Part shown: positions 1 through 64,000 of the stretch, piece by piece | Layout of the letters: every line of letters begins with the position of its first letter | Numbering within the stretch: position 1 is the stretch's first letter | Source: Escherichia coli | GTDB taxonomy: Bacteria > Pseudomonadota > Gammaproteobacteria > Enterobacterales > Enterobacteriaceae | Assembly (NCBI RefSeq): GCF_050920415.1 | Contig: NZ_CP169309.1 | Length of the DNA stretch: 64,000 nucleotides | Strand: one strand, 5' to 3' | Made by a program: the position numbers and the translations under genes | Notes under the pieces: model-generated | The model's database searches: none | Told to the model about the DNA's origin: nothing | Seen by the model: only the letters and a program-made list of their open reading frames with translations

Positions 1-1739
1 ACGAAGGGGATAACCGTAAGGGCGTTAGTATTCGTGGTCTGGACAGCAGTTACACCCTGATTCTTGTCGATGGTAAACGCGTTAACTCCCGCAATGCCGT
101 TTTCCGCCATAATGATTTCGATCTGAACTGGATACCTGTCGACTCCATCGAGCGTATTGAAGTGGTCCGTGGCCCGATGTCGTCGCTGTACGGTTCCGAT
201 GCGCTCGGCGGTGTCGTGAATATCATCACCAAAAAAATCGGTCAGAAATGGTCGGGTACCGTTACTGTCGATACCACCATTCAGGAACATCGCGATCGCG
301 GTGATACCTATAACGGTCAGTTCTTTACCAGCGGACCATTAATTGACGGCGTGCTGGGAATGAAAGCTTACGGCAGCCTGGCAAAACGTGAAAAGGATGA
401 CCCACAAAACTCAACGACCACCGATACCGGAGAAACGCCGCGTATTGAAGGATTCTCCAGCCGCGACGGCAATGTGGAATTTGCCTGGACACCGAATCAA
501 AATCACGATTTTACCGCTGGATATGGTTTTGACCGTCAGGATCGTGATTCCGACTCGCTGGACAAAAACCGCCTGGAACGTCAGAACTACTCCGTTAGCC
601 ATAATGGGCGTTGGGATTACGGCACCAGCGAACTGAAATACTACGGTGAGAAAGTCGAAAACAAAAACCCTGGCAACAGCAGCCCGATTACTTCCGAAAG
701 CAATACGGTCGATGGTAAATACACGTTGCCACTGACGGCGATTAATCAGTTTGTTACGGTTGGCGGTGAATGGCGTCACGACAAACTTAGCGATGCAGTA
801 AACCTGACCGGAGGAACAAGCTCCAAAACGTCTGCCAGCCAGTACGCGCTGTTTGTGGAAGATGAATGGCGGATCTTCGAGCCGCTGGCGCTGACGACCG
901 GCGTGCGTATGGACGATCACGAAACCTACGGTGAACACTGGAGTCCTCGTGCCTACCTGGTTTACAACGCCACCGACACCGTAACGGTGAAAGGGGGCTG
1001 GGTGACGGCATTTAAAGCACCTTCTCTGTTGCAACTTAGCCCTGACTGGACGAGCAATTCCTGCCGTGGCGCATGTAAGATTGTGGGTAGCTCGGATCTG
1101 AAACCTGAAACCAGCGAAAGTTGGGAGCTGGGGCTTTACTACATGGGTGAAGAAGGCTGGCTGGAAGGGGTTGAATCCAGCGTGACCGTTTTCCGCAACG
1201 ATGTAAAAGATCGTATCAGCATCAGCCGTACGTCTGACGTCAATGCTGCTCCGGGCTACCAAAACTTTGTCGGTTTTACAGCGGACGGTGTGCCAGTATT
1301 CAGCTACTACAACGTTAACAAAGCACGTATTCAGGGCGTGGAAACCGAACTGAAAATTCCGTTCAACGATGAATGGAAACTGTCGATCAACTACACCTAC
1401 AACGATGGTCGTGATGTCAGCAACGGCGAAAACAAACCGTTGTCCGATCTGCCGTTCCATACCGCTAACGGTACGCTGGACTGGAAACCGCTGGCGCTGG
1501 AAGACTGGTCATTCTATGTTTCTGGTCACTATACCGGGCAGAAACGCGCCGACAGCGCGACGGCTAAAACTCCGGGCGGTTATACCATCTGGAATACCGG
1601 CGCGGCCTGGCAGGTGACCAAAGACGTCAAACTGCGTGCGGGTGTGCTGAACCTTGGCGACAAGGATCTCAGTCGTGACGACTACAGCTATAACGAAGAT
1701 GGACGTCGTTACTTTATGGCAGTGGATTATCGCTTCTGA
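1..1739 (+). CDS. cirA: TonB-dependent outer-membrane siderophore/colicin I receptor, 3' portion (5' end lies upstream of window)
   Basis: Frame is open from window start (translation [27 protein letters not shown]... continues into the 525-aa ORF) and ends with the aromatic C-terminal residue typical of TonB-dependent barrels (...DYRF*); synteny next to yeiG/folE. Confidence 0.85.
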
Positions 1740-1747
1740 TGCGAAGA

Positions 1748-1772
1748 TGCCCGGCGTGGATCCCGCCGGGCA
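1748..1772. terminator. GC-rich hairpin (gcccggcg-N7-cgccgggc) between convergent cirA and island transporter gene; possible bidirectional terminator
   Basis: Inverted repeat read directly in sequence; no strong U-tract on either side. Confidence 0.35.
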
Positions 1773-1797
1773 TAATCCCAGAAATTCGCTTCTGGCT

Positions 1798-3120
1798 TTA
1801 TAACCGATGAAATTTTGCCAGTAAGGCCAGTGAAAATGTTGTCAGCAAAATGGTAATGACTGCGTAAATATACACTCCTGACCATTCCCAACTGTTTTTC
1901 ACCATAATAACTGGAAGCCCTGCCATTGCCGCGCCTAAATAACTAAACAAGCCCCTGAATCCAGTAATGGAACCTGCCGCATCTTTATGCGTAACATCAA
2001 GACACCCGACAGCGAATAACATATGCGGTCCATACAATGCAAACCCCATGATTGTAAACAGAATAGCCGTTAATGTGTAGGAGACGTCCTGCACCAGCGG
2101 TACGAGAACGATGCAAATACATAAAGCGATGGCAAAGATTAATCCTGTCATCCAGCGGTTACTTTTAAACATGAAATCGGACAAGTACCCCGCCAGTAAT
2201 CCCCCAGCAAGTCCACCTGCTTCAAACCAGGATATAATGGAGTTCGCTTTAATCAGGCTCCAGTTATGAACCTGAGAATAATAAATTTGTGGCCAGTCAT
2301 TGAGGATGGTGCGTGCAATATAGACCGACATATCCCCGAGGATAATGAGCCAAACTAATGGGTTGGTAAGAATATATTTAACGAATATTTGCCAAAAACT
2401 GAGATCAACCGGACTTGCTTTAACTTGTGCAAGTTCTGTCGGGTCGTTGCGCCACTTACCGACGTTAGGCAAACCGAGCGTGCCGGGACGATCTTTTATC
2501 GTAAACAAGGCAACAATCCCCATAATCAGTGAGATTACACCCGGAACATAAAAGCCCATCTTCCAGCTGCCACTAAAAGCAATAGCAAAGCTTGTCAGGA
2601 GAGGCGCAAGACTACCGCCAATATTATGCGCAGCTTCAACAACTGCCCACCAGCGTCCGCGTTCATTTTTCGAGAACCACGAGGCCATAATTTTTGCCAT
2701 TGGCGGAAAACTGGTACCCTGGAGAATAGCATTAAGGCTATACAGGATATAGAACGCAGCAACGCTGTCTGAAAAACCGAAAAGAATGTTAACAATACCG
2801 ACGCCAATAAGTACGGGGCCAGTCATCGCTCGTGGGTTAATTTTATCGACTAACATGCCACCTACAAACTTCATGGAGCCATAAAGAATGTAAAAGACCG
2901 ACGACATGATAGCGAAATCTTGTGCGGTTAATGACGTATCCGTTAACATCGCTGGCATGGCCGCAGAGAAATTCTTGCGGGTTAAGTAAAATACGGCATA
3001 AGAGATAAATACAGAGGTGATGATTTCAATGCGAAATTTTTTATAAGTATGATCAACTTCTTCTTTTGGTTTGACCACCGGTTGGTCGGCCTGGCTGAAA
3101 ATAAATTTTTTCAAACTCAT
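1798..3120 (-). CDS. MFS transporter, organophosphate:phosphate antiporter family (UhpT/UhpC/GlpT/PgtP-like), 440 aa
   Basis: 440-aa polytopic protein with 12 predicted hydrophobic segments and motifs typical of sugar-phosphate/phosphoglycerate antiporters; not present at this position in the K-12 arrangement (cirA is directly followed by yeiG there). Confidence 0.75.
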   Translation of the reverse strand: MSLKKFIFSQADQPVVKPKEEVDHTYKKFRIEIITSVFISYAVFYLTRKNFSAAMPAMLTDTSLTAQDFAIMSSVFYILYGSMKFVGGMLVDKINPRAMTGPVLIGVGIVNILFGFSDSVAAFYILYSLNAILQGTSFPPMAKIMASWFSKNERGRWWAVVEAAHNIGGSLAPLLTSFAIAFSGSWKMGFYVPGVISLIMGIVALFTIKDRPGTLGLPNVGKWRNDPTELAQVKASPVDLSFWQIFVKYILTNPLVWLIILGDMSVYIARTILNDWPQIYYSQVHNWSLIKANSIISWFEAGGLAGGLLAGYLSDFMFKSNRWMTGLIFAIALCICIVLVPLVQDVSYTLTAILFTIMGFALYGPHMLFAVGCLDVTHKDAAGSITGFRGLFSYLGAAMAGLPVIMVKNSWEWSGVYIYAVITILLTTFSLALLAKFHRL

Positions 3121-3152
3121 TGTGAGTTTCCTTTTCTGTGAACCTTATGGCG

Positions 3153-4040
3153 CTATAATTTTTCTTCTATAAAAAAGAGAAGCGACTCGAAACCATTAAA
3201 ATTAATCTGGTCAGCAATTTTTTCCCGGGTTTTAGATTTTGCTTTCCATGCCACGCCATTTCCGGCATGCAAAAGCATAGGAATATCATTGGCACCATCT
3301 CCACAGGCAATGATGTTTTCACGGCAGATAGCTAACTCTGTCGCTAAATTTATCAGGGTTTGCTTTTTCTTTTCTGCATTCATAATAGGTAAGGTAATTG
3401 TATCAGTTAACAGATCTTCCTTAATGCGCACAGAGTTAGAAAATGCAAAATCAAGTTGATATTTTTCCTTCAATCGCTCAGTAAAAATATCCAAACCTCC
3501 AGATATAATTGCCGTCTTGAATCCTTTTTCTTTTAGTATGGGAAGAATAGTTTCAAGACCTGGTGAAAGAGTCATCTGTTCACAAACTTGATGCAATATA
3601 TCTTTATGCGTTCCTTTAAGCATGGCAATTCGCCGGGTAAAACTGGTATCAAAATCGATTTTCCCTTCCATCGCTTCACGGGTCAGTGCGGTGATTTTTT
3701 CAGAGATGCCGAGTCTACGGGCTATTTCATCGACACCTTCTTCTTCAACAAAGGTGGAATCCATATCAAAGGCAATAATTCCCTGATCCGGCAAGACCCT
3801 GGGTTTACGGAAAAAATCAAACTGATGATTATCAGCACGGTGACGTAAACCAGCATAAAAAGCAGGGTTGGTAACATCATCTGGTAATACTAGCTTTAGA
3901 TACTCTTTATTTATTTGCCCACTGTAATTCGTTGTTAGCGAAAACACCGAGGGGGAAATCTTTAAATGTTGCAGATAATCTTCCAGACATTTTTGGGTGA
4001 TGTCGATGCCTGTTGGCGACAAGAAATAAATAATCGTCAT
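3153..4040 (-). CDS. HAD-superfamily phosphoserine phosphatase (SerB-like paralog), 295 aa
   Basis: HAD motifs in translation: motif I 'AFDMDSTF', 'ISGGLD', motif IV 'CGDGANDIPML'; overall collinear with E. coli SerB catalytic domain. Confidence 0.8.
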   Translation of the reverse strand: MTIIYFLSPTGIDITQKCLEDYLQHLKISPSVFSLTTNYSGQINKEYLKLVLPDDVTNPAFYAGLRHRADNHQFDFFRKPRVLPDQGIIAFDMDSTFVEEEGVDEIARRLGISEKITALTREAMEGKIDFDTSFTRRIAMLKGTHKDILHQVCEQMTLSPGLETILPILKEKGFKTAIISGGLDIFTERLKEKYQLDFAFSNSVRIKEDLLTDTITLPIMNAEKKKQTLINLATELAICRENIIACGDGANDIPMLLHAGNGVAWKAKSKTREKIADQINFNGFESLLFFIEEKL

Positions 4041-4134
4041 TTACCGCTCCTTTTTATCTGCAATGATTATAATAAGATTTCATAGAGGCTGATGTATCTG
4101 ACAATCACAGTTGTGAATGTTAAATAAAAGATAA

Positions 4135-4195
4135 AAAAGTACTTTTTTTGATACTTTGAAATAATAAGATACTAAAAGTACCATTTTTGATATCT
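4135..4195. promoter_or_regulatory. Pair of ~20-bp direct repeats (aaaagtacYNtttttgatatc) in AT-rich divergent promoter region of the island
   Basis: Direct repeats at 4135-4155 and 4174-4195 seen in sequence; located between divergently transcribed SerB-like and serine dehydratase genes. Confidence 0.3.
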
Positions 4196-4250
4196 TTACC
4201 AGGATATAAAGAATAACTATTTTTCAACGTTGAAGGAATCATTTAAAAAT

Positions 4251-5603
4251 ATGGAAAGCTGCATAGATATATTCAAGATAGTTATTGGTCCATCCAGTTC
4301 CCGCACAGTCGGGCCAATGCGTGCGGCTTATAATTTTGTGTCACAATTGAAACAGCAAGAAATGTTACCTTTGTTGCGGAAAATTGATGTCGAACTTTAT
4401 GGTGCGCTGTCATTAAGCCGCAAGTGCCATAATGTTGATGTGGCGATTTATCTCGGTTTGCAAGGACACTTACCTGACAGCGTTGACATTCGCATGGAAA
4501 TGTCCGCCATCAGGCGTGCAGAAACTGAGGCGACGCTGGAAGTTATGCCTGGTGTCAACGTCAGTGTATCCATTCTTTCTAATCTACAAGCGCATCCGGG
4601 GCACCCTTATGCGATGACATTTCGTGCCAGAGATGACTGGTTTACACTTTATGAAGAAACCTGGTTTTCTATCGGCGACGGTCAAGTGCTAAAAGCAGGA
4701 GAGGCGATTATTCCTCCATCAGTCACTCCACATCCTTTTGAATTCCAGAACGCAAACGAATTATTAAAACTTTGTCAGCAAAATGGATTATCTGTCGCGG
4801 CATTAATGATGAAAAACGAACTGCACTGCCAGACAGCAGCTTTTTTGCATGACGATCTTCATAAAAAATGGGAAGTAATGAAGGATGCGGTTTATCGCGG
4901 GATGCATACAGAAGGATTACTTCCAGGTCCGTTTCAGGTTAACCGTCGTGCCTGTGCTTTATATAAATCGTTGCAGTCAAAGGGGTTTTCCAATGACTTC
5001 CTGACTACGCTCAATTGGGTCAATACTTTTGCCATTGCGGTGAGCGAAGAAAATGCTGCGGGTGGACGTGTCGTGACAGCACCCACCAACGGCGCGAGCG
5101 GTATTATCCCGGCTGTACTGTGCTGGTATGATAAATTCATTCACGAGCTTGATACATACTCCGTTACCCGCTTTTTACTGACCGCTGGTGCCATCGCCAT
5201 TCTGTTCAAAAAAAATGCCTCTATTCTGGGTTCTGAAGTTGGATGTCAGGGGGAAATAGGTGTTGCCAGTTCAATGGCGGCAGCAGGATTAGCAGAACTT
5301 ATGGGCGGGTCAGTGGCTCAGGTACTTAGCGCGGCAGAAATTGCGATGGAGCATCATTTAGGTTTGACCTGTGATCCAGTTGGCGGGCAGGTACAAATTC
5401 CTTGTATTGAACGAAATGCTATTTCAGCTGTGAAAGCTATCAACGCAACGACGATGGCGTTGAGTCGCATAAGCGAGCCGTGCATTACACTGGATGAGAT
5501 AATTTCCGCGATGTATGAAACCGGAAAGGATATGAGCGCTAAATACCGTGAAACTTATCATGGCTGTCTGAGCAAATTGCAGCCAAGAAAAAAGGATGCG
5601 TAA
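4251..5603 (+). CDS. L-serine dehydratase (iron-sulfur, SdaA/SdaB/TdcG family) paralog
   Basis: Translation aligns along its length with E. coli SdaA (e.g. '[12 protein letters not shown]', '[18 protein letters not shown]', '[19 protein letters not shown]', '[21 protein letters not shown]', '[14 protein letters not shown]'). ATG at 4251 matches SdaA N-terminus; an alternative TTG start at 4230 is possible. Confidence 0.85.
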
Positions 5604-5994
5604 GATGAAATATAATACGATGAATAACAACGAAATTATTTTATCACTGTGCGCTCGCATTAAAGAAACGCGTATCTCATTATCATTGACCCAACAGCAG
5701 TTAGCCGAGCGTGCATTGGTGGGCATAGCAACGGTCAAGCGGATTGAAAAGGGGGGAAGTTTAAATCTTGATACTCTCATTTCTCTTCTGCGCGCGCTGA
5801 ATAAATTGCAAAATCTCGATGCCATATTGTTCGAAGCAGAAATGCGTAATTTCAACGAAAATAGTTCCAGCGGCGAAGGGGCAGGGCGACTACAGGTACG
5901 CCAGCAACTGACAGATTTAAACCAGAAGTCTCCAGCCCCGCACGCAGATGACCATAATTTTAGTACGGCGCTGGAAAATACCCTCTGCTGGTGA
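5596..5994 (+). CDS. Small helix-turn-helix (XRE/Cro-like) transcriptional regulator with non-conserved C-terminal tail
   Basis: N-terminal segment 'ISLSLTQQQLAERALVGIATVKRIEKG' is a classic HTH_XRE signature; start overlaps serine dehydratase stop; stop codon abuts yeiG stop back-to-back. Confidence 0.55.
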   Translation: MRKMKYNTMNNNEIILSLCARIKETRISLSLTQQQLAERALVGIATVKRIEKGGSLNLDTLISLLRALNKLQNLDAILFEAEMRNFNENSSSGEGAGRLQVRQQLTDLNQKSPAPHADDHNFSTALENTLCW

Positions 5995-6864
<870 letters not shown>

Positions 6865-7088
6865 TCATCATACCGTTTATTCAATGTGCTGTGAGTAACT
6901 TTCACTTCCGTATATACATAACGATGTTTTAACATCTGCTGATGAAAGGCAGCGGCAATTACAATAATTATCGCTGTGAATACTGGATTATGTGCGCCGC
7001 CTCACGCACAATAATCAGGCTGTAAATCAGCTTAATAACTTTGCCCCCACGCAGGGCGGAGGCGTCACACCTGCAGGAGAAATCATAA

Positions 7089-7757
7089 ATGCCATCACTC
7101 AGTAAAGAAGCGGCCCTGGTTCATGAAGCGTTAGTTGCGCGAGGACTGGAAACACCGCTGCGCCCGCCCGTGCATGAAATGGATAACGAAACGCGCAAAA
7201 GCCTTATTGCTGGTCATATGACCGAAATCATGCAGCTGCTGAATCTCGACCTGGCTGATGACAGTTTGATGGAAACGCCGCATCGCATCGCTAAAATGTA
7301 TGTCGATGAAATTTTCTCCGGTCTGGATTACGCCAATTTCCCGAAAATCACCCTCATTGAAAACAAAATGAAGGTTGATGAAATGGTCACCGTGCGCGAT
7401 ATCACCCTGACCAGTACCTGTGAACACCATTTTGTTACCATCGATGGCAAAGCGACGGTGGCTTATATCCCGAAAGATTCGGTGATCGGTCTGTCAAAAA
7501 TTAACCGTATCGTGCAGTTCTTTGCCCAGCGTCCGCAGGTGCAGGAACGTCTGACGCAGCAAATTCTCATTGCGCTACAAACGCTGCTGGGCACCAATAA
7601 CGTGGCTGTCTCTATCGATGCGGTACATTACTGCGTGAAGGCGCGCGGCATCCGCGATGCAACCAGTGCCACGACAACGACCTCTCTTGGTGGATTGTTC
7701 AAATCCAGTCAGAATACGCGCCACGAGTTTCTGCGCGCTGTGCGTCATCACAACTGA
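7089..7757 (+). CDS. folE: GTP cyclohydrolase I, 222 aa
   Basis: Length and conserved motifs ('TSTCEHHFV', '[11 protein letters not shown]'); synteny with yeiB/galS. Confidence 0.95.
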
Positions 7758-7773
7758 TTAAAAGGCAGGAACC

Positions 7774-8931
7774 ATGGAGCGCAACGTCACGCTCGATTTT
7801 GTTCGCGGCGTCGCCATTCTGGGGATCCTGCTATTAAACATCAGCGCCTTTGGGTTACCAAAGGCGGCTTATCTCAATCCCGCCTGGTACGGCGCTATTA
7901 CGCCGCAGGATGCATGGACCTGGGCATTACTCGATCTCATCGGTCAGGTGAAATTCCTCACGCTTTTTGCGTTGCTGTTTGGTGCTGGCCTGCAAATGTT
8001 GCTACCCCGTGGCAAACGCTGGATCCAGTCGCGGTTAACACTGTTAGTCTTGTTGGGCTTTATTCACGGTTTATTGTTCTGGGACGGCGATATTCTGTTG
8101 GCTTACGGGCTGGTGGGCTTAATCTGTTGGCGGCTGGTGCGCGATGCGCCATCGGTAAAAAGCCTGTTTAATACCGGCGTCATGCTTTATCTGGTGGGGC
8201 TTGGCGTTTTGCTGTTGTTGGGGTTGATTTCAGACAGTCAGACCAGCCGCGCCTGGACGCCGGATGCATCGGCTATTTTGTATGAAAAATACTGGAAGCT
8301 TCATGGCGGCGTTGAAGCGATCGGTAACCGTGCCGATGGAGTTGGGAACAGTTTACTGGCACTGGGCGCACAGTATGGCTGGCAACTGGCAGGGATGATG
8401 CTAATTGGCGCGGCGCTGATGCGCAGTGGCTGGCTGAAAGGGCAGTTTAGCTTGCGCCATTATCGGCGTACCGGTTTTGTGCTGGTGGCGATTGGGGTGA
8501 TCATTAACCTTCCAGCGATCGCCCTGCAATGGCGGCTGGACTGGGCATATCGCTGGTGCGCCTTCTTACTTCAGATGCCGCGGGAACTGAGTGCGCCGTT
8601 TCAGGCGGTTGGCTATGCGTCGCTGTTTTATGGTTTCTGGCCGCAATTGAGCCGCTTTAAGCTGGTGCTCGCGATCGCCTGCGTCGGACGGATGGCGCTG
8701 ACCAACTATCTATTGCAAACGCTGATTTGTACCACGCTTTTTTATCACCTCGGTTTGTTTATGCAGTTTGACCGTCTGGAATTGCTGGCGTTTGTTATTC
8801 CGGTATGGCTGGCGAATATTCTTTTCTCTGTTATCTGGCTGCGTTACTTCCGTCAGGGGCCGGTGGAATGGCTCTGGCGTCAGTTAACTTTGCGTGCTGC
8901 CGGACCTGCATTATCTAAAACATCAAGATAA
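7774..8931 (+). CDS. yeiB: DUF418-family inner membrane protein, 385 aa
   Basis: Polytopic membrane protein of expected length immediately downstream of folE. Confidence 0.8.
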   Translation: MERNVTLDFVRGVAILGILLLNISAFGLPKAAYLNPAWYGAITPQDAWTWALLDLIGQVKFLTLFALLFGAGLQMLLPRGKRWIQSRLTLLVLLGFIHGLLFWDGDILLAYGLVGLICWRLVRDAPSVKSLFNTGVMLYLVGLGVLLLLGLISDSQTSRAWTPDASAILYEKYWKLHGGVEAIGNRADGVGNSLLALGAQYGWQLAGMMLIGAALMRSGWLKGQFSLRHYRRTGFVLVAIGVIINLPAIALQWRLDWAYRWCAFLLQMPRELSAPFQAVGYASLFYGFWPQLSRFKLVLAIACVGRMALTNYLLQTLICTTLFYHLGLFMQFDRLELLAFVIPVWLANILFSVIWLRYFRQGPVEWLWRQLTLRAAGPALSKTSR

Positions 8932-8979
8932 CGATCTGGATCACATTCATTAACAAAATGGTTGTAACCGTTTCCATTG

Positions 8980-8995
8980 CTGTGACTCGATTCAC
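8980..8995. promoter_or_regulatory. CRP-like site (TGTGA-N6-TCACg) upstream of galS; adjacent candidate GalR/GalS operator-like sequence gttgtaaccgtttccat at 8959-8975
   Basis: Motif match by eye to the TGTGA-N6-TCACA CRP consensus and loose resemblance to gal operators; galS is known to be CRP-dependent and autoregulated. Confidence 0.3.
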
Positions 8996-9072
8996 GAAGT
9001 CCTGAATTCAGTGCTGACAAAATAGCCGCCAGCAAGCAGGCATTTACTGCAATCTCATAACAGGTAGTGAAT

Positions 9073-10113
9073 ATGATCACCATTCGTGATGTAGCGCGTC
9101 AGGCTGGCGTCTCTGTGGCAACGGTTTCCCGGGTGCTCAATAACAGCACGCTGGTCAGTGCCGACACGCGTGAAGCAGTAATGAAAGCAGTGAGCGAGCT
9201 GGATTATCGGCCAAACGCCAATGCCCAGGCGCTGGCAACTCAGGTTAGCGATACCATTGGCGTGGTGGTAATGGACGTTTCTGATGCGTTTTTCGGCGCG
9301 CTGGTAAAAGCGGTGGATCTCGTCGCCCAGCAGCACCAGAAATATGTGCTAATAGGTAATAGCTATCATGAAGCGGAAAAAGAGCGTCATGCCATTGAGG
9401 TGTTAATTCGCCAGCGTTGTAACGCGTTGATTGTTCATTCAAAAGCGTTAAGCGATGATGAATTAGCGCAGTTTATGGATAACATTCCCGGTATGGTGTT
9501 AATCAACCGCGTTGTGCCAGGTTACGCCCATCGTTGCGTTTGCCTGGATAATCTCAGTGGTGCCCGAATGGCCACGCGCATGTTGCTCAATAATGGTCAT
9601 CAACGTATTGGTTATCTTTCTTCCAGCCACGGCATTGAAGATGATGCCATGCGCAAAGCAGGCTGGATGAGTGCGTTGAAAGAGCAGGATATTATTCCGT
9701 CGGAAAGCTGGATTGGCACTGGCACCCCGGACATGCCAGGCGGTGAGGCGGCGATGGTTGAACTGCTGGGGCGCAATCTACAACTTACCGCTGTATTTGC
9801 ATACAACGACAATATGGCCGCTGGCGCACTGACGGCATTAAAAGATAATGGTATTGCGATTCCGTTACATCTCTCAATCATCGGTTTCGATGATATTCCC
9901 ATCGCTCGTTACACCGACCCACAATTAACGACCGTGCGTTATCCTATTGCTTCGATGGCAAAATTAGCTACCGAACTGGCCTTACAAGGGGCAGCAGGCA
10001 ACATTGATCCTCACGCCAGCCACTGTTTTATGCCGACGTTAGTGCGTCGCCATTCTGTCGCAACGCGCCAGAATGCGGCAGCGATCACTAACTCAACAAA
10101 TCAGTCGATGTAA
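9073..10113 (+). CDS. galS: LacI/GalR-family transcriptional repressor of the mgl/gal regulon (isorepressor)
   Basis: N-terminal HTH '[25 protein letters not shown]', LacI-type periplasmic-binding fold, position upstream of mglBAC. Confidence 0.9.
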
Positions 10114-10125
10114 CCGCTTTCAATC

Positions 10126-10141
10126 TGTGAGTGATTTCACA
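10126..10141. promoter_or_regulatory. Consensus CRP binding site TGTGAgtgattTCACA in the galS-mglB intergenic region
   Basis: Perfect match to both CRP half-sites with 6-bp spacer, read in sequence. Confidence 0.5.
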
Positions 10142-10391
10142 GTATATTAACAATGCGATAGCTATGATTGCACCGTTTTAACGCTGTAACCTGCATGTAA
10201 CAGTGAATCATCACTTTCACCGAGGTAATAGCGTCATAACAACAATTAAAGCCTTTTCTGGAGCGTTACCGGGCATGGAAGAACGAATTTTAAAAAGTGA
10301 GCTTCGGCGTTCAGTAACACTTCATTAACTCTACTGCCCCGCCGAGCATTTATCTCAAGCACTACCCTGCATAAGAAAAACCGGAGATACC

Positions 10392-11390
10392 ATGAATAAG
10401 AAGGTGTTAACCCTGTCTGCTGTAATGGCCAGTATGTTATTCGGTGCCACTGCACACGCTGCTGATACCCGTATTGGTGTAACAATCTATAAGTACGACG
10501 ATAACTTTATGTCTGTTGTGCGCAAGGCTATCGAACAAGATGCGAAAGCCGCGCCAGATGTTCAGCTGCTGATGAATGATTCTCAGAATGACCAGTCCAA
10601 GCAGAACGATCAGATCGATGTATTGCTGGCGAAAGGGGTGAAGGCACTGGCGATCAACCTGGTTGACCCGGCAGCTGCGGGTACGGTGATTGAGAAAGCG
10701 CGCGGGCAAAACGTGCCGGTGGTTTTCTTCAACAAAGAACCGTCTCGTAAGGCGCTGGATAGCTACGATAAAGCCTACTATGTCGGCACTGACTCCAAAG
10801 AGTCCGGCATTATTCAGGGCGATTTGATTGCTAAGCATTGGGCGGCAAACCAGGATTGGGATCTCAACAAAGACGGTCAGATTCAATTCGTACTACTGAA
10901 AGGTGAACCGGGCCATCCGGATGCAGAAGCACGCACCACTTACGTGATTAAAGAGCTGAATGACAAAGGCATCAAAACTGAACAGTTACAGTTAGATACC
11001 GCTATGTGGGATACCGCTCAGGCGAAAGATAAGATGGACGCCTGGCTGTCTGGCCCGAACGCCAACAAAATCGAAGTGGTTATCGCCAACAATGATGCGA
11101 TGGCAATGGGCGCAGTAGAAGCACTGAAAGCACACAACAAGTCCAGCATTCCGGTGTTTGGTGTCGATGCGCTGCCAGAAGCTCTGGCACTGGTGAAATC
11201 TGGTGCACTGGCGGGCACCGTATTGAATGATGCTAACAACCAGGCGAAAGCGACCTTTGATCTGGCGAAAAACCTGGCCGATGGCAAAGGTGCGGCTGAT
11301 GGTACCAACTGGAAAATCGACAACAAAGTGGTCCGCGTACCTTATGTTGGCGTAGATAAAGACAACCTGGCTGAATTCAGCAAGAAATAA
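10392..11390 (+). CDS. mglB: Periplasmic galactose/glucose-binding protein, 332 aa
   Basis: Signal peptide followed by periplasmic-binding-protein sequence; conserved mglBAC order. Confidence 0.95.
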
Positions 11391-11398
11391 GACTGATT

Positions 11399-11428
11399 GG
11401 GCGCAGTCGTTTACTGCGCCCTTATTGT
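11399..11428 (+). terminator. Intra-operon hairpin (gggcgcagt-cgttt-actgcgccc) followed by T-rich tract between mglB and mglA; likely partial terminator/attenuator
   Basis: Perfect 9-bp stem with 5-nt loop read in sequence, then 'cttattgtat'. Confidence 0.5.
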
Positions 11429-11450
11429 ATGGCCAACAAGGTAAAATTAT

Positions 11451-12971
11451 ATGGTCAGCTCAACGACTCCGTCTTCCGGGGAATACTTGTTGGAAATGAG
11501 CGGTATCAACAAGTCTTTTCCGGGTGTTAAGGCACTTGATAACGTTAATTTAAAAGTCCGGCCACATTCTATCCATGCATTAATGGGGGAAAACGGCGCA
11601 GGAAAATCAACATTATTAAAATGCCTGTTTGGTATTTATCAAAAAGACTCCGGCACCATTTTGTTCCAGGGTAAAGAGATCGATTTCCATTCTGCCAAAG
11701 AAGCACTGGAAAATGGTATTTCGATGGTACACCAGGAATTAAACCTGGTATTACAACGTTCGGTGATGGACAACATGTGGCTGGGGCGGTATCCCACCAA
11801 AGGCATGTTTGTCGATCAGGACAAAATGTACCGCGAAACCAAAGCGATTTTTGATGAGCTGGATATTGATATCGATCCGCGTGCGCGCGTCGGCACATTA
11901 TCCGTTTCGCAAATGCAGATGATCGAAATCGCCAAAGCGTTTTCCTATAACGCGAAAATTGTGATTATGGATGAACCGACATCTTCGTTAACTGAAAAAG
12001 AGGTCAATCATCTTTTCACTATTATTCGTAAATTAAAAGAGCGCGGCTGCGGTATTGTTTATATCTCGCATAAAATGGAAGAAATCTTCCAGTTATGTGA
12101 TGAAGTCACCGTATTGCGCGACGGTCAGTGGATCGCTACCGAACCGCTGGCAGGGCTAACGATGGACAAGATCATCGCCATGATGGTTGGACGCTCTCTT
12201 AACCAGCGTTTCCCTGACAAAGAAAACAAGCCGGGCGAAGTGATTCTGGAAGTGCGTAATCTGACGTCGCTGCGCCAGCCGTCGATTCGCGATGTCTCGT
12301 TTGATCTGCATAAAGGGGAGATCCTCGGTATTGCCGGTCTGGTGGGGGCGAAACGTACCGATATTGTTGAGACGTTATTTGGTATTCGCGAGAAATCGGC
12401 TGGCACCATTACGTTGCACGGTAAAAAGATCAATAACCATAACGCTAACGAAGCCATAAACCACGGATTTGCACTGGTAACTGAAGAGCGCCGCTCAACG
12501 GGAATTTATGCCTATCTGGATATTGGCTTTAACTCGTTAATTTCCAATATCCGCAACTACAAAAATAAAGTTGGCTTGCTGGATAACTCGCGGATGAAAA
12601 GCGATACCCAGTGGGTAATTGATTCGATGCGGGTAAAAACGCCGGGACATCGTACGCAAATTGGTTCACTCTCCGGCGGTAATCAGCAAAAGGTAATTAT
12701 TGGGCGCTGGCTGCTAACGCAACCAGAAATATTAATGCTCGATGAACCAACGCGCGGTATTGATGTCGGAGCGAAGTTTGAAATTTATCAGTTAATTGCC
12801 GAACTGGCGAAGAAAGGCAAGGGGATTATTATTATTTCCTCCGAAATGCCAGAGTTGTTAGGGATAACAGACCGTATTCTGGTCATGAGCAATGGTCTCG
12901 TTTCCGGAATTGTCGATACAAAAACAACAACGCAAAACGAAATTCTGCGTCTTGCGTCTTTGCACCTTTAA
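11451..12971 (+). CDS. mglA: Galactose/methyl-galactoside ABC transporter ATP-binding protein (duplicated ABC domains), 506 aa
   Basis: Two Walker A motifs ('GENGAGKST' and second-domain equivalent), two LSGG signatures; sugar-ABC architecture. Confidence 0.95.
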
Positions 12972-12986
12972 GATTAGGGGCCTCCC

Positions 12987-13997
12987 ATGAGTGCGTTAAA
13001 TAAGAAAAGTTTTCTTACTTACCTGAAAGAGGGCGGTATTTACGTCGTTCTTTTAGTTTTGCTGGCGATTATTATTTTCCAGGACCCAACTTTTTTAAGT
13101 CTGTTGAACTTAAGTAATATTCTCACCCAGTCATCGGTGCGTATTATTATCGCGCTTGGTGTGGCAGGATTAATTGTCACCCAGGGGACCGACCTTTCTG
13201 CGGGACGTCAGGTAGGGCTGGCAGCCGTGGTGGCAGCGACGTTATTGCAGTCCATGGATAACGCTAACAAAGTATTCCCGGAAATGGCGACGATGCCGAT
13301 TGCGCTGGTAATTCTGATTGTCTGTGCCATTGGCGCGGTGATCGGTTTGATCAACGGCCTGATTATCGCTTATCTCAACGTGACGCCATTCATTACCACG
13401 CTCGGCACGATGATTATCGTCTACGGCATCAACTCGCTCTATTACGACTTTGTCGGGGCGTCGCCAATTTCTGGTTTTGACAGTGGCTTCTCTACCTTTG
13501 CTCAGGGCTTTGTTGCGCTGGGGAGCTTCCGTCTCTCTTACATCACTTTCTACGCGTTGATTGCGGTGGCATTCGTCTGGGTGTTGTGGAACAAAACCCG
13601 CTTCGGCAAGAACATTTTTGCCATTGGCGGTAACCCGGAAGCGGCGAAAGTTTCTGGTGTCAACGTTGGCCTGAACCTGCTGATGATCTACGCGTTGTCT
13701 GGTGTGTTCTATGCCTTTGGCGGGATGTTAGAAGCCGGACGTATCGGCTCTGCCACCAACAACCTCGGCTTTATGTATGAGCTGGATGCTATCGCAGCGT
13801 GTGTGGTGGGCGGTGTATCGTTCAGCGGTGGTGTAGGGACGGTGATTGGTGTGGTGACCGGGGTAATTATTTTTACCGTCATCAACTATGGCCTGACGTA
13901 CATCGGCGTAAACCCATACTGGCAGTACATCATCAAAGGGGCGATTATTATCTTCGCCGTAGCGCTGGATTCACTGAAATACGCGCGTAAGAAATGA
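12987..13997 (+). CDS. mglC: Galactose/methyl-galactoside ABC transporter permease, 336 aa
   Basis: Polytopic permease directly downstream of mglA. Confidence 0.95.
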   Translation: MSALNKKSFLTYLKEGGIYVVLLVLLAIIIFQDPTFLSLLNLSNILTQSSVRIIIALGVAGLIVTQGTDLSAGRQVGLAAVVAATLLQSMDNANKVFPEMATMPIALVILIVCAIGAVIGLINGLIIAYLNVTPFITTLGTMIIVYGINSLYYDFVGASPISGFDSGFSTFAQGFVALGSFRLSYITFYALIAVAFVWVLWNKTRFGKNIFAIGGNPEAAKVSGVNVGLNLLMIYALSGVFYAFGGMLEAGRIGSATNNLGFMYELDAIAACVVGGVSFSGGVGTVIGVVTGVIIFTVINYGLTYIGVNPYWQYIIKGAIIIFAVALDSLKYARKK

Positions 13998-14010
13998 TGT
14001 GAATGTGGGT

Positions 14011-14062
14011 ATTGCCGGATGCGCCGCATCCGGCAATCGGTGCCAAATGCCGGATGCGTCTC
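14011..14062. repeat. REP (repetitive extragenic palindromic) element between mglC and preA
   Basis: Characteristic gccggatgcg / cgcatccggc palindromic units. Confidence 0.6.
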
Positions 14063-14067
14063 TGATT

Positions 14068-15303
14068 TTACAACGTTACCGGGTGTTCTTTCTCTCCCTT
14101 CTTAAACTTCACTTCCCCGAGATCAATACAACCAACCGGGCAAACATGACCACAAAGCAGACAACCCACGCACTTCTCGGTATTACAATGCGGTGTGCGC
14201 GTTTTCTCGCTCCATTCCATCGCCTGGTGACCGCCGTCGTAACAGGAAATATAACAGCGTCCACAGCCAACACATTTATCGAGATTGATATGGGGATAGA
14301 CGATATAGCTACGGTCTAAATCTTCCGCCGGGACAATATTGTGATTCGCCAGACCTACCATCTCCTGCAACGAATCAAATCCCTGATCGGCGAGATAATG
14401 CGATAACCCGCTCGCCATATCTTCCACTATCCGATACCCGTACTGCATAATGCCGGTGGTCACCTGTAACGTTGCTGCGCCGAGCAATAAAAACTCTGCC
14501 GCATCTTCCCAGGTTTCAATACCGCCGATACCGCTGATCGGGAAATCGCGCAGCTCTGGATGGGTGCGCATTTGCTGAATAAAGCGTAGGGCGATCGGTT
14601 TTACCGCTTTACCGGAATATCCGGAAATACTCGATTTACCGTTAACGATCGGCATACCAATTTTCTGATTAAGATCGATATTGGTGATGGATTTAACGGT
14701 ATTAATCGCCGCAATGCCATCTGCGCCGCCGCGCTTCGCAGCCAGCGCCACTTCGCACATATCACCGATATTCGGCGTCATCTTCGCCAGCATCGGCAGC
14801 GTAGAACCACGTTTCACTGCCCGACAATATTTTTCTACCAGCTCCGGGCTTTGCCCGACATCGCTACCCATCGCATGAGAAGTCATTTGCGGACAGGAGA
14901 AGTTACACTCAATCATATCGGCACCAGCTTCTTGCACCAGGCGCGCCAGCTCTTCCCACTGCTGCTCATTTTCCCCCATGATTGAAGCTATCAATACTTT
15001 GTCCGGATAATCTTCTTTCAGCCGACGCAGGGCGGCCAGATTCTCCTCCAGAGGATGCTCGGCAATCTGCTCCATATTTTTGAAGCCGATAAAACCGGTA
15101 TCTTCTTTCACCAGATGATCAAAACGTGGTGAGACTTCGTTGGCGATAAAAAAGCCGATCGTTTTAAATACCACGCCACCCCAGCCCGTGTCGTAGGCTT
15201 TGGCGCACATCTCATAGCAGTTGCCTACCGGCGAAGAAGAGAGGCAGAACGGGTTGGGAAACTTCACGCCGCAAAAGGTAATCGAAAGATCTTTCGTTAA
15301 CAT
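14068..15303 (-). CDS. preA: NAD-dependent dihydropyrimidine dehydrogenase subunit PreA (dihydroorotate-dehydrogenase-like plus 2x[4Fe-4S] ferredoxin domain)
   Basis: TIM-barrel DHOD-like sequence with C-terminal ferredoxin cysteine clusters ('[11 protein letters not shown]', '[12 protein letters not shown]'); overlaps preT stop. Confidence 0.9.
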
Positions 15304-16535
15304 GAGCAAGCTCCCTCTAAATAGTGATGAATCGCCTCAGCGGCTTCTTTCCCGGTTTTCACGGCATAAACCACGGTTTTGTCACCCTCAACAATATCGC
15401 CAGCAGCAAAGACTTGCGGGTCGCGGGTCTGGTAATTTTGTGTTTTGATGGTGTTACGCTGCGGCTCTAACTCCGCAAAGGCATCCAGTCTGGCATGCTG
15501 ACCGACGGCGAGAATAATTTTATCTGCCGCCATCGTCAGTTCGCCCGGTAAGCGTACATGCTTAAACGTGACTTTATTGCCTTCCACGGCCACTGGTGTG
15601 AATCCATCGATGATCGAAACGCCCAACTCCCGGGCGCTGGCAAACTCTTTTTCGCTTGCCGGAAACTCATCTAACTCTTCACGTGCTACGCAGGTTACCG
15701 CCTGACAGCCGAGAACTTTCAGCGTGCTGGCAACGTCCATCGCGACATCACCGCCGCCGATAATTAATGCGCTTTGTGGAATGCTGATATCGCCCTGCGC
15801 CTGCCGTGCACGTTGCAAGAAGTCGACGGCAATCTCAACGTCGCTATGCTCAAACAGCGGTAGCCCGGAACCGCCCGACAACCCTACGGTGACAAGTACT
15901 GCGCGGTTTTCCGCTTTCAGTTGCTCCAGGGTGAGTACTTTACCGATTTCGTTATTGCACTTAATGGTCACCCCCATTTTTTCGATACGGGCGATCTCTG
16001 CATCCAGCACGGTTTGCGGCAAACGAAATTGCGGAATACCGTTACACAGCCAGCCACCGGGTTGCGCTTCTTTTTCATAAATAGTGACGTCGTACCCCAT
16101 ATTTGTCAGCGTCACGCTGGCCTGCAATCCAGCAGGACCTGCGCCAATAATGGCGACTTTGCCGAGCGTTTTAGTACCAGGCTGATAAATTTCCATCCCG
16201 GTTTGTTGTTCAAAATCAGTGATAAAACGCTGTAAGCGACCGATATCAATGGGATCATCAACACCGGCACGGGTACAACCGCTTTGACATAATTTCTCCG
16301 TTGGGCAAACTCTGGCGCATACAGCACCTAAGGCATTATTTTCGCGAATTGTCTCGGCAGCGCCTTTAAAATTACGAAAGTAGATTGAGCGAATAAATTT
16401 CCCCGGATCGGTTTGTGCCGGGCAAGCCTGACTACAGGGAGCGTCGTGACATAATAAACAGCGAGAGGCTTCTTTAATCGCCAGTAAAGGCGTAAAAGCC
16501 GGAGTGAGTTCATCCAGATAATTTTGTTGCGGCAT
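15297..16535 (-). CDS. preT: Dihydropyrimidine dehydrogenase subunit PreT (FAD/NAD(P)-binding, GltD-like), 412 aa
   Basis: Rossmann 'IIGAGPAGL' motif, N-terminal Cys-rich segment; operon with preA. Confidence 0.9.
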
Positions 16536-16577
16536 GTGATCTTCCTTAATGCTATGAGTAATTAAGGCGAACGCTAA

Positions 16578-16670
16578 ATATACTCGTCATACTTCAAGTT
16601 GCATGTGCTGCGTCTGCGTTAGCTCACCCCAGTCACTTGTCGCCTTCCTGCAACTCGAATTATTTAGAGT
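16578..16670. repeat. Short ERIC/IRU-like imperfect palindrome upstream of preT
   Basis: Shares 'actcgtcatacttcaagttgcatgtgctgcg ... ttcctgcaactcgaattatttagagt' ends with the longer element at 52933-53136. Confidence 0.6.
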
Positions 16671-16819
16671 AAATATTGCGTGCTGATATTAAGGCTAAGC
16701 GTGTGGGGAAATTTAAACTGTGAAAGAATTCACAAATAGCTGCGGTTCAGAATGTTATATCCGCAGCTTATTGACTGAAGTAATAATTATTCTCAATAAT
16801 TAACAGGGGAGGGACAATA

Positions 16820-18855
<2,036 letters not shown>

Positions 18856-18984
18856 GGCGTTGCCTCATAATCATGTAATGGGATAACAGTTTACGAACCC
18901 GTTATGGCTTTATATGTGATCTGAATCTCATTAATTGTGCAACGAATGAAACTTACATCAAAAATGCGCGACGTATCGCAAATT

Positions 18985-20111
<1,127 letters not shown>

Positions 20112-20205
20112 TTAATTCGTAAAACGTGCTACCGATCACATTAAGAATTCTCAGCATAGTTGAATTACAGGGAAGTAACATCGGGCGAGTGCCCAGTTCA
20201 GCACA

Positions 20206-21114
20206 CTAATTCTGCTGTAAAAAGTGCAGAAACTGACTTAAAGCATAAGAAGGCGTTTCGTTATTACGCCAAAACACACCGACGCTGCCTTTCTGTTCAA
20301 TCTTTGGCAGGTTGAGGATCACCAGTTGCCCCTGGCTGGCATAACGTTGCGCCAGGCGTAATGACAAAATAGAGATCATATTGCTGCTTTGTAACAGGTT
20401 GGTACTGACGTTCATCGACGCCGACTCAATCGTGTTTTCTGGCAGCATCACGCCGTGGTCTACCAGCGCATTATCAATGCTGATGCGGATGGGGGTACCT
20501 GTCGGCCAGACTATCCACCGCCAGTTAGCAAGATCATTCCAGCTGAGGGTGGCGTATTTCGCCAGTGGATGCTCAGGACGGGCGACAAAGCATACCGGCT
20601 CGGTGTAGAGCACGCGATAATTCAGCGGCAGCTGCAACGCGCGACCGCCAATTCGCCCAACCACCACATCGATAGAACCTGCCAACAGATCTTGCAGCAA
20701 TGGGGTCATCACCTTCTCTTCGATATTCAGGTGTAGAGTTGGCATCTCCTTGAGCAAATGCAAAATCGCCTGGGATACGCAGTCAGTGGCGACGGGAGAA
20801 CAGCCAATTTTCAGACTGCCGACCAGTCCACCTTGTTTAAAGCGAGCCAGTTCATATTGCGATCTTTCCATGTCATTGATTAACCGTTGGGCATGTTGCA
20901 ATAACAATTTGCCGCCTTCGGTCGGACGAAGCCCGTTGCTGTGCCGCTCAAAAAGTGTGAGTCCGATCTCATCTTCCAGTTGTGACAACCATTTCGAAAG
21001 CGCGGGTTGGGTGATATTCATCATCCGTGCGACATGGGTCAGATTACCCTGTTCACCCAGCGCCACCAGCATTTGCAGGTGATGTAGTTTTAGTTTTTGC
21101 GCCCAGTTCGCCAT
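20206..21114 (-). CDS. mhbR: LysR-family transcriptional regulator, divergent from the gentisate operon
   Basis: N-terminal HTH ('LHHLQMLVALGEQGNLTHVARMMNITQPALSKWLSQLE') plus LysR substrate-binding domain; divergent arrangement as in Klebsiella mhbR. Start at in-frame ATG 21114 (longer ORF to 21162 possible). Confidence 0.75.
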   Translation of the reverse strand: MANWAQKLKLHHLQMLVALGEQGNLTHVARMMNITQPALSKWLSQLEDEIGLTLFERHSNGLRPTEGGKLLLQHAQRLINDMERSQYELARFKQGGLVGSLKIGCSPVATDCVSQAILHLLKEMPTLHLNIEEKVMTPLLQDLLAGSIDVVVGRIGGRALQLPLNYRVLYTEPVCFVARPEHPLAKYATLSWNDLANWRWIVWPTGTPIRISIDNALVDHGVMLPENTIESASMNVSTNLLQSSNMISILSLRLAQRYASQGQLVILNLPKIEQKGSVGVFWRNNETPSYALSQFLHFLQQN

Positions 21115-21240
21115 TTGCCATAACCTCCAGGTTATCTCTCTGCCCGAAATGCCATTGTACATCTCATCTCTTTAATCACATTATCGCAACATATACAAAA
21201 CAAAAGAAACATCTACCTTACCTGCACTGAGGCATTTACT

Positions 21241-22599
21241 ATGACTCAACGACGTGATTTACAAGCACTTATCGATGCCGCTCCGGTCGGCAAGATGCAG
21301 TGGCGCGTTATCATCTGCTGTTTTCTGGTGGTAATGCTCGATGGTTTTGACACCGCGGCTATCGGCTTTATCGCCCCTGATATTCGCACTCACTGGCAAC
21401 TCACCGCAGGCGATCTCGCCCCGCTTTTTGGTGCGGGTCTGCTGGGTTTAACGGCAGGCGCACTGCTTTGTGGCCCGTTGTCTGACCGCTTTGGCCGCAA
21501 ACGGGTGATAGAGCTATGCGTCTTTTTATTTGGCGCGTTAAGTCTCGCCTCTGCGTTTTCACCAGATCTGCAAACGCTGGTATTACTGCGTTTTCTCACC
21601 GGCCTGGGGCTTGGCGGGGCGATGCCGAACACCATCACCATGACCTCGGAATATCTGCCTGCCCGTCGCCGGGGCGCGCTGGTGACGCTGATGTTTTGCG
21701 GCTTTACGCTGGGTTCGGCGTTTGGCGGGATTGTCAGCGCACAGCTGGTGCCGGTGATTGGCTGGCACGGCATTCTGGTGTTGGGGGGCGTGTTACCGCT
21801 GATGCTGTTTGTCGCACTGCTGGTAGTTCTGCCGGAATCGCCACGCTGGCAGGTGCGCCGCCAGCTACCGCAGGCGGTGATTGCGAAAACCGTCAGCGCC
21901 ATCACCCGCGAGCGTTATGTCGATACCCACTTTTATCTCATTGAATCAGCCTCCGTTACAAAAGGCAGCATTCGTCAACTGTTTATGGGACGTCAGTTAC
22001 CCATTACGTTGATGCTTTGGGTGGTGTTCTTTATGAGCCTGCTGATTATTTACCTGCTCTCAAGCTGGATGCCAACGCTGTTGAACCATCGCGGCATAGA
22101 CCTGCAACACGCGTCCTGGGTCACCGCCGCGTTCCAGATTGGCGGTACGTTGGGCGCGCTGGCGCTGGGCGTGCTGATGGATAAGTTCAATCCTTTCCGC
22201 GTGCTGGCGCTGAGCTATGCCGTAGGCGCTGTATGCATCGTGATGATTGGCTTAAGCCAGGATGGATTATGGCTGATGGCGCTGGCGATTTTCGGCACCG
22301 GCATTGGCATTAGCGGATCTCAGGTGGGGTTGAACGCGTTGACCGCAACGCTCTACCCAACGCAAAGCCGCGCCACGGGCGTGAGCTGGTCAAACGCCGT
22401 AGGCCGCTGCGGCGCGATTGTCGGCTCGCTTTCTGGCGGCCTGATGATGGCGATGAATTTCTCTTTCGACACCCTGTTTTTCATTATCGCTGTGCCCGCG
22501 GCGATCAGTGCGGTGATGTTAAGCCTGCTGATCACCGTGGTTCGCCAGTCGACCTCTGTCCCTGACTCACTGCCTCGCGCAGGCGTTGTGAACGAATAA
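21241..22599 (+). CDS. mhbT: MFS aromatic-acid:H+ symporter (3-hydroxybenzoate transporter-like), 452 aa
   Basis: 12-TM MFS with 'GRKR' loop motif; first gene of catabolic operon. Confidence 0.75.
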
Positions 22600-22610
22600 G
22601 GAGCATCCTA

Positions 22611-23639
22611 ATGACTGATAACAATCAAAAAAGCCGCGAGCAATTTTATCAGCATATTTCCGGGCAAAACCTGACCCCGCTGTGGGAGTCACTGCACCAC
22701 CTGGTGCCGAAAACGCCCAACGCCAACTGTGCGCCAGCGTACTGGAATTATCAGGAGATCCGCCCGCTGCTGCTGGAGAGCGGCAGCCTGATTGGCGCGA
22801 AAGAAGCTGTGCGTCGTGTGCTGGTACTGGAAAACCCGGCGCTGCGCGGGCAGTCTTCCATTACCGCGACTTTATATGCCGGTTTGCAACTGATCATGCC
22901 GGGCGAAGTGGCACCGAGTCATCGTCATAACCAATCGGCGCTGCGTTTTATTGTTGAAGGCAAAGGGGCATTTACCGCCGTTGATGGCGAACGCACGCCA
23001 ATGAATGAGGGCGATTTTATCCTGACCCCACAATGGCGCTGGCACGATCATGGTAACCCTGGCGACGAACCGGTTATCTGGCTCGATGGACTGGATCTGC
23101 CATTAGTGAACACTCTGGGCTGCGGTTTTGCCGAAGATTACCCGGAAGAGCAACAACCGGTCACGCGTAAAGAGGGGGATTATCTGCCGCGTTATGCCGC
23201 CAATATGTTGCCGCTGCGCCATCAGACGGGGAACTCCTCACCGATCTTTAACTATCGTTATGACCGTAGCCGCGAAGTGCTGCACGATTTAACCCGCCTG
23301 GGCGATGCCGACGAGTGGGATGGCTACAAAATGCGCTACGTCAACCCGGTCACCGGCGGCTATCCGATGCCGTCGATGGGCGCTTTCCTGCAACTGCTAC
23401 CGAAAGGGTTCGCCTCCCGCGTGGCGCGTACCACTGACAGCACTATCTACCATGTGGTGGAAGGTAGCGGACAAGTCACCATCGGCAATGAAATCTTCAC
23501 CTTTAGTGCAAAAGATCTCTTTGTGGTGCCGACCTGGCACGGCGTGTCATTCCAGACTACGCAAGATACCGTTTTATTCAGTTTTTCGGACAGACCGGTA
23601 CAAGAAGCCCTGGGGCTGTTCCGCGAAGCGCGTTATTAA
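22611..23639 (+). CDS. mhbD: Gentisate 1,2-dioxygenase (bicupin), 342 aa
   Basis: Two cupin modules with His triad ('[14 protein letters not shown]', 'WRWHDHGN'); length typical of gentisate dioxygenases. Confidence 0.8.
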
Positions 23640-23654
23640 TTTGGGAGAGAGAAA

Positions 23655-24356
23655 ATGACTCAATATGTATTCGAACCACAAGCGCCCGTTACCGTACCGG
23701 TTGTTGGCAGTGATGAACAATTCCCCGTGCGCCGCGTTTACTGCGTCGGGCGTAACTATGCTGCCCACGCCCGCGAAATGGGCTTTGATCCGGATCGTGA
23801 ACCCCCCTTCTTCTTCTGCAAACCAGCAGATGCCGTTGTTCCGGTCGCCGCTGGCGAAACGCTGGCGCTGCCGTATCCGGCGCAGACCGATAACTATCAT
23901 TACGAAATTGAACTGGTGGTGGCGATTGGTAAAAAGGGCAGCGATATCCCACTGGAAAAGGCCCATGAATATGTCTGGGGTTATGCCACAGGCCTTGATA
24001 TGACTCGCCGTGACCGTCAAATGGAAATGCGTCAGATGGGCCGCCCGTGGGAAATCGGCAAAGCATTTGATCTCTCGGCCCCCATCGCACCGCTGCACAA
24101 AGCCAGCGAAACTGGCGGTATTGATAACGCACCTATCTGGTTACAGGTTAACGGTGAAGATCACCAGCGCAGCGATATTCGCCATCTCATCTGGTCGGTG
24201 AATGAAACCATCAGCTACCTGTCAGGCTTCTTTGAACTGCAACCGGGCGATCTAATCTTTACCGGTACGCCGGAAGGGGTTGGCCCAGTAGTCAAAGGTG
24301 ATGTGATCACGGGCAACGTCGAGGGCTTAACCCCTATCGCGGTGAAGATCGTCTGA
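23655..24356 (+). CDS. mhbH: Fumarylpyruvate hydrolase (FAH family), 233 aa
   Basis: FAH-fold motifs ('[13 protein letters not shown]', 'GTPEGVGPV'). Confidence 0.75.
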
Positions 24357-24361
24357 GGTGC

Positions 24362-25009
24362 ATGATGAAGCTGTACAGTTTTTTTAATAGTTCAGCATCG
24401 TACCGGGTACGCATTGCGCTGGCGCTGAAAGGCATTAATTACCAGACCGAAGGGGTGAATATCCGTATTGGTCGGCAAAATGAACTGGCCTATCGGCGGA
24501 TGAATCCTGTCGGGCTGGTGCCGACGCTGCTGACTGACGAGGGCGAGTCACTCGGTCAGTCGCTGGCGATTATTGACTGGCTGGATCGTCACTACCCGCA
24601 AGTTCCGCTGGTGCCGCAGGAAGAACCGGCCCGCAATAAGGTGCTGGGAATTGTCTATGCCATCGCTTGTGATATTCATCCATTGAATAACCTGCGCGTG
24701 CTGCGCTATCTGACCGAAGAGCTGAACGTCAGTGAAGAAGAGAAAAAACGCTGGTATGCGCACTGGATCCAGCAAGGGTTAAGCGCGGTGGAACAGCTAC
24801 TGCGCCAGAGCCAGTCGGGGCAATTTTGTGTGGGTGAGACGCCGACGCTGGCAGACTGCTGCCTTGTTCCGCAGTGGGCGAACGCGCTACGTATGAACTG
24901 CGATCTGAGAGGATATCCGCGCTGCAAAGCGGTGTACGACGCCTGCACACAACTGCCAGCGTTCATTGCCGCAGCGCCAGAAAATCAACAAGATAAAATT
25001 TCAGCCTGA
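24362..25009 (+). CDS. mhbI: Maleylpyruvate isomerase (zeta-class glutathione S-transferase), 215 aa
   Basis: GST N-terminal thioredoxin fold ('KLYSFFNSSASYRVRIAL') and GST-zeta-like C-terminus; sits between hydrolase and hydroxylase. Confidence 0.7.
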   Translation: MMKLYSFFNSSASYRVRIALALKGINYQTEGVNIRIGRQNELAYRRMNPVGLVPTLLTDEGESLGQSLAIIDWLDRHYPQVPLVPQEEPARNKVLGIVYAIACDIHPLNNLRVLRYLTEELNVSEEEKKRWYAHWIQQGLSAVEQLLRQSQSGQFCVGETPTLADCCLVPQWANALRMNCDLRGYPRCKAVYDACTQLPAFIAAAPENQQDKISA

Positions 25010-25023
25010 CCAGGAGAACCATA

Positions 25024-26217
25024 ATGACTAAAGTGACACGCGCAGTAATTGTGGGAGGCGGGATCGGCGGTGCGGCAACTGCGCTGTCACTGGCCCGCCA
25101 GGGGATCAAAGTGGTGCTGCTGGAAAAGGCGCATGAGATCGGTGAGATTGGCGCAGGTATCCAGTTGGGGCCAAATGCGTTTTCGGCGTTGGATAGTCTT
25201 GGTGTTGGCGAAATCGCCCGCCAACGTGCGGTATTCACCGATCACATCACCATGATGGACGCGGTGAACGCCGAAGAAGTGGTGCGTATTGAAACCGGGC
25301 AGGCCTTTCGTGACCATTTCGGCGGCCCTTACGCGGTGATCCACCGCGTTGATATTCATGCCTCGGTGTGGGAAGCGGTACTGACGCATCCGGACGTGGA
25401 ATATCACACCTCCACCAACGTCGTGGATATTCGCGAGACGGAAGACGATGTCACCGTGTTTGACGATCGCGGCAATAGCTGGAGCGGCGATATTCTGATT
25501 GGCTGTGACGGTGTGAAATCAGTGGTGCGCCAGAGCTTATTGGGCGATGCGCCGCGTGTCACCGGACATGTGGTCTACCGTGCGGTTATCGATTGTGCCG
25601 ATATGCCGGAAGATTTGCGCATTAACGCACCGGTACTGTGGGCGGGGCCGCATTGTCACCTGGTGCATTACCCTTTGCGCGGCGGCAAGCAGTATAACCT
25701 GGTGGTAACATTCCACAGCCGCCAGCAGGAAGAGTGGGGCGTGAAGGATGGCAGTAAAGAGGAAGTGCTCTCTTACTTTGAAGGGATTCACCCCCGTCCG
25801 CGCCAGATGTTGGATAAACCGACTTCATGGCGACGCTGGTCAACCGCTGACCGTGAACCGGTGGCGAAGTGGGGAACGAAGCGCATAACGCTTGTGGGCG
25901 ATGCGGCCCATCCGGTGGCGCAATATATGGCGCAGGGAGCCTGTATGGCGCTGGAAGATGCAGTAACGCTGGGTAAGGCGCTGGCGCAGTGTGAGGGTGA
26001 TGCGGCGCAAGCCTTTGCGCTGTATGAGTCGGTACGAATTCCGCGCACCGCGCGCATCGTCTGGTCGACCCGTGAAATGGGGCGGGTTTATCACGCCGCA
26101 GGGGTAGAACGTCAGGTACGTAACCTGCTGTGGAAAGGGAAATCGCAGGCAGAGTTTTATCGCGGCATGGAGTGGCTGTACGGCTGGAAAGAAGATAACT
26201 GTTTGCAACCACGCTGA
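25024..26217 (+). CDS. mhbM: 3-Hydroxybenzoate 6-hydroxylase (FAD-dependent aromatic monooxygenase, salicylate hydroxylase-like), 397 aa
   Basis: FAD motifs 'VIVGGGIGGAATAL' and 'GDAAHPVAQYMAQGACMALEDA'. Confidence 0.8.
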   Translation: MTKVTRAVIVGGGIGGAATALSLARQGIKVVLLEKAHEIGEIGAGIQLGPNAFSALDSLGVGEIARQRAVFTDHITMMDAVNAEEVVRIETGQAFRDHFGGPYAVIHRVDIHASVWEAVLTHPDVEYHTSTNVVDIRETEDDVTVFDDRGNSWSGDILIGCDGVKSVVRQSLLGDAPRVTGHVVYRAVIDCADMPEDLRINAPVLWAGPHCHLVHYPLRGGKQYNLVVTFHSRQQEEWGVKDGSKEEVLSYFEGIHPRPRQMLDKPTSWRRWSTADREPVAKWGTKRITLVGDAAHPVAQYMAQGACMALEDAVTLGKALAQCEGDAAQAFALYESVRIPRTARIVWSTREMGRVYHAAGVERQVRNLLWKGKSQAEFYRGMEWLYGWKEDNCLQPR

Positions 26218-26375
26218 GCACTTCTTCACCCAATCAGGCGCACGGGCGGTCCCCTCGCCCCTTCGGGAGAGGGTTAGGGTGAGGGAAAAATCTTGCCCGA
26301 ATTAATCAGTAAGTCAGTTTGTCTGCAAACACCAGAGGCGCTAACATAGCGCCTCATTTTTTTGCGGGTGATGAT

Positions 26376-27323
26376 ATGCGTGTGTTACTGGCGCCGATGG
26401 AGGGTGTACTCGACTCTCTGGTGCGTGAATTGCTGACCGAAGTTAACGACTACGATCTGTGCATCACCGAGTTTGTCCGCGTGGTGGATCAACTGCTGCC
26501 GGTAAAAGTTTTTCATCGCATTTGCCCGGAGCTACAAAACGCCAGCCGAACGCCATCCGGTACGCTGGTGCGCGTGCAATTGCTGGGTCAGTTCCCACAA
26601 TGGCTGGCAGAGAACGCCGCCCGTGCGGTGGAGTTAGGTTCCTGGGGTGTGGATCTTAATTGCGGCTGTCCGTCGAAAACGGTTAACGGTAGCGGCGGCG
26701 GGGCGACACTACTCAAAGATCCTGAACTCATCTACCAGGGTGCAAAAGCGATGCGTGAAGCTGTACCGGCGCATTTGCCCGTCAGTGTGAAAGTGCGTCT
26801 GGGCTGGGACAGCGGTGAGAAGAAATTTGAAATCGCCGATGCGGTTCAACAGGCTGGCGCTACGGAGTTGGTGGTGCATGGGCGGACAAAAGAGCAGGGG
26901 TACCGCGCGGAGCATATTGACTGGCAGGCGATTGGCGAGATTCGCCAACGGCTGAATATTCCGGTGATTGCCAACGGTGAAATCTGGGACTGGCAGAGCG
27001 CGCAACAGTGTATGGCGATCAGCGGCTGTGACGCGGTGATGATTGGTCGCGGAGCGCTCAATATTCCCAATCTGAGCCGAGTGGTAAAATATAACGAACC
27101 GCGAATGCCGTGGCCGGAGGTGGTTGCTTTGCTACAAAAATATACCCGTCTGGAAAAGCAGGGCGATACCGGGTTATATCACGTTGCGCGGATTAAACAG
27201 TGGTTGAGTTATTTGCGTAAAGAATACGATGAAGCAACAGAATTATTTCAGCATGTTCGGGTGTTGAATAATTCCCCTGATATTGCAAGGGCTATTCAGA
27301 CCATTGATATCGAGAAACTCTAA
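26376..27323 (+). CDS. dusC: tRNA-dihydrouridine synthase C, ~315 aa
   Basis: Dus family TIM-barrel sequence; start chosen at [10 protein letters not shown] (ORF track allows 19 extra N-terminal codons). Confidence 0.85.
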
Positions 27324-27379
27324 GAAACCATAGTGATGTTTTTTGACAATGTGTTAGCTCTTTATCAATAGGCCGCACG

Positions 27380-27610
27380 GTTGTTTGGTGGCGTCAAAAT
27401 CGCCGAGGCGTTCCCTGAAGGCCGGGGCAGCCCACATGGATGTGGGCTGAGGGCGCGTTTTACAGGGATGTTACCTCGCGCCCGACCCGGTAGCCGTAAG
27501 GGATAAGCCGAGGGCACCGCGCAGCGGCGATTTTGTTCGCCAGAGCCCGGGGGTGCAGGGGGCGGCGGCGACTGGTCGCCCCCTGCGCGCTCCTTGCGCT
27601 AGTGATTATA
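27380..27610. other. GC-rich, highly structured intergenic element of unknown identity (multiple hairpins)
   Basis: Several strong inverted repeats (gcagcccacatggatgtgggctg; gggcgcg-N19-cgcgccc; gggggcggcggcgactggtcgccccc) read in sequence; no convincing ORF. Confidence 0.3.
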
Positions 27611-27695
27611 TGAAGCAATGTACATGACAGGAGCGCAACAGGATGAGAGACTGAAATATTCTCGTTATTTTCGGATCTGATGACGTTAATTAATT

Positions 27696-27779
27696 TTAAA
27701 ATATCATCTTAAATACGCCAGTCACCACCAGTAGTCCAATCAGGAAAATAATCAATACAGCCCAGAGTATAATTTTCAT
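27696..27779 (-). CDS. yohP: Small single-TM membrane protein, 27 aa (MKIILWAVLIIFLIGLLVVTGVFKMIF)
   Basis: Not in supplied ORF track (below length cutoff); translated by hand. Sequence and position between dusC and mdtQ match the known E. coli small protein YohP as I recall it. Confidence 0.65.
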   Translation of the reverse strand: MKIILWAVLIIFLIGLLVVTGVFKMIF

Positions 27780-28002
27780 TGGCGTTCCTTTATTTGTGAG
27801 TGTCGAATAAGTATAGGAAAAAACGAAGCCCTTTGCCGTTACTCATAAGTGATTAAGATAAATCGGAGAATATCATTCACTTACTGTATATTTTTCTGAA
27901 TATGTCGTTTTATTGCCACTGATGTATTGCCACGCGAAACTAAAAAATATATTGCATCACACGGTAATCTCCGCGCACCTTTTCTTACCTGACTATTCCT
28001 CC

Positions 28003-29439
28003 ATGAATCGTGATTCCTTTTACCCAGCCATCGCCTGTTTTCCTCTGTTACTGATGCTGGCCGGGTGTGCGCCTATGCATGAAACCCGCCAGGCGTTAAG
28101 CCAGCAAACACCCGCTGCGCAAGTTGACACCGCATTACCTACGGCGCTGAAAAATGGTTGGCCAGACAGCCAATGGTGGCTGGAGTATCACGATAATCAA
28201 CTCACTTCATTAATTAACTATGCACTGCAGAATGCACCGGATATGCAGGTGGCTGAACAGCGCATTCAGCTGGCTGAAGCCCAGGCGAAGGCAGTTGCCA
28301 CTCAGGATGGCCCTCAGATCGATTTTTCTGCGGATATGGAGCGGCAAAAAATGTCGGCAGAAGGGCTAATGGGGCCGTTTGCTCTGAACGATCCTGCCGC
28401 AGGTACGACCGGTCCGTGGTACACCAATGGTACTTTTGGCTTAACGGCGGGCTGGCATCTTGATATTTGGGGAAAGAATCGGGCGGAGGTTACTGCTCGC
28501 CTGGGTACAGTTAAAGCACGGGCGGCGGAACGCGAGCAAACCCGCCAATTGCTGGCTGGCAGCGTTGCCCGCCTTTACTGGGAGTGGCAAACCCAGGCAG
28601 CGTTAAACACTGTTTTGCAGCAAATCGAAAAAGAGCAGAACACCATTATCGCGACCGATCGCCAGCTATACCAGAACGGGATTACTTCTTCAGTTGAAGG
28701 TGTGGAAACCGATATTAATGCCAGCAAGACCCGGCAGCAGCTCAACGATGTCGTGGGAAAAATGAAAATTATTGAGGCACGGTTAAGCGCACTTACAAAT
28801 CACCAGATAAAGTCATTGAAGCTTAAACCGGTTGAGTTGCCGAAAGTGGCAAGTCAGCTTCCTGATGAACTGGGGTATTCATTGCTGGCACGGCGGGCAG
28901 ATTTGCAGGCAGCGCATTGGTACGTTGAGTCATCGTTAAGCACCATTGATGCGGCAAAAGCGGCCTTTTATCCTGACATCAACCTGATGGCCTTCCTGCA
29001 ACAGGATGCGTTGCACTTAAGCGATTTGTTCCGTCATTCCGCGCAGCAAATGGGCGTTACGGCAGGCCTGACGCTACCCATTTTCGATAGTGGTCGTCTT
29101 AACGCCAACCTCGATATTGCAAAAGCCGAAAGCAACTTGTCTATCGCCAGCTACAACAAAGCGGTGGTTGAAGCGGTGAATGACGTGGCGCGGGCAGCCA
29201 GTCAGGTTCAGACGCTGGCGGAGAAAAACCAGCATCAGGCGCAAATTGAGCGCGATGCCTTGCGTGTGGTAGGTCTTGCGCAGGCCCGCTTTAACGCGGG
29301 TATCATTGCTGGTTCCCGCGTCAGCGAAGCCAGGATCCCGGCGCTGCGTGAGCGGGCCAATGGCCTGTTATTGTAAGGGCAGTGGCTGGATGCCTCCATT
29401 CAACTCACTGGTGCGTTGGGCGGGGGTTACAAACGCTGA
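28003..29439 (+). pseudogene. mdtQ: Outer-membrane efflux channel (OprM/NodT family lipoprotein); reading frame interrupted by in-frame TAA at 29374-29376
   Basis: Lipoprotein signal 'LLLMLAGC'; OMF family body. After the TAA stop the same frame continues 'GQWLDASIQLTGALGGGYKR*', which carries the family-typical ALGGG(Y/W) C-terminal motif, so the stop is premature. Confidence 0.6.
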
Positions 29440-29491
29440 TGATATACGCCTTCTATACTTAACGTTTATTCAGCGTTAAGTGGAGAACTCG

Positions 29492-30253
29492 ATGGCACAG
29501 GTCGCGATTATTACCGCTTCCGATTCGGGGATCGGCAAAGAGTGCGCGTTATTACTGGCGCAGCAGGGTTTTGATATTGGTATTACCTGGCACTCAGATG
29601 AAGAAGGGGCAAAAGATACCGCGCGTGAGGTGGTTAGCCACGGCGTACGTGCGGAGATGGTGCAGTTGGATCTCGGTAAACTGCCAGAGGGGGCAATGGC
29701 GCTGGAGAAACTTATTCAACGGCTGGGGCGCATCGATGTGCTCGTGAATAATGCGGGCACAATGACCAAAGCGCCGTTTCTTGATATGGCTTTCGATGAG
29801 TGGCGCAAGATTTTTACCGTTGATGTTGATGGTGCATTTTTATGCTCGCAAATTGCGGCCCGCCAGATGGTGAAACAAGGGCAGGGCGGTCGCATCATCA
29901 ACATTACGTCGGTACATGAACATACGCCGCTGCCGGATGCCAGCGCCTATACAGCCGCTAAACATGCACTCGGTGGGCTAACCAAAGCGATGGCGCTTGA
30001 GCTGGTCAGGCATAAGATTTTGGTGAATGCAGTCGCGCCTGGGGCTATCGCCACGCCAATGAATGGCATGGATGACGGCGACGTGAAGCCCGACGCGGAG
30101 CCTTCGATTCCCCTGCGGCGTTTCGGCGCAACGCATGAGATTGCCAGCCTGGTGGCGTGGTTATGCTCTGAAGGCGCAAATTACACCACCGGGCAGTCGT
30201 TAATTGTCGATGGTGGCTTTATGCTGGCGAATCCGCAGTTCAACCCAGAATAG
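29492..30253 (+). CDS. yohF: Short-chain dehydrogenase/reductase (SDR), ~253 aa
   Basis: 'TASDSGIGK' cofactor-binding motif and 'YTAAKHAL' catalytic YxxxK. Confidence 0.85.
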   Translation: MAQVAIITASDSGIGKECALLLAQQGFDIGITWHSDEEGAKDTAREVVSHGVRAEMVQLDLGKLPEGAMALEKLIQRLGRIDVLVNNAGTMTKAPFLDMAFDEWRKIFTVDVDGAFLCSQIAARQMVKQGQGGRIINITSVHEHTPLPDASAYTAAKHALGGLTKAMALELVRHKILVNAVAPGAIATPMNGMDDGDVKPDAEPSIPLRRFGATHEIASLVAWLCSEGANYTTGQSLIVDGGFMLANPQFNPE

Positions 30254-30297
30254 CGCAGTGAGGTGCGTGGTTGTTTCAATGGGTAATCTTTGGTAGG

Positions 30298-30370
30298 TAT
30301 GATAAGACGCATAAGCGTCGCATCAGGCATGGTGCGACGGATGTCGGATGCGGCGCAAACGCCTTATTCT
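30298..30370. repeat. REP element(s) between yohF and yohD
   Basis: gcatcaggcatggtgcgacggatgtcggatgcggcgcaaacgcc palindromic units. Confidence 0.5.
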
Positions 30371-30381
30371 AGGCAATGGTT

Positions 30382-30960
30382 TTACGCCTGATTATCCGGC
30401 TTTTTCTTCCCGCGTCGTTTCAGCCACCAGCGCACGCCTACCACCAGAACCACGACCAGAATCAACCAGACCCAGTGCTTCAAATGCTGGTCGAGATTGT
30501 GCAACCACGGCGCAATCACCTGACCACCAGCGTAACCGATAGTGGTAAAAATCAACGCCCAGGCAAATGCGCCAAGGATATTCAGTGGCAGAAAGATTTT
30601 CGGCGGCAGCTGGCTGGCACCAATCAGCGTCGGGCCAATCACCCTAAAGCCATACATAAAACGCGTACCAATGACAAACAGATACGGATGGCGTTGGATA
30701 AGTTTCTGCGCCCGCTCAATTTTATCCTGATGTTTCGAGAAACGGCGTAATAGCTTGCCGCCAAAGCGCCGCCCGCACAGATAAAGCACCTGGTCGCCAA
30801 TCATGCCGCCAAGCGCCACAGAAAGTACCACCAGCGGGAACTTTAATAGTCCCTGATGTGCCGCAACGCCTCCCAGCAAAGTCACGGTTTCACCTTCCGC
30901 CAGGCTACCGATCACCAGCGCGGCATAACCATATTGTGAGATGAGTGTATTGAGATCCAT
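30382..30960 (-). CDS. yohD: DedA-family inner membrane protein, ~192 aa
   Basis: DedA/SNARE-associated fold; start chosen at MDLNTLISQYGY. Confidence 0.8.
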   Translation of the reverse strand: MDLNTLISQYGYAALVIGSLAEGETVTLLGGVAAHQGLLKFPLVVLSVALGGMIGDQVLYLCGRRFGGKLLRRFSKHQDKIERAQKLIQRHPYLFVIGTRFMYGFRVIGPTLIGASQLPPKIFLPLNILGAFAWALIFTTIGYAGGQVIAPWLHNLDQHLKHWVWLILVVVLVVGVRWWLKRRGKKKPDNQA

Positions 30961-31129
30961 AGGCCAGTCTGTCTCCCTTTGGTTGCCTGTAAGCATACAC
31001 CCTGTGAATAGTTAACGCTGAAAAAGGACATACATCAGACGGTGCAAATTACATGAGCGAACAAAAAATAATCACAAGCTGACTTATACTTGAACTGTCA
31101 GGTTCATGAACTCACAACAAGGGGGCGGT

Positions 31130-31717
31130 ATGAGCCATGTCTGGGGACTGTTTTCCCATCCCGATCGTGAAATGCAGGTGATTAATCGCGAAAACGAAAC
31201 GATTTCTCATCACTACACCCACCACGTTTTGCTGATGGCGGCAATTCCGGTGATTTGCGCCTTCATTGGCACCACACAAATTGGCTGGAATTTTGGCGAT
31301 GGCACCATCCTGAAGTTATCCTGGTTTACCGGACTGGCGCTGGCTGTCTTGTTTTATGGCGTTATGCTGGCTGGGGTCGCGGTGATGGGGCGGGTCATTT
31401 GGTGGATGGCACGCAATTACCCGCAGCGTCCGTCGCTTGCGCACTGTATGGTCTTCGCGGGCTACGTTGCGACGCCGCTGTTTTTAAGCGGTCTGGTGGC
31501 GCTTTACCCGCTGGTCTGGTTGTGTGCGCTGGTCGGCACGGTGGCGCTGTTTTACACCGGCTACCTGCTTTATCTCGGTATTCCAAGCTTCCTGAATATC
31601 AACAAAGAGGAAGGCCTTAGCTTCTCCAGTTCGACGCTGGCGATTGGCGTGCTGGTACTGGAAGTGCTGCTCGCCCTTACCGTTATACTATGGGGTTACG
31701 GTTATCGTTTGTTCTAG
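31130..31717 (+). CDS. yohC: Yip1-family inner membrane protein, ~195 aa
   Basis: Polytopic; start chosen at MSHVWGLF. Confidence 0.75.
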   Translation: MSHVWGLFSHPDREMQVINRENETISHHYTHHVLLMAAIPVICAFIGTTQIGWNFGDGTILKLSWFTGLALAVLFYGVMLAGVAVMGRVIWWMARNYPQRPSLAHCMVFAGYVATPLFLSGLVALYPLVWLCALVGTVALFYTGYLLYLGIPSFLNINKEEGLSFSSSTLAIGVLVLEVLLALTVILWGYGYRLF

Positions 31718-31890
31718 AAAGTTCTTTTGTGTTGCATTGCTGGCGTAAATGTCAGCAATGCAGCATTTCCTCACGATTCTCCTTTGACGATCGCACTTTT
31801 TGCTCGTTATGATGGCGTCGCTAGCCTCAGTAAATCCTTACTCCGGCGGTGCGCAACCCGTGCGCGTGAACCACTATCTGAATGCTCATC

Positions 31891-32823
31891 ATGCCGAAAT
31901 TTCGAGTTTCTTTATTTAGCCTGGCCCTGATGCTGGCTGTGCCTTTTGCACCGCAGGCCGTTGCGAAAACGGCAGTCGCTACCACCGCTTCACAGCCGGA
32001 AATTGCCTCCGGTAGCGCGATGATTGTTGATCTGAATACCAACAAAGTGATCTATTCGAACCACCCGGATCTGGTGCGTCCGATTGCGTCTATCAGCAAA
32101 TTAATGACCGCGATGGTTGTGCTGGATGCACGATTGCCGCTGGATGAAAAACTGAAAGTGGATATCAGCCAGACGCCGGAGATGAAAGGGGTCTATTCGC
32201 GCGTACGACTGAACAGCGAAATCAGCCGTAAAGAGATGCTGTTGCTGGCGCTGATGTCTTCAGAAAACCGCGCGGCGGCAAGCCTTGCGCACCATTATCC
32301 CGGTGGTTACAAAGCCTTTATTAAGGCGATGAATGCGAAAGCGAAATCGCTCGGAATGAACAACACGCGCTTTGTTGAACCGACCGGATTGTCGGTGCAT
32401 AACGTTTCAACCGCTCGTGATTTAACCAAACTGCTTATTGCCAGCAAACAATATCCATTGATCGGGCAGTTAAGTACTACCCGGGAAGATATGGCAACCT
32501 TCTCTAACCCGACGTATACGCTGCCGTTCCGCAATACTAACCATCTGGTGTATCGCGATAACTGGAATATTCAGTTAACCAAAACCGGTTTTACCAATGC
32601 GGCGGGCCATTGTCTGGTGATGCGCACGGTTATCAATAATAAACCGGTGGCGCTGGTAGTGATGGATGCGTTTGGCAAATATACCCATTTTGCCGATGCC
32701 AGCCGCCTGCGTACCTGGATTGAAACCGGTAAAGTGATGCCTGTTCCGGCAGCAGCGTTGAGCTATAAAAAACAAAAAGCCGCCCAGATGGCGGCGGCGG
32801 GGCAGACGGCGCAGAACGATTAA
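31891..32823 (+). CDS. pbpG: D-alanyl-D-alanine endopeptidase (penicillin-binding protein 7), ~310 aa
   Basis: Signal peptide, active-site 'SISKLMT' (SxxK) and 'SSEN' (SxN) motifs. Confidence 0.9.
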
Positions 32824-32825
32824 GG

Positions 32826-33108
32826 GTAGGCAGGATAAGGCGTTTACGCCGCATCAGGCATTCGGAGCACAATGCCTGATGCGATGCTTGCGCATCTTAT
32901 CAGGCCTACAAACGTGACGCGTCCGTAGGCAGGATAAGGCGTTCACGCCGCATCCGGCATTCGGAGCACAATGCCTGATGCGATGCTTGCGCATCTTATC
33001 AGGCCTACAAACGTGACGCGTCCGTAGGCAGGATAAGGCGTTCACGCCGCATCCGGCATTCGGTGCACGATGCCTGATGCGATGCTTCTATTTGCATCAG
33101 GCATCCAG
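32826..33108. repeat. BIME: tandem array of REP units (three near-identical ~98-bp repeats) between pbpG and dld
   Basis: Unit 'ggcaggataaggcgttcacgccgcatccggcattcggagcacaatgcctgatgcgatgcttgcgcatcttatcaggcctacaaacgtgacgcgtccgta' recurs at ~32829, ~32927 and ~33025. Confidence 0.75.
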
Positions 33109-33114
33109 CCGTAT

Positions 33115-34830
33115 TTACTCCACTTCCTGCCAGTTTTTACGCTTACTGGTTTTACCGATCCCCGGATTCATGCTGTTGGTCGGATCGTTCTCGCGATAGA
33201 ACTTCTGCAACGTCTCCGGTGCTTTATACAAATGACCGACGTTATGCTCGGCAGGGTATTGCGCGCCGCGCTGCTGTAGCAGTTCCAGCATCTGTTCTTT
33301 CAACGCATGTACATCCACGCCTTTTTTAACGATGTAATCCTGATGGAAGACATAGCACATAAAATGGCCGTAATAGAGCTTGTGCACCAACTGACTGTCG
33401 ATCTCCGGCGGTAAATGCTCATACCACTCGGTGTCGTTACGCCGCAGAGCGATATCCAGCGCCAGAATATCTTCGACTTCATCGGAATGCACCGCCTGAT
33501 AACGAATTGCTGCGCCCGCAGCGGCGAAACGGTGTAAAAACGCTTTGCTGCCTTCCTCCGGCGTACAGACAAAGAAATCGCCCTCGGCCTGTTTGAAATA
33601 ATCCACCAGCCACGATTTTGCTTCACCGACGCCATCGCCCGCCATTTTTAACAGCAGATGATGTTCATATTTATCGCGCCAGCTTTTCATGCGCGGTGGT
33701 AAATGGCTGGGGAACAGGTGACCGAATTTTTGCATCGCACGGTCGGTAAAATGCGGACGGAAGAATTTCACTTTCTCCAGCATCGCATCGGTACGTCCCT
33801 TGAGATTAAAGAAGAACGGCATCTTGTCGGTGCCTAACTTATCAATCATCAGGAAGGTGTCTTTGCCGTATTTTTCCGCAATATCGTAGATATCCCGGTG
33901 CATATATTCCCCGGCAACCGGCAGATTTTCGAAATTAGCCAGAATATGACGGCGGATTTCGGTCAGTACTTCCGGCTGGTTGGTGCCGATATAAAACACC
34001 TGCTGATTTTTTTCTGCTTCGAAGGTATCAAGACGTACCGCAAAGACGGCCAGCTTCCCGGCGCAACCAGAAGATTCAAATAACCGATCCGGATCGGCGT
34101 TATAACGTGCGGGCGTGTCGGCTTCAATATCACGAACGCGGTGGACATAGTCATAATCGTGGGCGTGACGACCATCGTGGCGCACATCGTCATCTTTGAT
34201 GCGATCGTCATCCAGCTTGCTAAGGATCTGCTCCGGCGTTTCGCCCAGATCAATCCCCAGATGGTTCACCAGCGTCAGTTTTCCATCTTCATTTATACGC
34301 GCGAATAACGACATTTCGGTATACGCCGGGCCACGCTGCACCAGCGAGCCGCCGGAGTTGTTACAAATACCGCCGATGACCGATGCGCCTATACACGATG
34401 AGCCAATCACCGAGTGCGGTTCGCGTCCCAGCGGTTTGAGGGCTTTTTCCAGCGAATAAAGCGTGGTGCCCGGATAGGCCAGCACCTGTTCGCCCTTGCC
34501 AAGAACGTGCAGCTTGTCGAGACGCAGGGTGCTGATGATCACGATATCGCGATCATAGTCGTTACCGTTTGGCGTCGAGCCTTCGGTCAGACCTGTATTG
34601 GCAGCCTGCATCAGAATAATTTTGTCGGCGGTGACGCAGGCTTTCAGCACCCGCCACAATTCCAGTAGTGAGCCAGGGAAAACGACAGCCAGCGCGTCGC
34701 CCTGACCAGAACGGAAGCCCTTGCGATAGCGGGCCGTTTTTGCGGGATCGGTGAGCAGGTGTGAATGACCGACCAGACGGGCAAGTTCATTCAAAAAGGC
34801 TTTATTATCAGTTGTTGTCATGGAAGACAT
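33115..34830 (-). CDS. dld: FAD-dependent respiratory D-lactate dehydrogenase, ~571 aa
   Basis: Length and FAD-binding domain; start chosen at MSSMTTTDNKAFLNEL. Confidence 0.9.
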   Translation of the reverse strand: MSSMTTTDNKAFLNELARLVGHSHLLTDPAKTARYRKGFRSGQGDALAVVFPGSLLELWRVLKACVTADKIILMQAANTGLTEGSTPNGNDYDRDIVIISTLRLDKLHVLGKGEQVLAYPGTTLYSLEKALKPLGREPHSVIGSSCIGASVIGGICNNSGGSLVQRGPAYTEMSLFARINEDGKLTLVNHLGIDLGETPEQILSKLDDDRIKDDDVRHDGRHAHDYDYVHRVRDIEADTPARYNADPDRLFESSGCAGKLAVFAVRLDTFEAEKNQQVFYIGTNQPEVLTEIRRHILANFENLPVAGEYMHRDIYDIAEKYGKDTFLMIDKLGTDKMPFFFNLKGRTDAMLEKVKFFRPHFTDRAMQKFGHLFPSHLPPRMKSWRDKYEHHLLLKMAGDGVGEAKSWLVDYFKQAEGDFFVCTPEEGSKAFLHRFAAAGAAIRYQAVHSDEVEDILALDIALRRNDTEWYEHLPPEIDSQLVHKLYYGHFMCYVFHQDYIVKKGVDVHALKEQMLELLQQRGAQYPAEHNVGHLYKAPETLQKFYRENDPTNSMNPGIGKTSKRKNWQEVE

Positions 34831-35025
34831 TTTCCACTCCTTGTGGTGGCGAAAAAATATCACAAACTAGCATAGCGCCTTGTATGACAATTCAGCGAGT
34901 GAATATTTTGAAAATTCAGACAATAAACTGAGCATTCTTTTTCTCTCTCCATCATGCTTATGGCAAACTACGGTTTTTGCACCATTTTCGCTGCCTCGTC
35001 GGGCAACAGAGGAAGAATAATCCAT

Positions 35026-37323
35026 ATGAAATGGCTATGTTCAGTAGGTATCGCGGTGAGTCTGGCCCTGCAACCAGCACTGGCGGATGATTTATTCGGT
35101 AACCATCCATTAACGCCTGAAGCGCGTGATGCGTTCGTCACCGAACTGCTCAAGAAAATGACAGTTGATGAGAAAATTGGCCAGCTGCGCTTAATCAGCG
35201 TCGGCCCGGATAATCCGAAAGAGGCGATCCGCGAGATGATCAAAGACGGGCAGGTTGGGGCGATTTTCAACACCGTAACCCGTCAGGATATCCGCGCCAT
35301 GCAGGATCAGGTGATGGAACTGAGCCGCCTGAAAATTCCTCTCTTCTTTGCTTACGATGTGCTGCACGGTCAACGCACGGTTTTCCCGATTAGCCTCGGT
35401 CTGGCCTCGTCTTTTAACCTCGATGCGGTGAAAACGGTCGGGCGTGTCTCTGCTTATGAAGCCGCAGATGATGGCCTGAACATGACCTGGGCACCGATGG
35501 TCGATGTCTCGCGCGATCCGCGCTGGGGACGTGCTTCCGAAGGTTTTGGCGAAGATACGTATCTCACTTCGATTATGGGTAAGACCATGGTGGAAGCGAT
35601 GCAGGGTAAAAGCCCGGCAGATCGCTACTCGGTGATGACCAGCGTCAAACACTTTGCCGCTTACGGCGCGGTAGAAGGTGGTAAAGAGTACAACACCGTC
35701 GATATGAGTCCGCAGCGCCTGTTTAACGACTATATGCCGCCGTACAAAGCGGGGCTGGATGCAGGCAGCGGTGCGGTAATGGTGGCGCTGAACTCGCTGA
35801 ATGGCACGCCAGCCACCTCCGACTCCTGGCTGCTGAAAGATGTGCTGCGCGATCAGTGGGGCTTTAAAGGCATTACCGTTTCCGATCATGGCGCAATCAA
35901 AGAGCTGATTAAACATGGCACGGCGGCAGACCCGGAAGATGCGGTGCGCGTGGCACTGAAATCCGGCATCAACATGAGTATGAGCGACGAGTATTACTCG
36001 AAGTATCTGCCTGGGTTGATCAAATCCGGCAAAGTGACGATGGAAGAGCTGGATGACGCTGCCCGTCATGTACTGAACGTGAAATATGATATGGGGTTGT
36101 TTAACGACCCGTACAGCCATCTCGGTCCGAAAGAGTCTGACCCGGTGGATACCAATGCCGAAAGCCGCCTGCACCGCAAAGAAGCGCGTGAAGTGGCACG
36201 CGAAAGCCTGGTGTTGCTGAAAAACCGCCTTGAAACGCTGCCGCTGAAAAAAACGGCAACCATTGCGGTGGTAGGGCCACTGGCGGACAGCAAACGTGAC
36301 GTGATGGGCAGCTGGTCCGCAGCCGGTGTTGCCGATCAATCCGTGACCGTACTGACCGGGATTAAAAATGCCGTCGGTGAAAACGGTAAAGTGCTGTACG
36401 CCAAAGGGGCGAACGTTACCAGTGACAAAGGCATTATCGATTTCCTGAATCAGTATGAAGAGGCGGTCAAAGTCGATCCGCGTTCGCCCCAAGAGATGAT
36501 TGATGAAGCGGTGCAAACCGCGAAACAATCTGATGTGGTGGTGGCTGTGGTCGGTGAAGCTCAGGGGATGGCGCACGAGGCTTCCAGCCGTACCGATATT
36601 ACTATTCCGCAAAGCCAACGTGACTTGATTGCGGCGCTGAAAGCCACCGGTAAACCGCTGGTGCTGGTGCTGATGAACGGGCGTCCGCTGGCGCTGGTGA
36701 AAGAAGATCAGCAGGCTGATGCGATTCTGGAAACCTGGTTTGCGGGGACTGAAGGCGGTAATGCGATTGCCGATGTGTTGTTTGGCGATTACAACCCGTC
36801 GGGCAAGCTGCCGATGTCCTTCCCGCGTTCTGTCGGGCAGATCCCGGTGTACTACAGCCATCTGAATACCGGGCGTCCGTATAATGCCGACAAGCCGAAC
36901 AAATACACTTCGCGTTATTTTGATGAAGCTAACGGGGCGCTGTATCCGTTCGGCTATGGTCTGAGCTATACCACCTTCACCGTCTCTGATGTGAAACTTT
37001 CTGCGCCGACCATGAAGCGTGACGGCAAAGTGACCGCCAGTGTGCAGGTGACGAACACCGGTAAGCGCGAAGGGGCGACGGTAGTGCAGATGTACTTGCA
37101 GGATGTGACGGCTTCCATGAGTCGCCCGGTGAAGCAGCTGAAAGGCTTTGAGAAAATCACCCTGAAACCGGGCGAAACTCAGACTGTTAGCTTCCCGATC
37201 GATATTGAGGCGCTGAAGTTCTGGAATCAACAGATGAAATATGACGCCGAGCCTGGCAAATTCAATGTCTTCATCGGCACTGATTCCGCGCGCGTTAAGA
37301 AAGGCGAGTTTGAGTTGCTGTAA
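35026..37323 (+). CDS. bglX: Periplasmic beta-glucosidase (GH3), ~765 aa
   Basis: Signal peptide 'MKWLCSVGIAVSLALQPALA', GH3 N- and C-terminal domains; start chosen at MKWL. Confidence 0.9.
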   Translation: MKWLCSVGIAVSLALQPALADDLFGNHPLTPEARDAFVTELLKKMTVDEKIGQLRLISVGPDNPKEAIREMIKDGQVGAIFNTVTRQDIRAMQDQVMELSRLKIPLFFAYDVLHGQRTVFPISLGLASSFNLDAVKTVGRVSAYEAADDGLNMTWAPMVDVSRDPRWGRASEGFGEDTYLTSIMGKTMVEAMQGKSPADRYSVMTSVKHFAAYGAVEGGKEYNTVDMSPQRLFNDYMPPYKAGLDAGSGAVMVALNSLNGTPATSDSWLLKDVLRDQWGFKGITVSDHGAIKELIKHGTAADPEDAVRVALKSGINMSMSDEYYSKYLPGLIKSGKVTMEELDDAARHVLNVKYDMGLFNDPYSHLGPKESDPVDTNAESRLHRKEAREVARESLVLLKNRLETLPLKKTATIAVVGPLADSKRDVMGSWSAAGVADQSVTVLTGIKNAVGENGKVLYAKGANVTSDKGIIDFLNQYEEAVKVDPRSPQEMIDEAVQTAKQSDVVVAVVGEAQGMAHEASSRTDITIPQSQRDLIAALKATGKPLVLVLMNGRPLALVKEDQQADAILETWFAGTEGGNAIADVLFGDYNPSGKLPMSFPRSVGQIPVYYSHLNTGRPYNADKPNKYTSRYFDEANGALYPFGYGLSYTTFTVSDVKLSAPTMKRDGKVTASVQVTNTGKREGATVVQMYLQDVTASMSRPVKQLKGFEKITLKPGETQTVSFPIDIEALKFWNQQMKYDAEPGKFNVFIGTDSARVKKGEFELL

Positions 37324-37332
37324 TGCTTTAGT

Positions 37333-37365
37333 AAGGGCGCGACGTCTGCGCCCTTTAAGTATTTC
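37333..37365 (+). terminator. Rho-independent terminator after bglX (agggcgc-gacgtct-gcgccct followed by T-rich tract)
   Basis: Hairpin and downstream 'ttaagtatttc' read in sequence. Confidence 0.5.
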
Positions 37366-37471
37366 TCTGATTCTGCAATTGAATCCCTCCGCTCAGGCTA
37401 ACCCCGCCATTATCAACTATGCTTTTCTCTTAATTCGCTGAAAACAACAGTAAAAGAATGAGGAAAGCATC

Positions 37472-38389
37472 ATGCCACTCTCAAAGCTCTGGGCAGGTTC
37501 ACTGGTTTTGTTGGCAGCCGTGAGCCTGCCGCTACAGGCGGCTTCTGCCGTTAAAGTCGGTTCAAAAATCGATACCGAAGGCGCGCTACTCGGCAACATT
37601 ATTTTGCAAGTGCTGGAAAGCCACGGCGTACCGACGGTGAATAAAGTCCAGTTGGGAACCACGCCGGTGGTGCGCGGCGCGATCACTTCTGGCGAGCTGG
37701 ATATCTATCCGGAATATACCGGTAATGGCGCTTTCTTCTTTAAAGATGAAAATGATGCGGCGTGGAAAAATGCCGGACAAGGCTACGAGAAAGTCAAAAA
37801 GCTCGATGCAGAGCAAAACAAGTTAATCTGGCTAACGCCCGCGCCTGCAAATAACACCTGGACCATCGCCGTGCGTCAGGATGTGGCAGAGAAAAATAAA
37901 CTCACTTCGCTTGCCGACCTGAGTCGTTATCTGAAAGAGGGTGGCACCTTCAAACTGGCAGCCTCGGCTGAGTTTATCGAACGCGCCGATGCCTTACCCG
38001 CTTTTGAAAAAGCCTACGACTTTAAACTCGGTCAGGATCAGTTGCTGTCACTGGCCGGTGGCGACACGGCGGTGACAATCAAAGCTGCTGCCCAGCAAAC
38101 ATCCGGCGTTAATGCGGCGATGGCTTACGGCACCGACGGCCCGGTCGCGGCGCTGGGGCTGCAAACCTTAAGCGATCCGCAAGGCGTGCAACCTATCTAC
38201 GCGCCTGCACCAGTGGTGCGTGAATCGGTGTTGAAGGAGTATCCGCAAATGGCACAGTGGCTACAGCCAGTCTTCGCCAGCCTCGATGCAAAAACATTGC
38301 AGCAACTGAATGCCAGCATTGCTGTGGAAGGACTGGATGCCAAAAAAGTGGCTGCCGACTACCTGAAACAAAAAGGGTGGACGAAGTAA
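37472..38389 (+). CDS. osmF: Glycine betaine/osmoprotectant ABC transporter periplasmic binding protein, 305 aa
   Basis: Signal peptide plus OpuAC-type binding protein; first gene of osmF-yehYXW operon. Confidence 0.85.
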   Translation: MPLSKLWAGSLVLLAAVSLPLQAASAVKVGSKIDTEGALLGNIILQVLESHGVPTVNKVQLGTTPVVRGAITSGELDIYPEYTGNGAFFFKDENDAAWKNAGQGYEKVKKLDAEQNKLIWLTPAPANNTWTIAVRQDVAEKNKLTSLADLSRYLKEGGTFKLAASAEFIERADALPAFEKAYDFKLGQDQLLSLAGGDTAVTIKAAAQQTSGVNAAMAYGTDGPVAALGLQTLSDPQGVQPIYAPAPVVRESVLKEYPQMAQWLQPVFASLDAKTLQQLNASIAVEGLDAKKVAADYLKQKGWTK

Positions 38390-38395
38390 TTTCCC

Positions 38396-39553
38396 GTGAC
38401 TTATTTCCGTATTAATCCTGTTCTGGCGCTGCTGCTGTTGCTGACGGCAATCGCAGCGGCGCTGCCGTTTATCAGTTACGCGCCTAATCGTTTAGTCTCG
38501 GGTGAGGGGCGTCATCTCTGGCAGCTGTGGCCGCAAACGATCTGGATGCTGGTGGGCGTTGGTTGCGCCTGGCTGACCGCCTGTTTTATTCCCGGTAAAA
38601 AAGGCAGCATTTTTGCACTCATTCTGGCGCAATTCGTCTTCATATTGCTGGTGTGGGGCGCGGGAAAGGCGGCGACACAACTGGCGCAAAATGGCAGTGC
38701 GCTGGCGCGTACCAGCCTCGGCAGTGGTTTCTGGCTGGCTGCGGCGCTGGCACTGCTGGCCTGTAGCGATGCCATCCGCCGAATCTCCACGCATCCGCTG
38801 TGGCGCTGGTTGTTGCATATGCAGATTGCCATTATTCCGCTGTGGTTGCTGTATTCCGGCGCGCTTAACGATCTCTCGCTAATGAAAGAATACGCCAACC
38901 GTCAGGATGTGTTTAATGACGCGCTGGCGCAACATCTGACGTTGCTGTTTGGTGCGGTGCTGCCTGCGTTAGTGATTGGTGTGCCGCTGGGCGTCTGGTG
39001 CTACTTTTCCACTGCGCGGCAGGGGGCGATTTTTTCTCTGCTGAATGTCATTCAGACCGTGCCTTCGGTGGCGCTCTTTGGCCTGTTGATTGCGCCGCTT
39101 GCCGCGCTGGTTACGGCCTTTCCGTGGCTGGGAACGCTCGGCGTAGCAGGAACCGGAATGACACCCGCACTGATTGCCCTGGTGCTCTATGCCTTGCTGC
39201 CGCTGGTGCGCGGTGTGGTAGTCGGCTTGAACCAGATCCCGCGCGATGTGCTGGAGAGCGCCAGAGCGATGGGCATGAGCGGGGCGCAGCGATTCCTGCA
39301 TGTTCAGTTACCGCTGGCGTTACCGGTATTTCTGCGCAGCCTGCGGGTGGTGATGGTGCAAACCGTCGGCATGGCGGTGATTGCGGCGTTAATCGGCGCA
39401 GGTGGTTTTGGTGCGCTGGTTTTCCAGGGGCTGCTAAGCAGTGCCATTGATTTAGTGTTGCTGGGGGTGATCCCGGTAATCGTACTGGCGGTGCTGATCG
39501 ACGCACTGTTCGATCTGGTTATCGCACTGCTGAAGGTGAAAAGTAATGATTGA
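38396..39553 (+). CDS. yehY: Osmoprotectant ABC transporter permease, 385 aa
   Basis: Polytopic permease; position in operon. Confidence 0.8.
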
Positions 39554-40472
39554 ATTTAGCCATGTCAGCAAACTGTTCGGCACACAAAAAGCCGTTAACG
39601 ATCTCAACCTCAATTTTCAGGAAGGGAGTTTCTCGGTGCTGATTGGTACATCAGGCTCCGGTAAATCCACCACATTGAAAATGATCAACCGTCTGGTAGA
39701 GCATGACAGCGGAGTGATCCGCTTTGCCGGAGAAGAAATTCGCTCGCTGCCAGTGCTGGAGTTACGCCGCCGGATGGGCTATGCCATTCAATCTATTGGC
39801 CTGTTTCCCCACTGGAGCGTGGCGCAAAACATTGCTACTGTGCCGCAATTACAAAAATGGTCGCGGGCGCGGATCGACGACCGTATCGACGAATTAATGG
39901 CGCTACTGGGGCTGGAGCCAAATTTGCGTGAGCGTTATCCGCATCAGCTTTCCGGTGGTCAGCAGCAACGTGTGGGAGTGGCCCGCGCGTTGGCTGCCGA
40001 TCCGCAAGTCTTACTGATGGATGAACCTTTTGGCGCACTGGACCCGGTAACGCGTGGTGCGTTGCAACAAGAGATGACGCGTATTCACCGTTTGTTAGGG
40101 CGCACCATTGTGCTGGTCACTCATGATATTGATGAGGCGCTACGGTTGGCAGAACATCTGGTATTGATGGATCACGGTGAAGTGGTGCAGCAGGGCAATC
40201 CTCTGGCGATGCTGACTCGTCCGGCGAATGATTTCGTCCGCCAGTTTTTTGGCCGTAGTGAACTGGGGGTCCGCCTGCTTTCGTTACGTAGCGTGGCGGA
40301 TTATGTGCGCCGCGAAGAACGGGCAGAAGGTGAGGCACTGGCAGAAGAGATGACGCTACGCGATGCGCTCTCCCTGTTTGTCGCGCGGGGATGCGAAGTG
40401 CTGCCGGTGGTGAACACGCAGGGCCAGCCTTGCGGCACGCTGCATTTTCAGGATCTGCTGGTGGAGGCGTAA
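39546..40472 (+). CDS. yehX: Osmoprotectant ABC transporter ATP-binding protein with C-terminal CBS-like region, 308 aa
   Basis: Walker A 'GTSGSGKST', signature 'LSGGQQQRV', Walker B '[11 protein letters not shown]'. Confidence 0.85.
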
Positions 40473-40476
40473 GCGT

Positions 40477-41208
40477 ATGAAGATGTTGCGCGATCCGCTG
40501 TTCTGGCTCATTGCTCTGTTTGTGGCACTGATTTTCTGGCTGCCTTACAGCCAGCCGCTGTTTTCTGCCTTGTTCCCACAACTGCCACGCCCCGTTTATC
40601 AGCAAGAAAGTTTTGCTGCTCTGGCACTGGCTCATTTCTGGCTGGTGGGAATTTCGAGTTTGTTTGCGGTGATCATTGGCACAGGTGCCGGAATTATTGT
40701 TACTCGCCCGTGGGGCGCGGAATTTCGCCCACTGGTGGAAACTATTGCCGCCGTTGGGCAGACTTTTCCGCCCGTTGCGGTGCTGGCGATTGCCGTTCCG
40801 GTGATTGGGTTTGGTCTGCAACCGGCGATTATCGCCTTGATCCTGTACGGTGTGCTGCCCGTCCTGCAGGCGACACTTGCCGGGCTGGGAGCGATTGATG
40901 TCAGCGTGACAGAAGTTGCGAAAGGTATGGGAATGAGCCGTGGTCAGCAACTGCGTAAGGTCGAGCTACCGCTGGCGGCTCCGGTGATTCTGGCGGGCGT
41001 GCGAACTTCGGTGATTATCAACATTGGTACGGCGACGATCGCCTCAACGGTAGGGGCCAGCACGCTGGGTACGCCCATCATCATCGGGCTTAGCGGATTT
41101 AATACCGCGTATGTGATCCAGGGGGCGTTACTGGTGGCACTGGCGGCGATCATCGCAGACCGCCTGTTTGAAAGGCTGGTGCAGGCGCTTAGCCAGCACG
41201 CAAAATAA
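40477..41208 (+). CDS. yehW: Osmoprotectant ABC transporter permease, 243 aa
   Basis: Polytopic permease closing the operon. Confidence 0.85.
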
Positions 41209-41296
41209 AGGTATAACCTGCGAGCATGACGCCACCAATTCCGCCTAACGCCATAAAAAGGAACAGGGCGATGACCCCAATTTTAGCTATGCGCAT
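41189..41296 (-). CDS. yohO: Small membrane protein, 35 aa ([35 protein letters not shown])
   Basis: Not in ORF track; hand-translated. GGAG Shine-Dalgarno-like motif upstream; overlaps 3' end of yehW on opposite strand; matches the known small protein YohO as I recall it. Confidence 0.6.
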
Positions 41297-41355
41297 AATG
41301 CACTCCTTATGTTAACGAAAGGATTGTACAGTAAAGCGCATTTGTTAACGAATCA

Positions 41356-42087
41356 TTAAATGCCGAGTGGGAAAATATCATGGCCTTGTTCCTGCCAACT
41401 GGTAAGTTGCTGCTGTTGGGCAGAGGTTCGATTTTCACCGCACCACACCAGCAATGTACGGCCTTCGAACAGTTCTGGGCGTAGTTGATTGAGCGAGTGG
41501 GCGAGGACATCAATGCGCCATCCTTGTTGACTGGCAATCCAGCCCTCTAGCCACAGACGGGTGGTATCCTGAATATTCCAGCCAACCACTAGCGCATCTT
41601 TACCCTGTTTTTTACGTGCCGAAGCCAGACAAATGGCGATGTAGTTGATCAGTACGCCGTCGAGGATCGCCAGCAGCGCCTGGAGAGTCGGTTGTTGGCA
41701 CTGAAGCCGTCGGCGCAGAGGAATAAACAGGTGCGTGGTGAGTGTCTGGGCGGGGTAATCCTGACCGCGCTCTTTGATCCACGTTCGCAGGCTATGCAGA
41801 TTGCCGCTTTGCAGGTAAGTCAGTAATGTTTCTTGCTGATCGCGCCAGCCGTTCTGCACATCAACATTTTCATTACTGAGCAGCATTTTAACTTTGCTGA
41901 CCTGCACGCCGTTGTCGATCCAGCGTTTGATCTCGCGGATCCGGTCAATATCGGCATCATTGAACAGCCGATGACCGCCGTCTGTCCGTTGCGGTTTCAG
42001 CAATCCGTAACGCCTCTGCCACGCGCGTAACGTGACAGGGTTAATATCACAAAGCAACGCCACTTCACCAATTGTGTAAAGCGCCAT
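41356..42087 (-). CDS. mlrA: MerR-family transcriptional regulator (curli/csgD activator MlrA), 243 aa
   Basis: N-terminal MerR HTH 'MALYTIGEVALLCDINPVTLRAWQRRYGLLKPQRTDGGHRLF'. Confidence 0.85.
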   Translation of the reverse strand: MALYTIGEVALLCDINPVTLRAWQRRYGLLKPQRTDGGHRLFNDADIDRIREIKRWIDNGVQVSKVKMLLSNENVDVQNGWRDQQETLLTYLQSGNLHSLRTWIKERGQDYPAQTLTTHLFIPLRRRLQCQQPTLQALLAILDGVLINYIAICLASARKKQGKDALVVGWNIQDTTRLWLEGWIASQQGWRIDVLAHSLNQLRPELFEGRTLLVWCGENRTSAQQQQLTSWQEQGHDIFPLGI

Positions 42088-42308
42088 CGTCTCACCCTTG
42101 CTCGCGAGGTCCCAGTTTAACTTTAGACGCAGTTTTGCGAACCAGGTAGTTTTGCCCGTTTTTTGTTCATCTATAGGGTGATTTTATTTTTGCCAGGCGA
42201 TTTTGAGTGATCGTACTCACGAATTCTCATTTTTCTGCAAGAGTTCAAAGAAAGTTAAAGGCAGGCAATGTATGTTACGCGTTTTAAAGGGAAGTGTGGT
42301 TTGCGGGT

Positions 42309-43994
42309 ATGTACGATTTTAATCTGGTGTTGCTGCTGCTTCAGCAGATGTGCGTTTTTTTAGTCATTGCGTGGTTAATGAGTAAAACGCCATTATTCAT
42401 ACCGTTAATGCAGGTCACGGTTCGTCTGCCGCATAAATTTCTCTGCTACATCGTCTTTTCCATCTTCTGCATCATGGGCACCTGGTTTGGGCTGCACATT
42501 GACGATTCTATTGCCAATACCCGTGCGATTGGTGCGGTAATGGGCGGCTTACTCGGCGGTCCGGTCGTCGGTGGGCTGGTTGGTCTGACCGGCGGGTTAC
42601 ATCGATATTCGATGGGGGGCATGACCGCGCTAAGTTGCATGATCTCGACCATCGTTGAAGGATTGCTCGGCGGCCTGGTACACAGCATCCTGATCCGTCG
42701 CGGGCGTACTGATAAAGTCTTTAATCCCATTACCGCGGGTGCCGTCACGTTCGTCGCTGAAATGGTGCAAATGCTGATCATCCTGGCGATCGCCCGACCT
42801 TATGAAGATGCGGTGCGTCTGGTGAGTAATATTGCTGCGCCAATGATGGTCACCAATACCGTCGGCGCGGCGCTGTTTATGCGTATATTGCTCGATAAAC
42901 GCGCGATGTTTGAAAAATACACTTCGGCTTTTTCTGCTACTGCGCTGAAAGTGGCTGCCTCGACGGAAGGCATTTTGCGCCAGGGGTTTAACGAAGTGAA
43001 CAGCATGAAAGTGGCACAGGTGCTGTATCAGGAGCTGGATATTGGTGCAGTCGCGATTACCGATCGAGAGAAATTGCTGGCTTTTACCGGAATTGGTGAC
43101 GACCACCATTTACCCGGCAAACCGATTTCTTCGACTTACACCTTAAAAGCGATTGAAACCGGTGAAGTGGTCTACGCCGATGGCAACGAAGTGCCTTACC
43201 GTTGCTCGTTGCATCCGCAATGCAAACTGGGTTCGACGCTGGTGATTCCGTTGCGTGGTGAAAATCAGCGGGTGATGGGCACCATCAAATTGTATGAAGC
43301 CAAAAACCGTTTGTTCAGTTCAATCAATCGCACGCTGGGCGAGGGGATTGCGCAACTGCTTTCGGCGCAGATCCTCGCCGGGCAATATGAGCGGCAAAAA
43401 GCGATGCTCACCCAGTCAGAGATCAAACTGCTTCACGCCCAGGTGAACCCCCATTTTTTGTTTAATGCGCTTAACACCATTAAAGCGGTGATCCGCCGCG
43501 ACAGCGAACAGGCCAGCCAGCTGGTGCAGTATCTTTCCACTTTTTTCCGTAAAAACTTAAAGCGGCCTTCGGAGTTTGTTACTCTCGCCGACGAAATTGA
43601 ACATGTGAATGCTTATCTGCAAATTGAAAAGGCGCGCTTCCAGTCGCGGTTGCAGGTCAACATTGCTATTCCGCAAGAATTATCCCAGCAGCAATTGCCC
43701 GCGTTTACCCTGCAACCGATAGTGGAAAACGCTATTAAACATGGGACATCACAACTGCTCGATACAGGGCGAGTGGAAATCAGCGCCCGACGTGAGGGGC
43801 AACATTTGATGCTGGAGATCGAAGACAATGCCGGTTTGTATCAACCGGTAACCAATGCCAGTGGGCTGGGGATGAATCTGGTGGATAAGCGTTTACGTGA
43901 ACGGTTTGGCGATGACTATGGGATAAGCGTCGCCTGTGAGCCTGATAGTTACACCCGAATAACGTTACGACTACCATGGAGGGACGAGGCATGA
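42309..43994 (+). CDS. btsS: LytS-type sensor histidine kinase (pyruvate-sensing BtsS/YehU), ~561 aa
   Basis: 5TMR-LYT membrane domain, GAF, His_kinase ('[17 protein letters not shown]') and HATPase domains. Confidence 0.85.
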
Positions 43995-44710
43995 TTAAAG
44001 TCTTAATTGTCGATGATGAGCCGTTAGCACGGGAGAACCTGCGCGTATTTTTGCAGGAGCAGAGCGATATTGAAATCGTTGGTGAGTGTTCAAACGCCGT
44101 AGAAGGGATCGGCGCGGTGCATAAACTGCGCCCGGACGTGCTGTTTCTCGATATCCAGATGCCGCGTATTAGCGGTCTGGAAATGGTGGGGATGCTCGAC
44201 CCGGAACATCGTCCGTATATCGTTTTTCTCACCGCGTTTGACGAATACGCCATTAAAGCCTTTGAAGAACATGCATTTGATTATCTCCTGAAGCCAATTG
44301 ATGAAGCGCGGCTGGAGAAAACGCTGGCGCGTTTGCGTCAGGAGCGCAGCAAGCAGGATGTTTCGCTGTTACCGGAAAATCAACAGGCGCTGAAATTTAT
44401 CCCTTGTACGGGGCATAGTCGGATTTATTTGCTGCAAATGAGAGATGTAGCATTTGTCAGCAGTCGGATGAGCGGTGTCTACGTTACCAGCCACGAAGGG
44501 AAAGAAGGTTTTACCGAACTGACATTACGTACCCTGGAGAGTCGTACACCACTACTACGCTGCCATCGTCAGTATCTGGTTAACCTCGCGCATTTACAGG
44601 AGATTCGTCTGGAAGATAACGGCCAGGCCGAGTTGATTTTACGTAATGGCTTAACTGTTCCGGTCAGCCGCCGCTATCTGAAAAGTTTAAAAGAGGCGAT
44701 TGGCCTGTAA
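43991..44710 (+). CDS. btsR: LytTR-family response regulator (BtsR/YehT), ~239 aa
   Basis: Receiver domain ('[16 protein letters not shown]', 'LDIQMP') and LytTR DNA-binding domain; ATGA overlap with btsS. Confidence 0.85.
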
Positions 44711-44756
44711 AAGACTGCTAAAATGGTTTTTTGCCTCATCAACACCTGAAGGCCTC

Positions 44757-45227
44757 ATGCTAAGTAACGATATTCTGCGCAGCGTGCGCTACATTTTGAA
44801 AGCCAATAATAACGACCTGGTGCGCATTCTGGCGCTGGGTAATGTCGAAGCCACTGCGGAACAGATCGCCGTCTGGCTACGCAAAGAAGACGAAGAAGGG
44901 TTTCAGCGTTGTCCGGACATTGTTCTGTCTTCATTCCTGAATGGCCTGATTTATGAAAAACGTGGCAAGGATGAGTCAGCTCCGGCACTGGAGCCGGAAC
45001 GTCGCATTAATAACAACATCGTGCTGAAAAAATTACGTATCGCGTTTTCGCTGAAAACTGATGATATTCTGGCGATCCTTACTGAACAGCAGTTCCGCGT
45101 TTCGATGCCGGAAATTACGGCGATGATGCGTGCACCGGATCATAAAAACTTTCGTGAATGCGGCGATCAATTCATGCGTTATTTTCTGCGTGGGCTGGCA
45201 GCGCGCCAGCATGTGAAGAAAAGCTAA
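44757..45227 (+). CDS. yehS: DUF1456-family protein, ~156 aa
   Basis: Internally duplicated DUF1456 repeats; start chosen at MLSNDILRSV. Confidence 0.7.
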   Translation: MLSNDILRSVRYILKANNNDLVRILALGNVEATAEQIAVWLRKEDEEGFQRCPDIVLSSFLNGLIYEKRGKDESAPALEPERRINNNIVLKKLRIAFSLKTDDILAILTEQQFRVSMPEITAMMRAPDHKNFRECGDQFMRYFLRGLAARQHVKKS

Positions 45228-45235
45228 GGCGGGTA

Positions 45236-45263
45236 TGGCGGCCATGCGAAGAACATGGCCGCC
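45236..45263. terminator. Hairpin (atggcggccat-N8-atggccgcc) between convergent yehS and yehR; possible bidirectional terminator
   Basis: Inverted repeat read in sequence; weak U-tracts. Confidence 0.35.
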
Positions 45264-45269
45264 GACAGA

Positions 45270-45731
45270 TTATTTCACTTCTTTAAAACCAGCGGCTTTC
45301 ATCACCAGTTCCATTTGCGCCATAGTGATACCTTTTTTGGCATCTTCAGCAGAAACGTTGATACCTGAAATACCCTGCAGGGCTTTAAAATCAACTTTTT
45401 CCATATCGATAGTCACGTTTTCCTGAGCATAGGTATCGGTAAAGGTTAATTTTTCTTCAACGCCAGGGATGTTTTTATATTTGGCACTTAACGGCTCAAG
45501 TGTCTTGGCAGCATCTTCTTTGGTGGTTGCACCAATGGAGGCAAATTGAATTTTGGTTTCAGAAGATTGCTTAAGAACCTTGTCACCTTTGTAGACATAG
45601 GTAATAGCAATTTCAGTACCGTTCAGATTAGCGCTAAATTTCTTCGATTCTTCTTTGTCACCGCAGCCAGCAAGAGAGAAAACCAGAACAGATGCAACAA
45701 CAAGGGAAAACAGCTTATTGAAAGCCTTCAT
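45270..45731 (-). CDS. yehR: DUF1307-family lipoprotein, ~153 aa
   Basis: Lipobox 'VFSLAGC'; start chosen at MKAFNKLF. Confidence 0.75.
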   Translation of the reverse strand: MKAFNKLFSLVVASVLVFSLAGCGDKEESKKFSANLNGTEIAITYVYKGDKVLKQSSETKIQFASIGATTKEDAAKTLEPLSAKYKNIPGVEEKLTFTDTYAQENVTIDMEKVDFKALQGISGINVSAEDAKKGITMAQMELVMKAAGFKEVK

Positions 45732-45862
45732 GTAAAACTCCATTTTATTTAATCAAGGAACTGGTGACCACACCAGGGGCCATATAGGATATGCCTAATA
45801 CCTTGGCGTGAGCAGTCCGGAACTGGAGTAGAACTCTTTGTAAAAAGCACTATTTGTCCTTG

Positions 45863-47854
45863 TTACTCAAGCAAGGTTAATAATTGTTCGCAAAGCAAAA
45901 CGCAGTTATTCATTGCTTCTCCCCGTGCCTCGCCTTCTGTATTACGAAATTGTCCCAACACATGTGCCAGCCGATAAAAACCCATCGCGGTGAGTTCATT
46001 GACCAGCAACTCTGACTGACTAATGGCACTCTGTTCCTGATAGCGCCAGCCATTATGGAGCAGTTGAATAAGCAACGCCTGACAGCGCATCAGTAACTGA
46101 TGAGTGGTAGACGGTACAGGCAGAACGCTGGCAGAAGGTAGCGGTGCCACAGGCGCAGTTTCTGCGTCCAGTGCCCAGGCGCGGGTTTTTGTCATCATCA
46201 CCCGTGGTTCCAGTGTCAATTGCCCCTCAGCAAAATTGATAAACCCAGAAACCAGACTAACGGGATCTTCTGTTTGTTGTAACAGAGCTGCCATGCGTTC
46301 AACAGCAAAGGGCGCACTGGCTGAAGCTGGCAGTGATAACGTCAGCACATTATCTTCACCTTCGCCACTGATTACCTGCGCATCCAGTGTCTGCCGACTG
46401 CTGTCCCAACCGAGTGAAATGCACTCTTCTACTGGCAGAATAAATAAGTTATCGACCTGGTTAAGCGGTCGTATGGCGGCTGGCGGACGTTGGCGTAAAT
46501 ATTCCCGCAAAGCCACAATGCCCGGCTGGCGCAGTGGTGCGCTCAACATTTGCCAGGCATCAGGCGACAGCGGAACAACACTGCTTAAGCGGTTGCGGGT
46601 AGCTAACAGCAACTCGCCATCGGCACTGCGTTTTGCTGCTTGTGAAACAATTTGCCCACCCGCCAGCGCGCCAGCCTGAAAACTAAACAGCCGCCGTTTT
46701 GCCGCTGGAGAGTTATCCTGTTCACTTCTCGGCCAACTGCGCGAAAGATGCAAAATACTGCCGGTGTCGGGATCGGTGAACCAGATGCGTAAACCATACC
46801 GCTCATTATCCTGCCAGCAACGCATACCTAGTGACACCAGCCGCAAATGATCAAGCTTTGCTTCGCCAGCAATGCCTGCGCCAACGACCGTGCGCCACGG
46901 TATGGGCGGTACTTCACCGACACTGTCACGTCGCGCTATCTCTTGTGCACTGTTCAAGCGACTGGTTAACGCCGCAAGCTGGCACAAGCATTTTCCGGCA
47001 TGATAGTGGCTGGCGCGGGCGTGGAAGGCATCAACGCTTGCCCGTAGCTGTCGTAGTGATTCACTTACCCAACGCCAGTTGCAGCGTTCCGCCGCTTGCT
47101 GCGCGCGGCTGAAAGCGGCCTCGTAGTGGATTGACGGTTGGCTGATCCCGCCCAGCCATAATGCCTGACTTAATTGCTGAACATATTGACGACATGCTTT
47201 ACCTTCGTCGCTGGAAAACGGATCGTCAGATGATGTGACGTGTTCACTGTGCATCTGCCAGATCAAATGAGTAAATTCCGCTTGTTGATTTTTGGCCTCG
47301 ACGAAGGCCTGCACAGCCAGTGCTACGTGTTCACACAGCGTTCCTTCAATACAATCACAACGGGCGAAACGAATGCTGCTGCGGGAATAAAAACGCACAT
47401 CGCTCATCGGTAAGCGGGCAGAGGGAATTTCGCCCGGTGTGCAGAACAACTCAATGGTGATGCCTTTAGCGACCAGCGCCTGCGCGCGTTTACGCGTGGT
47501 ATTGGGCAGGGTAGCCAGTTCTTCCTGCCAGATTGCCGGATCCCACTCTTCTTCTTTTTCCGTAGGCTGGGCGGTGGCACAAAGTCGTTGATAACTTAAC
47601 ACCAGCATCACGCGATGACGGCACATGCCGCTGGCCCCGCAGCTACATTGAGCCTCTTTCAGTGCCTGACTGTTCGCCAGCCGGGTACGGACACCGTCAC
47701 TGAAGGTGGCGATTAAAGCGCCGTTCTCATGGCAGATTTCCGGGACATTGCCATTTTCCAGTTCCTTAAGGCTGCGCTTCACAAAACCAGCATTGCTTAA
47801 CGCCGTCAGGGCCTGCGGTGTCAGTTCTAATAATTCCGGACGTAGTGAATTCAT
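45863..47854 (-). CDS. yehQ: SWIM zinc-finger domain protein, ~663 aa
   Basis: SWIM CxC...CxH signature ('CSCGASGMCRHRVMLVL'); start chosen at MNSLRPELLEL, giving a 4-nt ATGA overlap with the yehP stop. Confidence 0.75.
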   Translation of the reverse strand: MNSLRPELLELTPQALTALSNAGFVKRSLKELENGNVPEICHENGALIATFSDGVRTRLANSQALKEAQCSCGASGMCRHRVMLVLSYQRLCATAQPTEKEEEWDPAIWQEELATLPNTTRKRAQALVAKGITIELFCTPGEIPSARLPMSDVRFYSRSSIRFARCDCIEGTLCEHVALAVQAFVEAKNQQAEFTHLIWQMHSEHVTSSDDPFSSDEGKACRQYVQQLSQALWLGGISQPSIHYEAAFSRAQQAAERCNWRWVSESLRQLRASVDAFHARASHYHAGKCLCQLAALTSRLNSAQEIARRDSVGEVPPIPWRTVVGAGIAGEAKLDHLRLVSLGMRCWQDNERYGLRIWFTDPDTGSILHLSRSWPRSEQDNSPAAKRRLFSFQAGALAGGQIVSQAAKRSADGELLLATRNRLSSVVPLSPDAWQMLSAPLRQPGIVALREYLRQRPPAAIRPLNQVDNLFILPVEECISLGWDSSRQTLDAQVISGEGEDNVLTLSLPASASAPFAVERMAALLQQTEDPVSLVSGFINFAEGQLTLEPRVMMTKTRAWALDAETAPVAPLPSASVLPVPSTTHQLLMRCQALLIQLLHNGWRYQEQSAISQSELLVNELTAMGFYRLAHVLGQFRNTEGEARGEAMNNCVLLCEQLLTLLE

Positions 47855-48987
47855 GACTGAAGATTCTCCGCAAGCCAGGTAGCCAGTTCGCCTGGCGTCA
47901 TCGCGGCTATTTGTGCGCCGACATTTACCAGCGCCTGGGCTGTATCGCGGTCGTAGCAAGGTGTTGCGGTGCTATCGAGCGCTGCCAGTCCCAGCACTTT
48001 GATGCCGCTCTGGACACACTTTTTCACCTGATGCGTCAGCAAAGATGATGAACCCCCTTCATAAAAATCGCTCACGAGTATGATGACGCTTTTCGCTGGT
48101 TGTTCAATAAGTTGCCGACCATATTCCACGGCACTGGCGATATTGGTCCCGCCGCCCAATTGTACTTTCATTAATAACTCTACCGGATCGGCAACGTCGG
48201 CAGTGAGATCGACGACGTTAGTGTCAAAAGCGACCAGATGGGTACGAATGCCGGGTAACTGCCATAAACAGGCCGCCATCACCGCTGAGTGGATCACCGA
48301 GTCAACCATCGATCCGCTTTGATCAACCAGTAACACCAGCTGCCATTGTTCGCTATGGCGCTTAATGCGACTGTTAAAGCGGGGGGATTCGATATACAAC
48401 TTGCCGTGTTGCGGGTGCCAGTGTTGCAGGTTGGCGCGCAGAGTACTTTTGAAATCGAAATTACGCGCCAGTGGAATAAATGAGCGGCGACGGCGATCGC
48501 GGACACCAGAAAAAGCCTGACGAACTTCCTTTGCCAGTCGCGCCATAATTTCTTCAACAACCTGGCGCACTATCCGGCGGGCGGCAGCCAGCACTTCGGG
48601 ATTCATCAGATGTTTGGTGTGCAAAACGGCGCGTAACAGGCTTTCAGAGGGCTGCATACGTTCCAGCACGTCGAGATTTGTCACTACATCTTCAATGCCA
48701 TAGCGCAGTACAGCATCGCTTTCCAGCCGCTCAATCACCTGTTGCGGAAACAGCGTGTGAATACTGTTGATCCAATCAGGGGTGGTGAGATTTGAGCCAC
48801 CTAATCCACCGGAGCGTTCACCACGCTGGAGCCGTTCAGGATCGCGCCCGTACAGCCACTCCAGCGCGTGGTCCATCCGCCGGGCGTTGTCATCCAGCCC
48901 ACAAAGCGTCGTTTCTGCCGCTTCGCCAAGAATTAATCGCCAGCGTTGTAGCTCACGAGTGGTCAGAAGATCGTTCAGTTCAGACAT
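47851..48987 (-). CDS. yehP: von Willebrand factor A (VWA) domain protein, 378 aa
   Basis: MIDAS motif 'LLVDQSGSM'; start at MSELNDL overlaps the 3' end of yehM by 8 nt. Confidence 0.85.
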   Translation of the reverse strand: MSELNDLLTTRELQRWRLILGEAAETTLCGLDDNARRMDHALEWLYGRDPERLQRGERSGGLGGSNLTTPDWINSIHTLFPQQVIERLESDAVLRYGIEDVVTNLDVLERMQPSESLLRAVLHTKHLMNPEVLAAARRIVRQVVEEIMARLAKEVRQAFSGVRDRRRRSFIPLARNFDFKSTLRANLQHWHPQHGKLYIESPRFNSRIKRHSEQWQLVLLVDQSGSMVDSVIHSAVMAACLWQLPGIRTHLVAFDTNVVDLTADVADPVELLMKVQLGGGTNIASAVEYGRQLIEQPAKSVIILVSDFYEGGSSSLLTHQVKKCVQSGIKVLGLAALDSTATPCYDRDTAQALVNVGAQIAAMTPGELATWLAENLQS

Positions 48988-51259
48988 GGAAAACTCCCCA
49001 GTGTTGCAGTGATGCCAGTGCCTGCTGTTCGAGCTGTTGATGATGTGCAATGGCTTGCGGTGGGCAATGCAACGGCATTTGCAGCGCCGAAACGGGAAGC
49101 TGAGCGAGCTGGTAATGCTCAAGCACCTGATGCGCCAGCGTCCCGCGTTCTCGTGGCGGTAGCCAGGCCATCGCCGCGCGCAAATCGGGCAGGGCGTTAA
49201 TAAAATCGGCGTCACTCAGTTGATTCAAATGGCTGCTGAAACCGGCGATAAATGCAGGCTGACTGGCCAGTTGATGGCGGGCTAATGCCAGCAAACCGTG
49301 CAGCGCCTCGCCAGATTGTGCCGGGGATAATTGTGCCAGCATCGTCAGCGCCGCTTCGGCACTGGCGTTGGGATGTTCCAGACGCATCAGCGCGCCAAGG
49401 GCCGCACCGCGATCCAGCGCTGGGGCATGAATCGCCTGACTGCGACGTTCCAGTAAGGCTACCGCCGCAGAAAGCGAAACGCCGGGTAAATTAACGCCGC
49501 TATTTAGATCGCGCAGGATATGGCAAAGCGCCTGCCAGCTATGCAGGTGAGCGTGAAACTCCTTCTCATCCGGCCTGCCGTTGGATTCACATAGCCACAG
49601 TGTGCGATCGATAGCCGCGTATAACGTCGTCTGTAATATCTGCGCGCCTTGCATACCGCTGATTTCATCGAGCTGCCACAAGGCGTAAAGCACTTCCAGC
49701 GCCTGGCCCATTTCGGCAAACTGATTTTCCTGGGCGATTAATAATGTGAGTTGTTCCAGTAATTGCTGACTGAAGGACGCCAGACCCGCTAACGCTGCCT
49801 GGCTAAGACATGTGGTGATGCCGCTGATTCCACCCGCGTCCAGCATATCGGCTTCTAATTTATTGCGTGCGGCCTCCTGGAGGGTGGCACCAAAGCAGGC
49901 GGCTTCAATCAATGCCGCATGTTGGCTAAGTGGCTGGGTTAATGTCCAGCGTTCTTCACCGTTGCCCGCCAGCGTCAGTGTACTTCCGTGCTGGCGCACA
50001 ATGCCGGGAATCTCCAGTATTGCCAACCGATGTAGCACCTGACTTTGCGCCAGTCCATCGGGGGGAAAGCGATTTAAGGTAAGCTCCGCCGGAAGAGAGA
50101 TTCCGGTACGTTCCAGTTCGCAGGTGACATCTTTTGGCAGAGGTGGCTGTGGCGTCGAGGGGGCAAGTTTACCGAATCCGTCACCTGCTAATGTGTCTAT
50201 CAACGTTACCAGTATCGGATCGGTATCGGGATGAATAACGCCGCGATAGCTCCACGGCAACGGCGCGTTCAGGGCTTCTTTGATCAGCGAGCCTGCTATA
50301 GCATCCAGCCAGTCAGTGCGTAACGGTAGTGTATGACCGCGCAACTGTGCCAGTGCCATCGCATGCAGATGAGCGGCAGCCATATCCGCTGTTGAAGCAG
50401 GCAAGTGGTGCTGGCGCAAACGGGTAAGAACCGTTTTTAGTAGTTGTTCACCTGCCTGCTGCAAGCCCCACCGCCAGCACCAGTTTTGCCAGACCGGGGC
50501 AGGCATTCCTGAAAGGTATCCTGCCAGCACATCAAGGCGCTTTTCACTGTATGGCGTGAGATAGCAACCTGTAACGGCATCTGCCAGCGAAGGCAATTCT
50601 GGCTTGTTCATTTCTTGCAAACATTCGCGCCACATTTTTGCCAGTGCCGGAGCGTGCCAGCCACCACAGACGACTAACACGCCGCCATTGTTTTGCTGCA
50701 TCGCCCATGCAATCCAGTGGGCCATAAAGGCTTCGCGCTGACGATTGAGCGCATCGCCGGGGTAGTCGCCCCGCAGTTGGGCAAAATAGTGCGCCAGTGC
50801 ATAGGGTAATATAGTTTGCTGGCTTTCATCTTCGAACAGGTGATCCCACAGGGTGTCGCTGTTATCCATACGAGTGGCACGCAGCAACAAAGCCTGGCTT
50901 TCCTCTTGCGTACCGGGTGACTCGTCCTCTTCTTCACTCTGCGCCCAGCAAGGCAAATCAATAAAGTAAGTTTGTGCCTGAATATGACGTGCGGTTTGTA
51001 GCGCCTGCCACTCCGGCGAAAATTCAGCAAATGGCGTCCAGGCGCCACGTCCGGGGGCAGCACCGTCCTGATACTGGCAATAACTGTAAATCGCCACCGG
51101 AAGCTGGTGGGCTAAAAACAGTTCGTCTATCCGGTCATTAAAATCCGCCGGGCCTTCAATCAACACGTATCGCGGCCGCTGGTTTTCGATTAACGATTTC
51201 ACCAGTCGGGCGCAGGCCGGGCTATGATGCCGGATGCCGACAATTAACGGCTCGCTCAT
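48980..51259 (-). CDS. yehM: Large uncharacterised protein of the YehM family, ~759 aa
   Basis: No recognisable catalytic motif; start chosen at MSEPLIVGIRHHSPA, immediately after yehL stop with embedded GAGGAAAG Shine-Dalgarno. Confidence 0.75.
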   Translation of the reverse strand: MSEPLIVGIRHHSPACARLVKSLIENQRPRYVLIEGPADFNDRIDELFLAHQLPVAIYSYCQYQDGAAPGRGAWTPFAEFSPEWQALQTARHIQAQTYFIDLPCWAQSEEEDESPGTQEESQALLLRATRMDNSDTLWDHLFEDESQQTILPYALAHYFAQLRGDYPGDALNRQREAFMAHWIAWAMQQNNGGVLVVCGGWHAPALAKMWRECLQEMNKPELPSLADAVTGCYLTPYSEKRLDVLAGYLSGMPAPVWQNWCWRWGLQQAGEQLLKTVLTRLRQHHLPASTADMAAAHLHAMALAQLRGHTLPLRTDWLDAIAGSLIKEALNAPLPWSYRGVIHPDTDPILVTLIDTLAGDGFGKLAPSTPQPPLPKDVTCELERTGISLPAELTLNRFPPDGLAQSQVLHRLAILEIPGIVRQHGSTLTLAGNGEERWTLTQPLSQHAALIEAACFGATLQEAARNKLEADMLDAGGISGITTCLSQAALAGLASFSQQLLEQLTLLIAQENQFAEMGQALEVLYALWQLDEISGMQGAQILQTTLYAAIDRTLWLCESNGRPDEKEFHAHLHSWQALCHILRDLNSGVNLPGVSLSAAVALLERRSQAIHAPALDRGAALGALMRLEHPNASAEAALTMLAQLSPAQSGEALHGLLALARHQLASQPAFIAGFSSHLNQLSDADFINALPDLRAAMAWLPPRERGTLAHQVLEHYQLAQLPVSALQMPLHCPPQAIAHHQQLEQQALASLQHWGVFHV

Positions 51260-51269
51260 GCATCTTTCC

Positions 51270-52358
51270 TCACGGCAGGCGGTGGCGAGCTTGATAATAA
51301 GCCTGCCAGTGAGCTTCTTTATGTGTAGCGACACGTTGTTCGAAGTAACGGCGCAGACGTGCGCGATCTTCTTCGTTATCTTTGACGATGGTTCCGGCAA
51401 TACAGTCCACCAGGTCGGCTGGCTCCCCCGCGCGATTCGCTAAAAACCAGGCGCGGACGCCCACAGCGTGGGCCACGTTCACGGCTTCAGCGGTGGACAT
51501 AATCGCTGTCAGTGTATCCATTGACGTTTTCTTTTCGCCGTTGGCACGCAGATCGCGGAAGGTGCGTACCAGTAACTCAAGTACCGCGTCAGGCACTTTA
51601 TGCGGAATACCGCTATGGGCCAACAAACGCGCCGAAGCACTGGCGACCAGTTCCAGCTCCTGAGCAAAATCCATAATCGGAAAGACAGTTTCAAAGTCGA
51701 ATCGGCGTTTTAGTGCCGCGCTCATTTCATTAACGCCGCGATCGCGGGTATTGGCGGTGGCAATAATATTAAAGCCTTCCCGCGCATAGAGCTGACTGGC
51801 TTCACCAGTGAGTTCCGGCACCGTCATAACCCTGTCAGAAAGCATACCTAACAGACAGTCTTGTACTTCCAGTGGTGTACGCGTTATCTCTTCAAAACGG
51901 ACAATTTTGCCGTCGCGCATTCCTTGGTAGAGCGGGGCAGGGACCAGCGCTTCCGTTGACGGACCATGATTAATAAGCAGGGCGTAGTTCCAGCCGTACT
52001 TGATTTGATCTTCGGTGGTAGATGCGCCGCCCTGGATAGTTAACCCAGCATCGCCGCTAATAGCGGTTGCCAGTAATTCAGACAGGAGAGATTTTGCGGT
52101 GCCAGGTTCCCCCACCAACATCAAACCGCGCCCGGTAGCAAGAGTGACTAACATGCGTTCGACAGCGGAGGGACTAATCACGACTTTACGGCTGATATTT
52201 TGCGCGCTATCGCCAAGAATAAAAGAACGGGCCGCAGGCAAACTTAACTGCCAACCGGGCGGGCAAGGTGCGTTATCATTTTGCTTTAATTTTGCCAGTT
52301 CATCGGCGTATAACACAGCGGCAGGCGGACGCTGCAGATGATTATTCTGCGGTGACAT
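51270..52358 (-). CDS. yehL: MoxR-type AAA+ ATPase, 362 aa
   Basis: Walker A 'GEPGTAKS', AAA_5-like architecture. Confidence 0.85.
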   Translation of the reverse strand: MSPQNNHLQRPPAAVLYADELAKLKQNDNAPCPPGWQLSLPAARSFILGDSAQNISRKVVISPSAVERMLVTLATGRGLMLVGEPGTAKSLLSELLATAISGDAGLTIQGGASTTEDQIKYGWNYALLINHGPSTEALVPAPLYQGMRDGKIVRFEEITRTPLEVQDCLLGMLSDRVMTVPELTGEASQLYAREGFNIIATANTRDRGVNEMSAALKRRFDFETVFPIMDFAQELELVASASARLLAHSGIPHKVPDAVLELLVRTFRDLRANGEKKTSMDTLTAIMSTAEAVNVAHAVGVRAWFLANRAGEPADLVDCIAGTIVKDNEEDRARLRRYFEQRVATHKEAHWQAYYQARHRLP

Positions 52359-52467
52359 ATATTCATCCCTGAAATGTATTAATCAAATAAACGATATTTT
52401 ACGCGCAATAAATGTTTGGCGCATTAGTTGTTTGAGCGGAAAATATCTGGAAAGCAATCACAGTAAA

Positions 52468-52551
52468 TAAAAAAACCTGCTGGTGAGGCAGGTTCTTTTA
52501 TTTACTACTTTCAGGCCTAACACCACGGCCTGTGCAACATCGTGTTCCAAC
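52468..52551 (-). ncRNA. Candidate cis-encoded/divergent antitoxin sRNA (OrzO-like) with sigma70-like promoter and intrinsic terminator
   Basis: Minus-strand -35 TTGCAA (52586-52581), 17-bp spacer, -10 TATAAT (52563-52558); minus-strand terminator stem aacctgc/gcaggtt (52474-52494) followed by a T-run on that strand. The 5' part of the predicted RNA is complementary to a 20-nt segment (52698-52717) in the leader of the downstream toxin ORF (19/20 match to plus-strand 52532-52551). Ends are estimates. Confidence 0.4.
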
Positions 52552-52789
52552 GAACGAATTATAACCATCGGTGGACCCCGTTGCAATTAAGATAATGAGA
52601 TTTATAATCCTGACTGTTGGGACGTTGCGCCGGATCGAACCCATTTCAAGTCCTGGCTACCGGACGGGTGGTGCCGCAGGTAGTGCCCTGATCCGGAGTG
52701 CAACATCGTGGTCCAACATACGTAAACCAGTATCGACAGGCAGTGTAAGGGTAAGATGCTGGTGTTGCGCTCCTTAATAAGGAGAGCGG

Positions 52790-52879
52790 ATGGACACGCT
52801 GACACAAAAGTTAACCGTGCTCATTGCCGTACTGGAGTTATTAGTGGCTCTGTTACGGCTGATTGATTTGTTGAAGTAA
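52790..52879 (+). CDS. zorO: Type I toxin-like small hydrophobic peptide, 29 aa (MDTLTQKLTVLIAVLELLVALLRLIDLLK), ZorO-like
   Basis: Not in ORF track; hand-translated. GGAGAG Shine-Dalgarno 4 nt upstream; single amphipathic/hydrophobic helix ending in Lys, like TisB/ZorO class toxins; long structured 5' leader with plus-strand -10 TATAAT at 52613-52618. Gene symbol assigned from memory of the O157:H7 zor-orz locus, not from a search. Confidence 0.55.
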   Translation: MDTLTQKLTVLIAVLELLVALLRLIDLLK

Positions 52880-52932
52880 CGGGCAAATTGAAACGCATCT
52901 AAGGGGGAATACCGTCTCCCTCTTTAATAAAG

Positions 52933-53136
52933 CTATACTCGTCATAATTCAAGTTGCATGTGCTGCGACTGCGTGTTATTCGGCCCATCCATGGACCTCA
53001 CCCCTTACGGGGCCGCTGCAAGTAGCGTTCAAATCCGCTCCATGCGGATTTGTCGTTCACCCCAGTCACTTACTTTAGTAAGCTCCTGGGGATTCACTCG
53101 CTTATCGCCTTCCTGCAACTTGAATTATTTAGAGTA
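52933..53136. repeat. ERIC (enterobacterial repetitive intergenic consensus) element, long variant
   Basis: Contains reverse complement of the ERIC core 'gtgaatccccaggagcttactaaagtaagtgactgggg' flanked by the terminal inverted repeats 'aagttgcatgtgctgcg ... ttcctgcaacttgaattatttagagt'. Confidence 0.65.
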
Positions 53137-53138
53137 TA

Positions 53139-53456
53139 TTATTCTATTTCTTGGTTGAATATATTCTGTAGTTCACGATTAAAAATAGCGATTACAGTTT
53201 CAGGTGATTCACCTCGTAATTTTCGCTCATCAATAAATTCATCTCTTATATAAATCAACGCATCATTTATTAGCGGGTCGGCATCATCTCTATCACGTTG
53301 ATGAAATGTTGGACGTAGCCGGAATCGTTCCTGTCGATAGACGGAACCTGTAAATAATTCAGAGCATTTATGGATCTCAAGTCTGAAGGAAAACGGATCT
53401 TCAGGTACAGGGACTTCATAATCATAAGTAGCGACCAGCTCTTTTTGCACGATCAT
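53139..53456 (-). CDS. yehK: Small uncharacterised protein, 105 aa
   Basis: ORF of expected size in conserved position between yehL locus and yehI. Confidence 0.65.
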   Translation of the reverse strand: MIVQKELVATYDYEVPVPEDPFSFRLEIHKCSELFTGSVYRQERFRLRPTFHQRDRDDADPLINDALIYIRDEFIDERKLRGESPETVIAIFNRELQNIFNQEIE

Positions 53457-53516
53457 CGCTTTTCCCGGTGGTAAGTCGTGTTGATAACGGGCAGTCGCAT
53501 CACTGCCCGCTGTGTT

Positions 53517-56500
53517 TTAATGGAAAATGACGTCAGGTGCGCTTAACGCTTCACTCAAATCAAACGTATCGAGTTCGGCAAAAGTGACAGATTTATTGTC
53601 ACGGTACACTCGAAGAGAACGGAAGCTCATTAGCGCTTTGCTATCAGCACTGTAGTGGTTAAAACCGGGTGAAAACTTAAGGACCAGCCGATACTCGCCC
53701 AGGTCATAGACACATGCGTCCTCAAAACCTGACTCCCAGCCTTTGTATCGCATTCCCATAAGTTGCCCAACGGTTGCGGATTTACCTTCCCAGCGAGTCA
53801 GGCTGTTACTGGCTGACTCGTCAGGTGTGAGCAGCACTGTGCGCCGCATCAACTGGCGAAAAGGCTGCATAATTTCGTAATCGGCAAAAACCTGTGCAAA
53901 TTCACTGCGCATTTCTGCTGTCATTTCTAACGGGTGGGCAATGCCAATCAGAGCATCCGCAGGCAGGTCAATTGGCTCATCTTGTGCGTTGCAGAACTCC
54001 CCCTCAGCGGCCACACGAAAGGCGTTGAGTAAACGACGCGGTTCATTTGCCGGATAAACCGCCCATATTAATCGCTGAGTAACCAGGCGAGTAAAGGGAT
54101 GATTAACAAACAGAGAATGAAAATCTGCCAGCGACCAGCGTCGGGTGGTGCGTAGGGCAGTTTCAAGACGCGGGAGCAGGTTTTTGCTCACCTGAGTGGC
54201 ATCTTTTTTTAGCCCTTTTAGTCGGGCCAGTGCCTCGGGCGCTTTCAGTTGATCGTCATCGGCGCGCAACCGGGGAACACTTTTCTGGCGAACGTTTTGC
54301 TGATCAAAGATAACCGGGTTGAGGTTTTCATCGAAGCGAACGGTAAACTGCCGGGGACCAAAATCAAATATCAACGCCTGCGGATCATCCAGGCCCAGTG
54401 TTGGGACTAATCTGTCCGCTAACTCTTCCTGGCTTAGTCCACGATTTTCTGCGACCACCTGAAGAAATTCCGCCGCGTTATCACGTAAGGGACGGGATTT
54501 CGCCCGTTGCGATATATGATGCAGCTGTATCAGTGCCATATCATTATTCATCTGAGTAAGTATATTCAGACCACTGACAGCACGGGCAGATTTGCCCTCT
54601 TGAGGCCAGGCAAGGATCTGTGTCGTCAGATTCCGAGCCGTGCTTTCGTCACCAAAGAGACTTAACGCCAAAAAAGCCCAGTTGTCTTTTGCGGGGGCGC
54701 CAGCCTGTTGCCAGGCGGTGAAGAGATCCCAGGCAAAAGCGGCCAGCGTTTGTGGCTGGCAGAACGTTTTCAGTTGTTCCAGCCCGCAATAAAAACGTCC
54801 GCCCTGGGTAAAGCGCAGCATTTCGCCAATAATTTCCAGAGCGTCATCAGTAACAGGTTGATTATTCGTGATAAGTCTCGGCCTGGACCACATTGCCGGA
54901 TGCCAGAAATCAGGGGCTTTGGGAATGCGTGCCGGGTAAATCTCTATTGGACTCTGTTTAAGTAATTGCTCCAGGGCAGGCCATACATCTGTACGCTGCC
55001 AACGATTGGCTACAGTTTGTAGCAATTCGCCATGTCCTTGTTCATACAGTAAACGCAGAGCATTGAGTGCCGCTTCGCTGTTATCGCCAGACCTGGCAAA
55101 GATTAATGGGATCAGCGCCGTAGCCGTATGCTCCGGCCATTGTAAAATCCACTGGCGAGCCAGATTACGCTGGCCCGCAAAACGATGCCAGACGCGGGCA
55201 ACGGGCAGCGCCAGTTCTGTTGCGCCAAAATGAATCAGCAGCGGAAATATCTCTTTGGGATGTCGGGCAAAGGCGGTGATTAATCCGGGCAAAGCATCGG
55301 TACCCAGCACACTTAACAGATATTCCACCCCGGTGTAATGAAAATCAGCCGCGACAATTTGTTGCCAGCACGATACTGCCATTTCGCGCGGCATTTGCGC
55401 GATAAGGTACAGATTCCACACTCCCCAACGCTTTTCATCAGTGTAATTAAATTTGCGTTGGAAAGTTCGCCACCCCTCCATCAACGCAACGCTATCTTGT
55501 GCCAGTAATGCGCTGGCGGCCTCTTCCCGGTAGTGTTTATTTTCAGTCTGTTTTGCCTGATAATTGAGCAATCTTCCTAATGAAGTATGTGTCTCTAGTT
55601 GATCGGTATCCAGAGCATCCAACTGTCCTGTGAGAATAAACTCATTAAACTTCCACCTGTGATCTTCAAAACCTAATTCCCGCAAGAAGGTATCGGTTCC
55701 TCTGCTAGCGAGACGTTCGTCAAAAGGCATGGCGCTAAAATGGCTGATTGTAGTTTGTTGTTCCTGCGTCCAGTGTTCCTGGGACGACCTGTACGCTTGC
55801 GGTACAAGCGTAAGTTCAGGTAGCGAAAAGTGAGTTATGGAAGTCTTTTTTCTGCCACGCCACGGTGGCGAAACGAGGATTTCAGGCAGACTGCTGTTAT
55901 CGGTGCTATCAATAACCGGTTTTGGCGAAGCCGATAAATAACTATTCACCACTGCCCGGGCTTGAGTACTTAACCACGGCATCACCTCTTCTGCCAGTTG
56001 TGGCTGCGATGCCATCAGCGTTTGTAACAGCGTATGCCAGTATTCATCACGTGCTTTTTGCTGTGCAGGCAGCTTTTTGTCTTCGATGATAGGATAACCA
56101 GGGCGCGCAGGGGGTTCTTTTAACGCCAGTAGTTCTGCCAGTGCGGCGAGCGTCGCATGGGGAAAGTTTTTACTGTATTTAGCCACACGTTGCAGGCTGG
56201 GTTTGTTTTTATCGGCAACTAACAGCAAGATGCGAATAACTTGCGGATGGTTAATTTGTACCAGCAGGCTACCGCAATCTTCTTTATGGGCATACATCGC
56301 GAGGCGTGGAACGGCTGCAATTCCCTGTTCGCGCAAAAGGGCGGCGCAGGCCGCGTAGCCGAAGTGGTTTTCATGCGACATGTAGCTGGCTTCGCGATCG
56401 CTAAATATATCCTGGCTCCAGTAGCGTTCGAGTTTTCTCACCGCTCTGGGGTCATTAGCAACAACTTTTAACCACTCCTTAGAATGAAAATGAGTCCGCG

Positions 56501-57167
56501 GGCATTCAAGGCCTACCAACTCATTGGCGATTTCTGGTTTCTCCGGGAGGATGAGTGCAATAAAAGGACGGCGAACTTTGGGTATTCCTGGCAGTGCGGC
56601 AATGAGTTTGTCGGCGCAACGCTGCCAGCAGCTTTCCTCTGCCAGAGAGAGATGCTTACGCAGTCGGAGATCGAATTCGTTATAGGTTTCTGAGCGATAA
56701 CCATAGCCATAACCATCGTCCTCGTTCTGATACTGCAATGTTACTACCAGAGGATCACTCTCATAACACCGTACAATAAACTGGCGTGCAATCACCACTT
56801 CAGTCGCATATTCCAGTCCCTCTTGTTGGACGATTTCATCGAGCAACTGTTGGCTATCATTTTGCGCGATACAGGCTAGCGCCGCCATTGTCCGGGCCGG
56901 AATTGAGGGGTTGTGCTCGCCTATCAAGTTGATGGCTTGCGTAATGGCCGACTGCCACTCCAGTGAAAAATTTTCATAACGCCAGACGATGTTTTTTTTC
57001 TTCTCAGCAATGTGTAGCAATTTATCACCCAGTGTCTGGATGAGGCTTTCAGTGATAACAGGCACCGGTTCGCCCGGCCAATTGCGATGGCTGAGTGGTG
57101 TTTTGCCTTTTTTATATTTCAGTTCCAGTTGGGCGTTATCCGCTAGCCACGGTAATTCCTTGTCCAT
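53517..57167 (-). CDS. yehI: Giant DUF4132-domain protein, 1216 aa
   Basis: Length (~1210 aa class), shared internal blocks with the upstream paralogs (e.g. 'LRLRKHLSLAEES.WQ.CA.KLIAA.P', 'ILPEKPEIA.E'; 'FTAWQQAGAPAKDNWAFLALSLFGDESTARNLT'). Confidence 0.8.
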   Translation of the reverse strand: MDKELPWLADNAQLELKYKKGKTPLSHRNWPGEPVPVITESLIQTLGDKLLHIAEKKKNIVWRYENFSLEWQSAITQAINLIGEHNPSIPARTMAALACIAQNDSQQLLDEIVQQEGLEYATEVVIARQFIVRCYESDPLVVTLQYQNEDDGYGYGYRSETYNEFDLRLRKHLSLAEESCWQRCADKLIAALPGIPKVRRPFIALILPEKPEIANELVGLECPRTHFHSKEWLKVVANDPRAVRKLERYWSQDIFSDREASYMSHENHFGYAACAALLREQGIAAVPRLAMYAHKEDCGSLLVQINHPQVIRILLLVADKNKPSLQRVAKYSKNFPHATLAALAELLALKEPPARPGYPIIEDKKLPAQQKARDEYWHTLLQTLMASQPQLAEEVMPWLSTQARAVVNSYLSASPKPVIDSTDNSSLPEILVSPPWRGRKKTSITHFSLPELTLVPQAYRSSQEHWTQEQQTTISHFSAMPFDERLASRGTDTFLRELGFEDHRWKFNEFILTGQLDALDTDQLETHTSLGRLLNYQAKQTENKHYREEAASALLAQDSVALMEGWRTFQRKFNYTDEKRWGVWNLYLIAQMPREMAVSCWQQIVAADFHYTGVEYLLSVLGTDALPGLITAFARHPKEIFPLLIHFGATELALPVARVWHRFAGQRNLARQWILQWPEHTATALIPLIFARSGDNSEAALNALRLLYEQGHGELLQTVANRWQRTDVWPALEQLLKQSPIEIYPARIPKAPDFWHPAMWSRPRLITNNQPVTDDALEIIGEMLRFTQGGRFYCGLEQLKTFCQPQTLAAFAWDLFTAWQQAGAPAKDNWAFLALSLFGDESTARNLTTQILAWPQEGKSARAVSGLNILTQMNNDMALIQLHHISQRAKSRPLRDNAAEFLQVVAENRGLSQEELADRLVPTLGLDDPQALIFDFGPRQFTVRFDENLNPVIFDQQNVRQKSVPRLRADDDQLKAPEALARLKGLKKDATQVSKNLLPRLETALRTTRRWSLADFHSLFVNHPFTRLVTQRLIWAVYPANEPRRLLNAFRVAAEGEFCNAQDEPIDLPADALIGIAHPLEMTAEMRSEFAQVFADYEIMQPFRQLMRRTVLLTPDESASNSLTRWEGKSATVGQLMGMRYKGWESGFEDACVYDLGEYRLVLKFSPGFNHYSADSKALMSFRSLRVYRDNKSVTFAELDTFDLSEALSAPDVIFH

Positions 57168-57176
57168 GCTCTTTCC

Positions 57177-60100
57177 TTATTCAAACAGGGCTTCAATATC
57201 GTTAATCAACTCGCTGGCGGTGATGTCATCGAGTGCGGAGAACTGCGCTTCCTGTGTTGAATGACTCCCCCAGCCATAGCTTTCTGCTTTGCCTTCCCAT
57301 AGCCACAGCTTGCTTAAGAGTTGCTCGGCACTGAGTTCGGCTGGCGACATACCAACTGCAAATCCTTCATCGATTTCCATGATTAATGACCAGCGGCCCA
57401 GAGGTTTGATCATCCAGCCGATCCAGCCACCGTCCTGCGGTTCACCACGCATCCAGCCTTTATTCGCCAGCCCCATTACCCGACCGCTCGGGCATTTTCT
57501 GCCTGCCCAGCGGGTCAATTCGCTGGCATTGCGCTCGGTTTCTGTCAGGGCATAACTGTTGCGGTCGAGCTGGCGGAACGGCGGTAACAGCTCGTAGTCG
57601 GCAAAAAGCTGACCAAAGGCGGCGGCATCCGTCGGTGATATTTCCAGAACGTGAGGAATACCAATAGAGATATCGCCTTCCGGCAGGGTGAAAAGATCAT
57701 CGTCAGCGGTGCTGTAGCTGTTATCTTCCGCCACACGGAAGCACGCCAGTAACTGGTTGTCTGCGCTATAAATGCCCCAAATCAGACGGCGGGTTAAGTG
57801 GCAGACCAGCGGATGCTCAACCAGAAAGAGCTGAAAGTTTTCCGGCGACCAGCGGCGGCGCAGGCACATGGCGGATTCCAGCCTTGCCACCTGCTGGGCG
57901 GCAACGGTACGCGCATCTTTTTTCAGCAGTTTGTAGCGGTTAACTGCATCGTTCGCTTGGGTTTCATCATCGCTTTTGTTCGGTTTAGGCAAGTCTTTCA
58001 GGCGGCTGCCGGAAACATCGCGCACAAACGGTTTTAAGGTTTCATCAAAGCTGACGGTGAACTGCCGTGGGCCAAAATCCAGCAGCAGCGAACCGTTATC
58101 ATCCAGACCGAGATCCGGTGCTAACCGGTCTTCAAGCTCCGCCACCGTGAGTTCGCGGCTCTCGGCAATGTCGGCAATTTTTTCTTTTGCCCGCTCCTGT
58201 AATGCTTTGAATTTCAGTTTCTGGGCGATGCCGTTAAGCTGCATCAGGGCGATATCACTACCGATAGCAGCGAGGATATCCAGCCCGACGGTGGCGCGTT
58301 TATGCTGGGATTCACCAGGCCAGGCGCGGATTAATGGCGTCAGTTTGCGGGCGGTGTCATCGTTGCCAAGAACACCTAATGCAGTGAACGCCCAGCTCTC
58401 TTTCGACGGCGCGCCAGCGGTCTCCCAGGCGGTAAACAGATCCCAGGCAAACTCAGCCAGTGAGTCGGCAGTACAGGCGTCTTTCACCTGTAATAACCCC
58501 GGATACAGCGTATCTTCCTGAGGGAAGCGAAGCATTTCACCGAGGTGGAAGAGGGCGCTATCTGGCAGTGATTGGGCGTTTGCTTTTAATACCGGGCGCG
58601 TCCAGAGCGATGGCTGATAAAAGGCCGGAAGAGTGGGGATTTTTGTCGGGTGATTATCTAAGGGATCGAGCGCTAGCAGAGCGTTCACCGCGTCTGTTAC
58701 TTCCGGCTGGTTATAACGCCGGGCGATTTCTTGCAATAATGGCTGATGACCGTTTTCTGTAAGCATACGCAAGGCAGCGCGGGCGTTGTCCTGCGCTTCA
58801 CCGGCTTTGCCGAGCGCCGCGGGCAGCAGGCCGGTAATGGCGTGTTCCGGGTATTTCAGCAGCCAGCTACGGGCGTCTTGTCGTAGGGTTTTGAGTTTGT
58901 TGAAGGCGCGGGCGACGGCAGGAGCCAGCTCACTCGCTGCGAAGTAATTCGTTATGGGCAAGGCTTCCTGTGGATAGCGTGCAAGTGAGTTTACTAACCC
59001 AGGTAATCCTTTGAGTCCAAAATGTAACATGGCGTATTCGGTATCGGTATGCGGAGATACAGTAAGGGCATTCCATGCTCTTATTGCTTTCTCCAGCGGC
59101 AATGTTGTCAAAATCCCCAAATGCCAATAATGCCCGGTAGGTGAATGAAACACCTTAAATTCACTTATTAAGGTTGCATAATCTTCATTTAGCCATGCCT
59201 CAACTACCGCTTCGGGAGCTTTAATATATGTACCAGCGATCCGTCGTTGAAAACCCATCCTTGCCAACAGATTGGCAGTACTTTCTTCATGACTAACCGT
59301 GATGTGTTTTGAATACCAGATATATTTCGCCAAAAGTTGATTACTGATTTCTTCTGTCAGATAACTGATTGGCTCAATGCCTAATGGTGCTAAATCAAGC
59401 ACCGGAATCGACGATTTTTTCTTTTTCGAAAGCCATGGTGGGGAGACTACTATGGCCGGCAGTAGATCGGTGCTGGCATGGTTTGAGGGCTGTGTCAGTT
59501 GTTGCTGGCATGATTTCAGCACTGCAGCTGCGGGTGTCGAAAGCCAGGGAATGACCTGTTCTGCCAGTGCTGGTTGCGAGATAAGCATCGTCATTAGCAT
59601 AATGCGCCAACTATTCTCTTCTTTTTGCACTAGAAGTTCCGCCAGTGCTGCCAGTGCTGCGTGTGGGAACGCAGCGCAGGCTTTCGTCATTCGATCGTGA
59701 CAGCGTTTAGTATGCCCGGCTACACGTATAAGCAGTGTTAATGCGAACGGATGATTGATATGACGCAACACATCGGCGCAGTAGTCACTTGCGGCATAGG
59801 GAGCAAATCGGGGCAGGGCTGCAACACCTTGCTCCTGTAATACGGTGGCTGACCATATCGCACCACAATAGTAATCATCAAAAATGGCATATGGCTCGTG
59901 ATATTTTTCTAATGAGGCAAGAATGTGCTCATCAGTCGCCACTATTTTTAGCCACTCAAGCGAGGGTAATTTTTTTTTCCCCAGTAGACGCTGGGCAATT
60001 TCATGTGCAATTTCTGGTTTTTCGGGTAATAACATAGCAATTAATGGTTGCCGCCATTCTGGAATATGTGGAATTGCGGCAATAAGTTTTTGTGCACATT

Positions 60101-60971
60101 TTTGCCAGAGAGACTCTTCCGCCAGTGATAAATGTTTCCGTAGGCGTAATTCAAAACTGGAATATTGCTGCAAGTTATCAGGTGCAATGCCAGACGGCAG
60201 AATAATAATGATATTATTCGCATAATTCCATTCAATATCAATCTGTTGAAGGTGTATTATTACATCAGTAGCATATTCCAGACCGCCTTCCTGAATGATC
60301 TGATCCATAACATCCTCACGCACTTTATATCTTGTGCATTTCATTTCAAGTGCCGTGAGTACAGCCATTACTGGTGATGGTAACTGTGTTGTTTTCAGGC
60401 AGTCGATCTGACTGATCGCCTGGGCGACGGTGTTTTGCCATACTAAAGAACAGGCGCTGAAGTCAAATGTGGCTGTTTTATTATCCCGTTGCGACACGCT
60501 ACAGGCTAAGCGACGTAACTGGGTCAAGTTGTCTGCTTGCTGAACAGGAACTCCGGGAAAGCGGCGATGGCTTAACGTGGTGTGTACAACTTCGGGCGGA
60601 AAAACGACAGCAATATCTTTCGCCAGCCACGGTAAAACATCATCTGTATTTTTGTCAGCCACACGGGCTTCTGCTACGCAAAAGGGTTGTTCCTGAATAA
60701 TGGTGGATAAGGCCGCTACCTTGAGAGAATCCGTTACCGTTTGGGAAGGTTGCAAAGAATTATCCTTCGCTTGCTCCACATACCCCTTCTTCACCTTCTC
60801 CGCAATCAGCCTCAGTTCCGCTTTTTCCGCCGCCGCAGCATCAGCAAAGCTTTTTACCTGGCTTTGCCCGTTGGTACTGACTTTGCCCCAACTAATATGC
60901 AGCTCGTTTCCCTGTTGCTCCACTGCCCAGAATTTATGTGATTTTTCGTCCTGATAAATATAGGTTTTCAT
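57177..60971 (-). CDS. molR: Giant WGR-domain + DUF4132 protein (MolR-like), 1264 aa, apparently intact
   Basis: N-terminal WGR-like block 'MKTYIYQDEKSHKFWAVEQQGNELHISWGKV'; DUF4132 body; C-terminus '...LDDITASELINDIEALFE' shared with the next paralog. Assignment to molR versus a strain-specific paralog is by length (1264 aa) only. Confidence 0.7.
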   Translation of the reverse strand: MKTYIYQDEKSHKFWAVEQQGNELHISWGKVSTNGQSQVKSFADAAAAEKAELRLIAEKVKKGYVEQAKDNSLQPSQTVTDSLKVAALSTIIQEQPFCVAEARVADKNTDDVLPWLAKDIAVVFPPEVVHTTLSHRRFPGVPVQQADNLTQLRRLACSVSQRDNKTATFDFSACSLVWQNTVAQAISQIDCLKTTQLPSPVMAVLTALEMKCTRYKVREDVMDQIIQEGGLEYATDVIIHLQQIDIEWNYANNIIIILPSGIAPDNLQQYSSFELRLRKHLSLAEESLWQKCAQKLIAAIPHIPEWRQPLIAMLLPEKPEIAHEIAQRLLGKKKLPSLEWLKIVATDEHILASLEKYHEPYAIFDDYYCGAIWSATVLQEQGVAALPRFAPYAASDYCADVLRHINHPFALTLLIRVAGHTKRCHDRMTKACAAFPHAALAALAELLVQKEENSWRIMLMTMLISQPALAEQVIPWLSTPAAAVLKSCQQQLTQPSNHASTDLLPAIVVSPPWLSKKKKSSIPVLDLAPLGIEPISYLTEEISNQLLAKYIWYSKHITVSHEESTANLLARMGFQRRIAGTYIKAPEAVVEAWLNEDYATLISEFKVFHSPTGHYWHLGILTTLPLEKAIRAWNALTVSPHTDTEYAMLHFGLKGLPGLVNSLARYPQEALPITNYFAASELAPAVARAFNKLKTLRQDARSWLLKYPEHAITGLLPAALGKAGEAQDNARAALRMLTENGHQPLLQEIARRYNQPEVTDAVNALLALDPLDNHPTKIPTLPAFYQPSLWTRPVLKANAQSLPDSALFHLGEMLRFPQEDTLYPGLLQVKDACTADSLAEFAWDLFTAWETAGAPSKESWAFTALGVLGNDDTARKLTPLIRAWPGESQHKRATVGLDILAAIGSDIALMQLNGIAQKLKFKALQERAKEKIADIAESRELTVAELEDRLAPDLGLDDNGSLLLDFGPRQFTVSFDETLKPFVRDVSGSRLKDLPKPNKSDDETQANDAVNRYKLLKKDARTVAAQQVARLESAMCLRRRWSPENFQLFLVEHPLVCHLTRRLIWGIYSADNQLLACFRVAEDNSYSTADDDLFTLPEGDISIGIPHVLEISPTDAAAFGQLFADYELLPPFRQLDRNSYALTETERNASELTRWAGRKCPSGRVMGLANKGWMRGEPQDGGWIGWMIKPLGRWSLIMEIDEGFAVGMSPAELSAEQLLSKLWLWEGKAESYGWGSHSTQEAQFSALDDITASELINDIEALFE

Positions 60972-60983
60972 TGCTAAATCCTT

Positions 60984-63900
60984 TTAATCAAACAATGATT
61001 CAATGTCGTTAATCAGCTCGCTGGCGGTGATGTCGTCGAGCATGGAAAAAGTAAGTAAAGGTTGTTTACCGTAGCGATCATCTGGCGAGGTGATTTTTAC
61101 GCTTTCAACAGGTAACAGGTCGCCATAACCTGTTTCACCATAAATTAATGAAAAATGTTCTGTTTCAAGTTCGAGATCGCCATAAGGGGTAGATTTGCGC
61201 ATCGCATAGACGCTGCCGCTTTCTTCCAGACGTTGCCAGCCTCGGCGCTCTAGCCCGACAATACGTCCGGCCTGACAGAGCTGTCCTTGCCAGCGTGTCA
61301 GGTCGTGGGTATTCCGTTCATTATCAGCAAGACGATAACTACCACGATCGAGCTGTTGGAAGGGGGGAAGCAGTTCGTAATCAGCGTAAATTTGCCTGAA
61401 TGCAGCGGCAGATTCAGGGGGGATCTCCAGCACATGCGGTATACCGATGTTTCCTGCTGGCAGCGTGAATAACTCATCCTGCGCATCGCTGTAAGTGCTG
61501 TCTTCTGCGACCCGGAAGCAGGCAATCAGCGTGTTTTCCTCAGTATATACTCCCCATAACAGCCGTCGGGTTAAGTGACGTACCAGCGGATGCTCCACCA
61601 GAAACAGGCGGAACTGTTCTGCCGTCCAGCGTCTGCGCTGGCACATAGCCTGCTCCAGACGATCAATCTGCTGACTGGCAATGGCGCGCACATCTTTCTT
61701 CAATTGTTTGAAGAGGTTAACGGCGTCAGTTGCCAGTGTTTTATCATCGCTCTGATTTGGTTTGGGTAAATCTTTCAGGACTTTGCCGTTTGCATCGCGC
61801 ACTACAGGTTTTAAGGTTTCGTCAAAAACAACGGTGAATTGACGTGGGCCGAAATCCAGTATCAGCGAGCCACTGCTATCAAGCCCTAAATCTGGAGCCA
61901 GGCGGTCTTCCAGTTCAGCCATAGTCAGCCCACGGTTTTCAGCAACTATGTTGATTTTCTCGCGGGCATGTTCCTGTAATGCAACGAATTTAATCTTTTT
62001 CGCAATGCCATTAAGCAGCATTAGCGCAACATCGCTGCCAATATCAGCTAATACATCCAACCCGGACACCGCCCGTTTATGCTGTGATTCCCCAGGCCAG
62101 GCACGGATAAGCGGGGTTAATTTACGCGCGGTGTCGTCATTGCCTAAAATCCCCAGCGAAGTAAATGCCCAGTTTTCTTTTGCGGGTGCGCCAGCTTCTG
62201 TCCAGGCGGTATACAGATCCCAGCCAAAGTCAGCCAGTGATTCGCGAGTGAAGGTTTCTTTGATGATCTCCAGCCCAGCGTAGGCGGTAATGTCGCGAGG
62301 AAAGCTCAGCATAGTGCCCAGGTGGCGCATAGCGTCATCTGGTAGAGGCAGGTTGTTACTTTTAAGCCGTGGTCTGCGCCATAAGGTGAACTGATAAAAG
62401 CCGGGCAGTGGGGCGATTTTTGCGGGATATTCTTCCAGAGGATCGCTATCAAATAATGTTGCCAGCGCAGCTAAAACATCAGGTTGATTATATCCTTGCG
62501 CGATTTTCTCAATCGTTTCTCGCTGGTTTAATTTCACTAGCAGTCGGAGCGCCTGGCGGGCATATTCCCGATTTTGGCACGGTTTGCCCAGCGCCAAAGG
62601 CAGTAGCCCGGCGGCGGCATGGCGCGGGTTATTTGCCAGCCAATTAACGGCATCCTTGTAAGCCATTTTTTTCTGTAACCGCTGCGCCATTGGTAAGGCT
62701 AGTTCACTGGCCCCAATAAAGAGGGTGAATATCCACAGTCGTTGATGATCTCGTTGCAAGCAGGTCATAAACGCAGGAATGGCCGTACTACCAAAAACTG
62801 CCAGAATCTCTTTCTCACCTGAATATCGCTCCTCAATGATTATTTGGTTGAGAAATGAAATCGCCTGTTGTCCCGGTAAGTAACAAAGCGCAGATAAATT
62901 CCAGCTTTTGTTGGCATTGTTGTGATATTTCGCAAACTCAGCTTTTAGTGCTGGAAAATCAAAGCGCAACAAGGCATCAACAGCGCTTTGCGGTATGTGT
63001 TTTTTTTCATGTAAGTCATCTTCGCAATGCAGCCATTCATTAAAACCTAATTGCCAAAGGATTTGTTGTTCTGGTGTAAAAGGAATGAAAGATGTCTCCC
63101 AGCTTTCTTTTTCAATTAGTGGTAGGTCGGTAAATAAGGTTTGCTGTGATGCCTGATATTTCGCGATTTCACTGAATCTGGATATGTCAGTGTGACTGAT
63201 TAACTCTGTAATTCCAGGTGTGATGTCAGTGACGGAAGGGATGGGAAGTACCGGTAAATCAAATACGGGTATTACATTCTTTTTCTTATTTATTGCCCAC
63301 GGTGGAGCGACAAGCAGCTCTGGCAACATATCCGCAGTGGCATACTCATATTCTTCAGCTACTGACTGAGGACGACATTCAGATAAGATGCCTGCCGCTT
63401 TAGCATTAACCCAGGGAATGACGTCGCGTACTAATTCTGGCGTGACGGTAATCAGTTTGACAAGCGCTTTACGCCACTCTTTGTCTTCATGTATTGCCAG
63501 CAAAGTAGCATAAGCGGCAATAGCCGCAGCGGGATGTTTTTGGCAGGCTTTGCTTAAGTATTCCAGGTGCTTTTTCTTGCCATTTACACCGAGGATCAGA
63601 ATTTGAATCGCATCCGGGTGATTCGTTTTCCATAGCCATTTGACAAGATCTTCAGTCTCGCTGATGCGCTCGAAGAGATAAGTGGGATTGTCAGAATGCT
63701 CTTCCACAAACTCAGTAAGTATCCGGCTTACACCGCGCCCCCCATTATTTGCCAGCAACATTGCCAGATAAGCGCGAAAATCACGATACAACGGTGGGAA
63801 GTCGTATTTTTCTGCTGTAGTCAGAGCTATATCATCGGTTACTACCAGTCTTAACCAGGTTATCGCCGGAACGTTTTGGTCTGCATAATGTAGCGCCATA

Positions 63901-64000
63901 GCATTGGCAATATCCGGGCGTTCAGGGAGCAGTAACGCGGCAAAAGGTTGCCGTGCTGGGGATAGCGTCGGAATAGCAGTAAGCACTTTATCCACACAGC
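60984..64000 (-). CDS. Third giant DUF4132 paralog, 3' portion (N-terminus lies beyond window end)
   Basis: ORF open to the window edge; near-identical blocks to the 1264-aa paralog ('FTAWTEAGAPAKENWAFTSLGILGNDDTARKLTPLIRAWPGESQHKRA', C-terminal 'LDDITASELINDIESLFD'). Confidence 0.75.
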   Translation of the reverse strand, partial: CVDKVLTAIPTLSPARQPFAALLLPERPDIANAMALHYADQNVPAITWLRLVVTDDIALTTAEKYDFPPLYRDFRAYLAMLLANNGGRGVSRILTEFVEEHSDNPTYLFERISETEDLVKWLWKTNHPDAIQILILGVNGKKKHLEYLSKACQKHPAAAIAAYATLLAIHEDKEWRKALVKLITVTPELVRDVIPWVNAKAAGILSECRPQSVAEEYEYATADMLPELLVAPPWAINKKKNVIPVFDLPVLPIPSVTDITPGITELISHTDISRFSEIAKYQASQQTLFTDLPLIEKESWETSFIPFTPEQQILWQLGFNEWLHCEDDLHEKKHIPQSAVDALLRFDFPALKAEFAKYHNNANKSWNLSALCYLPGQQAISFLNQIIIEERYSGEKEILAVFGSTAIPAFMTCLQRDHQRLWIFTLFIGASELALPMAQRLQKKMAYKDAVNWLANNPRHAAAGLLPLALGKPCQNREYARQALRLLVKLNQRETIEKIAQGYNQPDVLAALATLFDSDPLEEYPAKIAPLPGFYQFTLWRRPRLKSNNLPLPDDAMRHLGTMLSFPRDITAYAGLEIIKETFTRESLADFGWDLYTAWTEAGAPAKENWAFTSLGILGNDDTARKLTPLIRAWPGESQHKRAVSGLDVLADIGSDVALMLLNGIAKKIKFVALQEHAREKINIVAENRGLTMAELEDRLAPDLGLDSSGSLILDFGPRQFTVVFDETLKPVVRDANGKVLKDLPKPNQSDDKTLATDAVNLFKQLKKDVRAIASQQIDRLEQAMCQRRRWTAEQFRLFLVEHPLVRHLTRRLLWGVYTEENTLIACFRVAEDSTYSDAQDELFTLPAGNIGIPHVLEIPPESAAAFRQIYADYELLPPFQQLDRGSYRLADNERNTHDLTRWQGQLCQAGRIVGLERRGWQRLEESGSVYAMRKSTPYGDLELETEHFSLIYGETGYGDLLPVESVKITSPDDRYGKQPLLTFSMLDDITASELINDIESLFD

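Follow-up and report, generated by a model that had tools for sequence, protein, structure and literature searches.

Two short genes for known single-helix inner-membrane proteins of Escherichia coli, yohP (27696..27779, minus strand) and yohO (41189..41296, minus strand), are almost certainly genuine and expressed in the window analyzed here, a stretch of 64,000 nucleotides of an E. coli chromosome that differs from NZ_CP169399.1 (1793144-1857143) at 10 of its 64,000 positions. Both have their usual chromosomal neighbors, in the orders mdtQ-yohP-dusC and mlrA-yohO-yehW, and their expression in this particular strain is inferred from the identity of the proteins with those of K-12. A third small hydrophobic gene, the presumptive toxin gene zor (52790..52879, plus strand) of a zor/orz type I toxin-antitoxin locus, was recovered from the same window; it is, like yohP and yohO, previously known, and no new gene is described in this work. 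The original prediction had proposed two short hydrophobic open reading frames (ORFs) with credible starts, recognized them as yohP (27 aa) and yohO (35 aa), and placed the second antisense to the 3' end of yehW, and all of these statements proved accurate.

The yohP gene opens with an ATG and encodes 27 amino acids (MKIILWAVLIIFLIGLLVVTGVFKMIF); yohO, likewise with an ATG start, encodes 35. The public annotation used for comparison comprised the RefSeq (PGAP) record NZ_CP169399.1 and the curated K-12 record, and in the former each gene coincides exactly with an annotated coding sequence, WP_000691708.1 ('small membrane protein YohP') at 27696..27779 and WP_001216963.1 ('protein YohO') at 41189..41296, the K-12 counterparts being b4679 and b4542. 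The exact 27-aa and 35-aa sequences carry the names YohP and YohO in public protein collections. Both exceed the cut-offs of curated NCBIfam equivalog models over their full length, YohP with 67.3 bits against NF011345 (cut-off 58; residues 1-27 of 27) and YohO with 80.1 bits against NF010225 (cut-off 57; residues 1-35 of 35). Relative to K-12, both proteins (YohP, known in Salmonella as STnc1330, and YohO, of UPF0387) are 100% identical, the Shine-Dalgarno (SD) sequence, start codon and mdtQ and dusC neighbors of yohP are the same, and so are the 59-nt distance of yohO from mlrA and its 20-nt overlap with yehW. A Pfam match of YohO to B12D (E = 0.39) was discarded as meaningless, and YohO is thus without a Pfam family.

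How much weight the open frames carry by themselves was gauged across the whole window, where 2977 start-stop combinations of 10-59 aa occur, so that ORF length alone says nothing. A joint filter, requiring an SD duplex of -5 kcal/mol or below with the 3' tail of 16S rRNA, a maximal 17-residue Kyte-Doolittle value of at least 2.0 and a length of at least 15 aa, leaves six ORFs, where 60 shuffles that preserve dinucleotides leave 2.55 +/- 1.66 each. These six are yohP, yohO, in-frame internal starts in yohD, an MFS transporter gene and mglC, and the ORF at 52790..52879 (plus strand), which is unannotated. Extremes like those of yohP never arose in the 60 shuffles, and extremes like those of yohO arose 0.05 times per 64 kb; these sequence features alone are suggestive, not conclusive, for coding. 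The abundance of short frames, and a filter that passes six where shuffles give two or three, lend some initial substance to the view that the two frames are open by chance in AT-rich DNA between genes and do not encode protein, but that view is extremely improbable, having been refuted by the pattern of conservation and the detection of both proteins. What is decisive for coding is the combination of cross-genus substitutions of the coding type, family-model scores above the cut-offs, and published detection of the proteins, of which YohO has been detected in K-12 by top-down mass spectrometry (PMC12529367), with Ribo-seq coverage that follows its reading frame (bioRxiv 10.1101/2020.05.05.079178), and YohP as a tagged product, as discussed below.

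Conservation in related genomes, the test that had been named for these ORFs at the outset, was followed in 80 loci, each from a different species and together covering more than 20 genera of enterobacteria, all anchored on Dld with 10-kb flanks, since dld sits midway between yohP and yohO. The yohP gene is intact in 37 of the 80 loci, with 27 aa in 36 of these 37 and residues 10-27 invariant; its variable columns are distributed 11/1/24 over the three codon positions and pN/pS relative to the window sequence is 0.073. The yohO gene is present in 55 of the 80 loci, at 34-37 aa and with an ATG start in every one, its variable columns being distributed 21/14/31 and pN/pS being 0.247. Conservation falls off in the flanks of both genes. 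These substitution patterns show that both peptides are under purifying selection. When the 81 small intergenic ORFs between 23 and 45 kb of the window were screened against the loci outside Escherichia, yohP (86% identity in 37 loci) and yohO (72% in 50 loci) stood out clearly, and the other 79 carried no coding signature.

The wider suggestion that small-ORF content in the window is under-called, and that further genes below 60 aa may exist, was borne out in part. It applies to the 60-aa ORF track of the first-stage analysis, a cut-off that hides real genes, and fails for RefSeq, which annotates both yohP and yohO; beyond these two there is one case, the ZorO ORF with its Orz RNA (52469..52879), and nothing else among the 79 ORFs screened. 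The curated K-12 annotation of the syntenic region likewise lists no coding sequence shorter than 60 aa besides yohP and yohO. The systematic small-ORF scan with SD scoring that had been called for recovered yohP, yohO and the unannotated zor ORF, and an inexpensive SD and hydrophobicity filter combined with an Rfam scan recovered all three small hydrophobic genes of the window. Small ORFs with good SD sites at 31688..31774 (minus), 34867..34935 (minus), 42272..42322 (plus) and 10275..10328 (plus) were set aside, as they lack conservation of the coding type.

Other conserved or repeated sequences in the same region have small frames of their own. Immediately upstream of pbpG, 31806..31886 (plus strand) matches the Rfam Peptidase-S11 motif RF03039 at 72.8 bits (gathering score 34.8), and next to this motif a 12-codon ORF (31749..31787, plus strand) is kept in 34 loci without an SD site, a conservation that probably reflects the regulatory region. 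Between pbpG and dld, tandem REP/BIME-type elements (32829..32906 and 32928..33005, plus strand) score as Rfam naRNA4 with 76.9 and 81.8 bits (gathering score 59.5), and each holds identical spurious ORFs of 18 and 12 aa with SD-like sites, an example of how repeats can produce false small-ORF candidates.

The yohP start codon is preceded by the SD sequence AAGGAA (27785..27790, minus strand), which lies at a canonical spacing of 5 nt (27784..27780) from the ATG and forms a duplex of -5.6 kcal/mol with the 3' tail of 16S rRNA. Further upstream, the heptamer CTATACT (27810..27816, minus strand) is a candidate -10 element of the sigma-S type, which would imply a 5' UTR of about 24 nt; a related CTATAtT occurs at the same distance from yohP in the cross-genus consensus, with column conservation below 80%. 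Read in the direction of transcription (27816..27810), CTATACT fits the RpoS-dependent production of YohP in Salmonella (PMC5437024). A generic sigma-70 scan returned nothing at the CTATACT site, and around yohP and yohO alike generic sigma-70 promoter and intrinsic-terminator scans yielded no excess over shuffled sequences and no usefully placed hit. As these scans gave nothing convincing, the promoters and transcript boundaries proposed here for the two genes are drawn from hexamers and the literature.

Expression of YohP is documented in two hosts. In Salmonella, the yohP transcript was first catalogued as the small RNA STnc1330, and 3xFLAG-tagged YohP was subsequently found to be made in an RpoS- and growth-phase-dependent manner (PMC5437024). 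In K-12, SPA-tagged chromosomal YohP rises in stationary phase, in minimal medium and under oxygen limitation (PMC12719787). The protein is a single hydrophobic helix with flanking lysines K2 and K24, a glycine at G21, and the motif IGLLVVTGV that contains G15. K-12 YohP undergoes post-translational, signal recognition particle (SRP)-dependent membrane insertion, adopts mainly an N-out/C-in orientation and dimerizes through G15, and its mRNA localizes to the membrane independently of translation (PMC7549839). YohP production reduces membrane potential and fluidity, sets off a stringent response and condenses the nucleoid; the depolarization is described as non-lethal, and deletion of yohP lowers stress survival (PMC12719787). 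The authors of that study name the resulting protective state 'metabolic silencing' on the basis of over-production and deletion phenotypes in K-12 (PMC12719787), and the phenotypes ascribed to YohP rest largely on plasmid over-production.

The history of STnc1330 as a 'non-coding' small RNA in the first Salmonella annotation (PMC5437024), together with the shortness of the transcript and the translation-independent membrane localization of the mRNA (PMC7549839), raises the alternative that the yohP transcript is mainly a regulatory RNA and its peptide incidental. Such a role is very unlikely given the extreme constraint on the amino-acid sequence, with a single variable second-position column in 27 codons, and given that tagged YohP accumulates and that its phenotypes require features of the peptide, G15 among them. 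Folding of the transcript region gave an unexceptional energy (z = -1.8), which makes no case for a structured RNA, and an Rfam scan found no family at the gathering threshold on yohP and no adjoining antisense or divergent small RNA.

The preferred account of yohP is accordingly that of a stress-induced membrane peptide. A short monocistronic mRNA would be made from a promoter with a sigma-S-type -10 element, the element being proposed from sequence and the RpoS dependence carried over from Salmonella, and induction would be expected, as in K-12, in stationary phase, minimal medium and oxygen limitation. As shown in K-12, the protein is too short to be targeted co-translationally, and SRP with FtsY therefore recognizes it once translation is complete and passes it to SecYEG or YidC. 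In the membrane, it would sit mainly N-out/C-in as a dimer through G15, and raised levels would be predicted to lower membrane potential and fluidity, with ppGpp accumulation and nucleoid condensation.

A different emphasis would make YohP an orphan depolarizer resembling a type I toxin, that is, a growth brake that has no RNA antitoxin, and not a protein that modulates one specific partner. The parallel with TisB is drawn by the authors of the K-12 study, who point to a small, lysine-flanked single helix, lowered membrane potential and nucleoid condensation (PMC12719787), and the ZorO toxin encoded in the same window falls in the same size class with the same effects (PMC9860968). YohP and the membrane-acting type I toxins, TisB-IstR1 among them, are alike in being 27-29 aa long, with one helix, amphipathic or hydrophobic, that is flanked by charges; depolarization on over-production, as in toxins of the TisB-IstR1 type, applies to ZorO, and to YohP by analogy. 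The differences are that YohP has no RNA antitoxin, that its 5' UTR of about 24 nt, as proposed above, is not the long, structured and processed leader typical of type I toxins, that its control would be through sigma-S and not the SOS response, and that its depolarization is non-lethal, with deletion lowering stress survival. This orphan-toxin reading is possible though doubtful, and it departs from the preferred account, that of a stress-induced membrane peptide, more in framing than in substance.

The highly conserved YohP peptide is encoded by a gene of uneven occurrence. Both mdtQ and dusC lie within 1 kb of yohP in 19 of the 37 loci that hold it. In 18 of the 80 loci (L005, L011, L012, L014, L017, L019, L022, L023, L030, L032, L036, L037, L040, L044, L047, L052, L053 and L056), among them the type strain of E. 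albertii and several Citrobacter, dusC is present without an adjoining yohP, and mdtQ is also present in 15 of these 18; absence from an otherwise intact mdtQ-dusC or dusC neighborhood indicates that some lineages can do without yohP. A further 13 loci have yohP at a distance from both dusC and mdtQ. Taken together, the 18 absences and the 13 atypical positions suggest a gene that is patchily distributed or mobile.

The surroundings of yohP have features of their own. The spacer that separates dusC from the 3' end of yohP contains, at about 27354..27620, GC-rich palindromic repeat DNA, in which, for example, 27555..27564 pairs with 27577..27586 over 10 nt at 100% complementarity. A 601-nt query spanning 27400..28000, which holds this palindromic repeat, has a median of 3 matching places per E. 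coli genome and is covered to at least 80% in only 3404 of 5425 E. coli genomes. On the other side, mdtQ (27913..29376 / 28003..29373, plus strand) is flagged by PGAP as a pseudogene ('missing C-terminus') and is a pseudogene in K-12 too; the region is here nonetheless spanned by an uninterrupted frame of 487 codons. The yohP gene itself is no different from that of K-12, and the strain differs by a 6-kb catabolic island beyond dusC (20206..26217). This island is a 3-hydroxybenzoate/gentisate cluster, missing from K-12, inserted between yohJ and dusC, and comprises genes for a LysR regulator, mhbT, gtdA, a fumarylacetoacetate hydrolase family protein, maiA and a 3-hydroxybenzoate 6-monooxygenase.

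The yohO gene has a strong SD sequence, AAGGAG (41303..41308, minus strand), at a canonical spacing of 6 nt upstream of the ATG, with a duplex of -8.8 kcal/mol and more than 80% conservation of its AGGAG in the cross-genus consensus. The gene is preceded by mlrA on the same strand in 48 of the 55 loci that carry yohO, and the 59-nt mlrA-yohO spacer of the window holds a candidate -10-like hexamer, TACAAT (41323..41328, minus strand), for which the cross-genus consensus is TATAAT, so that yohO may have a promoter of its own. The intrinsic-terminator scan found no terminator-like site between mlrA and yohO, and read-through from mlrA is therefore also possible. The mRNA could thus arise by either route and would be translated from the strong SD site. 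YohO is a single-helix membrane protein with a conserved glycine-rich small-xxx-small run, (G/S)18-G19-I-(G/S)21-G22...G27; it would be expected to insert as a single helix, whose glycine face may pack against a second YohO helix or against a helix of a larger membrane protein.

The 3' end of yohO meets that of yehW (40477..41208, plus strand) in a convergent arrangement, the two coding sequences sharing 20 nt at 41189..41208. An overlap of 17-26 nt was found in all 54 loci that hold both genes, and across genera its length scales with that of the protein, being 17, 20, 23 and 26 nt for YohO of 34, 35, 36 and 37 aa, respectively, which means that the yehW stop is fixed relative to the yohO frame and that the yohO stop is the one that moves. 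In six loci, yohO and yehW stay together in the absence of mlrA, and an apparent class of 13 loci with yehW and no yohO dissolved on inspection into partial paralogues at 35-43% identity that are not orthologues; on these two grounds, yohO travels with yehW. The pair has also been listed among the convergent excludons derived from RNA-seq, detected in half or more of the E. coli samples (PMC12288877).

Since yohO always overlaps the last gene of the osmF-yehYXW operon, the glycine-betaine transporter OsmF-YehYXW may be guessed to be the most likely partner of YohO. The fuller proposal, that YohO is an accessory or regulatory subunit of this transporter, or that yohO is wired to the operon by the obligatory antisense overlap, is unlikely; the overlap in 54 of 54 loci, the six mlrA-less loci, the reported excludon and the conserved packing face of the helix would be compatible with it. 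The linkage may reflect only that overlapping genes cannot separate without truncating one of them. That yohO acts chiefly through its transcript, as an excludon that makes expression of osmF-yehYXW and mlrA-yohO mutually exclusive with the peptide secondary, would draw on the same conserved coding overlap and RNA-seq detection, and is quite unlikely, given that purifying selection acts on the entire YohO peptide, some 28 codons of which lie outside the overlap, and that the protein itself is detected (PMC12529367); transcript and peptide roles are, in any case, not mutually exclusive. A search of the literature found no functional study of YohO.

The third small hydrophobic gene of the window, zor, was found by the SD and hydrophobicity scan in the yehL-yehK spacer, which measures 780 bp here and 306 bp in K-12 and lies outside the 10-kb flanks of the Dld-anchored loci, making that sample uninformative on ZorO. 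The 29-aa product (MDTLTQKLTVLIAVLELLVALLRLIDLLK) of 52790..52879 (plus strand) is preceded by the SD sequence AAGGAG (52779..52784), with a duplex of -9.3 kcal/mol, and is identical to Swiss-Prot ZORO_ECO57, to the UniRef entry 'Small toxic protein ZorO', and to copy 2 (ZorO) of the O157:H7 reference locus (L004). The residues D2, K7, E16, R23, D26 and K29, named as the charged residues of ZorO (PMC9860968), are all present in this identical peptide. The zor/orz system is described in PMC3919570, and its published anatomy, with -35 and -10 elements (PMC11264685) and a 174-nt UTR (PMC5397157), has its counterpart in the window, where the zor promoter consists of a -35 TTGCAA (52581..52586) and a -10 TATAAT (52603..52608) on the plus strand. 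From the promoter spacing, transcription would start at G52616 to give a 174-nt 5' UTR (52616..52789, plus strand), within which lie the conserved GGAGTG (52695..52700) and the Orz pairing site (52698..52717).

Divergent from zor, a putative OrzP-type antitoxin small RNA of about 83 nt (52469..52551, minus strand) ends in a 3' terminator hairpin and U-run, and the promoter spacing would place its start at 52551; its -10 is TATAAT (52563..52558), and its -35 is the palindromic TTGCAA (52581..52586) held in common with zor. The Rfam model RF02083 (OrzO-P) matches 52469..52544 (minus strand) over its full length (1-76) with 98.9 bits (gathering score 60). If the Orz start at 52551 is assumed, the first 20 nt of the RNA pair with the zor UTR as 6(1)13, that is, 19 paired nt with one mismatch, and the duplex has an energy of -40.3 kcal/mol compared with -23.2 +/- 2.8 in shuffles. 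The functional threshold has been put at 15 or more continuous nt, or 17 or more with one internal mismatch (PMC3919570), and the predicted pairing here lies above it. Peptide toxicity and RNA rescue were demonstrated for the zorO-orzO pair of O157:H7 (PMC3919570).

Judged by sequence, the zor/orz pair of the window would be a hybrid toxin-antitoxin allele. It shares with the ZorO-OrzO/ZorP-OrzP locus (RF02083) of O157:H7 EDL933 the ZorO peptide, the promoters, the 174-nt UTR, the GGAGTG and the divergent small RNA, and differs in being a single copy where O157:H7 has a tandem pair. The nucleotide sequence of the locus, the pairing (V1) region included, is of the zorP/orzP type, with 96.3% identity to that copy compared with 87.5% for zorO/orzO, yet the peptide carries T3, as in ZorO, instead of the S3 of ZorP. 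Of 5426 complete E. coli genomes, 3393 (about 63%) cover at least 80% of the zor/orz region. RefSeq annotation of zor or orz was found neither under the 16 full-length matches sampled nor in NZ_CP169399.1 or the O157:H7 locus; NCBIfam has no ZorO model, which is probably why PGAP omits zor.

In K-12 MG1655, a deletion of about 488 bp (window 52636..53123), bounded by TT(C/G)AA microhomology, has removed the zor UTR, the coding sequence and an ERIC element, leaving an intact orz (locus L003 9410..9485; Rfam 99.9 bits). The element in the window is an ERIC/IRU-type repeat at about 52950..53125, just downstream of zor and inside the stretch deleted from K-12, and its core (53054..53097, minus strand) is presumably that of ERIC, since 41 of its 44 positions agree with the ERIC core sequence. 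The orphan orz of K-12 looked notable at first, but orz-only loci have already been published for more than 30% of E. coli genomes (PMC11264685).

Two further differences from K-12 lie toward the ends of the window. Between cirA and yeiG, a four-gene insert (1798..5994) encodes an MFS transporter, a phosphoserine phosphatase annotated as SerB, an L-serine ammonia-lyase and an HTH protein. At the other end, 53517..64000 (minus strand) carries three tandem large DUF4132 genes, one of them also with a WGR domain; in the K-12 counterpart, yehH is a pseudogene and yehI alone is intact.

Follow-up and report, generated by a model that had tools for sequence, protein, structure and literature searches.

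The Escherichia coli DNA analysed here, a stretch of 64,000 nucleotides referred to below as the window, very probably carries a genuine, recent and clone-restricted nonsense mutation in mdtQ, which introduces an early stop and would render the clone effectively null for this gene. The lesion is a single C to T transition at position 29374 that converts Gln458 to an ochre codon (Q458*). In the mechanism proposed, the change of codon 458 from CAA to TAA would end translation 21 residues early, and the product would be left without the last 14 residues of its final helix and without the invariant GGG(Y/W) cap that closes the folded part. The truncated MdtQ would then fail to fold or trimerise and would be degraded, so that bacteria of this clone would behave as mdtQ nulls.

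The premature stop and the ancestral codon

Direct reading, the list of open reading frames and a one-frame translation agree that the mdtQ product begins MNRDSFYPAIACFPLLLMLAGC... and that the last sense codons before the TAA read ...RANGLLL, as the initial annotation had it when it described mdtQ as cut by an in-frame stop 21 codons early (Table 1). The precursor is 457 aa long, and the 21 missing residues are Q458 and those of the 20 codons downstream. That annotation also held that the frame carries on past the TAA as GQWLDASIQLTGALGGGYKR, up to a stop codon, with the ALGGG tail of the family, and here too it was right. The in-frame tail is not there by chance, since the 63 nt 3′ of the TAA have the same sequence as the 3′ ends of intact mdtQ alleles in other genomes (L003, L004, L005 and L008). 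The ALGGGY motif is encoded solely in this orphaned segment and is absent from the 457-aa product, while the lipobox, the lipoprotein signal of NodT-type outer-membrane factors, is present in it.

Table 1. Features of the mdtQ locus in the window (coordinates are positions in the window).
Feature	Coordinates	Strand	Remarks
yohP, upstream neighbour, synteny marker	27696..27779	-	
Truncated mdtQ frame	28003..29376	+	ATG 28003, 457 sense codons and premature TAA
Lipobox L19-A20-G21-C22 (LAGC, residues 19-22)	28057..28068	+	translation ...LLLMLAGCAP
Premature TAA	29374..29376	+	T at 29374 in place of ancestral C (CAA, Gln458)
Orphaned mdtQ 3′ end	29377..29439	+	20 codons GQWLDASIQLTGALGGGYKR and original TGA 29437-29439
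yohF (SDR oxidoreductase), downstream neighbour	29492..30253	+	same strand as mdtQ, intact

The position of the lipobox and the NCBIfam profile support the ATG at 28003 as the probable start of mdtQ, rather than an in-frame TTG at 27913 that would lengthen the open reading frame by 30 codons (27913-28002). This upstream start is used in some database entries, which are 484-508 aa long and begin MLLMYCHAKLKN...

Codon 458 was compared in nine E. coli genomes and is CAA (Gln) in all of them. Five have an mdtQ at least 99% identical to that of the window (N96, 2013C-4282, 2017-02-2CC, Z0117EC0005 and R32_14_1F) and the remaining four, K-12 among them, are more distant. An intact MdtQ of 478 aa is annotated in all but K-12, whose copy is frameshifted. 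The nearest allele, that of N96, differs from the mdtQ of the window by 4 nt, three synonymous differences and C1372T. Because all nine comparators have CAA and N96 is only four nucleotides away, the lesion can be assigned to the one transition. The nonsense mutation put forward in the initial annotation, for which it had asked for an alignment, is thus borne out by an ancestral CAA in a frame that is otherwise collinear.

Gene identity and locus

Against the NCBIfam MdtQ equivalog NF008524.1 the 457-aa product scores 970.2 bits (cut-off 650), and the intact allele 1019 bits. The product covers positions 1-457 of the 478 in this profile, whereas an intact relative covers 1-478 of 478, and the product thus falls short of full length. 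The same is seen with TIGR01845 (NodT subfamily), of which the product covers 4-436 of 460 and the intact protein 4-460 of 460. The first of the two Pfam PF02321 (OEP) repeats is complete in the product (residues 69-266, model positions 3-187 of 187), and the second is shortened (residues 293-444, model positions 7-158 of 187, as against residues 293-473 and positions 7-187 of 187 in the intact protein). On the NF008524.1 score together with yohP-mdtQ-yohF synteny, we identify the truncated gene as mdtQ. The gene order dusC-yohP-mdtQ-yohF-yohD is the same in the lineage of the window, in K-12 and in O145:NM. In the complete genome MFDS1022581, PGAP marks mdtQ, at the very coordinates that it has in the window, as a pseudogene with the remark "incomplete; missing C-terminus".

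Among the closest known systems is the intact MdtQ (YohG), for example WP_001078154.1, a protein of 478 aa that is 100% identical to the product of the window over residues 1-457 and shares with it the yohP/yohF locus, the lipobox and the OEP repeats. They differ in that Gln458 has become a stop and residues 458-478, including ALGGGY, are gone.

Further consequences at the locus were considered and set aside. Nothing points to a polar effect on yohF: the extra untranslated stretch is just 63 nt, and a consensus scan of the mdtQ-yohF gap found no terminator-like site in it (nor any promoter-like site). A compensating second copy of mdtQ was rejected because MFDS1022581 has one matching place only, and a regional build-up of pseudogenes because mdtQ is the sole pseudogene flagged among 47 annotated features in 50 kb.

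Conservation of the lost segment

Pairwise dN/dS (Nei-Gojobori) between E. coli mdtQ alleles lies at 0.03-0.13, with dS up to 0.16-0.18, which indicates that the intact gene is under strong purifying selection in this species. Within the last 21 codons the changes among alleles are mostly synonymous. In E. coli, E. albertii, Salmonella and Citrobacter, MdtQ orthologs have a length of 478-479 aa and end in ALGGGY followed by 2-3 residues. When 1.84 billion cluster representatives were searched, essentially all full-length homologs (25-60% identity) aligned through MdtQ residues 476-477. The possibility that the ALGGGYKR tail is a coincidence and that orthologs end where this product does was therefore rejected, and the ortholog check proposed in the initial annotation found none ending near residue 457.

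In an alignment of 133 diverse homologs (25-60% identity) five columns are invariant, including that of G473, while L468, A471, L472, G474 and G475, like the lipobox Cys C22, reach a conservation of 90% or more. LGGG[WYF] is found in 111 of 129 full-length homologs. Six of the 36 positions conserved at 90% or more fall in the lost 4% of the protein.

Predicted fate of the truncated protein

An AlphaFold2 model of the ancestral intact MdtQ, built from the 133-sequence alignment, has a mean pLDDT of 90.4 and a pTM of 0.86. A Foldseek search of the PDB with this model finds VceC, CmeC, CusC, OprM and OprN (E 1e-25 to 1e-21, TM 0.72-0.79). The intact ancestral protein is confidently predicted to have the outer-membrane-factor (TolC-like) fold, with the beta-barrel strands and the long alpha-barrel helices. 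The final helix spans residues 437-471 of the model, so the stop is predicted to take away the GGGYKR cap together with the final 14 residues of this helix. The product retains 96% of the protein, namely the lipoprotein signal, OEP repeat 1, all four beta-strands, both beta-hairpins, the periplasmic tip and most of the alpha-barrel.

MdtQ residues 458-477 align with OprM 432-451 and VceC 419-438, and what the loss of this segment would mean can be gauged from mutants of these relatives. OprM from which 446-LGGGW-450 has been removed gives no detectable protein (Li & Poole 2001; Bai et al. 2014, both as cited in the passages on OprM mutants of PMC4790312). The same passages describe strongly impaired function for an OprM deletion of residues 429-439 (PMC4790312), and a passage on the equatorial domain of TolC describes a need for Leu412 (PMC8277102). 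Since the cut lies upstream of the motif and deletion of LGGGW abolishes the protein in OprM, Q458* is most likely a null allele with an unstable, non-assembling product, a reading that is drawn from OprM and TolC mutants and an identity of about 24%. By analogy with the OprM LGGGW deletions, the truncated protein is likewise predicted neither to form trimers in the outer membrane nor to support efflux. The OprM mutants are engineered forms of a 24%-identical homolog with known pump partners (MexAB), whereas the window holds a natural allele of an orphan channel, and it is for this allele that we infer the phenotype of no protein.

An alternative that we regard as improbable is that truncated MdtQ is made and assembled and keeps full or partial channel function, the stop being a tolerated C-terminal variant. 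The retained 96%, with the lipobox, both beta-hairpins and the periplasmic tip, is in keeping with this, as are the statements in the passages on OprM that loss of the residues downstream of LGGGW alone and single substitutions inside LGGGW are tolerated (PMC4790312). However, the cut is upstream and not downstream of the motif, so that the OprM-equivalent residues are gone from 432 onward, and the lost span includes all of LGGGW and overlaps the 429-439 deletion, for which these passages give a large functional impact. The invariant G473 and the five neighbouring positions conserved at 90% or more in the 133 homologs, the lack of any natural ortholog ending near residue 457 and the purifying selection on the tail in E. 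coli also stand against a tolerated variant.

Other mdtQ lesions and the possibility of adaptive loss

Strain K-12 also has a decayed mdtQ (yohG/yohH), annotated as "frameshifted" by PGAP. Its allele is 96% identical to that of the window and has lost one A from an A5 run at about nucleotide 148 of the gene (codon 50), and the shifted frame first meets a stop at codon 70. The two cases are alike in that the same gene is inactivated and is a pseudogene for PGAP in both, but the disruption is early and complete in K-12, whereas the late nonsense codon of the window leaves 96% of the frame. A shared lesion was thus rejected, the early frameshift at codon 50 being distinct from a change at codon 458, and the two inactivations are independent, in accord with the suggestion of the initial annotation that K-12 decayed through a different lesion.

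Natural premature stops are known from Salmonella as well, with two independent mdtQ stops in S. Typhi and further ones in Paratyphi A, in each case in few isolates while most are intact (PMC9241588). These are events in another species, at other positions and independent of the one described here. Shorter E. coli MdtQ proteins (420-465 aa) were considered as further C-terminal truncations and rejected, because they have internal deletions or alternative starts and an intact C-terminus. Forms with in-frame internal deletions of 24-58 residues and both termini kept (P0018, P0022, P0024, P0027, P0035, P0036 and P0039) have the deletions at about aa 110-184, 243-285 and 278-335, and a form of 435 aa is on 43 contigs. 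In E. coli, mdtQ thus varies or decays by other routes as well.

It is possible, although unlikely, that mdtQ loss is adaptive in some lineages, for example by shedding a surface-exposed receptor or antigen or by saving a cost. The independent losses listed above could be read in this way, that is, the K-12 frameshift, the stops in S. Typhi and Paratyphi A (PMC9241588), Q458* and the E. coli forms with in-frame deletions, and a passage on the related channel TolC describes it as a phage and colicin receptor (PMC11762307). On the other side, the gene is intact and strongly constrained across E. coli at the dN/dS values given above, the Q458* allele has a frequency of about 1 in 5426, and so few independent losses among tens of thousands of genomes are in keeping with mutation and drift in a weakly needed gene. 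To our knowledge, no phage or colicin uses MdtQ. That Q458* in particular belongs to a set of convergent mdtQ inactivations positively selected in certain niches, for instance as an escape from a phage, a colicin or a host factor, seems to us quite improbable; if it were true, the series of convergent inactivations could reveal the role of MdtQ.

Occurrence of the allele in other genomes

The identical TAA allele is found in the RefSeq genome MFDS1022581, in the GenBank draft GCA_002133425.1 and in the Logan assembly of SRR058106, and the mdtQ of the window and of these three is identical over all 1437 nt, TAA and tail included. When public collections are searched for the exact sequence, the 457-aa product turns up in GenBank under EGE64919.1, OTB67297.1, OTC20013.1 and OTE57282.1, as well as in Logan. 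Over positions 15000-39999 of the window one complete genome matches at about 100% (MFDS1022581, a food isolate from South Korea), and the next best at 98.9%. The TAA-bearing relatives differ from the window elsewhere, by single SNPs or a 1-nt homopolymer indel, and as the isolates have such differences at other positions they are not copies of one record.

Two of these differences are at 25262 (C/T, window versus MFDS1022581) and 25572 (G/T, window versus GCA_002133425.1). Both are inside the 3-hydroxybenzoate 6-monooxygenase gene, and they are the sole differences to the two closest relatives over about 7.4 kb. Upstream of the mdtQ start, at about 27932-27937, the SRR058106 assembly (L012, at about 272) has one A fewer in the A-run of ...GAAACTAAAAAATATATT..., which could be either true homopolymer variation or noise of the read technology.

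These records bear on the sequencing error that the initial annotation had offered as an alternative to a mutation. An error of sequencing or assembly, with CAA as the true codon and an intact gene, is very unlikely. Among complete RefSeq genomes the T is indeed confined to a single one that is near-identical to the window, but the TAA is present on the identical gene in MFDS1022581, GCA_002133425.1 and SRR058106, which come from separate projects with different raw data, and the exact 457-aa protein has four distinct GenBank accessions. The site itself, TTATTG[C/T]AAGGG, is neither a homopolymer nor a Dam or Dcm motif. Since separate projects and separate raw data agree on the TAA, an error of this kind can in practice be dismissed and the nonsense mutation is taken as real.

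The allele is rare. Of 5426 complete E. coli genomes, 5420 have a match to a region of 1551 nt around it, but in only 17 is the identity at least 99%. A 61-mer centred on the T is found exactly in one of 5409 matching genomes, and the same 61-mer with the ancestral C in 3235 of 5417. A 33-mer designed such that every megablast seed has to include the T hits one of 5426 complete E. coli genomes. By contigs, 949 carry the intact protein of this allele class and 3-4 the truncated one. This rarity, and the lack of any difference within the gene among the TAA-bearing sequences, indicate that the mutation is recent and confined to a small clone. The recency of the mutation explains why the downstream tail is still intact; equally, so young a mutation has left no time for the secondary decay that might confirm relaxed selection. 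Readthrough or recoding of the stop to give full-length MdtQ is extremely unlikely, since the 20 perfectly intact in-frame codons that would suggest it are accounted for by this recency and by the identity of all TAA alleles, termination in E. coli is most efficient at UAA, and we know of no natural recoding mechanism for this stop in the species.

The neighbouring region

The surroundings of mdtQ have features of their own. Between yohJ and dusC the window has a catabolic island of about 6 kb for 3-hydroxybenzoate and gentisate (20206-26217), with genes for a LysR regulator, mhbT, gtdA, a gene of the fumarylacetoacetate-hydrolase family, maiA and a 3-hydroxybenzoate 6-monooxygenase. In K-12 and O145:NM yohJ adjoins dusC directly, without the island. 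Positions 15000-39999 of the window are covered to at least 80% in only 497 of 5425 complete genomes. The stretch from dusC to pbpG (26376-32499) is unusually divergent, with 94.5-98% identity to K-12 and O145:NM and a dS of about 0.16 between its mdtQ and common alleles, and its haplotype is common to only 17 of 5420 complete genomes at an identity of at least 99%. This suggests that the dusC-pbpG stretch may be an old divergent or a recombined segment beside the island.

Implications for MdtQ

The mdtQ of this clone is an ordinary clone-specific nonsense pseudogene that is already known, through its PGAP flag in RefSeq and through the truncated protein in GenBank. As a channel, MdtQ is an orphan without pump genes beside it, and mdtQ nulls show mild hypersusceptibility only, to puromycin, acriflavine and tetraphenylarsonium (PMC11762307). 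As such nulls are just mildly more susceptible, a subtle phenotype is expected for the clone. It should nevertheless be scored as mdtQ-defective in inventories of efflux systems and resistomes, in which resistance-gene callers with a 95% coverage threshold would wrongly call mdtQ present and functional. Q458* is also a natural experiment on whether MdtQ depends on the LGGG(Y/W) helix cap as strictly as OprM does. Along with the further lesions that arose independently in mdtQ, it could help to define the role of this orphan channel.

What the first reader, a model, noticed from the sequence alone, without database searches (positions are those of the whole stretch)
45863..52358. yehLMPQ: translationally coupled MoxR AAA+ ATPase / large unknown protein / VWA (MIDAS) protein / SWIM zinc-finger protein operon of unknown function
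Four minus-strand genes are packed with overlapping or abutting start/stop codons (yehL stop embedded in the yehM SD; yehM/yehP overlap by 8 nt; yehP/yehQ overlap ATGA), implying a stoichiometric complex. MoxR-VWA pairs act as chaperone-like remodelling modules, while the SWIM zinc finger is a nucleic-acid or protein-interaction module. The combination with a 759-aa protein of no recognisable fold has, to my knowledge, no established function. Its position immediately next to a toxin-antitoxin locus and the giant WGR-DUF4132 genes raises the possibility of a larger stress- or defence-related neighbourhood.
Basis: partly seen in the sequence, partly recalled or inferred. Interest (0 to 1): 0.6.

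Follow-up and report, generated by a model that had tools for sequence, protein, structure and literature searches.

The report
Conserved five-gene MoxR–VWA machine
The four tightly packed E. coli genes yehLMPQ are real, and together with the neighbouring giant WGR-DUF4132 genes they form a five-part protein machine conserved from enterobacteria to actinomycetes; its job is unknown, but it now looks like an ATP-driven switch, tied to DNA damage or invading DNA, that controls a previously unrecognised hydrolase.

The parts
51270..52358 (-). yehL: MoxR-family AAA+ ATPase (founding member of the YehL subfamily)
   Evidence: Pfam AAA_5 at 2.6e-34. Across 81 homologues from several phyla, Walker A GEPGTAKS, Walker B-like RFEEITR, sensor ATANTRD and R218/R219 are at least 95% conserved. 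YehL subfamily naming is in PMC3893208.
48980..51259 (-). yehM: DUF5682 protein. It has an N-terminal Tiki/TraB/ChaN-like alpha/beta domain (about aa 1-250), a central domain, and a C-terminal HEAT/ARM-like solenoid
47851..48987 (-). yehP: CoxE-type VWA protein with an intact MIDAS
   Evidence: Pfam VWA_CoxE at 2.2e-71, full length. D222-x-S224-x-S226, T281 and D307 are at least 95% conserved in 78 homologues. Fused to YehM in P0170, P0224, P0260 and P0267.
45863..47854 (-). yehQ: double SWIM zinc-finger protein with helical bundles and OB-like beta-barrels
53517..57167 (-). yehI: DUF4132 paralogue 3 (no WGR), with a hypervariable allelic block at aa ~400-660 (window 55188-55967)
   Evidence: Annotation. 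84% aa identity to K-12 YehI, with a block at 26-64%. This allele covers at least 80% of the query in only 48 of 5426 genomes.
57177..60971 (-). WGR-DUF4132 paralogue 2 (MolR-like)
   Evidence: Pfam WGR at 1.8e-15 (aa 7-69) and DUF4132 at 8.2e-51 (aa 988-1173). The WGR domain matches PDB 2ra8.
60984..64000 (-). WGR-DUF4132 paralogue 1 (MolR-like), cut by the window end. Its start and the LexA box lie just beyond the window (L001 31282 and 31283-31320)
   Evidence: ORF list, annotation. LexA-like box CTGGATATAAATACAG at -25. The K-12 equivalent is AACTGGATAAAATTACAG. molR is listed as an SOS-box gene (PMC6590174).
53139..53456 (-). yehK: 105-aa protein, found only in the Escherichia loci; probably not part of the system
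   Evidence: The YehK HMM hits only the E. coli locus among 84 loci. In Klebsiella, MolR abuts YehL directly.
52469..52879 (.). zorO-orzO type I toxin-antitoxin inserted between yehK and yehL (orzO RNA 52469-52544 minus; zorO ORF 52790-52879 plus); a neighbour, not a component
   Evidence: Rfam OrzO-P at 98.9 bits. ORF translation. Divergent promoter-like sites at 52558-52608. Absent from K-12, where the yehK-yehL gap is 306 nt.

Best explanation
yehLMPQ is the core of a five-component MoxR-VWA machine. Its fifth component is the WGR-DUF4132 ('MolR/YehI') protein, encoded in one to several tandem, fast-diverging copies.

Proposed mechanism:
1. The WGR-DUF4132 paralogues act as interchangeable sensor or specificity subunits. 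The N-terminal WGR and the variable helical middle recognise a nucleic-acid-linked signal, such as DNA ends, damage, or an invader's DNA-protein structure. The conserved C-terminal DUF4132 module docks onto the core.
2. YehQ (two SWIM fingers plus OB-like barrels) contributes nucleic-acid or partner binding.
3. The YehL AAA+ ring, coupled through the MIDAS of the CoxE-type VWA protein YehP, uses ATP to remodel the complex.
4. This switches on, or loads, the only other enzyme-like module: the Tiki/TraB-like hydrolase domain of YehM, most likely a metal-dependent peptidase or esterase held on a HEAT scaffold.

Biologically I read it as a threshold-gated conflict or stress system of horizontal origin. 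In E. coli it is kept silent by H-NS, and its sensor genes are under LexA.

Shown here: the gene set, order, coupling, fusions, conserved motifs, folds and regulatory box. Inferred: the complex architecture, the direction of signalling, YehM activity and the biological role.
For: - The five-gene order is conserved. Among 73 loci with at least 4 kb of upstream flank, 71 carry MolR, YehL is in 79/80 loci, YehP in 78/80 and YehQ in 77/80. These span Gamma/Beta/Delta-proteobacteria and Actinomycetota, plus Agrobacterium (DUF4132 inside the operon), Streptomyces and Proteus.
- Flanks differ and no sixth gene family is shared across classes.
- True YehM-YehP fusions exist.
- YehL ATPase motifs and the YehP MIDAS are near-invariant.
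- The YehM N-domain matches ChaN, TraB, HopBA1, EreA-like, PMT and RRSP structures. One alignment member each gives a weak TraB (0.017) and a weak ChaN (0.088) Pfam hit. The GxRH…E…GGxH residues are kept at 25-28% identity.
- YehQ has SWIM cysteines and OB-like folds.
- MolR is conserved at the C-terminus (0.5-0.67) and variable in the middle (0.08-0.3). Paralogues within one genome are 35-48% identical. There is a hypervariable allelic block.
- Purifying selection acts on the core: synonymous/nonsynonymous codon differences against K-12 are YehL 51/4 and YehP 47/7.
- A LexA box precedes the first molR gene in E. coli and Klebsiella, and molR is in the published SOS list.
- WGR and DUF4132 proteins are derepressed on DdrO depletion in Deinococcus.
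- H-NS binds upstream of yehL, and yehL/yehM are derepressed in hns/stpA mutants.
- The cassette has 53-57% GC against 44-50% in its flanks.
- MoxR-vWA pairs are proposed threshold switches of conflict systems (PMC7159879).
Against: - No PADLOC family matches any component.
- Six annotated neighbourhoods contain ordinary metabolic, transport and regulator genes, not defence islands.
- The system is almost absent from phages: 1 dubious record of 50,697 and 1 prophage overshoot among 2.9 M viral contigs. It is rare on plasmids: 38 of 72,556 records, mostly megaplasmids.
- In E. coli it is a near-core locus at a fixed site, unlike typical accessory defence systems.
- No classical toxic effector (nuclease, TIR, pore former) is present.
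- The Tiki/TraB assignment rests on fold and motifs. Profile-profile sequence comparison with YbaP was not significant (E 0.11), and Foldseek found nothing.
- LexA or Cheo boxes were not found upstream of the cassette outside Escherichia and Klebsiella.
- There is no experimental phenotype.
Confidence: 0.4

Rival explanations
1. A dedicated DNA-damage repair or processing machine (a housekeeping SOS function). WGR and SWIM/OB modules bring the complex to broken or blocked DNA. The MoxR-VWA motor extracts or unfolds a protein stuck on DNA, and the YehM Tiki-like domain degrades it. This would be a functional analogue of eukaryotic Cdc48/p97 with SPRTN/Wss1 in DNA-protein crosslink repair.
For: The LexA box and published SOS membership of molR. 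WGR and DUF4132 proteins sit in the Deinococcus DdrO regulon. WGR is the DNA-break-binding domain of PARPs (established knowledge). YehQ has OB-like folds. An ATP-dependent DNA ligase gene lies next to one cassette. The locus is near-core in E. coli.
Against: The SOS box is confined to Escherichia and Klebsiella; no LexA or Cheo box was found in 40+ other cassettes. yehLMPQ itself has no box and is silenced by H-NS. Tandem paralogue expansion and a hypervariable allelic block are unusual for repair factors. The phyletic distribution is patchy. The system has decayed in K-12 (molR pseudogene, truncated yehQ) without a known repair defect.
Confidence: 0.2
2. A cofactor- or metal-centre-insertion / client-maturation chaperone, like CoxD-CoxE(-CoxF), NorQ-NorD, CbbQ-CbbO, RavA-ViaA or the AAA+/VWA chelatases (BchI-BchD-BchH, CobS-CobT-CobN). 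The large WGR-DUF4132 protein would play the part of the large substrate-holding subunit or client.
For: YehP is a full-length VWA_CoxE member with a weak cobaltochelatase-subunit hit. YehL hits GvpN/CbbQ-type models. The stoichiometric layout of AAA+, VWA and a ~1250-aa partner mirrors the chelatases. The YehM N-domain resembles the haem-binding ChaN. The historical name is 'molybdate metabolism regulator'.
Against: No client enzyme or cofactor-biosynthesis gene is co-conserved with the cassette. MolR has no CobN/BchH similarity. The nucleic-acid-type domains (WGR, SWIM, OB) and the diverging sensor-like paralogues are not explained. YehM keeps Tiki-type catalytic-looking residues.
Confidence: 0.15
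3. In E. coli the cluster is a silenced, slowly decaying relic of a horizontally acquired cassette with no current function.
For: H-NS silencing. GC-rich composition. K-12 has a molR pseudogene and a yehQ lacking 49 C-terminal residues. Shigella sonnei lineages carry a deletion. ST131 has a transposon insertion in the DUF4132 region. Sizeable clusters of shortened YehM proteins occur, although some may be contig-end fragments.
Against: The locus is retained in 5424 of 5426 genomes, with 5200 covering at least 80%. Strong purifying selection acts on YehL and YehP. All catalytic, MIDAS and SWIM motifs are intact in this strain.
Confidence: 0.1

Closest known systems
MoxR-vWA-centric ternary conflict systems (Kaur, Burroughs, Iyer, Aravind 2020, PMC7159879)
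   Same: A MoxR AAA+ and vWA pair (traced there to CoxD-CoxE ancestry) is joined by a distinct conserved third protein. It is abundant in actinomycetes and myxobacteria and includes diversifying components.
   Different: The third component here is DUF5682 (Tiki/TraB-like plus HEAT), not VMAP, iSTAND, FtsH or a beta-propeller. YehP has no C-terminal effector domains. There are two further fixed partners (SWIM/OB YehQ and WGR-DUF4132). The paper's text contains none of the terms WGR, SWIM, Yeh or MolR.
CoxD-CoxE, RavA-ViaA, NorQ-NorD and CbbQ-CbbO MoxR-VWA chaperone pairs
   Same: An AAA_5/MoxR ATPase is encoded next to a MIDAS-containing VWA adaptor. YehP belongs to the VWA_CoxE family.
   Different: Those pairs sit beside, and mature, a defined client enzyme. 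Here no client gene is co-conserved, and the partners carry nucleic-acid-type domains.
AAA+/VWA chelatases (BchI-BchD-BchH; CobS-CobT-CobN)
   Different: There is no sequence similarity of MolR or YehM to CobN/BchH, and no tetrapyrrole genes are nearby.
Tiki/TraB/PrgY/GumN/ChaN/EreA/RRSP/HopBA1 superfamily
   Different: It is embedded in a 759-aa protein with a HEAT solenoid and tied to a MoxR-VWA motor. Sequence-profile similarity is not significant, and the substrate is unknown.
PARP WGR domain and SWIM zinc fingers
   Same: The WGR domain (1.8e-15) sits at the N-terminus of two MolR paralogues. The CxCxnCxH SWIM signature is invariant in YehQ.
   Different: There is no PARP catalytic domain, and no transposase or SNF2 context. 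Binding partners are untested.

Membership tests
MoxR AAA+ ATPases (YehL subfamily) | AAA_5-type AAA+ module with Walker A, Walker B, sensor 1 and arginine residues | tested here: met
   Pfam AAA_5 at 2.6e-34. GEPGTAKS, RFEEITR, ATANTRD and R218/R219 are at least 95% conserved in 81 sequences.
MoxR AAA+ ATPases (YehL subfamily) | Genomic coupling to a VWA/MIDAS protein | tested here: met
   YehP is found in 78 of 80 loci, always two genes downstream.
MoxR AAA+ ATPases (YehL subfamily) | Hexameric ring with ATPase activity stimulated by the VWA partner | not testable with these tools
   Needs biochemistry.
VWA_CoxE | Full-length match and an intact MIDAS (DxSxS…T…D) | tested here: met
   2.2e-71 over model positions 1-222/222. 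D222, S224, S226, T281 and D307 are conserved.
SWIM zinc finger | CxCxnCxH zinc-binding signature | tested here: met
   C70, C72, C78 and H80 are invariant in 30 homologues. The second motif has the consensus CDCxxGxxCEH. Pfam scores are weak (0.0036 and 0.24).
Tiki/TraB/ChaN/EreA superfamily (YehM N-domain) | Shared alpha/beta fold | tested here: met
   [not shown]
Tiki/TraB/ChaN/EreA superfamily (YehM N-domain) | Significant sequence-profile similarity | tested here: inconclusive
   Of 27 members, one hits TraB_PrgY_gumN at 0.017 and one hits Cofac_haem_bdg at 0.088. hhalign against a YbaP alignment gives E 0.11. Foldseek against PDB gives nothing.
Tiki/TraB/ChaN/EreA superfamily (YehM N-domain) | Conserved GxxH…E…GxxH catalytic-type residues | tested here: met
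   G-x-R10-H11, E35 and G199-x-x-H202 are invariant, including in homologues at 25-28% identity. Equivalence to the family motifs was judged by inspection and by the hhalign register.
Tiki/TraB/ChaN/EreA superfamily (YehM N-domain) | Hydrolase (peptidase/esterase) activity | not testable with these tools
   Needs an enzyme assay.
MoxR-vWA ternary conflict systems (Kaur 2020) | Third component is VMAP, iSTAND, FtsH or a beta-propeller | tested here: not met
   The third component is DUF5682. Only a weak bpMoxR hit at 0.0021 is seen on YehL.
MoxR-vWA ternary conflict systems (Kaur 2020) | Variable effector domains fused C-terminally to the vWA protein | tested here: not met
   YehP is 378 aa and ends with the VWA domain. 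Fusions are N-terminal, to YehM.
Known anti-phage defence systems | Match to a PADLOC model | tested here: not met
   0 families for 7 proteins.
Known anti-phage defence systems | Location in defence islands or on mobile elements | tested here: not met
   Six annotated contexts are ordinary. Phages 1/50,697, plasmids 38/72,556, IMG/VR 1.
Known anti-phage defence systems | Protection against phage | not testable with these tools
   Needs a challenge assay with an intact, de-silenced allele.
LexA (SOS) regulon | LexA box at the promoter | tested here: met
   Met for the first molR gene only: CTGGATATAAATACAG at -25 (L001), the same position in Klebsiella, and AACTGGATAAAATTACAG in K-12. Listed in PMC6590174. 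The only strict CTGT-N8-ACAG match in the 32-kb locus lies inside the yehQ coding region, so none lies upstream of yehL.
AAA+/VWA chelatase or CoxD/E-type maturation system | Co-conserved client or large catalytic subunit (CobN/BchH, CO dehydrogenase etc.) | tested here: not met
   No shared flanking family across classes. No CobN/BchH hit for MolR.
zor-orz type I toxin-antitoxin (neighbour) | OrzO RNA plus a small hydrophobic ZorO ORF, divergently arranged | tested here: met
   Rfam RF02083 at 98.9 bits. The 29-aa ORF is MDTLTQKLTVLIAVLELLVALLRLIDLLK. Divergent promoter-like sites.

The most novel reading that the evidence does not exclude
The cassette is a bacterial 'protein-off-DNA' machine. 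WGR-DUF4132 sensors and the SWIM/OB protein would find proteins trapped on, or covalently linked to, DNA (or an invader's terminal or replication proteins). The MoxR-VWA motor would extract them and the Tiki-like YehM would proteolyse them. This would be a prokaryotic counterpart of the Cdc48/p97-SPRTN/Wss1 pathway, SOS-induced in enterobacteria.
Probability: 0.12. Interest if true: 0.85.

Novelty: new variant of a known kind. Interest (0 to 1): 0.62.

Why it matters
These are four (really seven) long-standing genes of unknown function in the best-studied bacterium, and YehL names one of the seven MoxR subfamilies, for which I found no described function.

The work here turns an unannotated cluster into a set of concrete experiments:
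- The real unit is a five-component cassette shared by at least 581 species.
- It contains a hidden Tiki/TraB-type hydrolase.
- Its sensor-like WGR-DUF4132 genes diversify and are SOS-controlled.

It also gives a possible reason for the lack of reported K-12 phenotypes: the K-12 copy is partly decayed (molR pseudogene, truncated yehQ) and silenced by H-NS.

If the system is an immune or DNA-damage device, it would add a new architecture to the MoxR-VWA switch family and a new role for the Tiki superfamily.

Tried and rejected
- PADLOC on seven proteins gave no hits.
- NCBIfam gave only generic AAA/VWA hits.
- PDB sequence searches with YehM and MolR C-terminal profiles and with YehQ found no relatives.
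- Foldseek of YehM against PDB gave nothing significant.
- hhalign of the YehM N-domain against E. coli YbaP (TraB family), alone and with 14 homologues, was not significant. The YbaP homologues retrieved were too similar to give a deep profile.
- A search for LexA (CTG-N10-CAG) and Cheo (GAAC-N4-GTTC) boxes upstream of the cassette in other taxa found none, so SOS control is lineage-specific.
- All-against-all clustering of 3550 flanking ORFs for a conserved sixth gene found only generic ABC/LysR families and within-order synteny.
- Gene conversion from the tandem paralogues as the source of the YehI hypervariable block is rejected. The paralogues are only about 25% identical there.
- A functional link to the zorO-orzO toxin-antitoxin is rejected as an insertion not seen outside E. 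coli.
- Near-perfect PHROG hits (phrog_30700, 29006, 31592 etc.) are most likely E. coli chromosomal genes swept into prophage predictions. They are not evidence of phage origin, and the INPHARED and IMG/VR scans agree.
- One literature query (SWIM/WGR as free words) and one with gene names as whole words returned mostly noise.
- 'DUF5682' occurs in no paper of the library.

Full report
**Observation.** The window is E. coli chromosome, 100% identical to NZ_CP169399.1. Four minus-strand genes occupy 45863-52358:
- yehL, 51270-52358, 362 aa
- yehM, 48980-51259, 759 aa
- yehP, 47851-48987, 378 aa
- yehQ, 45863-47854, 663 aa

The yehL TGA lies inside TGAGGAAAG, 10 nt before the yehM ATG. yehM and yehP share ATGTCTGA (8 nt). 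yehP and yehQ share ATGA. Pfam gives AAA_5 (2.6e-34), DUF5682 (1.3e-97), VWA_CoxE (2.2e-71) and two weak SWIM hits. The toxin-antitoxin neighbour is also real: Rfam OrzO-P scores 98.9 bits at 52469-52544, and a 29-aa ZorO-like ORF lies at 52790-52879.

**The real unit has five components.** I built a YehM alignment (A1) and scanned one genome per species. I then scored six-frame ORFs of 80 loci with my own HMMs.
- YehL is present in 79/80 loci, YehP in 78/80 and YehQ in 77/80. Most of the misses are at contig ends; L036 lacks YehP and YehQ and L056 lacks YehQ despite ample flank.
- A WGR-DUF4132 ('MolR') gene is present in 71 of the 73 loci with at least 4 kb upstream. It is nearly always directly before yehL on the same strand.
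- The taxa include Enterobacterales, Burkholderiales, Xanthomonadales, Myxococcota and other Deltaproteobacteria, and many actinomycete genera.

Pfam-annotated contigs show the same five genes in Luteimonas, Chitinivorax and Serratia and in Streptomyces. A divergent version occurs in Proteus. In Agrobacterium vitis the DUF4132 gene sits between DUF5682 and VWA, and in Burkholderia it follows yehQ, so it belongs to the operon. Flanking genes differ from genome to genome. Clustering 3550 flanking ORFs found no sixth family shared across classes.

The MolR gene is often multiplied: two or three tandem copies in Massilia, Glycomyces, Lentzea, Klebsiella and E. coli. In this window the copies are at 53517-57167, 57177-60971 and 60984 onwards. 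yehK and zorO-orzO were found only in the Escherichia loci and separate MolR from yehL there; zorO-orzO is missing even from K-12.

**Components.**
- *YehL* is the founding member of the YehL subfamily of MoxR ATPases (PMC3893208). Its Walker A, Walker B-like, sensor and arginine residues are at least 95% conserved in 81 sequences.
- *YehP* keeps a complete MIDAS.
- *YehM-YehP fusions* occur in divergent lineages (P0170, P0224, P0260, P0267), one of them verified in its genomic context. This argues for direct YehM-YehP contact.
- *MolR paralogues* carry WGR (1.8e-15) and DUF4132 (8.2e-51). Across 87 copies, the C-terminal ~350 aa are the most conserved part, with mean column identity to the reference of 0.5-0.67 and many invariant charged residues. 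The middle is highly variable at 0.08-0.3. The C-terminal module has no PDB relative by sequence.

**Evolution and regulation in E. coli.**
- The whole region is 93-97% identical in DNA to K-12.
- Protein identities differ sharply: YehL 98.9%, YehP 98.1%, YehM 95.3%, YehQ 92%, YehI 84%.
- YehI contains a block (aa ~400-660) that is only 26-64% identical between the two strains. This strain's allele covers at least 80% of the query in only 48 of 5426 genomes. The block is not copied from the neighbouring paralogues.
- K-12 carries a molR pseudogene (yehF plus yehH), and its yehQ lacks the last 49 residues.
- Other lineages show deletions or insertions.
- The cassette is GC-richer than its flanks.
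- H-NS binds upstream of yehL, and yehL/yehM rise in hns/stpA mutants.
- A LexA-type box lies 25 nt before the first molR start in this strain, in K-12 and in Klebsiella, and molR is in the published SOS list. No such box was found in other taxa.
- In Deinococcus, WGR and DUF4132 proteins are derepressed when DdrO is depleted.

**What it most likely is.** I read it as a MoxR-VWA driven switch. The diversifying WGR-DUF4132 proteins are sensor or specificity subunits that dock through DUF4132. YehQ adds nucleic-acid or partner binding. The YehL-YehP motor remodels the assembly and gates the Tiki-like hydrolase of YehM.

The signatures fit a conflict or stress system best: patchy distribution with unrelated flanks, paralogue expansion, an allelic hypervariable block, H-NS silencing, frequent decay and a MoxR-vWA core.

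Several points count against a classical defence system. There is no PADLOC hit. The neighbourhoods are ordinary. The system is almost absent from phages, plasmids and viral contigs. It has near-core status in E. coli. It has no classical toxin.

Three rivals remain: an SOS repair machine (for example removal of proteins from DNA), a CoxD/CoxE- or chelatase-like maturation chaperone, and a silent relic. Their evidence is given in the structured fields.

**Comparison with known systems.** The closest described class is the MoxR-vWA ternary conflict systems (PMC7159879). That paper does not mention WGR, SWIM, Yeh or MolR, and two of its defining features are not met here: the nature of the third component and C-terminal effectors on the vWA protein. 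'DUF5682' occurs in no paper of the library. 'DUF4132' occurs in four papers, none functional. Searches on the gene names found no functional study. I therefore rate it a new variant of a known kind. It is already annotated as genes but uncharacterised as a system.

**Limits.** There are no experiments. Structure jobs were exhausted before MolR could be modelled. The neighbourhood survey covers the 80 best loci plus a handful of distant ones. One distant gut contig has only the YehL-YehM-YehP trio. One genome has a second system with a HEAT_2 protein in place of DUF4132. This suggests that the AAA-DUF5682-VWA triad is the invariant core.

Noticed in passing
window 52469-52879: A complete zorO-orzO type I toxin-antitoxin lies between yehK and yehL: OrzO-P RNA on the minus strand and a 29-aa ZorO ORF on the plus strand, with divergent promoter-like sites at 52558-52608. 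K-12 lacks it.
   Followed up: yes
window 55188-55967 (yehI aa ~400-660): This is a hypervariable allelic block inside the DUF4132 gene yehI. It is 26-64% identical in protein to K-12, while the rest of the gene is 90-100% identical. This strain's allele covers at least 80% of the query in only 48 of 5426 complete E. coli genomes, and it is not derived from the two tandem paralogues.
   Followed up: partly
window 30761-60988: The whole region from pbpG/dld to the DUF4132 genes is only 93-97% identical in DNA to K-12, and about 94% identical to most E. coli across the yeh locus. The strain therefore carries a divergent haplotype over at least 30 kb, not only at yehLMPQ.
   Followed up: partly
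L085 (K-12) 4475-8270 and 17101-18945: The K-12 version of the system is damaged. MolR is split into yehF plus the yehH pseudogene, and yehQ ends 49 residues early (614 vs 663 aa). This may explain the absence of K-12 phenotypes.
   Followed up: partly
L001 31283-31320 (just beyond the window end); L085 4448-4465; L005 about 25 nt upstream of the first MolR gene: A LexA-type box (CTGGATATAAATACAG; AACTGGATAAAATTACAG in K-12) lies immediately upstream of the first WGR-DUF4132 gene in Escherichia and Klebsiella. It was not found in other taxa.
   Followed up: yes
L091 (GCA_022841245.1 contig) 3227-23468: Two MoxR-DUF5682-VWA systems sit in tandem. The first has two DUF4132 genes and a true DUF5682-VWA fusion. 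The second has a HEAT_2 protein and a 501-aa protein in place of DUF4132. An ATP-dependent DNA-ligase-like gene is nearby.
   Followed up: no
window ~53040-53110, minus strand: The yehK-zorO spacer contains a sequence that looks like an ERIC/IRU repeat (…GTGAATCCCCAGGAGCTTAC…GTAAGTGACTGGGGTGAA…). I recognised it from memory of the consensus and did not verify it with a tool.
   Followed up: no
PHROGs families phrog_30700, 33984, 29006, 31592, 36295, 20839: These small PHROG families are near-identical to E. coli YehM, YehQ, YehP, YehK and MolR. They probably come from host genes included in over-extended prophage predictions. The single IMG/VR hit (L093, 95% identity) has the same character.
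   Followed up: partly
[not shown]
   Followed up: no

Follow-up and report, generated by a model that had tools for sequence, protein, structure and literature searches.

The zor-orz modules of Escherichia coli were described in 2010 (PMC2887945) and dissected in 2014 (PMC3919570) and 2017 (PMC5397157). In E. coli O157:H7 EDL933 the toxin genes z3289 and z3290 were described as lying "between yehI and yehL," the Z3289 and Z3290 peptides were both found to be toxic, and northern blots revealed two sRNAs of about 85 nt (PMC2887945). The EDL933 transcripts have been mapped (PMC2887945, PMC5397157). ZorO acts at the inner membrane, which it depolarises and damages, and it lowers ATP (PMC6669753, PMC9860968). 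No kanamycin phenotype was seen with one chromosomal copy (PMC9860968). The Orz antitoxin acts via its 5' end and promotes RNase III-dependent, Hfq-independent decay (PMC3919570; PMC5397157), and the rescue experiments were done with OrzO and zorO (PMC3919570, PMC2887945). Specificity has been assigned to a nucleotide triplet, V1, which is GAA in OrzO and ACG in OrzP, and OrzP is unable to repress zorO (PMC3919570). Under an experimentally derived rule, repression requires either 15 or more continuous pairs or, with one mismatch, 17 or more discontinuous ones (PMC3919570, PMC11264685). The pairing site has been placed 73-91 nt (PMC3919570) or 72-92 nt (PMC2887945) upstream of the toxin start codon. 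Furthermore, occlusion of the zorO ribosome-binding site (RBS) was demonstrated experimentally by structure probing (PMC5397157).

We analysed a 64,000-nucleotide stretch of E. coli DNA (GCF_050920415.1, NZ_CP169309.1), referred to here as the window. An earlier note on this DNA had proposed a type I toxin-antitoxin architecture with a divergent, trans-pairing sRNA; the Rfam match, the ZorO-identical peptide, the chromosomal position, and the pairing site all agree with that proposal. Taken together, our data indicate that the locus is almost certainly an intact single-copy zor-orz type I toxin-antitoxin module of E. coli, its toxicity and expression being taken from homology (Table 1). We found no sequence evidence against the zor-orz explanation. 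Both flanking genes lie on the minus strand; one encodes a 362-aa AAA+ ATPase and ends at 52358, and the other encodes 105 aa and lies at 53139-53456. A single genome in the E. coli collection, MFDS1022581, is 100% identical over 52359-52932, and its annotation names the flanking genes yehL and yehK, with the DUF4132 gene yehI next to yehK. The position of the locus relative to yehI, yehK, and yehL is concordant between the annotations of MFDS1022581 and O157, and in O157 the same interval between yehL and yehK holds the syntenic zorP-orzP / zorO-orzO tandem. A second zor-orz copy was found in the 64-kb window neither by an Rfam search nor by a 20-mer search of its whole length. RefSeq annotation has no feature within 52359-52932.

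Table 1. Coordinates of the zor-orz locus and its adjoining element in the window, with the basis of each assignment.
Feature	Position	Strand	Basis or remark
yehL-yehK intergenic region with zor-orz locus	52359-52932		gene calls, annotation of relatives
orz antitoxin sRNA, OrzP specificity type, about 83-86 nt	52466..52551	-	Rfam; promoter and terminator bounds
orz promoter TTGCAA-17-TATAAT	52586..52558	-	promoter scan, 10/12 consensus matches
orz seed, sRNA 5' 20 nt (V1 triplet ACG, nt 9-11)	52532..52551	-	repeat search, pairing
orz intrinsic terminator, long hairpin then U-run, 20-pair stem	52507..52461	-	terminator scan
zor promoter TTGCAA-16-TATAAT	52581-52608	+	promoter scan
zor 5' UTR, 174 nt	52616-52789	+	start G52616 inferred from published 174-nt UTR length
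Orz pairing site in zor leader	52698-52717	+	19/20 pairs, pattern 6(1)13
RBS-sequestering stem GCGCTCCTTA / TAAGGAGAGC	52767-52787	+	inverted repeat; folds
zor toxin ORF, 29 aa, MDTLTQKLTVLIAVLELLVALLRLIDLLK	52790-52879	+	ORF call; identical to published ZorO
terminator-like hairpin and T-rich tail, end of zor mRNA	52903-52929	+	terminator scan; function inferred
ERIC/IRU element, directly downstream of zor terminator	52934-53138		25-nt terminal inverted arms, 88% complementary

The identity of the element is established first by its sRNA gene. Rfam assigns it to the OrzO-P RNA antitoxin family (RF02083) with 98.9 bits (gathering score 60), covering the full model (1-76) at 52469-52544 on the minus strand, and this match is the single one in the whole 64-kb window. 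The strong minus-strand promoter, the intrinsic terminator, and the RNA of approximately 85 nt that the earlier note had delimited were all recovered. The terminator hairpin is the 3' hairpin of the Rfam model and is also present in the minimum free energy fold. The 5' end of the sRNA is GUUGGAACACGAUGUUGCAC, and transcription probably starts at G52551, a position that lies 6 nt after the -10 hexamer and that would place V1 = ACG at nt 9-11 as published for OrzP. Divergent promoters with TTGCAA (-35) and TATAAT (-10) were found on both strands, the same hexamers as in Table 3 of PMC11264685, where they are conserved in >99% of loci (PMC11264685). The -35 hexamer of the zor promoter is the palindrome TTGCAA at 52581-52586, and the same six bases serve as the orz -35 hexamer on the other strand.

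The orz terminator is a near-perfect palindrome with A-runs and T-runs on both sides (52474-52494 on the plus strand, 52461-52507 on the minus strand), with the result that the terminator scan detects it on either strand. The palindrome also yields a weak "shadow" OrzO-P match on the plus strand with 26.8 bits. On the minus strand, the terminator further separates orz transcription from the yehL start codon, which lies about 100 nt downstream. Weak Rfam E-value matches to Thr_leader, AaHKsRNA22, Sphinx_2, and plus-strand OrzO-P were set aside, all being far below their gathering scores and attributable to chance or to the terminator.

On the plus strand, the 29-codon ORF with a good Shine-Dalgarno sequence is present where it had been reported, preceded by an AAGGAG ribosome-binding site at 52779-52784, 5 nt before the ATG. 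The earlier note had suggested ZorO for the peptide, and the match is exact: the 29 residues are letter-for-letter those given for ZorO in the Methods section of PMC6669753. Its hydropathy is high (GRAVY 1.40; best 19-residue window 2.5). A search of NCBIfam with the 29-aa peptide returned no family even at E values up to 1; this is no argument against ZorO identity because the identity rests on the exact match to a published sequence. In a comparison of 14 ORF copies drawn from 11 genomes, one of which is the window (identical to L001), five of the seven variable ORF sites are synonymous, a bias that is consistent with selection on the peptide. The terminator-like hairpin at the end of the zor mRNA is kept in both O157 copies. 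Overlapping alternative ORFs (36 aa at 52756-52866, 68 aa at 52571-52777, and several on the minus strand) were rejected, being without a Shine-Dalgarno sequence or a published counterpart. As a separate observation, the second zor copy of UTME-13 (L011 2541-2630) encodes an L21M variant, MDTLTQKLTVLIAVLELLVAMLRLIDLLK, and the substitution falls within the ALLRL motif reported to be necessary for toxicity (PMC6669753).

The leader of the toxin mRNA follows the published anatomy closely. The plus-strand TATAAT that had been proposed to drive the toxin lies within a complete promoter, and the leader, previously estimated at ~170 nt, measures 174 nt when transcription is started at G52616. With +1 at this position, the published RBS coordinates (+164 to +169) coincide with the AAGGAG at 52779-52784 (PMC5397157). 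Furthermore, the published EAP/standby region (+73 to +102) falls at 52688-52717, and the Orz pairing site is its 3' end. The stem that sequesters the RBS appears in predicted folds of the full-length and delta-28 leaders alike. By homology, the zor leader may be processed to the more translatable delta-28 form, with a 5' end at about 52644. A conserved GGAGTG standby-like motif is present at 52695-52700; this motif was needed for full toxicity according to a 2024 study (PMC11264685).

We found a direct repeat between 52532-52556 and 52698-52722, with 88% identity over 25 nt and 19 of 20 positions identical over the first 20. Since the sRNA is read from the opposite strand, its 5' end is complementary to the toxin leader. 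The complementarity that the earlier note had put at 19/20 is thus borne out, and the site lies 73-92 nt upstream of the ATG, in keeping with the published distances. The 6(1)13 pattern comprises 19 pairs and passes the discontinuous rule of at least 17, while its longest continuous run, 13 nt, fails the 15-nt rule; repression would therefore rely on the discontinuous rule. The interruption is an A-G mismatch at nt 7 of the sRNA, which is conserved in all P-type loci.

We also determined the energy and specificity of this pairing. The predicted seed-leader duplex has an energy of -32.7 kcal/mol at 52697-52718, compared to a mean of -16.0 kcal/mol (sd 2.3) for shuffled seeds, none of which reached the observed value (0 of 2000). 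The duplex of full-length sRNA with full-length mRNA was artificially extended and gave a modest z-score of -3.3, and the seed-only test was used instead. Of all sites in the window other than the gene of the sRNA itself, the leader is the one to which the seed is predicted to bind best.

A generic dispersed repeat, for example one related to REP or ERIC sequences, could in principle account for the 20-nt match and make the complementarity between sRNA and leader incidental, a concern that the earlier note had itself raised in advance and to which the ERIC element adjoining the locus downstream lends some plausibility. However, the 20-mer lies outside the ERIC element, and with up to three mismatches allowed, just two occurrences were found in 64 kb, where 0.01 would be expected; none of 100 shuffled sequences contained two matches. 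Moreover, in other strains the sequences at the two positions change in concert from one locus type to the next (see below). The two-site count rejects a generic repeat family within the window, and we give practically no credence to an incidental match; the complementarity is best read as the pairing of Orz with the zor leader.

The ERIC repeat noted earlier beside the locus is real, and an exact 20-nt ERIC core, GTGAATCCCCAGGAGCTTAC, is found at 53078-53097 on the minus strand. At megablast stringency, 601 genomes contained at least 80% of the element, with as many as 4 occurrences in one genome. O157 has just the two outer ERIC arms and lacks about 145 nt between them, which makes this site polymorphic for the element or for its central part. 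Elsewhere in the window, Rfam reports two adjacent matches to naRNA4 (CssrE) at 32829-32906 and 32928-33005 on the plus strand (76.9 and 81.8 bits), a family that we take to be derived from REP repeats. A Peptidase-S11 RNA motif was found at 31806-31886 on the plus strand (72.8 bits; gathering score 34.8), and it presumably represents the leader of a gene for a D-Ala-D-Ala peptidase.

The question arises whether the toxin mRNA is the principal target of the sRNA. Orphan OrzP is conserved and expressed in strains that lack the toxin (PMC11264685), and the orz copy of K-12 scores 99.9 bits; both observations would fit an Orz that mainly regulates other mRNAs in trans, with antitoxin activity being secondary. 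Against this, the window holds no other strong target, the next best site reaching -23.5 kcal/mol compared to -32.7 kcal/mol for the leader. The seed also covaries with its cognate leader, and the zor-orz literature cited here reports no Orz target other than the toxin mRNAs. We therefore regard a mainly non-toxin role as unlikely and favour Orz acting as the antitoxin of the zor mRNA.

We found that the locus does not belong wholly to either of the two characterised subtypes. The intergenic region is 780 bp here and 1,240 bp in O157, where it holds two tandem pairs, both with Rfam OrzO-P matches. By the V1 definition, the O157 pair adjacent to yehL is zorP-orzP (peptide T3S) and the one adjacent to yehK is zorO-orzO. 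From yehL to about 52722 the window tracks the O157 P copy almost base for base; the V1 triplet of its sRNA is ACG at nt 9-11, not the GAA of OrzO, and its leader site is zorP-type. From codon 3 onwards, however, the window tracks the O157 O copy: residue 3 is Thr as in ZorO, not the Ser of the T3S variant, and the O copy is also matched at the informative synonymous sites, in the 3' UTR, and in the downstream flank. Read at the level of sequence, the locus is a single-copy mosaic that joins a putative P-type RNA interface to the ZorO peptide. The earlier description of a ZorO-like locus therefore holds for the peptide and the 3' end of the gene, but not for the RNA interface, which is of the OrzP/zorP type.

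The same combination of P-type seed and ZorO peptide was found in all five of the other single-copy P-type strains sampled (MFDS1022581, MEC2025-PR, EC16, EC32, and uk_P46212). The mosaic would fit an unequal crossover that collapsed a tandem, and an ancestral single copy is equally possible. A broader proposal is that the common single-copy form arose by recombinational collapse of a zorP-zorO tandem, with a crossover in the stretch common to both copies, at about 52718-52795, that re-coupled OrzP specificity to ZorO, and that Orz in these strains and in orz-only strains may also regulate other mRNAs. We consider this combined proposal doubtful. Among the sampled single-copy strains (L005-L009), yehK is flagged as frameshifted in EC32, uk_P46212, APEC O1, and EC21GDE043; yehI is frameshifted also in APEC O1, and yehL in EC16.

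We compared pairing types across 11 genomes and observed three. The P type, with V1 = ACG, comprises the window, K-12, and the left copy of O157; the O type, with V1 = GAA, is the right copy of O157; and a third type, with V1 = GCC, was found in APEC O1, EC21GDE043, and GPEC1185. In each type the 5' end of the sRNA and its own leader change together such that 19 of 20 pairs are kept. Cognate duplexes have energies of about -30 kcal/mol, compared to -14 to -25 kcal/mol for non-cognate combinations. This covariation of sRNA and target across all three types is a direct observation; it would fit the failure of OrzP on zorO and the suggestion that such differences keep cross-talk from arising (PMC3919570; PMC11264685). 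The three types represent a natural experiment on the avoidance of cross-talk in tandem type I modules. The third-type leader site is GTGCAACATGGCGACTCAAC (L008 1073-1092, L009 1073-1092, and L010 2281-2300); in GPEC1185 it belongs to the second copy. The peptides of the third-type loci are ZorO and not the A20S variant. The third type may correspond to the zorQ/orzQ of PMC11264685.

The earlier note had described the locus as absent from the K-12 arrangement, which is correct for the toxin and incorrect for the antitoxin. In K-12 MT102 the yehL-yehK spacer (L003 3001-3306) is 306 bp long and retains the orz gene, both promoters, and approximately the first 40 nt of the leader. The deletion begins at about leader position +40 and extends to the distal ERIC arm, removing the pairing site, the ORF, and the terminator. 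This orphan antitoxin has been published as OrzPmg, and its transcript was mapped in MG1655 (PMC11264685). In a survey of 2,212 genomes, 3% had neither zor nor orz, about 30% had orz only, 25% had one full pair, and 42% had two full pairs (PMC11264685). Our megablast search found some match to the segment in 5,232 of 5,426 complete E. coli genomes and at least 80% of the segment in 3,392 of them, in 1-4 places per genome, which agrees in outline with the survey.

Since toxin loss with retention of orz affects about 30% of E. coli genomes, K-12 included (PMC11264685), the locus analysed here could be viewed as a decaying remnant of the same kind, in which the sRNA is expressed and the toxin gene is non-functional. 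Pseudogene flags on neighbouring genes point in the same direction; some strains carry them on yehK, and individual strains on yehL or yehI. In the window, by contrast, no element is disrupted, from the promoter hexamers and the full 174-nt leader with its pairing site and RBS to the 29-codon ORF and the terminator, and the peptide is identical to the toxic ZorO. Decay of the locus is thus very improbable, and we retain the reading of an intact module. The locus is presumably expressed in this strain.

The likely mode of action can be drawn from the O pair of EDL933, from which the steps that follow are taken; toxicity, rescue, RNase III dependence, the delta-28 form, and the standby site are carried over by homology. 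The plus strand would give rise to an mRNA of ~315 nt whose 174-nt structured leader hides the RBS in a stem, such that the full-length mRNA is expected to be poorly translated. Loss of the first 28 nt would open the upstream EAP region, a probable ribosome standby site, and promote translation of the 29-residue peptide. The minus strand would produce an sRNA of ~85 nt from a promoter whose -35 hexamer is also that of the toxin promoter. This sRNA, Orz, is predicted to bind the 3' part of the EAP region with its 5' end, blocking ribosome standby and translation and leading to RNase III-dependent decay of the mRNA without a need for Hfq. The OrzP-type interface presumably works in the same manner as the tested OrzO-type one. 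When produced, the peptide would insert into the inner membrane, and its overproduction would be expected to cause depolarisation and membrane damage.

As a discovery, the locus matters little, the module having a curated Rfam family. Its value lies in calibration, given that a two-RNA regulatory module was correctly reconstructed from raw sequence alone. The analysis further points to an annotation gap: RefSeq/PGAP annotates zor and orz, whether as CDS or as ncRNA, in none of the 30 genomes listed, such that zor-orz loci are invisible in standard annotation.

Among described type I systems, tisB-istR-1 and shoB-ohsC resemble zor-orz in architecture: in each, a divergent trans-pairing sRNA binds via its 5' end far upstream in a long structured leader (PMC5397157, PMC2887945), and processing of the leader is needed to expose a ribosome standby site. 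Their sequences are unrelated to that of zor-orz. Compared to tisB, zor-orz is under no LexA/SOS control and has no upstream tisA-like ORF, and full-length zorO mRNA is still translatable, unlike the +1 tisAB transcript (PMC5397157).

Within the zor-orz family, the OrzPmg locus of K-12 MG1655 lies at the same site next to yehL, and its orz gene, both promoters, and ~40 nt of leader are about 95% identical to the window. The pairing site, ORF, and terminator are lacking in K-12, whereas the window has all three. The zorP-orzP pair of O157:H7 EDL933 (z3290 / sRNA-2; the left-hand O157 copy) is identical to the window in the 5' 20 nt of its sRNA and in its leader target (V1 = ACG, 6(1)13), and shares the same flank next to yehL. 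It differs in that ZorP carries Ser3 while the window peptide carries Thr3, and the window has no second tandem pair. The experimentally characterised zorO-orzO pair (EDL933 z3289 / sRNA-1) has the same peptide, architecture, and promoter hexamers as the window, as well as the same 174-nt leader with a sequestered AAGGAG, the same position of the pairing site, and the same 3' end next to yehK. The difference lies in V1, which is GAA in OrzO and ACG in the window, and predicted cross-duplexes between the two reach -17 to -21 kcal/mol compared to about -30 kcal/mol for cognate ones. The zor-orz module is already known, and the anatomy of the locus described here is that of the published family without departure.

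What the first reader, a model, noticed from the sequence alone, without database searches (positions are those of the whole stretch)
52933..53136. Two ERIC-family repeats of different length (16578-16670 short; 52933-53136 long) flanking accessory or regulatory junctions
Both share the terminal inverted repeats of ERIC/IRU, but the second carries an ~110-bp internal segment absent from the first. The long copy lies directly between the zorO-like toxin gene and yehK and may act as a terminator or mRNA stabiliser, or mark the insertion history of the TA locus.
Basis: partly seen in the sequence, partly recalled or inferred. Interest (0 to 1): 0.25.

Follow-up and report, generated by a model that had tools for sequence, protein, structure and literature searches.

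The report
ERIC repeats, one carrying a nested element
Both sequences are ordinary copies of a well-known enterobacterial junk-DNA repeat (ERIC), one shortened by a deletion and one lengthened by a second small structured mobile element nested inside it, and that nested element turns out to be widespread in other bacteria.

Summary
Window 52934-53138 (205 bp) and 16579-16671 (93 bp) are both ERIC/IRU repeats.

The ~110-bp length difference has two separate causes:
- The long copy carries a 78-bp insertion (52975-53052). Without it, the copy is exactly 127 bp and aligns without gaps to a published ERIC sequence (92%).
- The short copy has lost 32 central bp between TCACTT direct repeats.

Both variant types appear in the 1996-97 ERIC literature.

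The long copy lies between zorO and yehK. It starts after zorO's own terminator and abuts the yehK stop codon, so it belongs to the yehK 3' region, not to zorO. The site varies among E. coli genomes: empty, 56-bp, 126-bp and 204-bp alleles occur. K-12-type strains keep only the right ERIC tip, at a deletion that removed zorO. The element therefore looks dispensable.

The 78-bp insert is not ERIC sequence. It is a four-hairpin module found in many gammaproteobacterial orders. It inserts on its own at T^TC sites inside other repeats, and usually has GGA in two hairpin loops. Its function and means of movement are unknown.

The parts
52934..53138 (+). Long ERIC/IRU repeat, 205 bp including the terminal TA dinucleotides. 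It consists of a 127-bp ERIC plus a 78-bp nested insert.
   Evidence: The inverted termini were found. With the insert removed, the copy aligns without gaps to the published 127-nt ERIC, 117/127 identical. As RNA it folds at -81.9 kcal/mol (z -9.0) on the + strand and -96.5 kcal/mol (z -9.8) on the - strand.
52934..52958 (+). Left terminal inverted repeat of the long ERIC.
   Evidence: pair I1: 25 nt, 88% complementary to 53114-53138.
53114..53138 (+). Right terminal inverted repeat of the long ERIC. Its last ~19 bases are all that remain of the ERIC in K-12-type strains.
   Evidence: I1. The alignment shows BW25113 (L008) joining the zorO 5' UTR (...ACCAATTT) to GAATTATTTAGAGTATA.
52975..53052 (-). 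78-bp nested four-hairpin module, the 'insertion' in the long ERIC. The strand given is the one on which the hairpin loops read GGA and on which the Rfam sRNA family AaHKsRNA22 aligns. Which strand is functional is not settled.
   Evidence: The same insert lies at the same ERIC position at four E. coli loci. A covariance model built from non-enteric copies, without the hairpin used to fetch them, hits 52970-53030(-) at 39.6 bits, E about 4e-10. AaHKsRNA22 scores 23.2 bits against a gathering score of 39.8.
53031..53051 (-). Module hairpin P1: AAATCCGC[ATGGA]GCGGATTT as read on the - strand.
   Evidence: and 52/53. The pattern derived from this hairpin found at least 120 stretches in other Gammaproteobacteria.
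52982..52997 (-). Module hairpin P4: GGUCC[AUGGAU]GGGCC on the - strand, with loop motif C-ANGGAU-G.
   Evidence: Searches show many compensatory changes in this stem. GGA sits in this loop in 94 of 122 non-E. coli copies, against 7-13 in shuffles.
16579..16671 (+). Short ERIC, 93 bp. A 32-bp central deletion lies between TCACTT direct repeats, and one terminal TA is lost. It sits between preT and yeiS.
   Evidence: In strain AR_0150 (L010) the same locus holds a full ERIC that also carries the 78-bp insert.
52790..52879 (+). zorO type I toxin ORF, 29 aa (MDTLTQKLTVLIAVLELLVALLRLIDLLK).
   Evidence: ORF list. ZorO is described as a 29-aa toxin in PMC6669753 and PMC11264685.
52903..52929 (+). 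zorO's own terminator-like hairpin plus T-run, upstream of the ERIC.
   Evidence: It is conserved in strains with an empty ERIC site. Its position agrees with the 280/310-nt transcripts reported in PMC3919570.
52469..52544 (-). OrzO antitoxin sRNA gene.
   Evidence: Rfam RF02083, 98.9 bits against a gathering score of 60, E 3.7e-16.
53139..53456 (-). yehK, 105 aa. Its TAA stop codon directly abuts the ERIC terminus.
   Evidence: RefSeq annotation of the identical strain and ORF list.

Best explanation
Both features are copies of ERIC/IRU, the 127-bp palindromic, MITE-like repeat of enterobacteria that inserts at TA dinucleotides.

The copy at 16579-16671 is a deletion derivative. It lost 32 central bp by slippage between 6-bp direct repeats that flank the tip of the palindrome.

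The copy at 52934-53138 is a full 127-bp ERIC. It inserted at the TA of the ancestral yehK stop codon (TAG). It also carries, in its left arm, a 78-bp nested element of the kind reported in 1997 as ERIC 'interruptions'.

At this locus the ERIC is most likely a dispensable passenger:
- It lies beyond the zorO terminator, so it is not part of the zorO mRNA.
- It would be transcribed only as the 3' untranslated end of yehK. There it would fold into a long branched hairpin that may alter 3'-end stability or processing (inferred, not shown).
- Its only demonstrated consequence for the toxin-antitoxin locus is structural. In K-12-type genomes, a deletion running from the zorO 5' UTR into the ERIC right arm removed zorO and left orzO as an orphan.

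The 78-bp insert is an independent mobile module:
- It has four hairpins and is found at three TTC sites within ERICs.
- It occurs in unrelated repeats of many gammaproteobacterial orders, always in one orientation and immediately 5' of TC.
For: ERIC identity:
- Gapless 117/127 match to the published ERIC once the insert is removed, and 93.7% for the short copy.
- Termini confirmed.

TA target:
- Strains P19_598 and W have an empty site...AAAGC-TA-TTTTTC..., and a yehK one codon longer, ending ...EIEK-TAG. Filled alleles read ...AAAGC-TA-[TACTCG...GAGTA]-TA-TTATTC....

Allelic series at the one site:
- 204-205 bp in the window, AHB12 and UTI89.
- 126 bp in S22EC.
- 56 bp in E105 and 20R2R, with the deletion lying between CTGCGACT repeats.
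- Empty in P19_598 and W.
- Right-tip remnant in BW25113.
- An evenly spaced sample of 60 of 5414 records gives, judged by coverage class, roughly 5% long, 12% canonical, 20% mini, 25% empty and 33% K-12-type.

zorO independence:
- zorO has its own terminator.
- Transcript lengths are 280/310 nt and the 5' UTR is 174 nt.

Insert as an independent module:
- It is present in 648 of 5426 E. coli genomes, at four or more loci, and always at the same ERIC position.
- One ERIC carries three modules, each at a consensus TTC.
- A Rheinheimera repeat exists in empty (54-55 nt) and filled (119-127 nt) forms that differ exactly by the module.
- The structure is supported by covariation: 87.8% of cells paired against 71.6% in shuffles and 31-50% in slid controls, and 13 of 17 pairs show double changes.
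- The independent covariance-model hit on the window has E about 4e-10.
Against: - No expression data were available, so transcription of the ERIC as the yehK 3' UTR, and any effect on RNA stability, are inferred.
- The direction of change is not resolved: insert gain versus precise loss, and ERIC insertion versus excision. Alleles were not placed on a strain phylogeny.
- The AAA-to-TAA change that gives yehK its stop codon in filled alleles could pre-date or follow the insertion.
- The allele frequencies rest on coverage classes, with only one sequence checked per class.
- The original papers on ERIC interruptions and on ERIC evolution in E. coli (Cromie 1997, Sharp 1997, Wilson and Sharp 2006) could not be read. 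I know of them from my own recollection and from reference lists.
Confidence: 0.85

Rival explanations
1. The long ERIC is a functional 3' element of zorO, a terminator or mRNA stabiliser that tunes toxin expression.
For: The ERIC lies 55 bases downstream of the zorO stop codon on the same strand. It folds into a very stable hairpin.
Against: - zorO has its own conserved terminator-like hairpin at 52903-52929.
- The published transcript sizes end there.
- zorO-bearing strains with an empty ERIC site or only a 56-bp ERIC are common.
Confidence: 0.05
2. The ERIC acts on yehK. As the first sequence after the yehK stop codon, its hairpin either blocks 3'-to-5' exonucleases (stabilising the mRNA) or creates an RNase cleavage site (destabilising it), as reported for ERICs in Yersinia.
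For: - The ERIC abuts the yehK stop codon.
- The consensus scan finds no terminator-like site on the yehK strand between the stop codon and the ERIC or within it. The only minus-strand site it calls in 52300-53600 is the OrzO terminator at 52507-52461.
- The yehK-sense strand folds at -96.5 kcal/mol, z -9.8.
- The review PMC3184786 summarises that an ERIC downstream of a gene can create an RNase E site and trigger decay of the upstream mRNA.
Against: - No expression data are available for this locus.
- yehK is a frameshifted pseudogene in several strains that carry the ERIC, namely UTI89, AHB12 and S22EC.
- About a quarter of genomes lack the ERIC. Together these points argue against a selected role.
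Confidence: 0.3
3. The nested 78-nt module is a CsrA/RsmA-binding cassette. When transcribed on the window's minus strand, it presents two GGA-containing hairpin loops about 50 nt apart. That would bring the host transcript under CsrA control, or titrate CsrA.
For: - The P4 loop reads C-A-N-G-G-A-U-G with an invariant closing C-G pair.
- GGA sits in that loop in 94 of 122 copies not constrained by the search, against 7-13 in shuffles and 4 on the other strand.
- The P1 loop reads (C/A)(A/U)GGA.
- CsrA sites are GGA in hairpin loops and usually come in pairs (PMC4383904; PMC8144298).
- The GGA strand is the sense strand of all annotated flanking genes at 4 of 4 E. coli loci.
Against: - The GGA in P1 was fixed by the search pattern.
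- A third module type in the same ERICs (L013 898-983) and the related Rfam family AaHKsRNA22 keep the four-hairpin architecture but have no GGA loops. GGA is therefore not what defines the family.
- The G-U versus A-C test for the transcribed strand was inconclusive: 10 versus 11 in P2-P4.
- A crude test of orientation relative to flanking ORFs gave only 36 versus 26.
- No binding data exist.
Confidence: 0.2
4. The extra internal segment is unique local sequence or a chance palindrome, not a repeat-family member.
For: None found.
Against: The same 78 bp occur at 90% identity or more in 644 of the 648 E. coli genomes that hold it, at four or more loci. Homologues occur in many genera.
Confidence: 0.01

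Closest known systems
ERIC / IRU (RU-1) repeats of Enterobacteriaceae (Sharples & Lloyd 1990; Hulton et al. 1991; Wilson & Sharp 2006), as cited in PMC2759123 and PMC3184786
   Same: 127-bp imperfect palindrome, conserved termini, TA ends with TA target duplication, intergenic location, and several copies per genome. Both window copies match on sequence.
   Different: Nothing essential. One copy carries a deletion and the other an insertion.
ERIC 'sequence interruptions' / 'insertions within ERIC sequences' (Cromie, Collins & Leach 1997; Sharp 1997; references 13-14 of PMC3696847). Their content is recalled from memory and was not read here.
   Same: An insertion of about 70 bp at a specific internal site that leaves the whole element able to fold well as RNA.
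   Different: Here the insert is also shown to occur outside ERICs, in other orders, with empty and filled sites. I could not check whether this was reported before.
Palindrome-induced deletions in ERIC (Sharp & Leach 1996; reference 12 of PMC3696847)
   Same: The short copy (32 bp lost between TCACTT repeats) and the 56-bp alleles at the yehK site (loss between CTGCGACT repeats) both remove the centre of the palindrome between short direct repeats.
   Different: None noted.
Rfam RF02902 AaHKsRNA22 (Aggregatibacter sRNA 22)
   Same: The same order of four hairpins and the same conserved joiners (ACAAA......UUUGAAC, GAG, CGA). It aligns to the window's insert on the minus strand, and to a third module type in other ERICs at 36.5 and 33.9 bits.
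   Different: All scores fall below the family's gathering score of 39.8, and the window's insert reaches only 23.2 bits. The Aggregatibacter consensus has no GGA in its loops.
CsrA/RsmA-binding RNAs (CsrB, RsmY) and the TwoAYGGAY motif (RF01731)
   Same: Hairpins whose loops read A-N-GGA-U closed by C-G, occurring in pairs.
   Different: The insert gives no TwoAYGGAY hit even at E up to 10. It has two extra hairpins and conserved joiners, it is a mobile insertion rather than a gene, and CsrA binding is untested.
Nested MITEs and hairpin-ended single-strand transposons (IS200/IS605-type miniature derivatives). Resemblance is recalled from memory only.
   Same: Small size, no coding capacity, hairpins near both ends, orientation-specific insertion next to a short fixed sequence (T^TC), and no obvious target duplication.
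   Different: No associated transposase was found or looked for systematically. The end sequences were not compared with any known IS.

Membership tests
ERIC / IRU | Sequence match to the ~127-bp consensus over its full length | tested here: met
   - The long copy without its insert matches SeRU-1 at 117/127 with no gaps, and the printed E. coli consensus at 88.7%.
- The short copy matches at 89/95, with one 32-bp gap.
ERIC / IRU | Terminal inverted repeats / imperfect palindrome | tested here: met
   The arms are 25 nt and 88% complementary. Whole-element folds have z-scores of -9.0 and -9.8.
ERIC / IRU | TA at both ends and TA target-site duplication | tested here: met
   The empty site in P19_598 has a single TA where filled alleles have TA-[ERIC]-TA. 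The feature itself is as described in PMC2759123.
ERIC / IRU | Intergenic, within transcribed regions | tested here: inconclusive
   Both copies are intergenic: zorO/yehK and yeiS/preT. Transcription could not be tested.
Interrupted (long) ERIC variants | Insertion of about 70 bp at a specific internal site, recurring in different copies | tested here: met
   The 78-bp insert lies after CTGCGn and before TCGyTCACCCC at four E. coli loci. Two further sites are occupied in L013.
Interrupted (long) ERIC variants | The interrupted element still folds into a stable RNA structure | tested here: met
   The ERIC stem is kept, and the insert forms four small hairpins branching from it.
Deleted (short) ERIC variants | Loss of the palindrome centre between short direct repeats | tested here: met
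   The 32-bp gap is flanked by TCACTT in the full-length allele of the same locus, L010.
Rfam RF02902 AaHKsRNA22 | Covariance-model score at or above the gathering score (39.8 bits) | tested here: not met
   The window's insert scores 23.2 bits. The best related module, L013 898-983, scores 36.5 bits.
Rfam RF01731 TwoAYGGAY | Covariance-model match | tested here: not met
   No hit on 52900-53170 at E up to 10. By contrast, a different element at window 27394-27533 scores 30.2 bits.
CsrA/RsmA-binding RNA | Two or more GGA motifs in hairpin loops, within the reach of one CsrA dimer | tested here: met
   On the minus strand the loops are AUGGA (53031-53051) and AUGGAU (52982-52997), with the GGA motifs about 50 nt apart.
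CsrA/RsmA-binding RNA | Demonstrated binding of CsrA, and transcription of that strand | not testable with these tools
   This needs gel-shift, CLIP and RNA-seq experiments.
[quoted passage not shown] | OrzO sRNA and the 29-aa ZorO ORF, divergently arranged | tested here: met
   OrzO matches RF02083 at 98.9 bits. The ZorO ORF is at 52790-52879. Divergent promoter-like sites were found.

The most novel reading that the evidence does not exclude
The 78-bp 'insertion' is not a variant of ERIC. It is a copy of a separate mobile, structured element whose description I could not find.

Properties of the element:
- It is a ~75-nt four-hairpin module spread across Enterobacterales, Xanthomonadales, Methylococcales, Rheinheimera and its relatives, and probably Pasteurellaceae.
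- It inserts in one orientation at T^TC.
- It lands preferentially inside other palindromic repeats: three sites in ERIC, a Rheinheimera repeat, and even a group II intron.

Possible function:
- Its two GGA loops could turn any transcript that carries it (here the yehK 3' end) into a ligand of the global regulator CsrA/RsmA.
- That would make it a portable post-transcriptional control cassette and a possible raw material for Csr/Rsm decoy RNAs.
Probability: 0.2. Interest if true: 0.65.

Novelty: already known. Interest (0 to 1): 0.3.

Why it matters
As stated, the finding is routine. ERIC repeats and their short and long variants have been known for about 30 years, and this copy looks like a dispensable passenger.

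Two by-products are of some use:
- **Origin of orphan orzO.** The ERIC explains the structure of the 'orphan orzO' genomes, reported as more than 30% of E. coli (PMC11264685). zorO was lost through a deletion that ends in the ERIC right arm.
- **Nature of the ERIC 'interruption'.** The interruption behaves as an independent element with clear empty and filled sites in several host repeats and bacterial orders. This makes an old open question, how ERICs and their inserts move and what they do as RNA, more directly testable.

Tried and rejected
- **Strand of selection from wobble pairs.** The P1 hairpin favours the minus strand (8 versus 1). P2-P4 give 10 G-U against 11 A-C. Inconclusive.
- **An apparent G-U-rich pair from RNAalifold** (alignment columns 73-97). 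It conflicts with hairpin P3 and was discarded.
- **Orientation of modules relative to neighbouring ORFs in 81 non-E. coli loci,** using crude ORF calls. The result, 36 co-oriented upstream genes against 26, is not convincing.
- **TwoAYGGAY membership of the insert.** No hit.
- **Search for truncated modules that might mark a larger autonomous element.** Most of the 28 'failures' were complete modules that RNAfold had folded differently, so there was no lead.
- **Full-text search for the hairpin sequences.** No paper found.
- **Reading the primary literature.** Wilson & Sharp 2006 and De Gregorio 2005 are not held in the library.
- **Weak Rfam hits** (Thr_leader, Ysr49, CRISPR-DR36, mir-1285 and others). 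All were dismissed as chance or as trivial matches to a hairpin.

Full report
**Observation**

The window holds exactly two ERIC copies.
- ERIC-arm patterns of 21 and 30 nt match only at 16592-16612/16642-16671 and 52947-52967/53107-53136. Shuffled sequence gave no matches.
- The long copy spans 52934-53138. Its 25-nt terminal inverted repeats are 88% complementary.
- The short copy spans 16579-16671.

I compared both with the 127-nt ERIC sequences printed in Delihas 2007 (PMC2759123).
- The long copy contains one 78-bp block (52975-53052) that has no counterpart in the consensus. Without it, the copy is exactly 127 bp and aligns without gaps: 117/127 to the Salmonella ERIC and 88.7% to the E. 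coli consensus.
- The short copy is 93.7% identical, with a single 32-bp central gap.

**Context**

The window is identical over 1301 bp to E. coli MFDS1022581. Around the long ERIC:

| Feature | Coordinates | Evidence |
|---|---|---|
| yehL | 51270-52358 (-) | |
| OrzO sRNA | 52469-52544 (-) | Rfam, 98.9 bits |
| Divergent promoter-like sites | 52558-52608 | |
| 29-aa ZorO ORF | 52790-52879 (+) | |
| Terminator-like hairpin with T-run | 52903-52929 (+) | |
| Long ERIC | 52934-53138 | |
| yehK, stop codon touching the ERIC | 53139-53456 (-) | |

The short ERIC lies between preT (15297-16535, -) and yeiS (16820-17059, -).

**Relation to zorO and yehK**

- Published zorO transcripts are about 280 and 310 nt (PMC3919570), and the 5' UTR is 174 nt (PMC5397157).
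- Counting from the promoter-like site, this puts the 3' end at about 52896-52926. That is at zorO's own terminator and before the ERIC.
- That terminator is conserved in strains that have no ERIC at this site.
- The ERIC is therefore not needed for zorO termination and is probably not in its mRNA.
- On the yehK strand no terminator-like site precedes the ERIC. The yehK-sense strand of the ERIC folds at -96.5 kcal/mol, z -9.8.
- An effect on the yehK 3' end is thus possible but untested. The review PMC3184786 reports such effects for ERICs in Yersinia.

**Comparative genomics of the site**

One representative of each coverage class from a search of 5426 E. coli genomes was aligned. The result is an allelic series at one orthologous position.

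| Allele | Strains checked |
|---|---|
| 204-205 bp | window, AHB12, UTI89 |
| Canonical 126-bp ERIC that lacks exactly the insert | S22EC |
| 56-bp mini-ERIC, deleted between CTGCGACT repeats | E105; 20R2R (an O157-like strain with tandem zorO/zorP) |
| Empty site | P19_598, W |
| Right ERIC tip only | BW25113 (K-12 type) |

- The empty site reads AAAGC-TA-TTTTTC, and yehK there ends ...EIEK-TAG. Filled sites read AAAGC-TA-[ERIC]-TA-TTATTC, and yehK ends one codon earlier at TAA.
- The ERIC therefore landed in the TA of the yehK stop codon, with the TA duplication expected of ERICs.
- In the K-12 type, the zorO 5' UTR (...ACCAATTT) is joined directly to the last ~19 bases of the ERIC (GAATTATTTAGAGTATA). 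This corresponds to loss of window 52647-53121.
- That deletion removed zorO and left orzO. It gives a structural explanation for the 'orz-only' genomes reported as more than 30% of E. coli (PMC11264685), a paper that does not mention ERIC.
- In an evenly spaced sample of 60 records, the coverage classes were roughly 5% long, 12% canonical, 20% mini, 25% empty and 33% K-12-type. Only one sequence per class was checked.

**The 78-bp insert within E. coli**

- It occurs in 648 of 5426 E. coli genomes, at four or more loci: yehL-yehK, preT-yeiS, yajO-dxs, and a DUF3969/BI-1 locus.
- It is always inside an ERIC, at the same position and in the same orientation.
- The preT-yeiS locus is the very site of the window's short copy. 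Strain AR_0150 has there a full ERIC with the insert.
- One E. coli ERIC (MB53) carries three such modules, and an E. albertii ERIC carries two. All three insertion points coincide with a TTC of the ERIC consensus, and every module ends ...TTTG-TC.

**The insert beyond E. coli**

- A degenerate 24-nt pattern for its 3' hairpin found at least 120 stretches among one-genome-per-species contigs. By my own estimate, chance would give about 0.3.
- The hits fall in Rheinheimera, Alishewanella, Arsukibacterium, Methylobacter and relatives, Rhodanobacter, Dyella, Lysobacteraceae, Xenorhabdus, Citrobacter and others. There are often many copies per genome.
- The adjacent ~55 nt, which the pattern did not constrain, show the same architecture everywhere.
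- The three hairpins outside the pattern hairpin are supported by covariation: 87.8% of cells paired against 71.6% in shuffles and 31-50% in slid controls, and 13 of 17 pairs carry compensatory changes.
- A covariance model was built only from non-enteric copies and excluded the pattern hairpin. It hits the window's insert at 39.6 bits, E about 4e-10, and hits all E. coli copies.
- A Rheinheimera repeat exists in empty (...CTCGATTCCGGCC...) and filled (...CTCGATT[module]TCAGC...) forms.
- The module therefore moves on its own, in one orientation, to T^TC. The junction is ambiguous by one base.

**What the module might do**

- Read on the window's minus strand, two of its loops carry GGA. The unconstrained one reads C-ANGGAU-G in 94 of 122 copies, against 7-13 in shuffles and 4 on the other strand.
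- This is the textbook CsrA/RsmA site (PMC4383904; PMC8144298).
- That strand is also the sense strand of all annotated neighbouring genes at the four E. coli loci, and it is the strand on which the Rfam sRNA family AaHKsRNA22 aligns (23.2 bits here; 36.5 bits on a third module type; gathering score 39.8).
- Against this idea: the third module type and AaHKsRNA22 lack GGA loops, the wobble-pair test for strand is inconclusive, and nothing is known about expression or binding.
- I therefore keep CsrA binding as a minority hypothesis and regard the mechanism of mobility as unknown.

**Verdict**

- The short and long ERIC variants are the deletion and 'interruption' forms already in the literature (references in PMC3696847; their content is from my recollection).
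- The suggested role for zorO is not supported.
- The more interesting residue is the nested module and the ERIC-anchored deletion that created orphan orzO.

Noticed in passing
window 27394-27533 (+), within a GC-rich intergenic element at about 27370-27610: A separate repeat with hairpin loops CAUGGAUG and ACAGGGAUGU. It matches Rfam TwoAYGGAY (RF01731) at 30.2 bits (gathering score 43, E 0.007). The 261-bp stretch occurs at a median of 3 places per E. coli genome. The module model R1 also picked it up weakly (19.3 bits).
   Followed up: partly
window 52647-53121, compared with L008 (BW25113): K-12-type genomes lost zorO through a deletion running from the zorO 5' UTR to the right arm of the ERIC, with a 2-nt TT overlap at the junction. 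This leaves orzO as an orphan antitoxin. The class makes up about a third of sampled genomes.
   Followed up: partly
window 53139-53141 (yehK stop codon); L005, L007: The ERIC target TA is the TA of the ancestral yehK stop codon TAG. ERIC-bearing alleles have yehK one codon shorter, through an AAA-to-TAA change. Without that change, yehK would read about 15 codons into the ERIC. yehK is annotated as frameshifted in UTI89, AHB12 and S22EC.
   Followed up: partly
L013 660-1005 (E. coli MB53); L020 5765-6035 (E. albertii): These single ERICs carry three (MB53) or two (E. albertii) nested modules of different subtypes, each at a TTC of the ERIC consensus. The third subtype has no GGA loops and scores 36.5 and 33.9 bits against Rfam AaHKsRNA22.
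   Followed up: yes
L034 216-317 (Aliidiomarina maris): A copy of the module lies inside a group II intron, between the Rfam segments group-II-D1D4-3 (470-298) and D1D4-1 (201-120) on the same strand.
   Followed up: no
L089 1791, L095 2511, L105, L096 versus L015, L088, L094, L130 (Rheinheimera): A Rheinheimera palindromic repeat (ACGCCGT...CAACGGT) itself carries hairpins with (C)ATCCNTG loops. It occurs with and without the nested module, giving clean empty and filled site pairs.
   Followed up: yes
L006 and L007 (20R2R, E. coli W): Strains with tandem zorO/zorP differ at the ERIC site. The O157-like 20R2R has the 56-bp mini-ERIC after the second copy, whereas W has none.
   Followed up: no
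L012 701-766 (E. coli JNE120442, yajO-dxs): This copy of the insert has a 12-bp internal deletion that removes the small CCCC/GGGG hairpin. It shows that the nested module decays by small deletions, as ERIC itself does.
   Followed up: no
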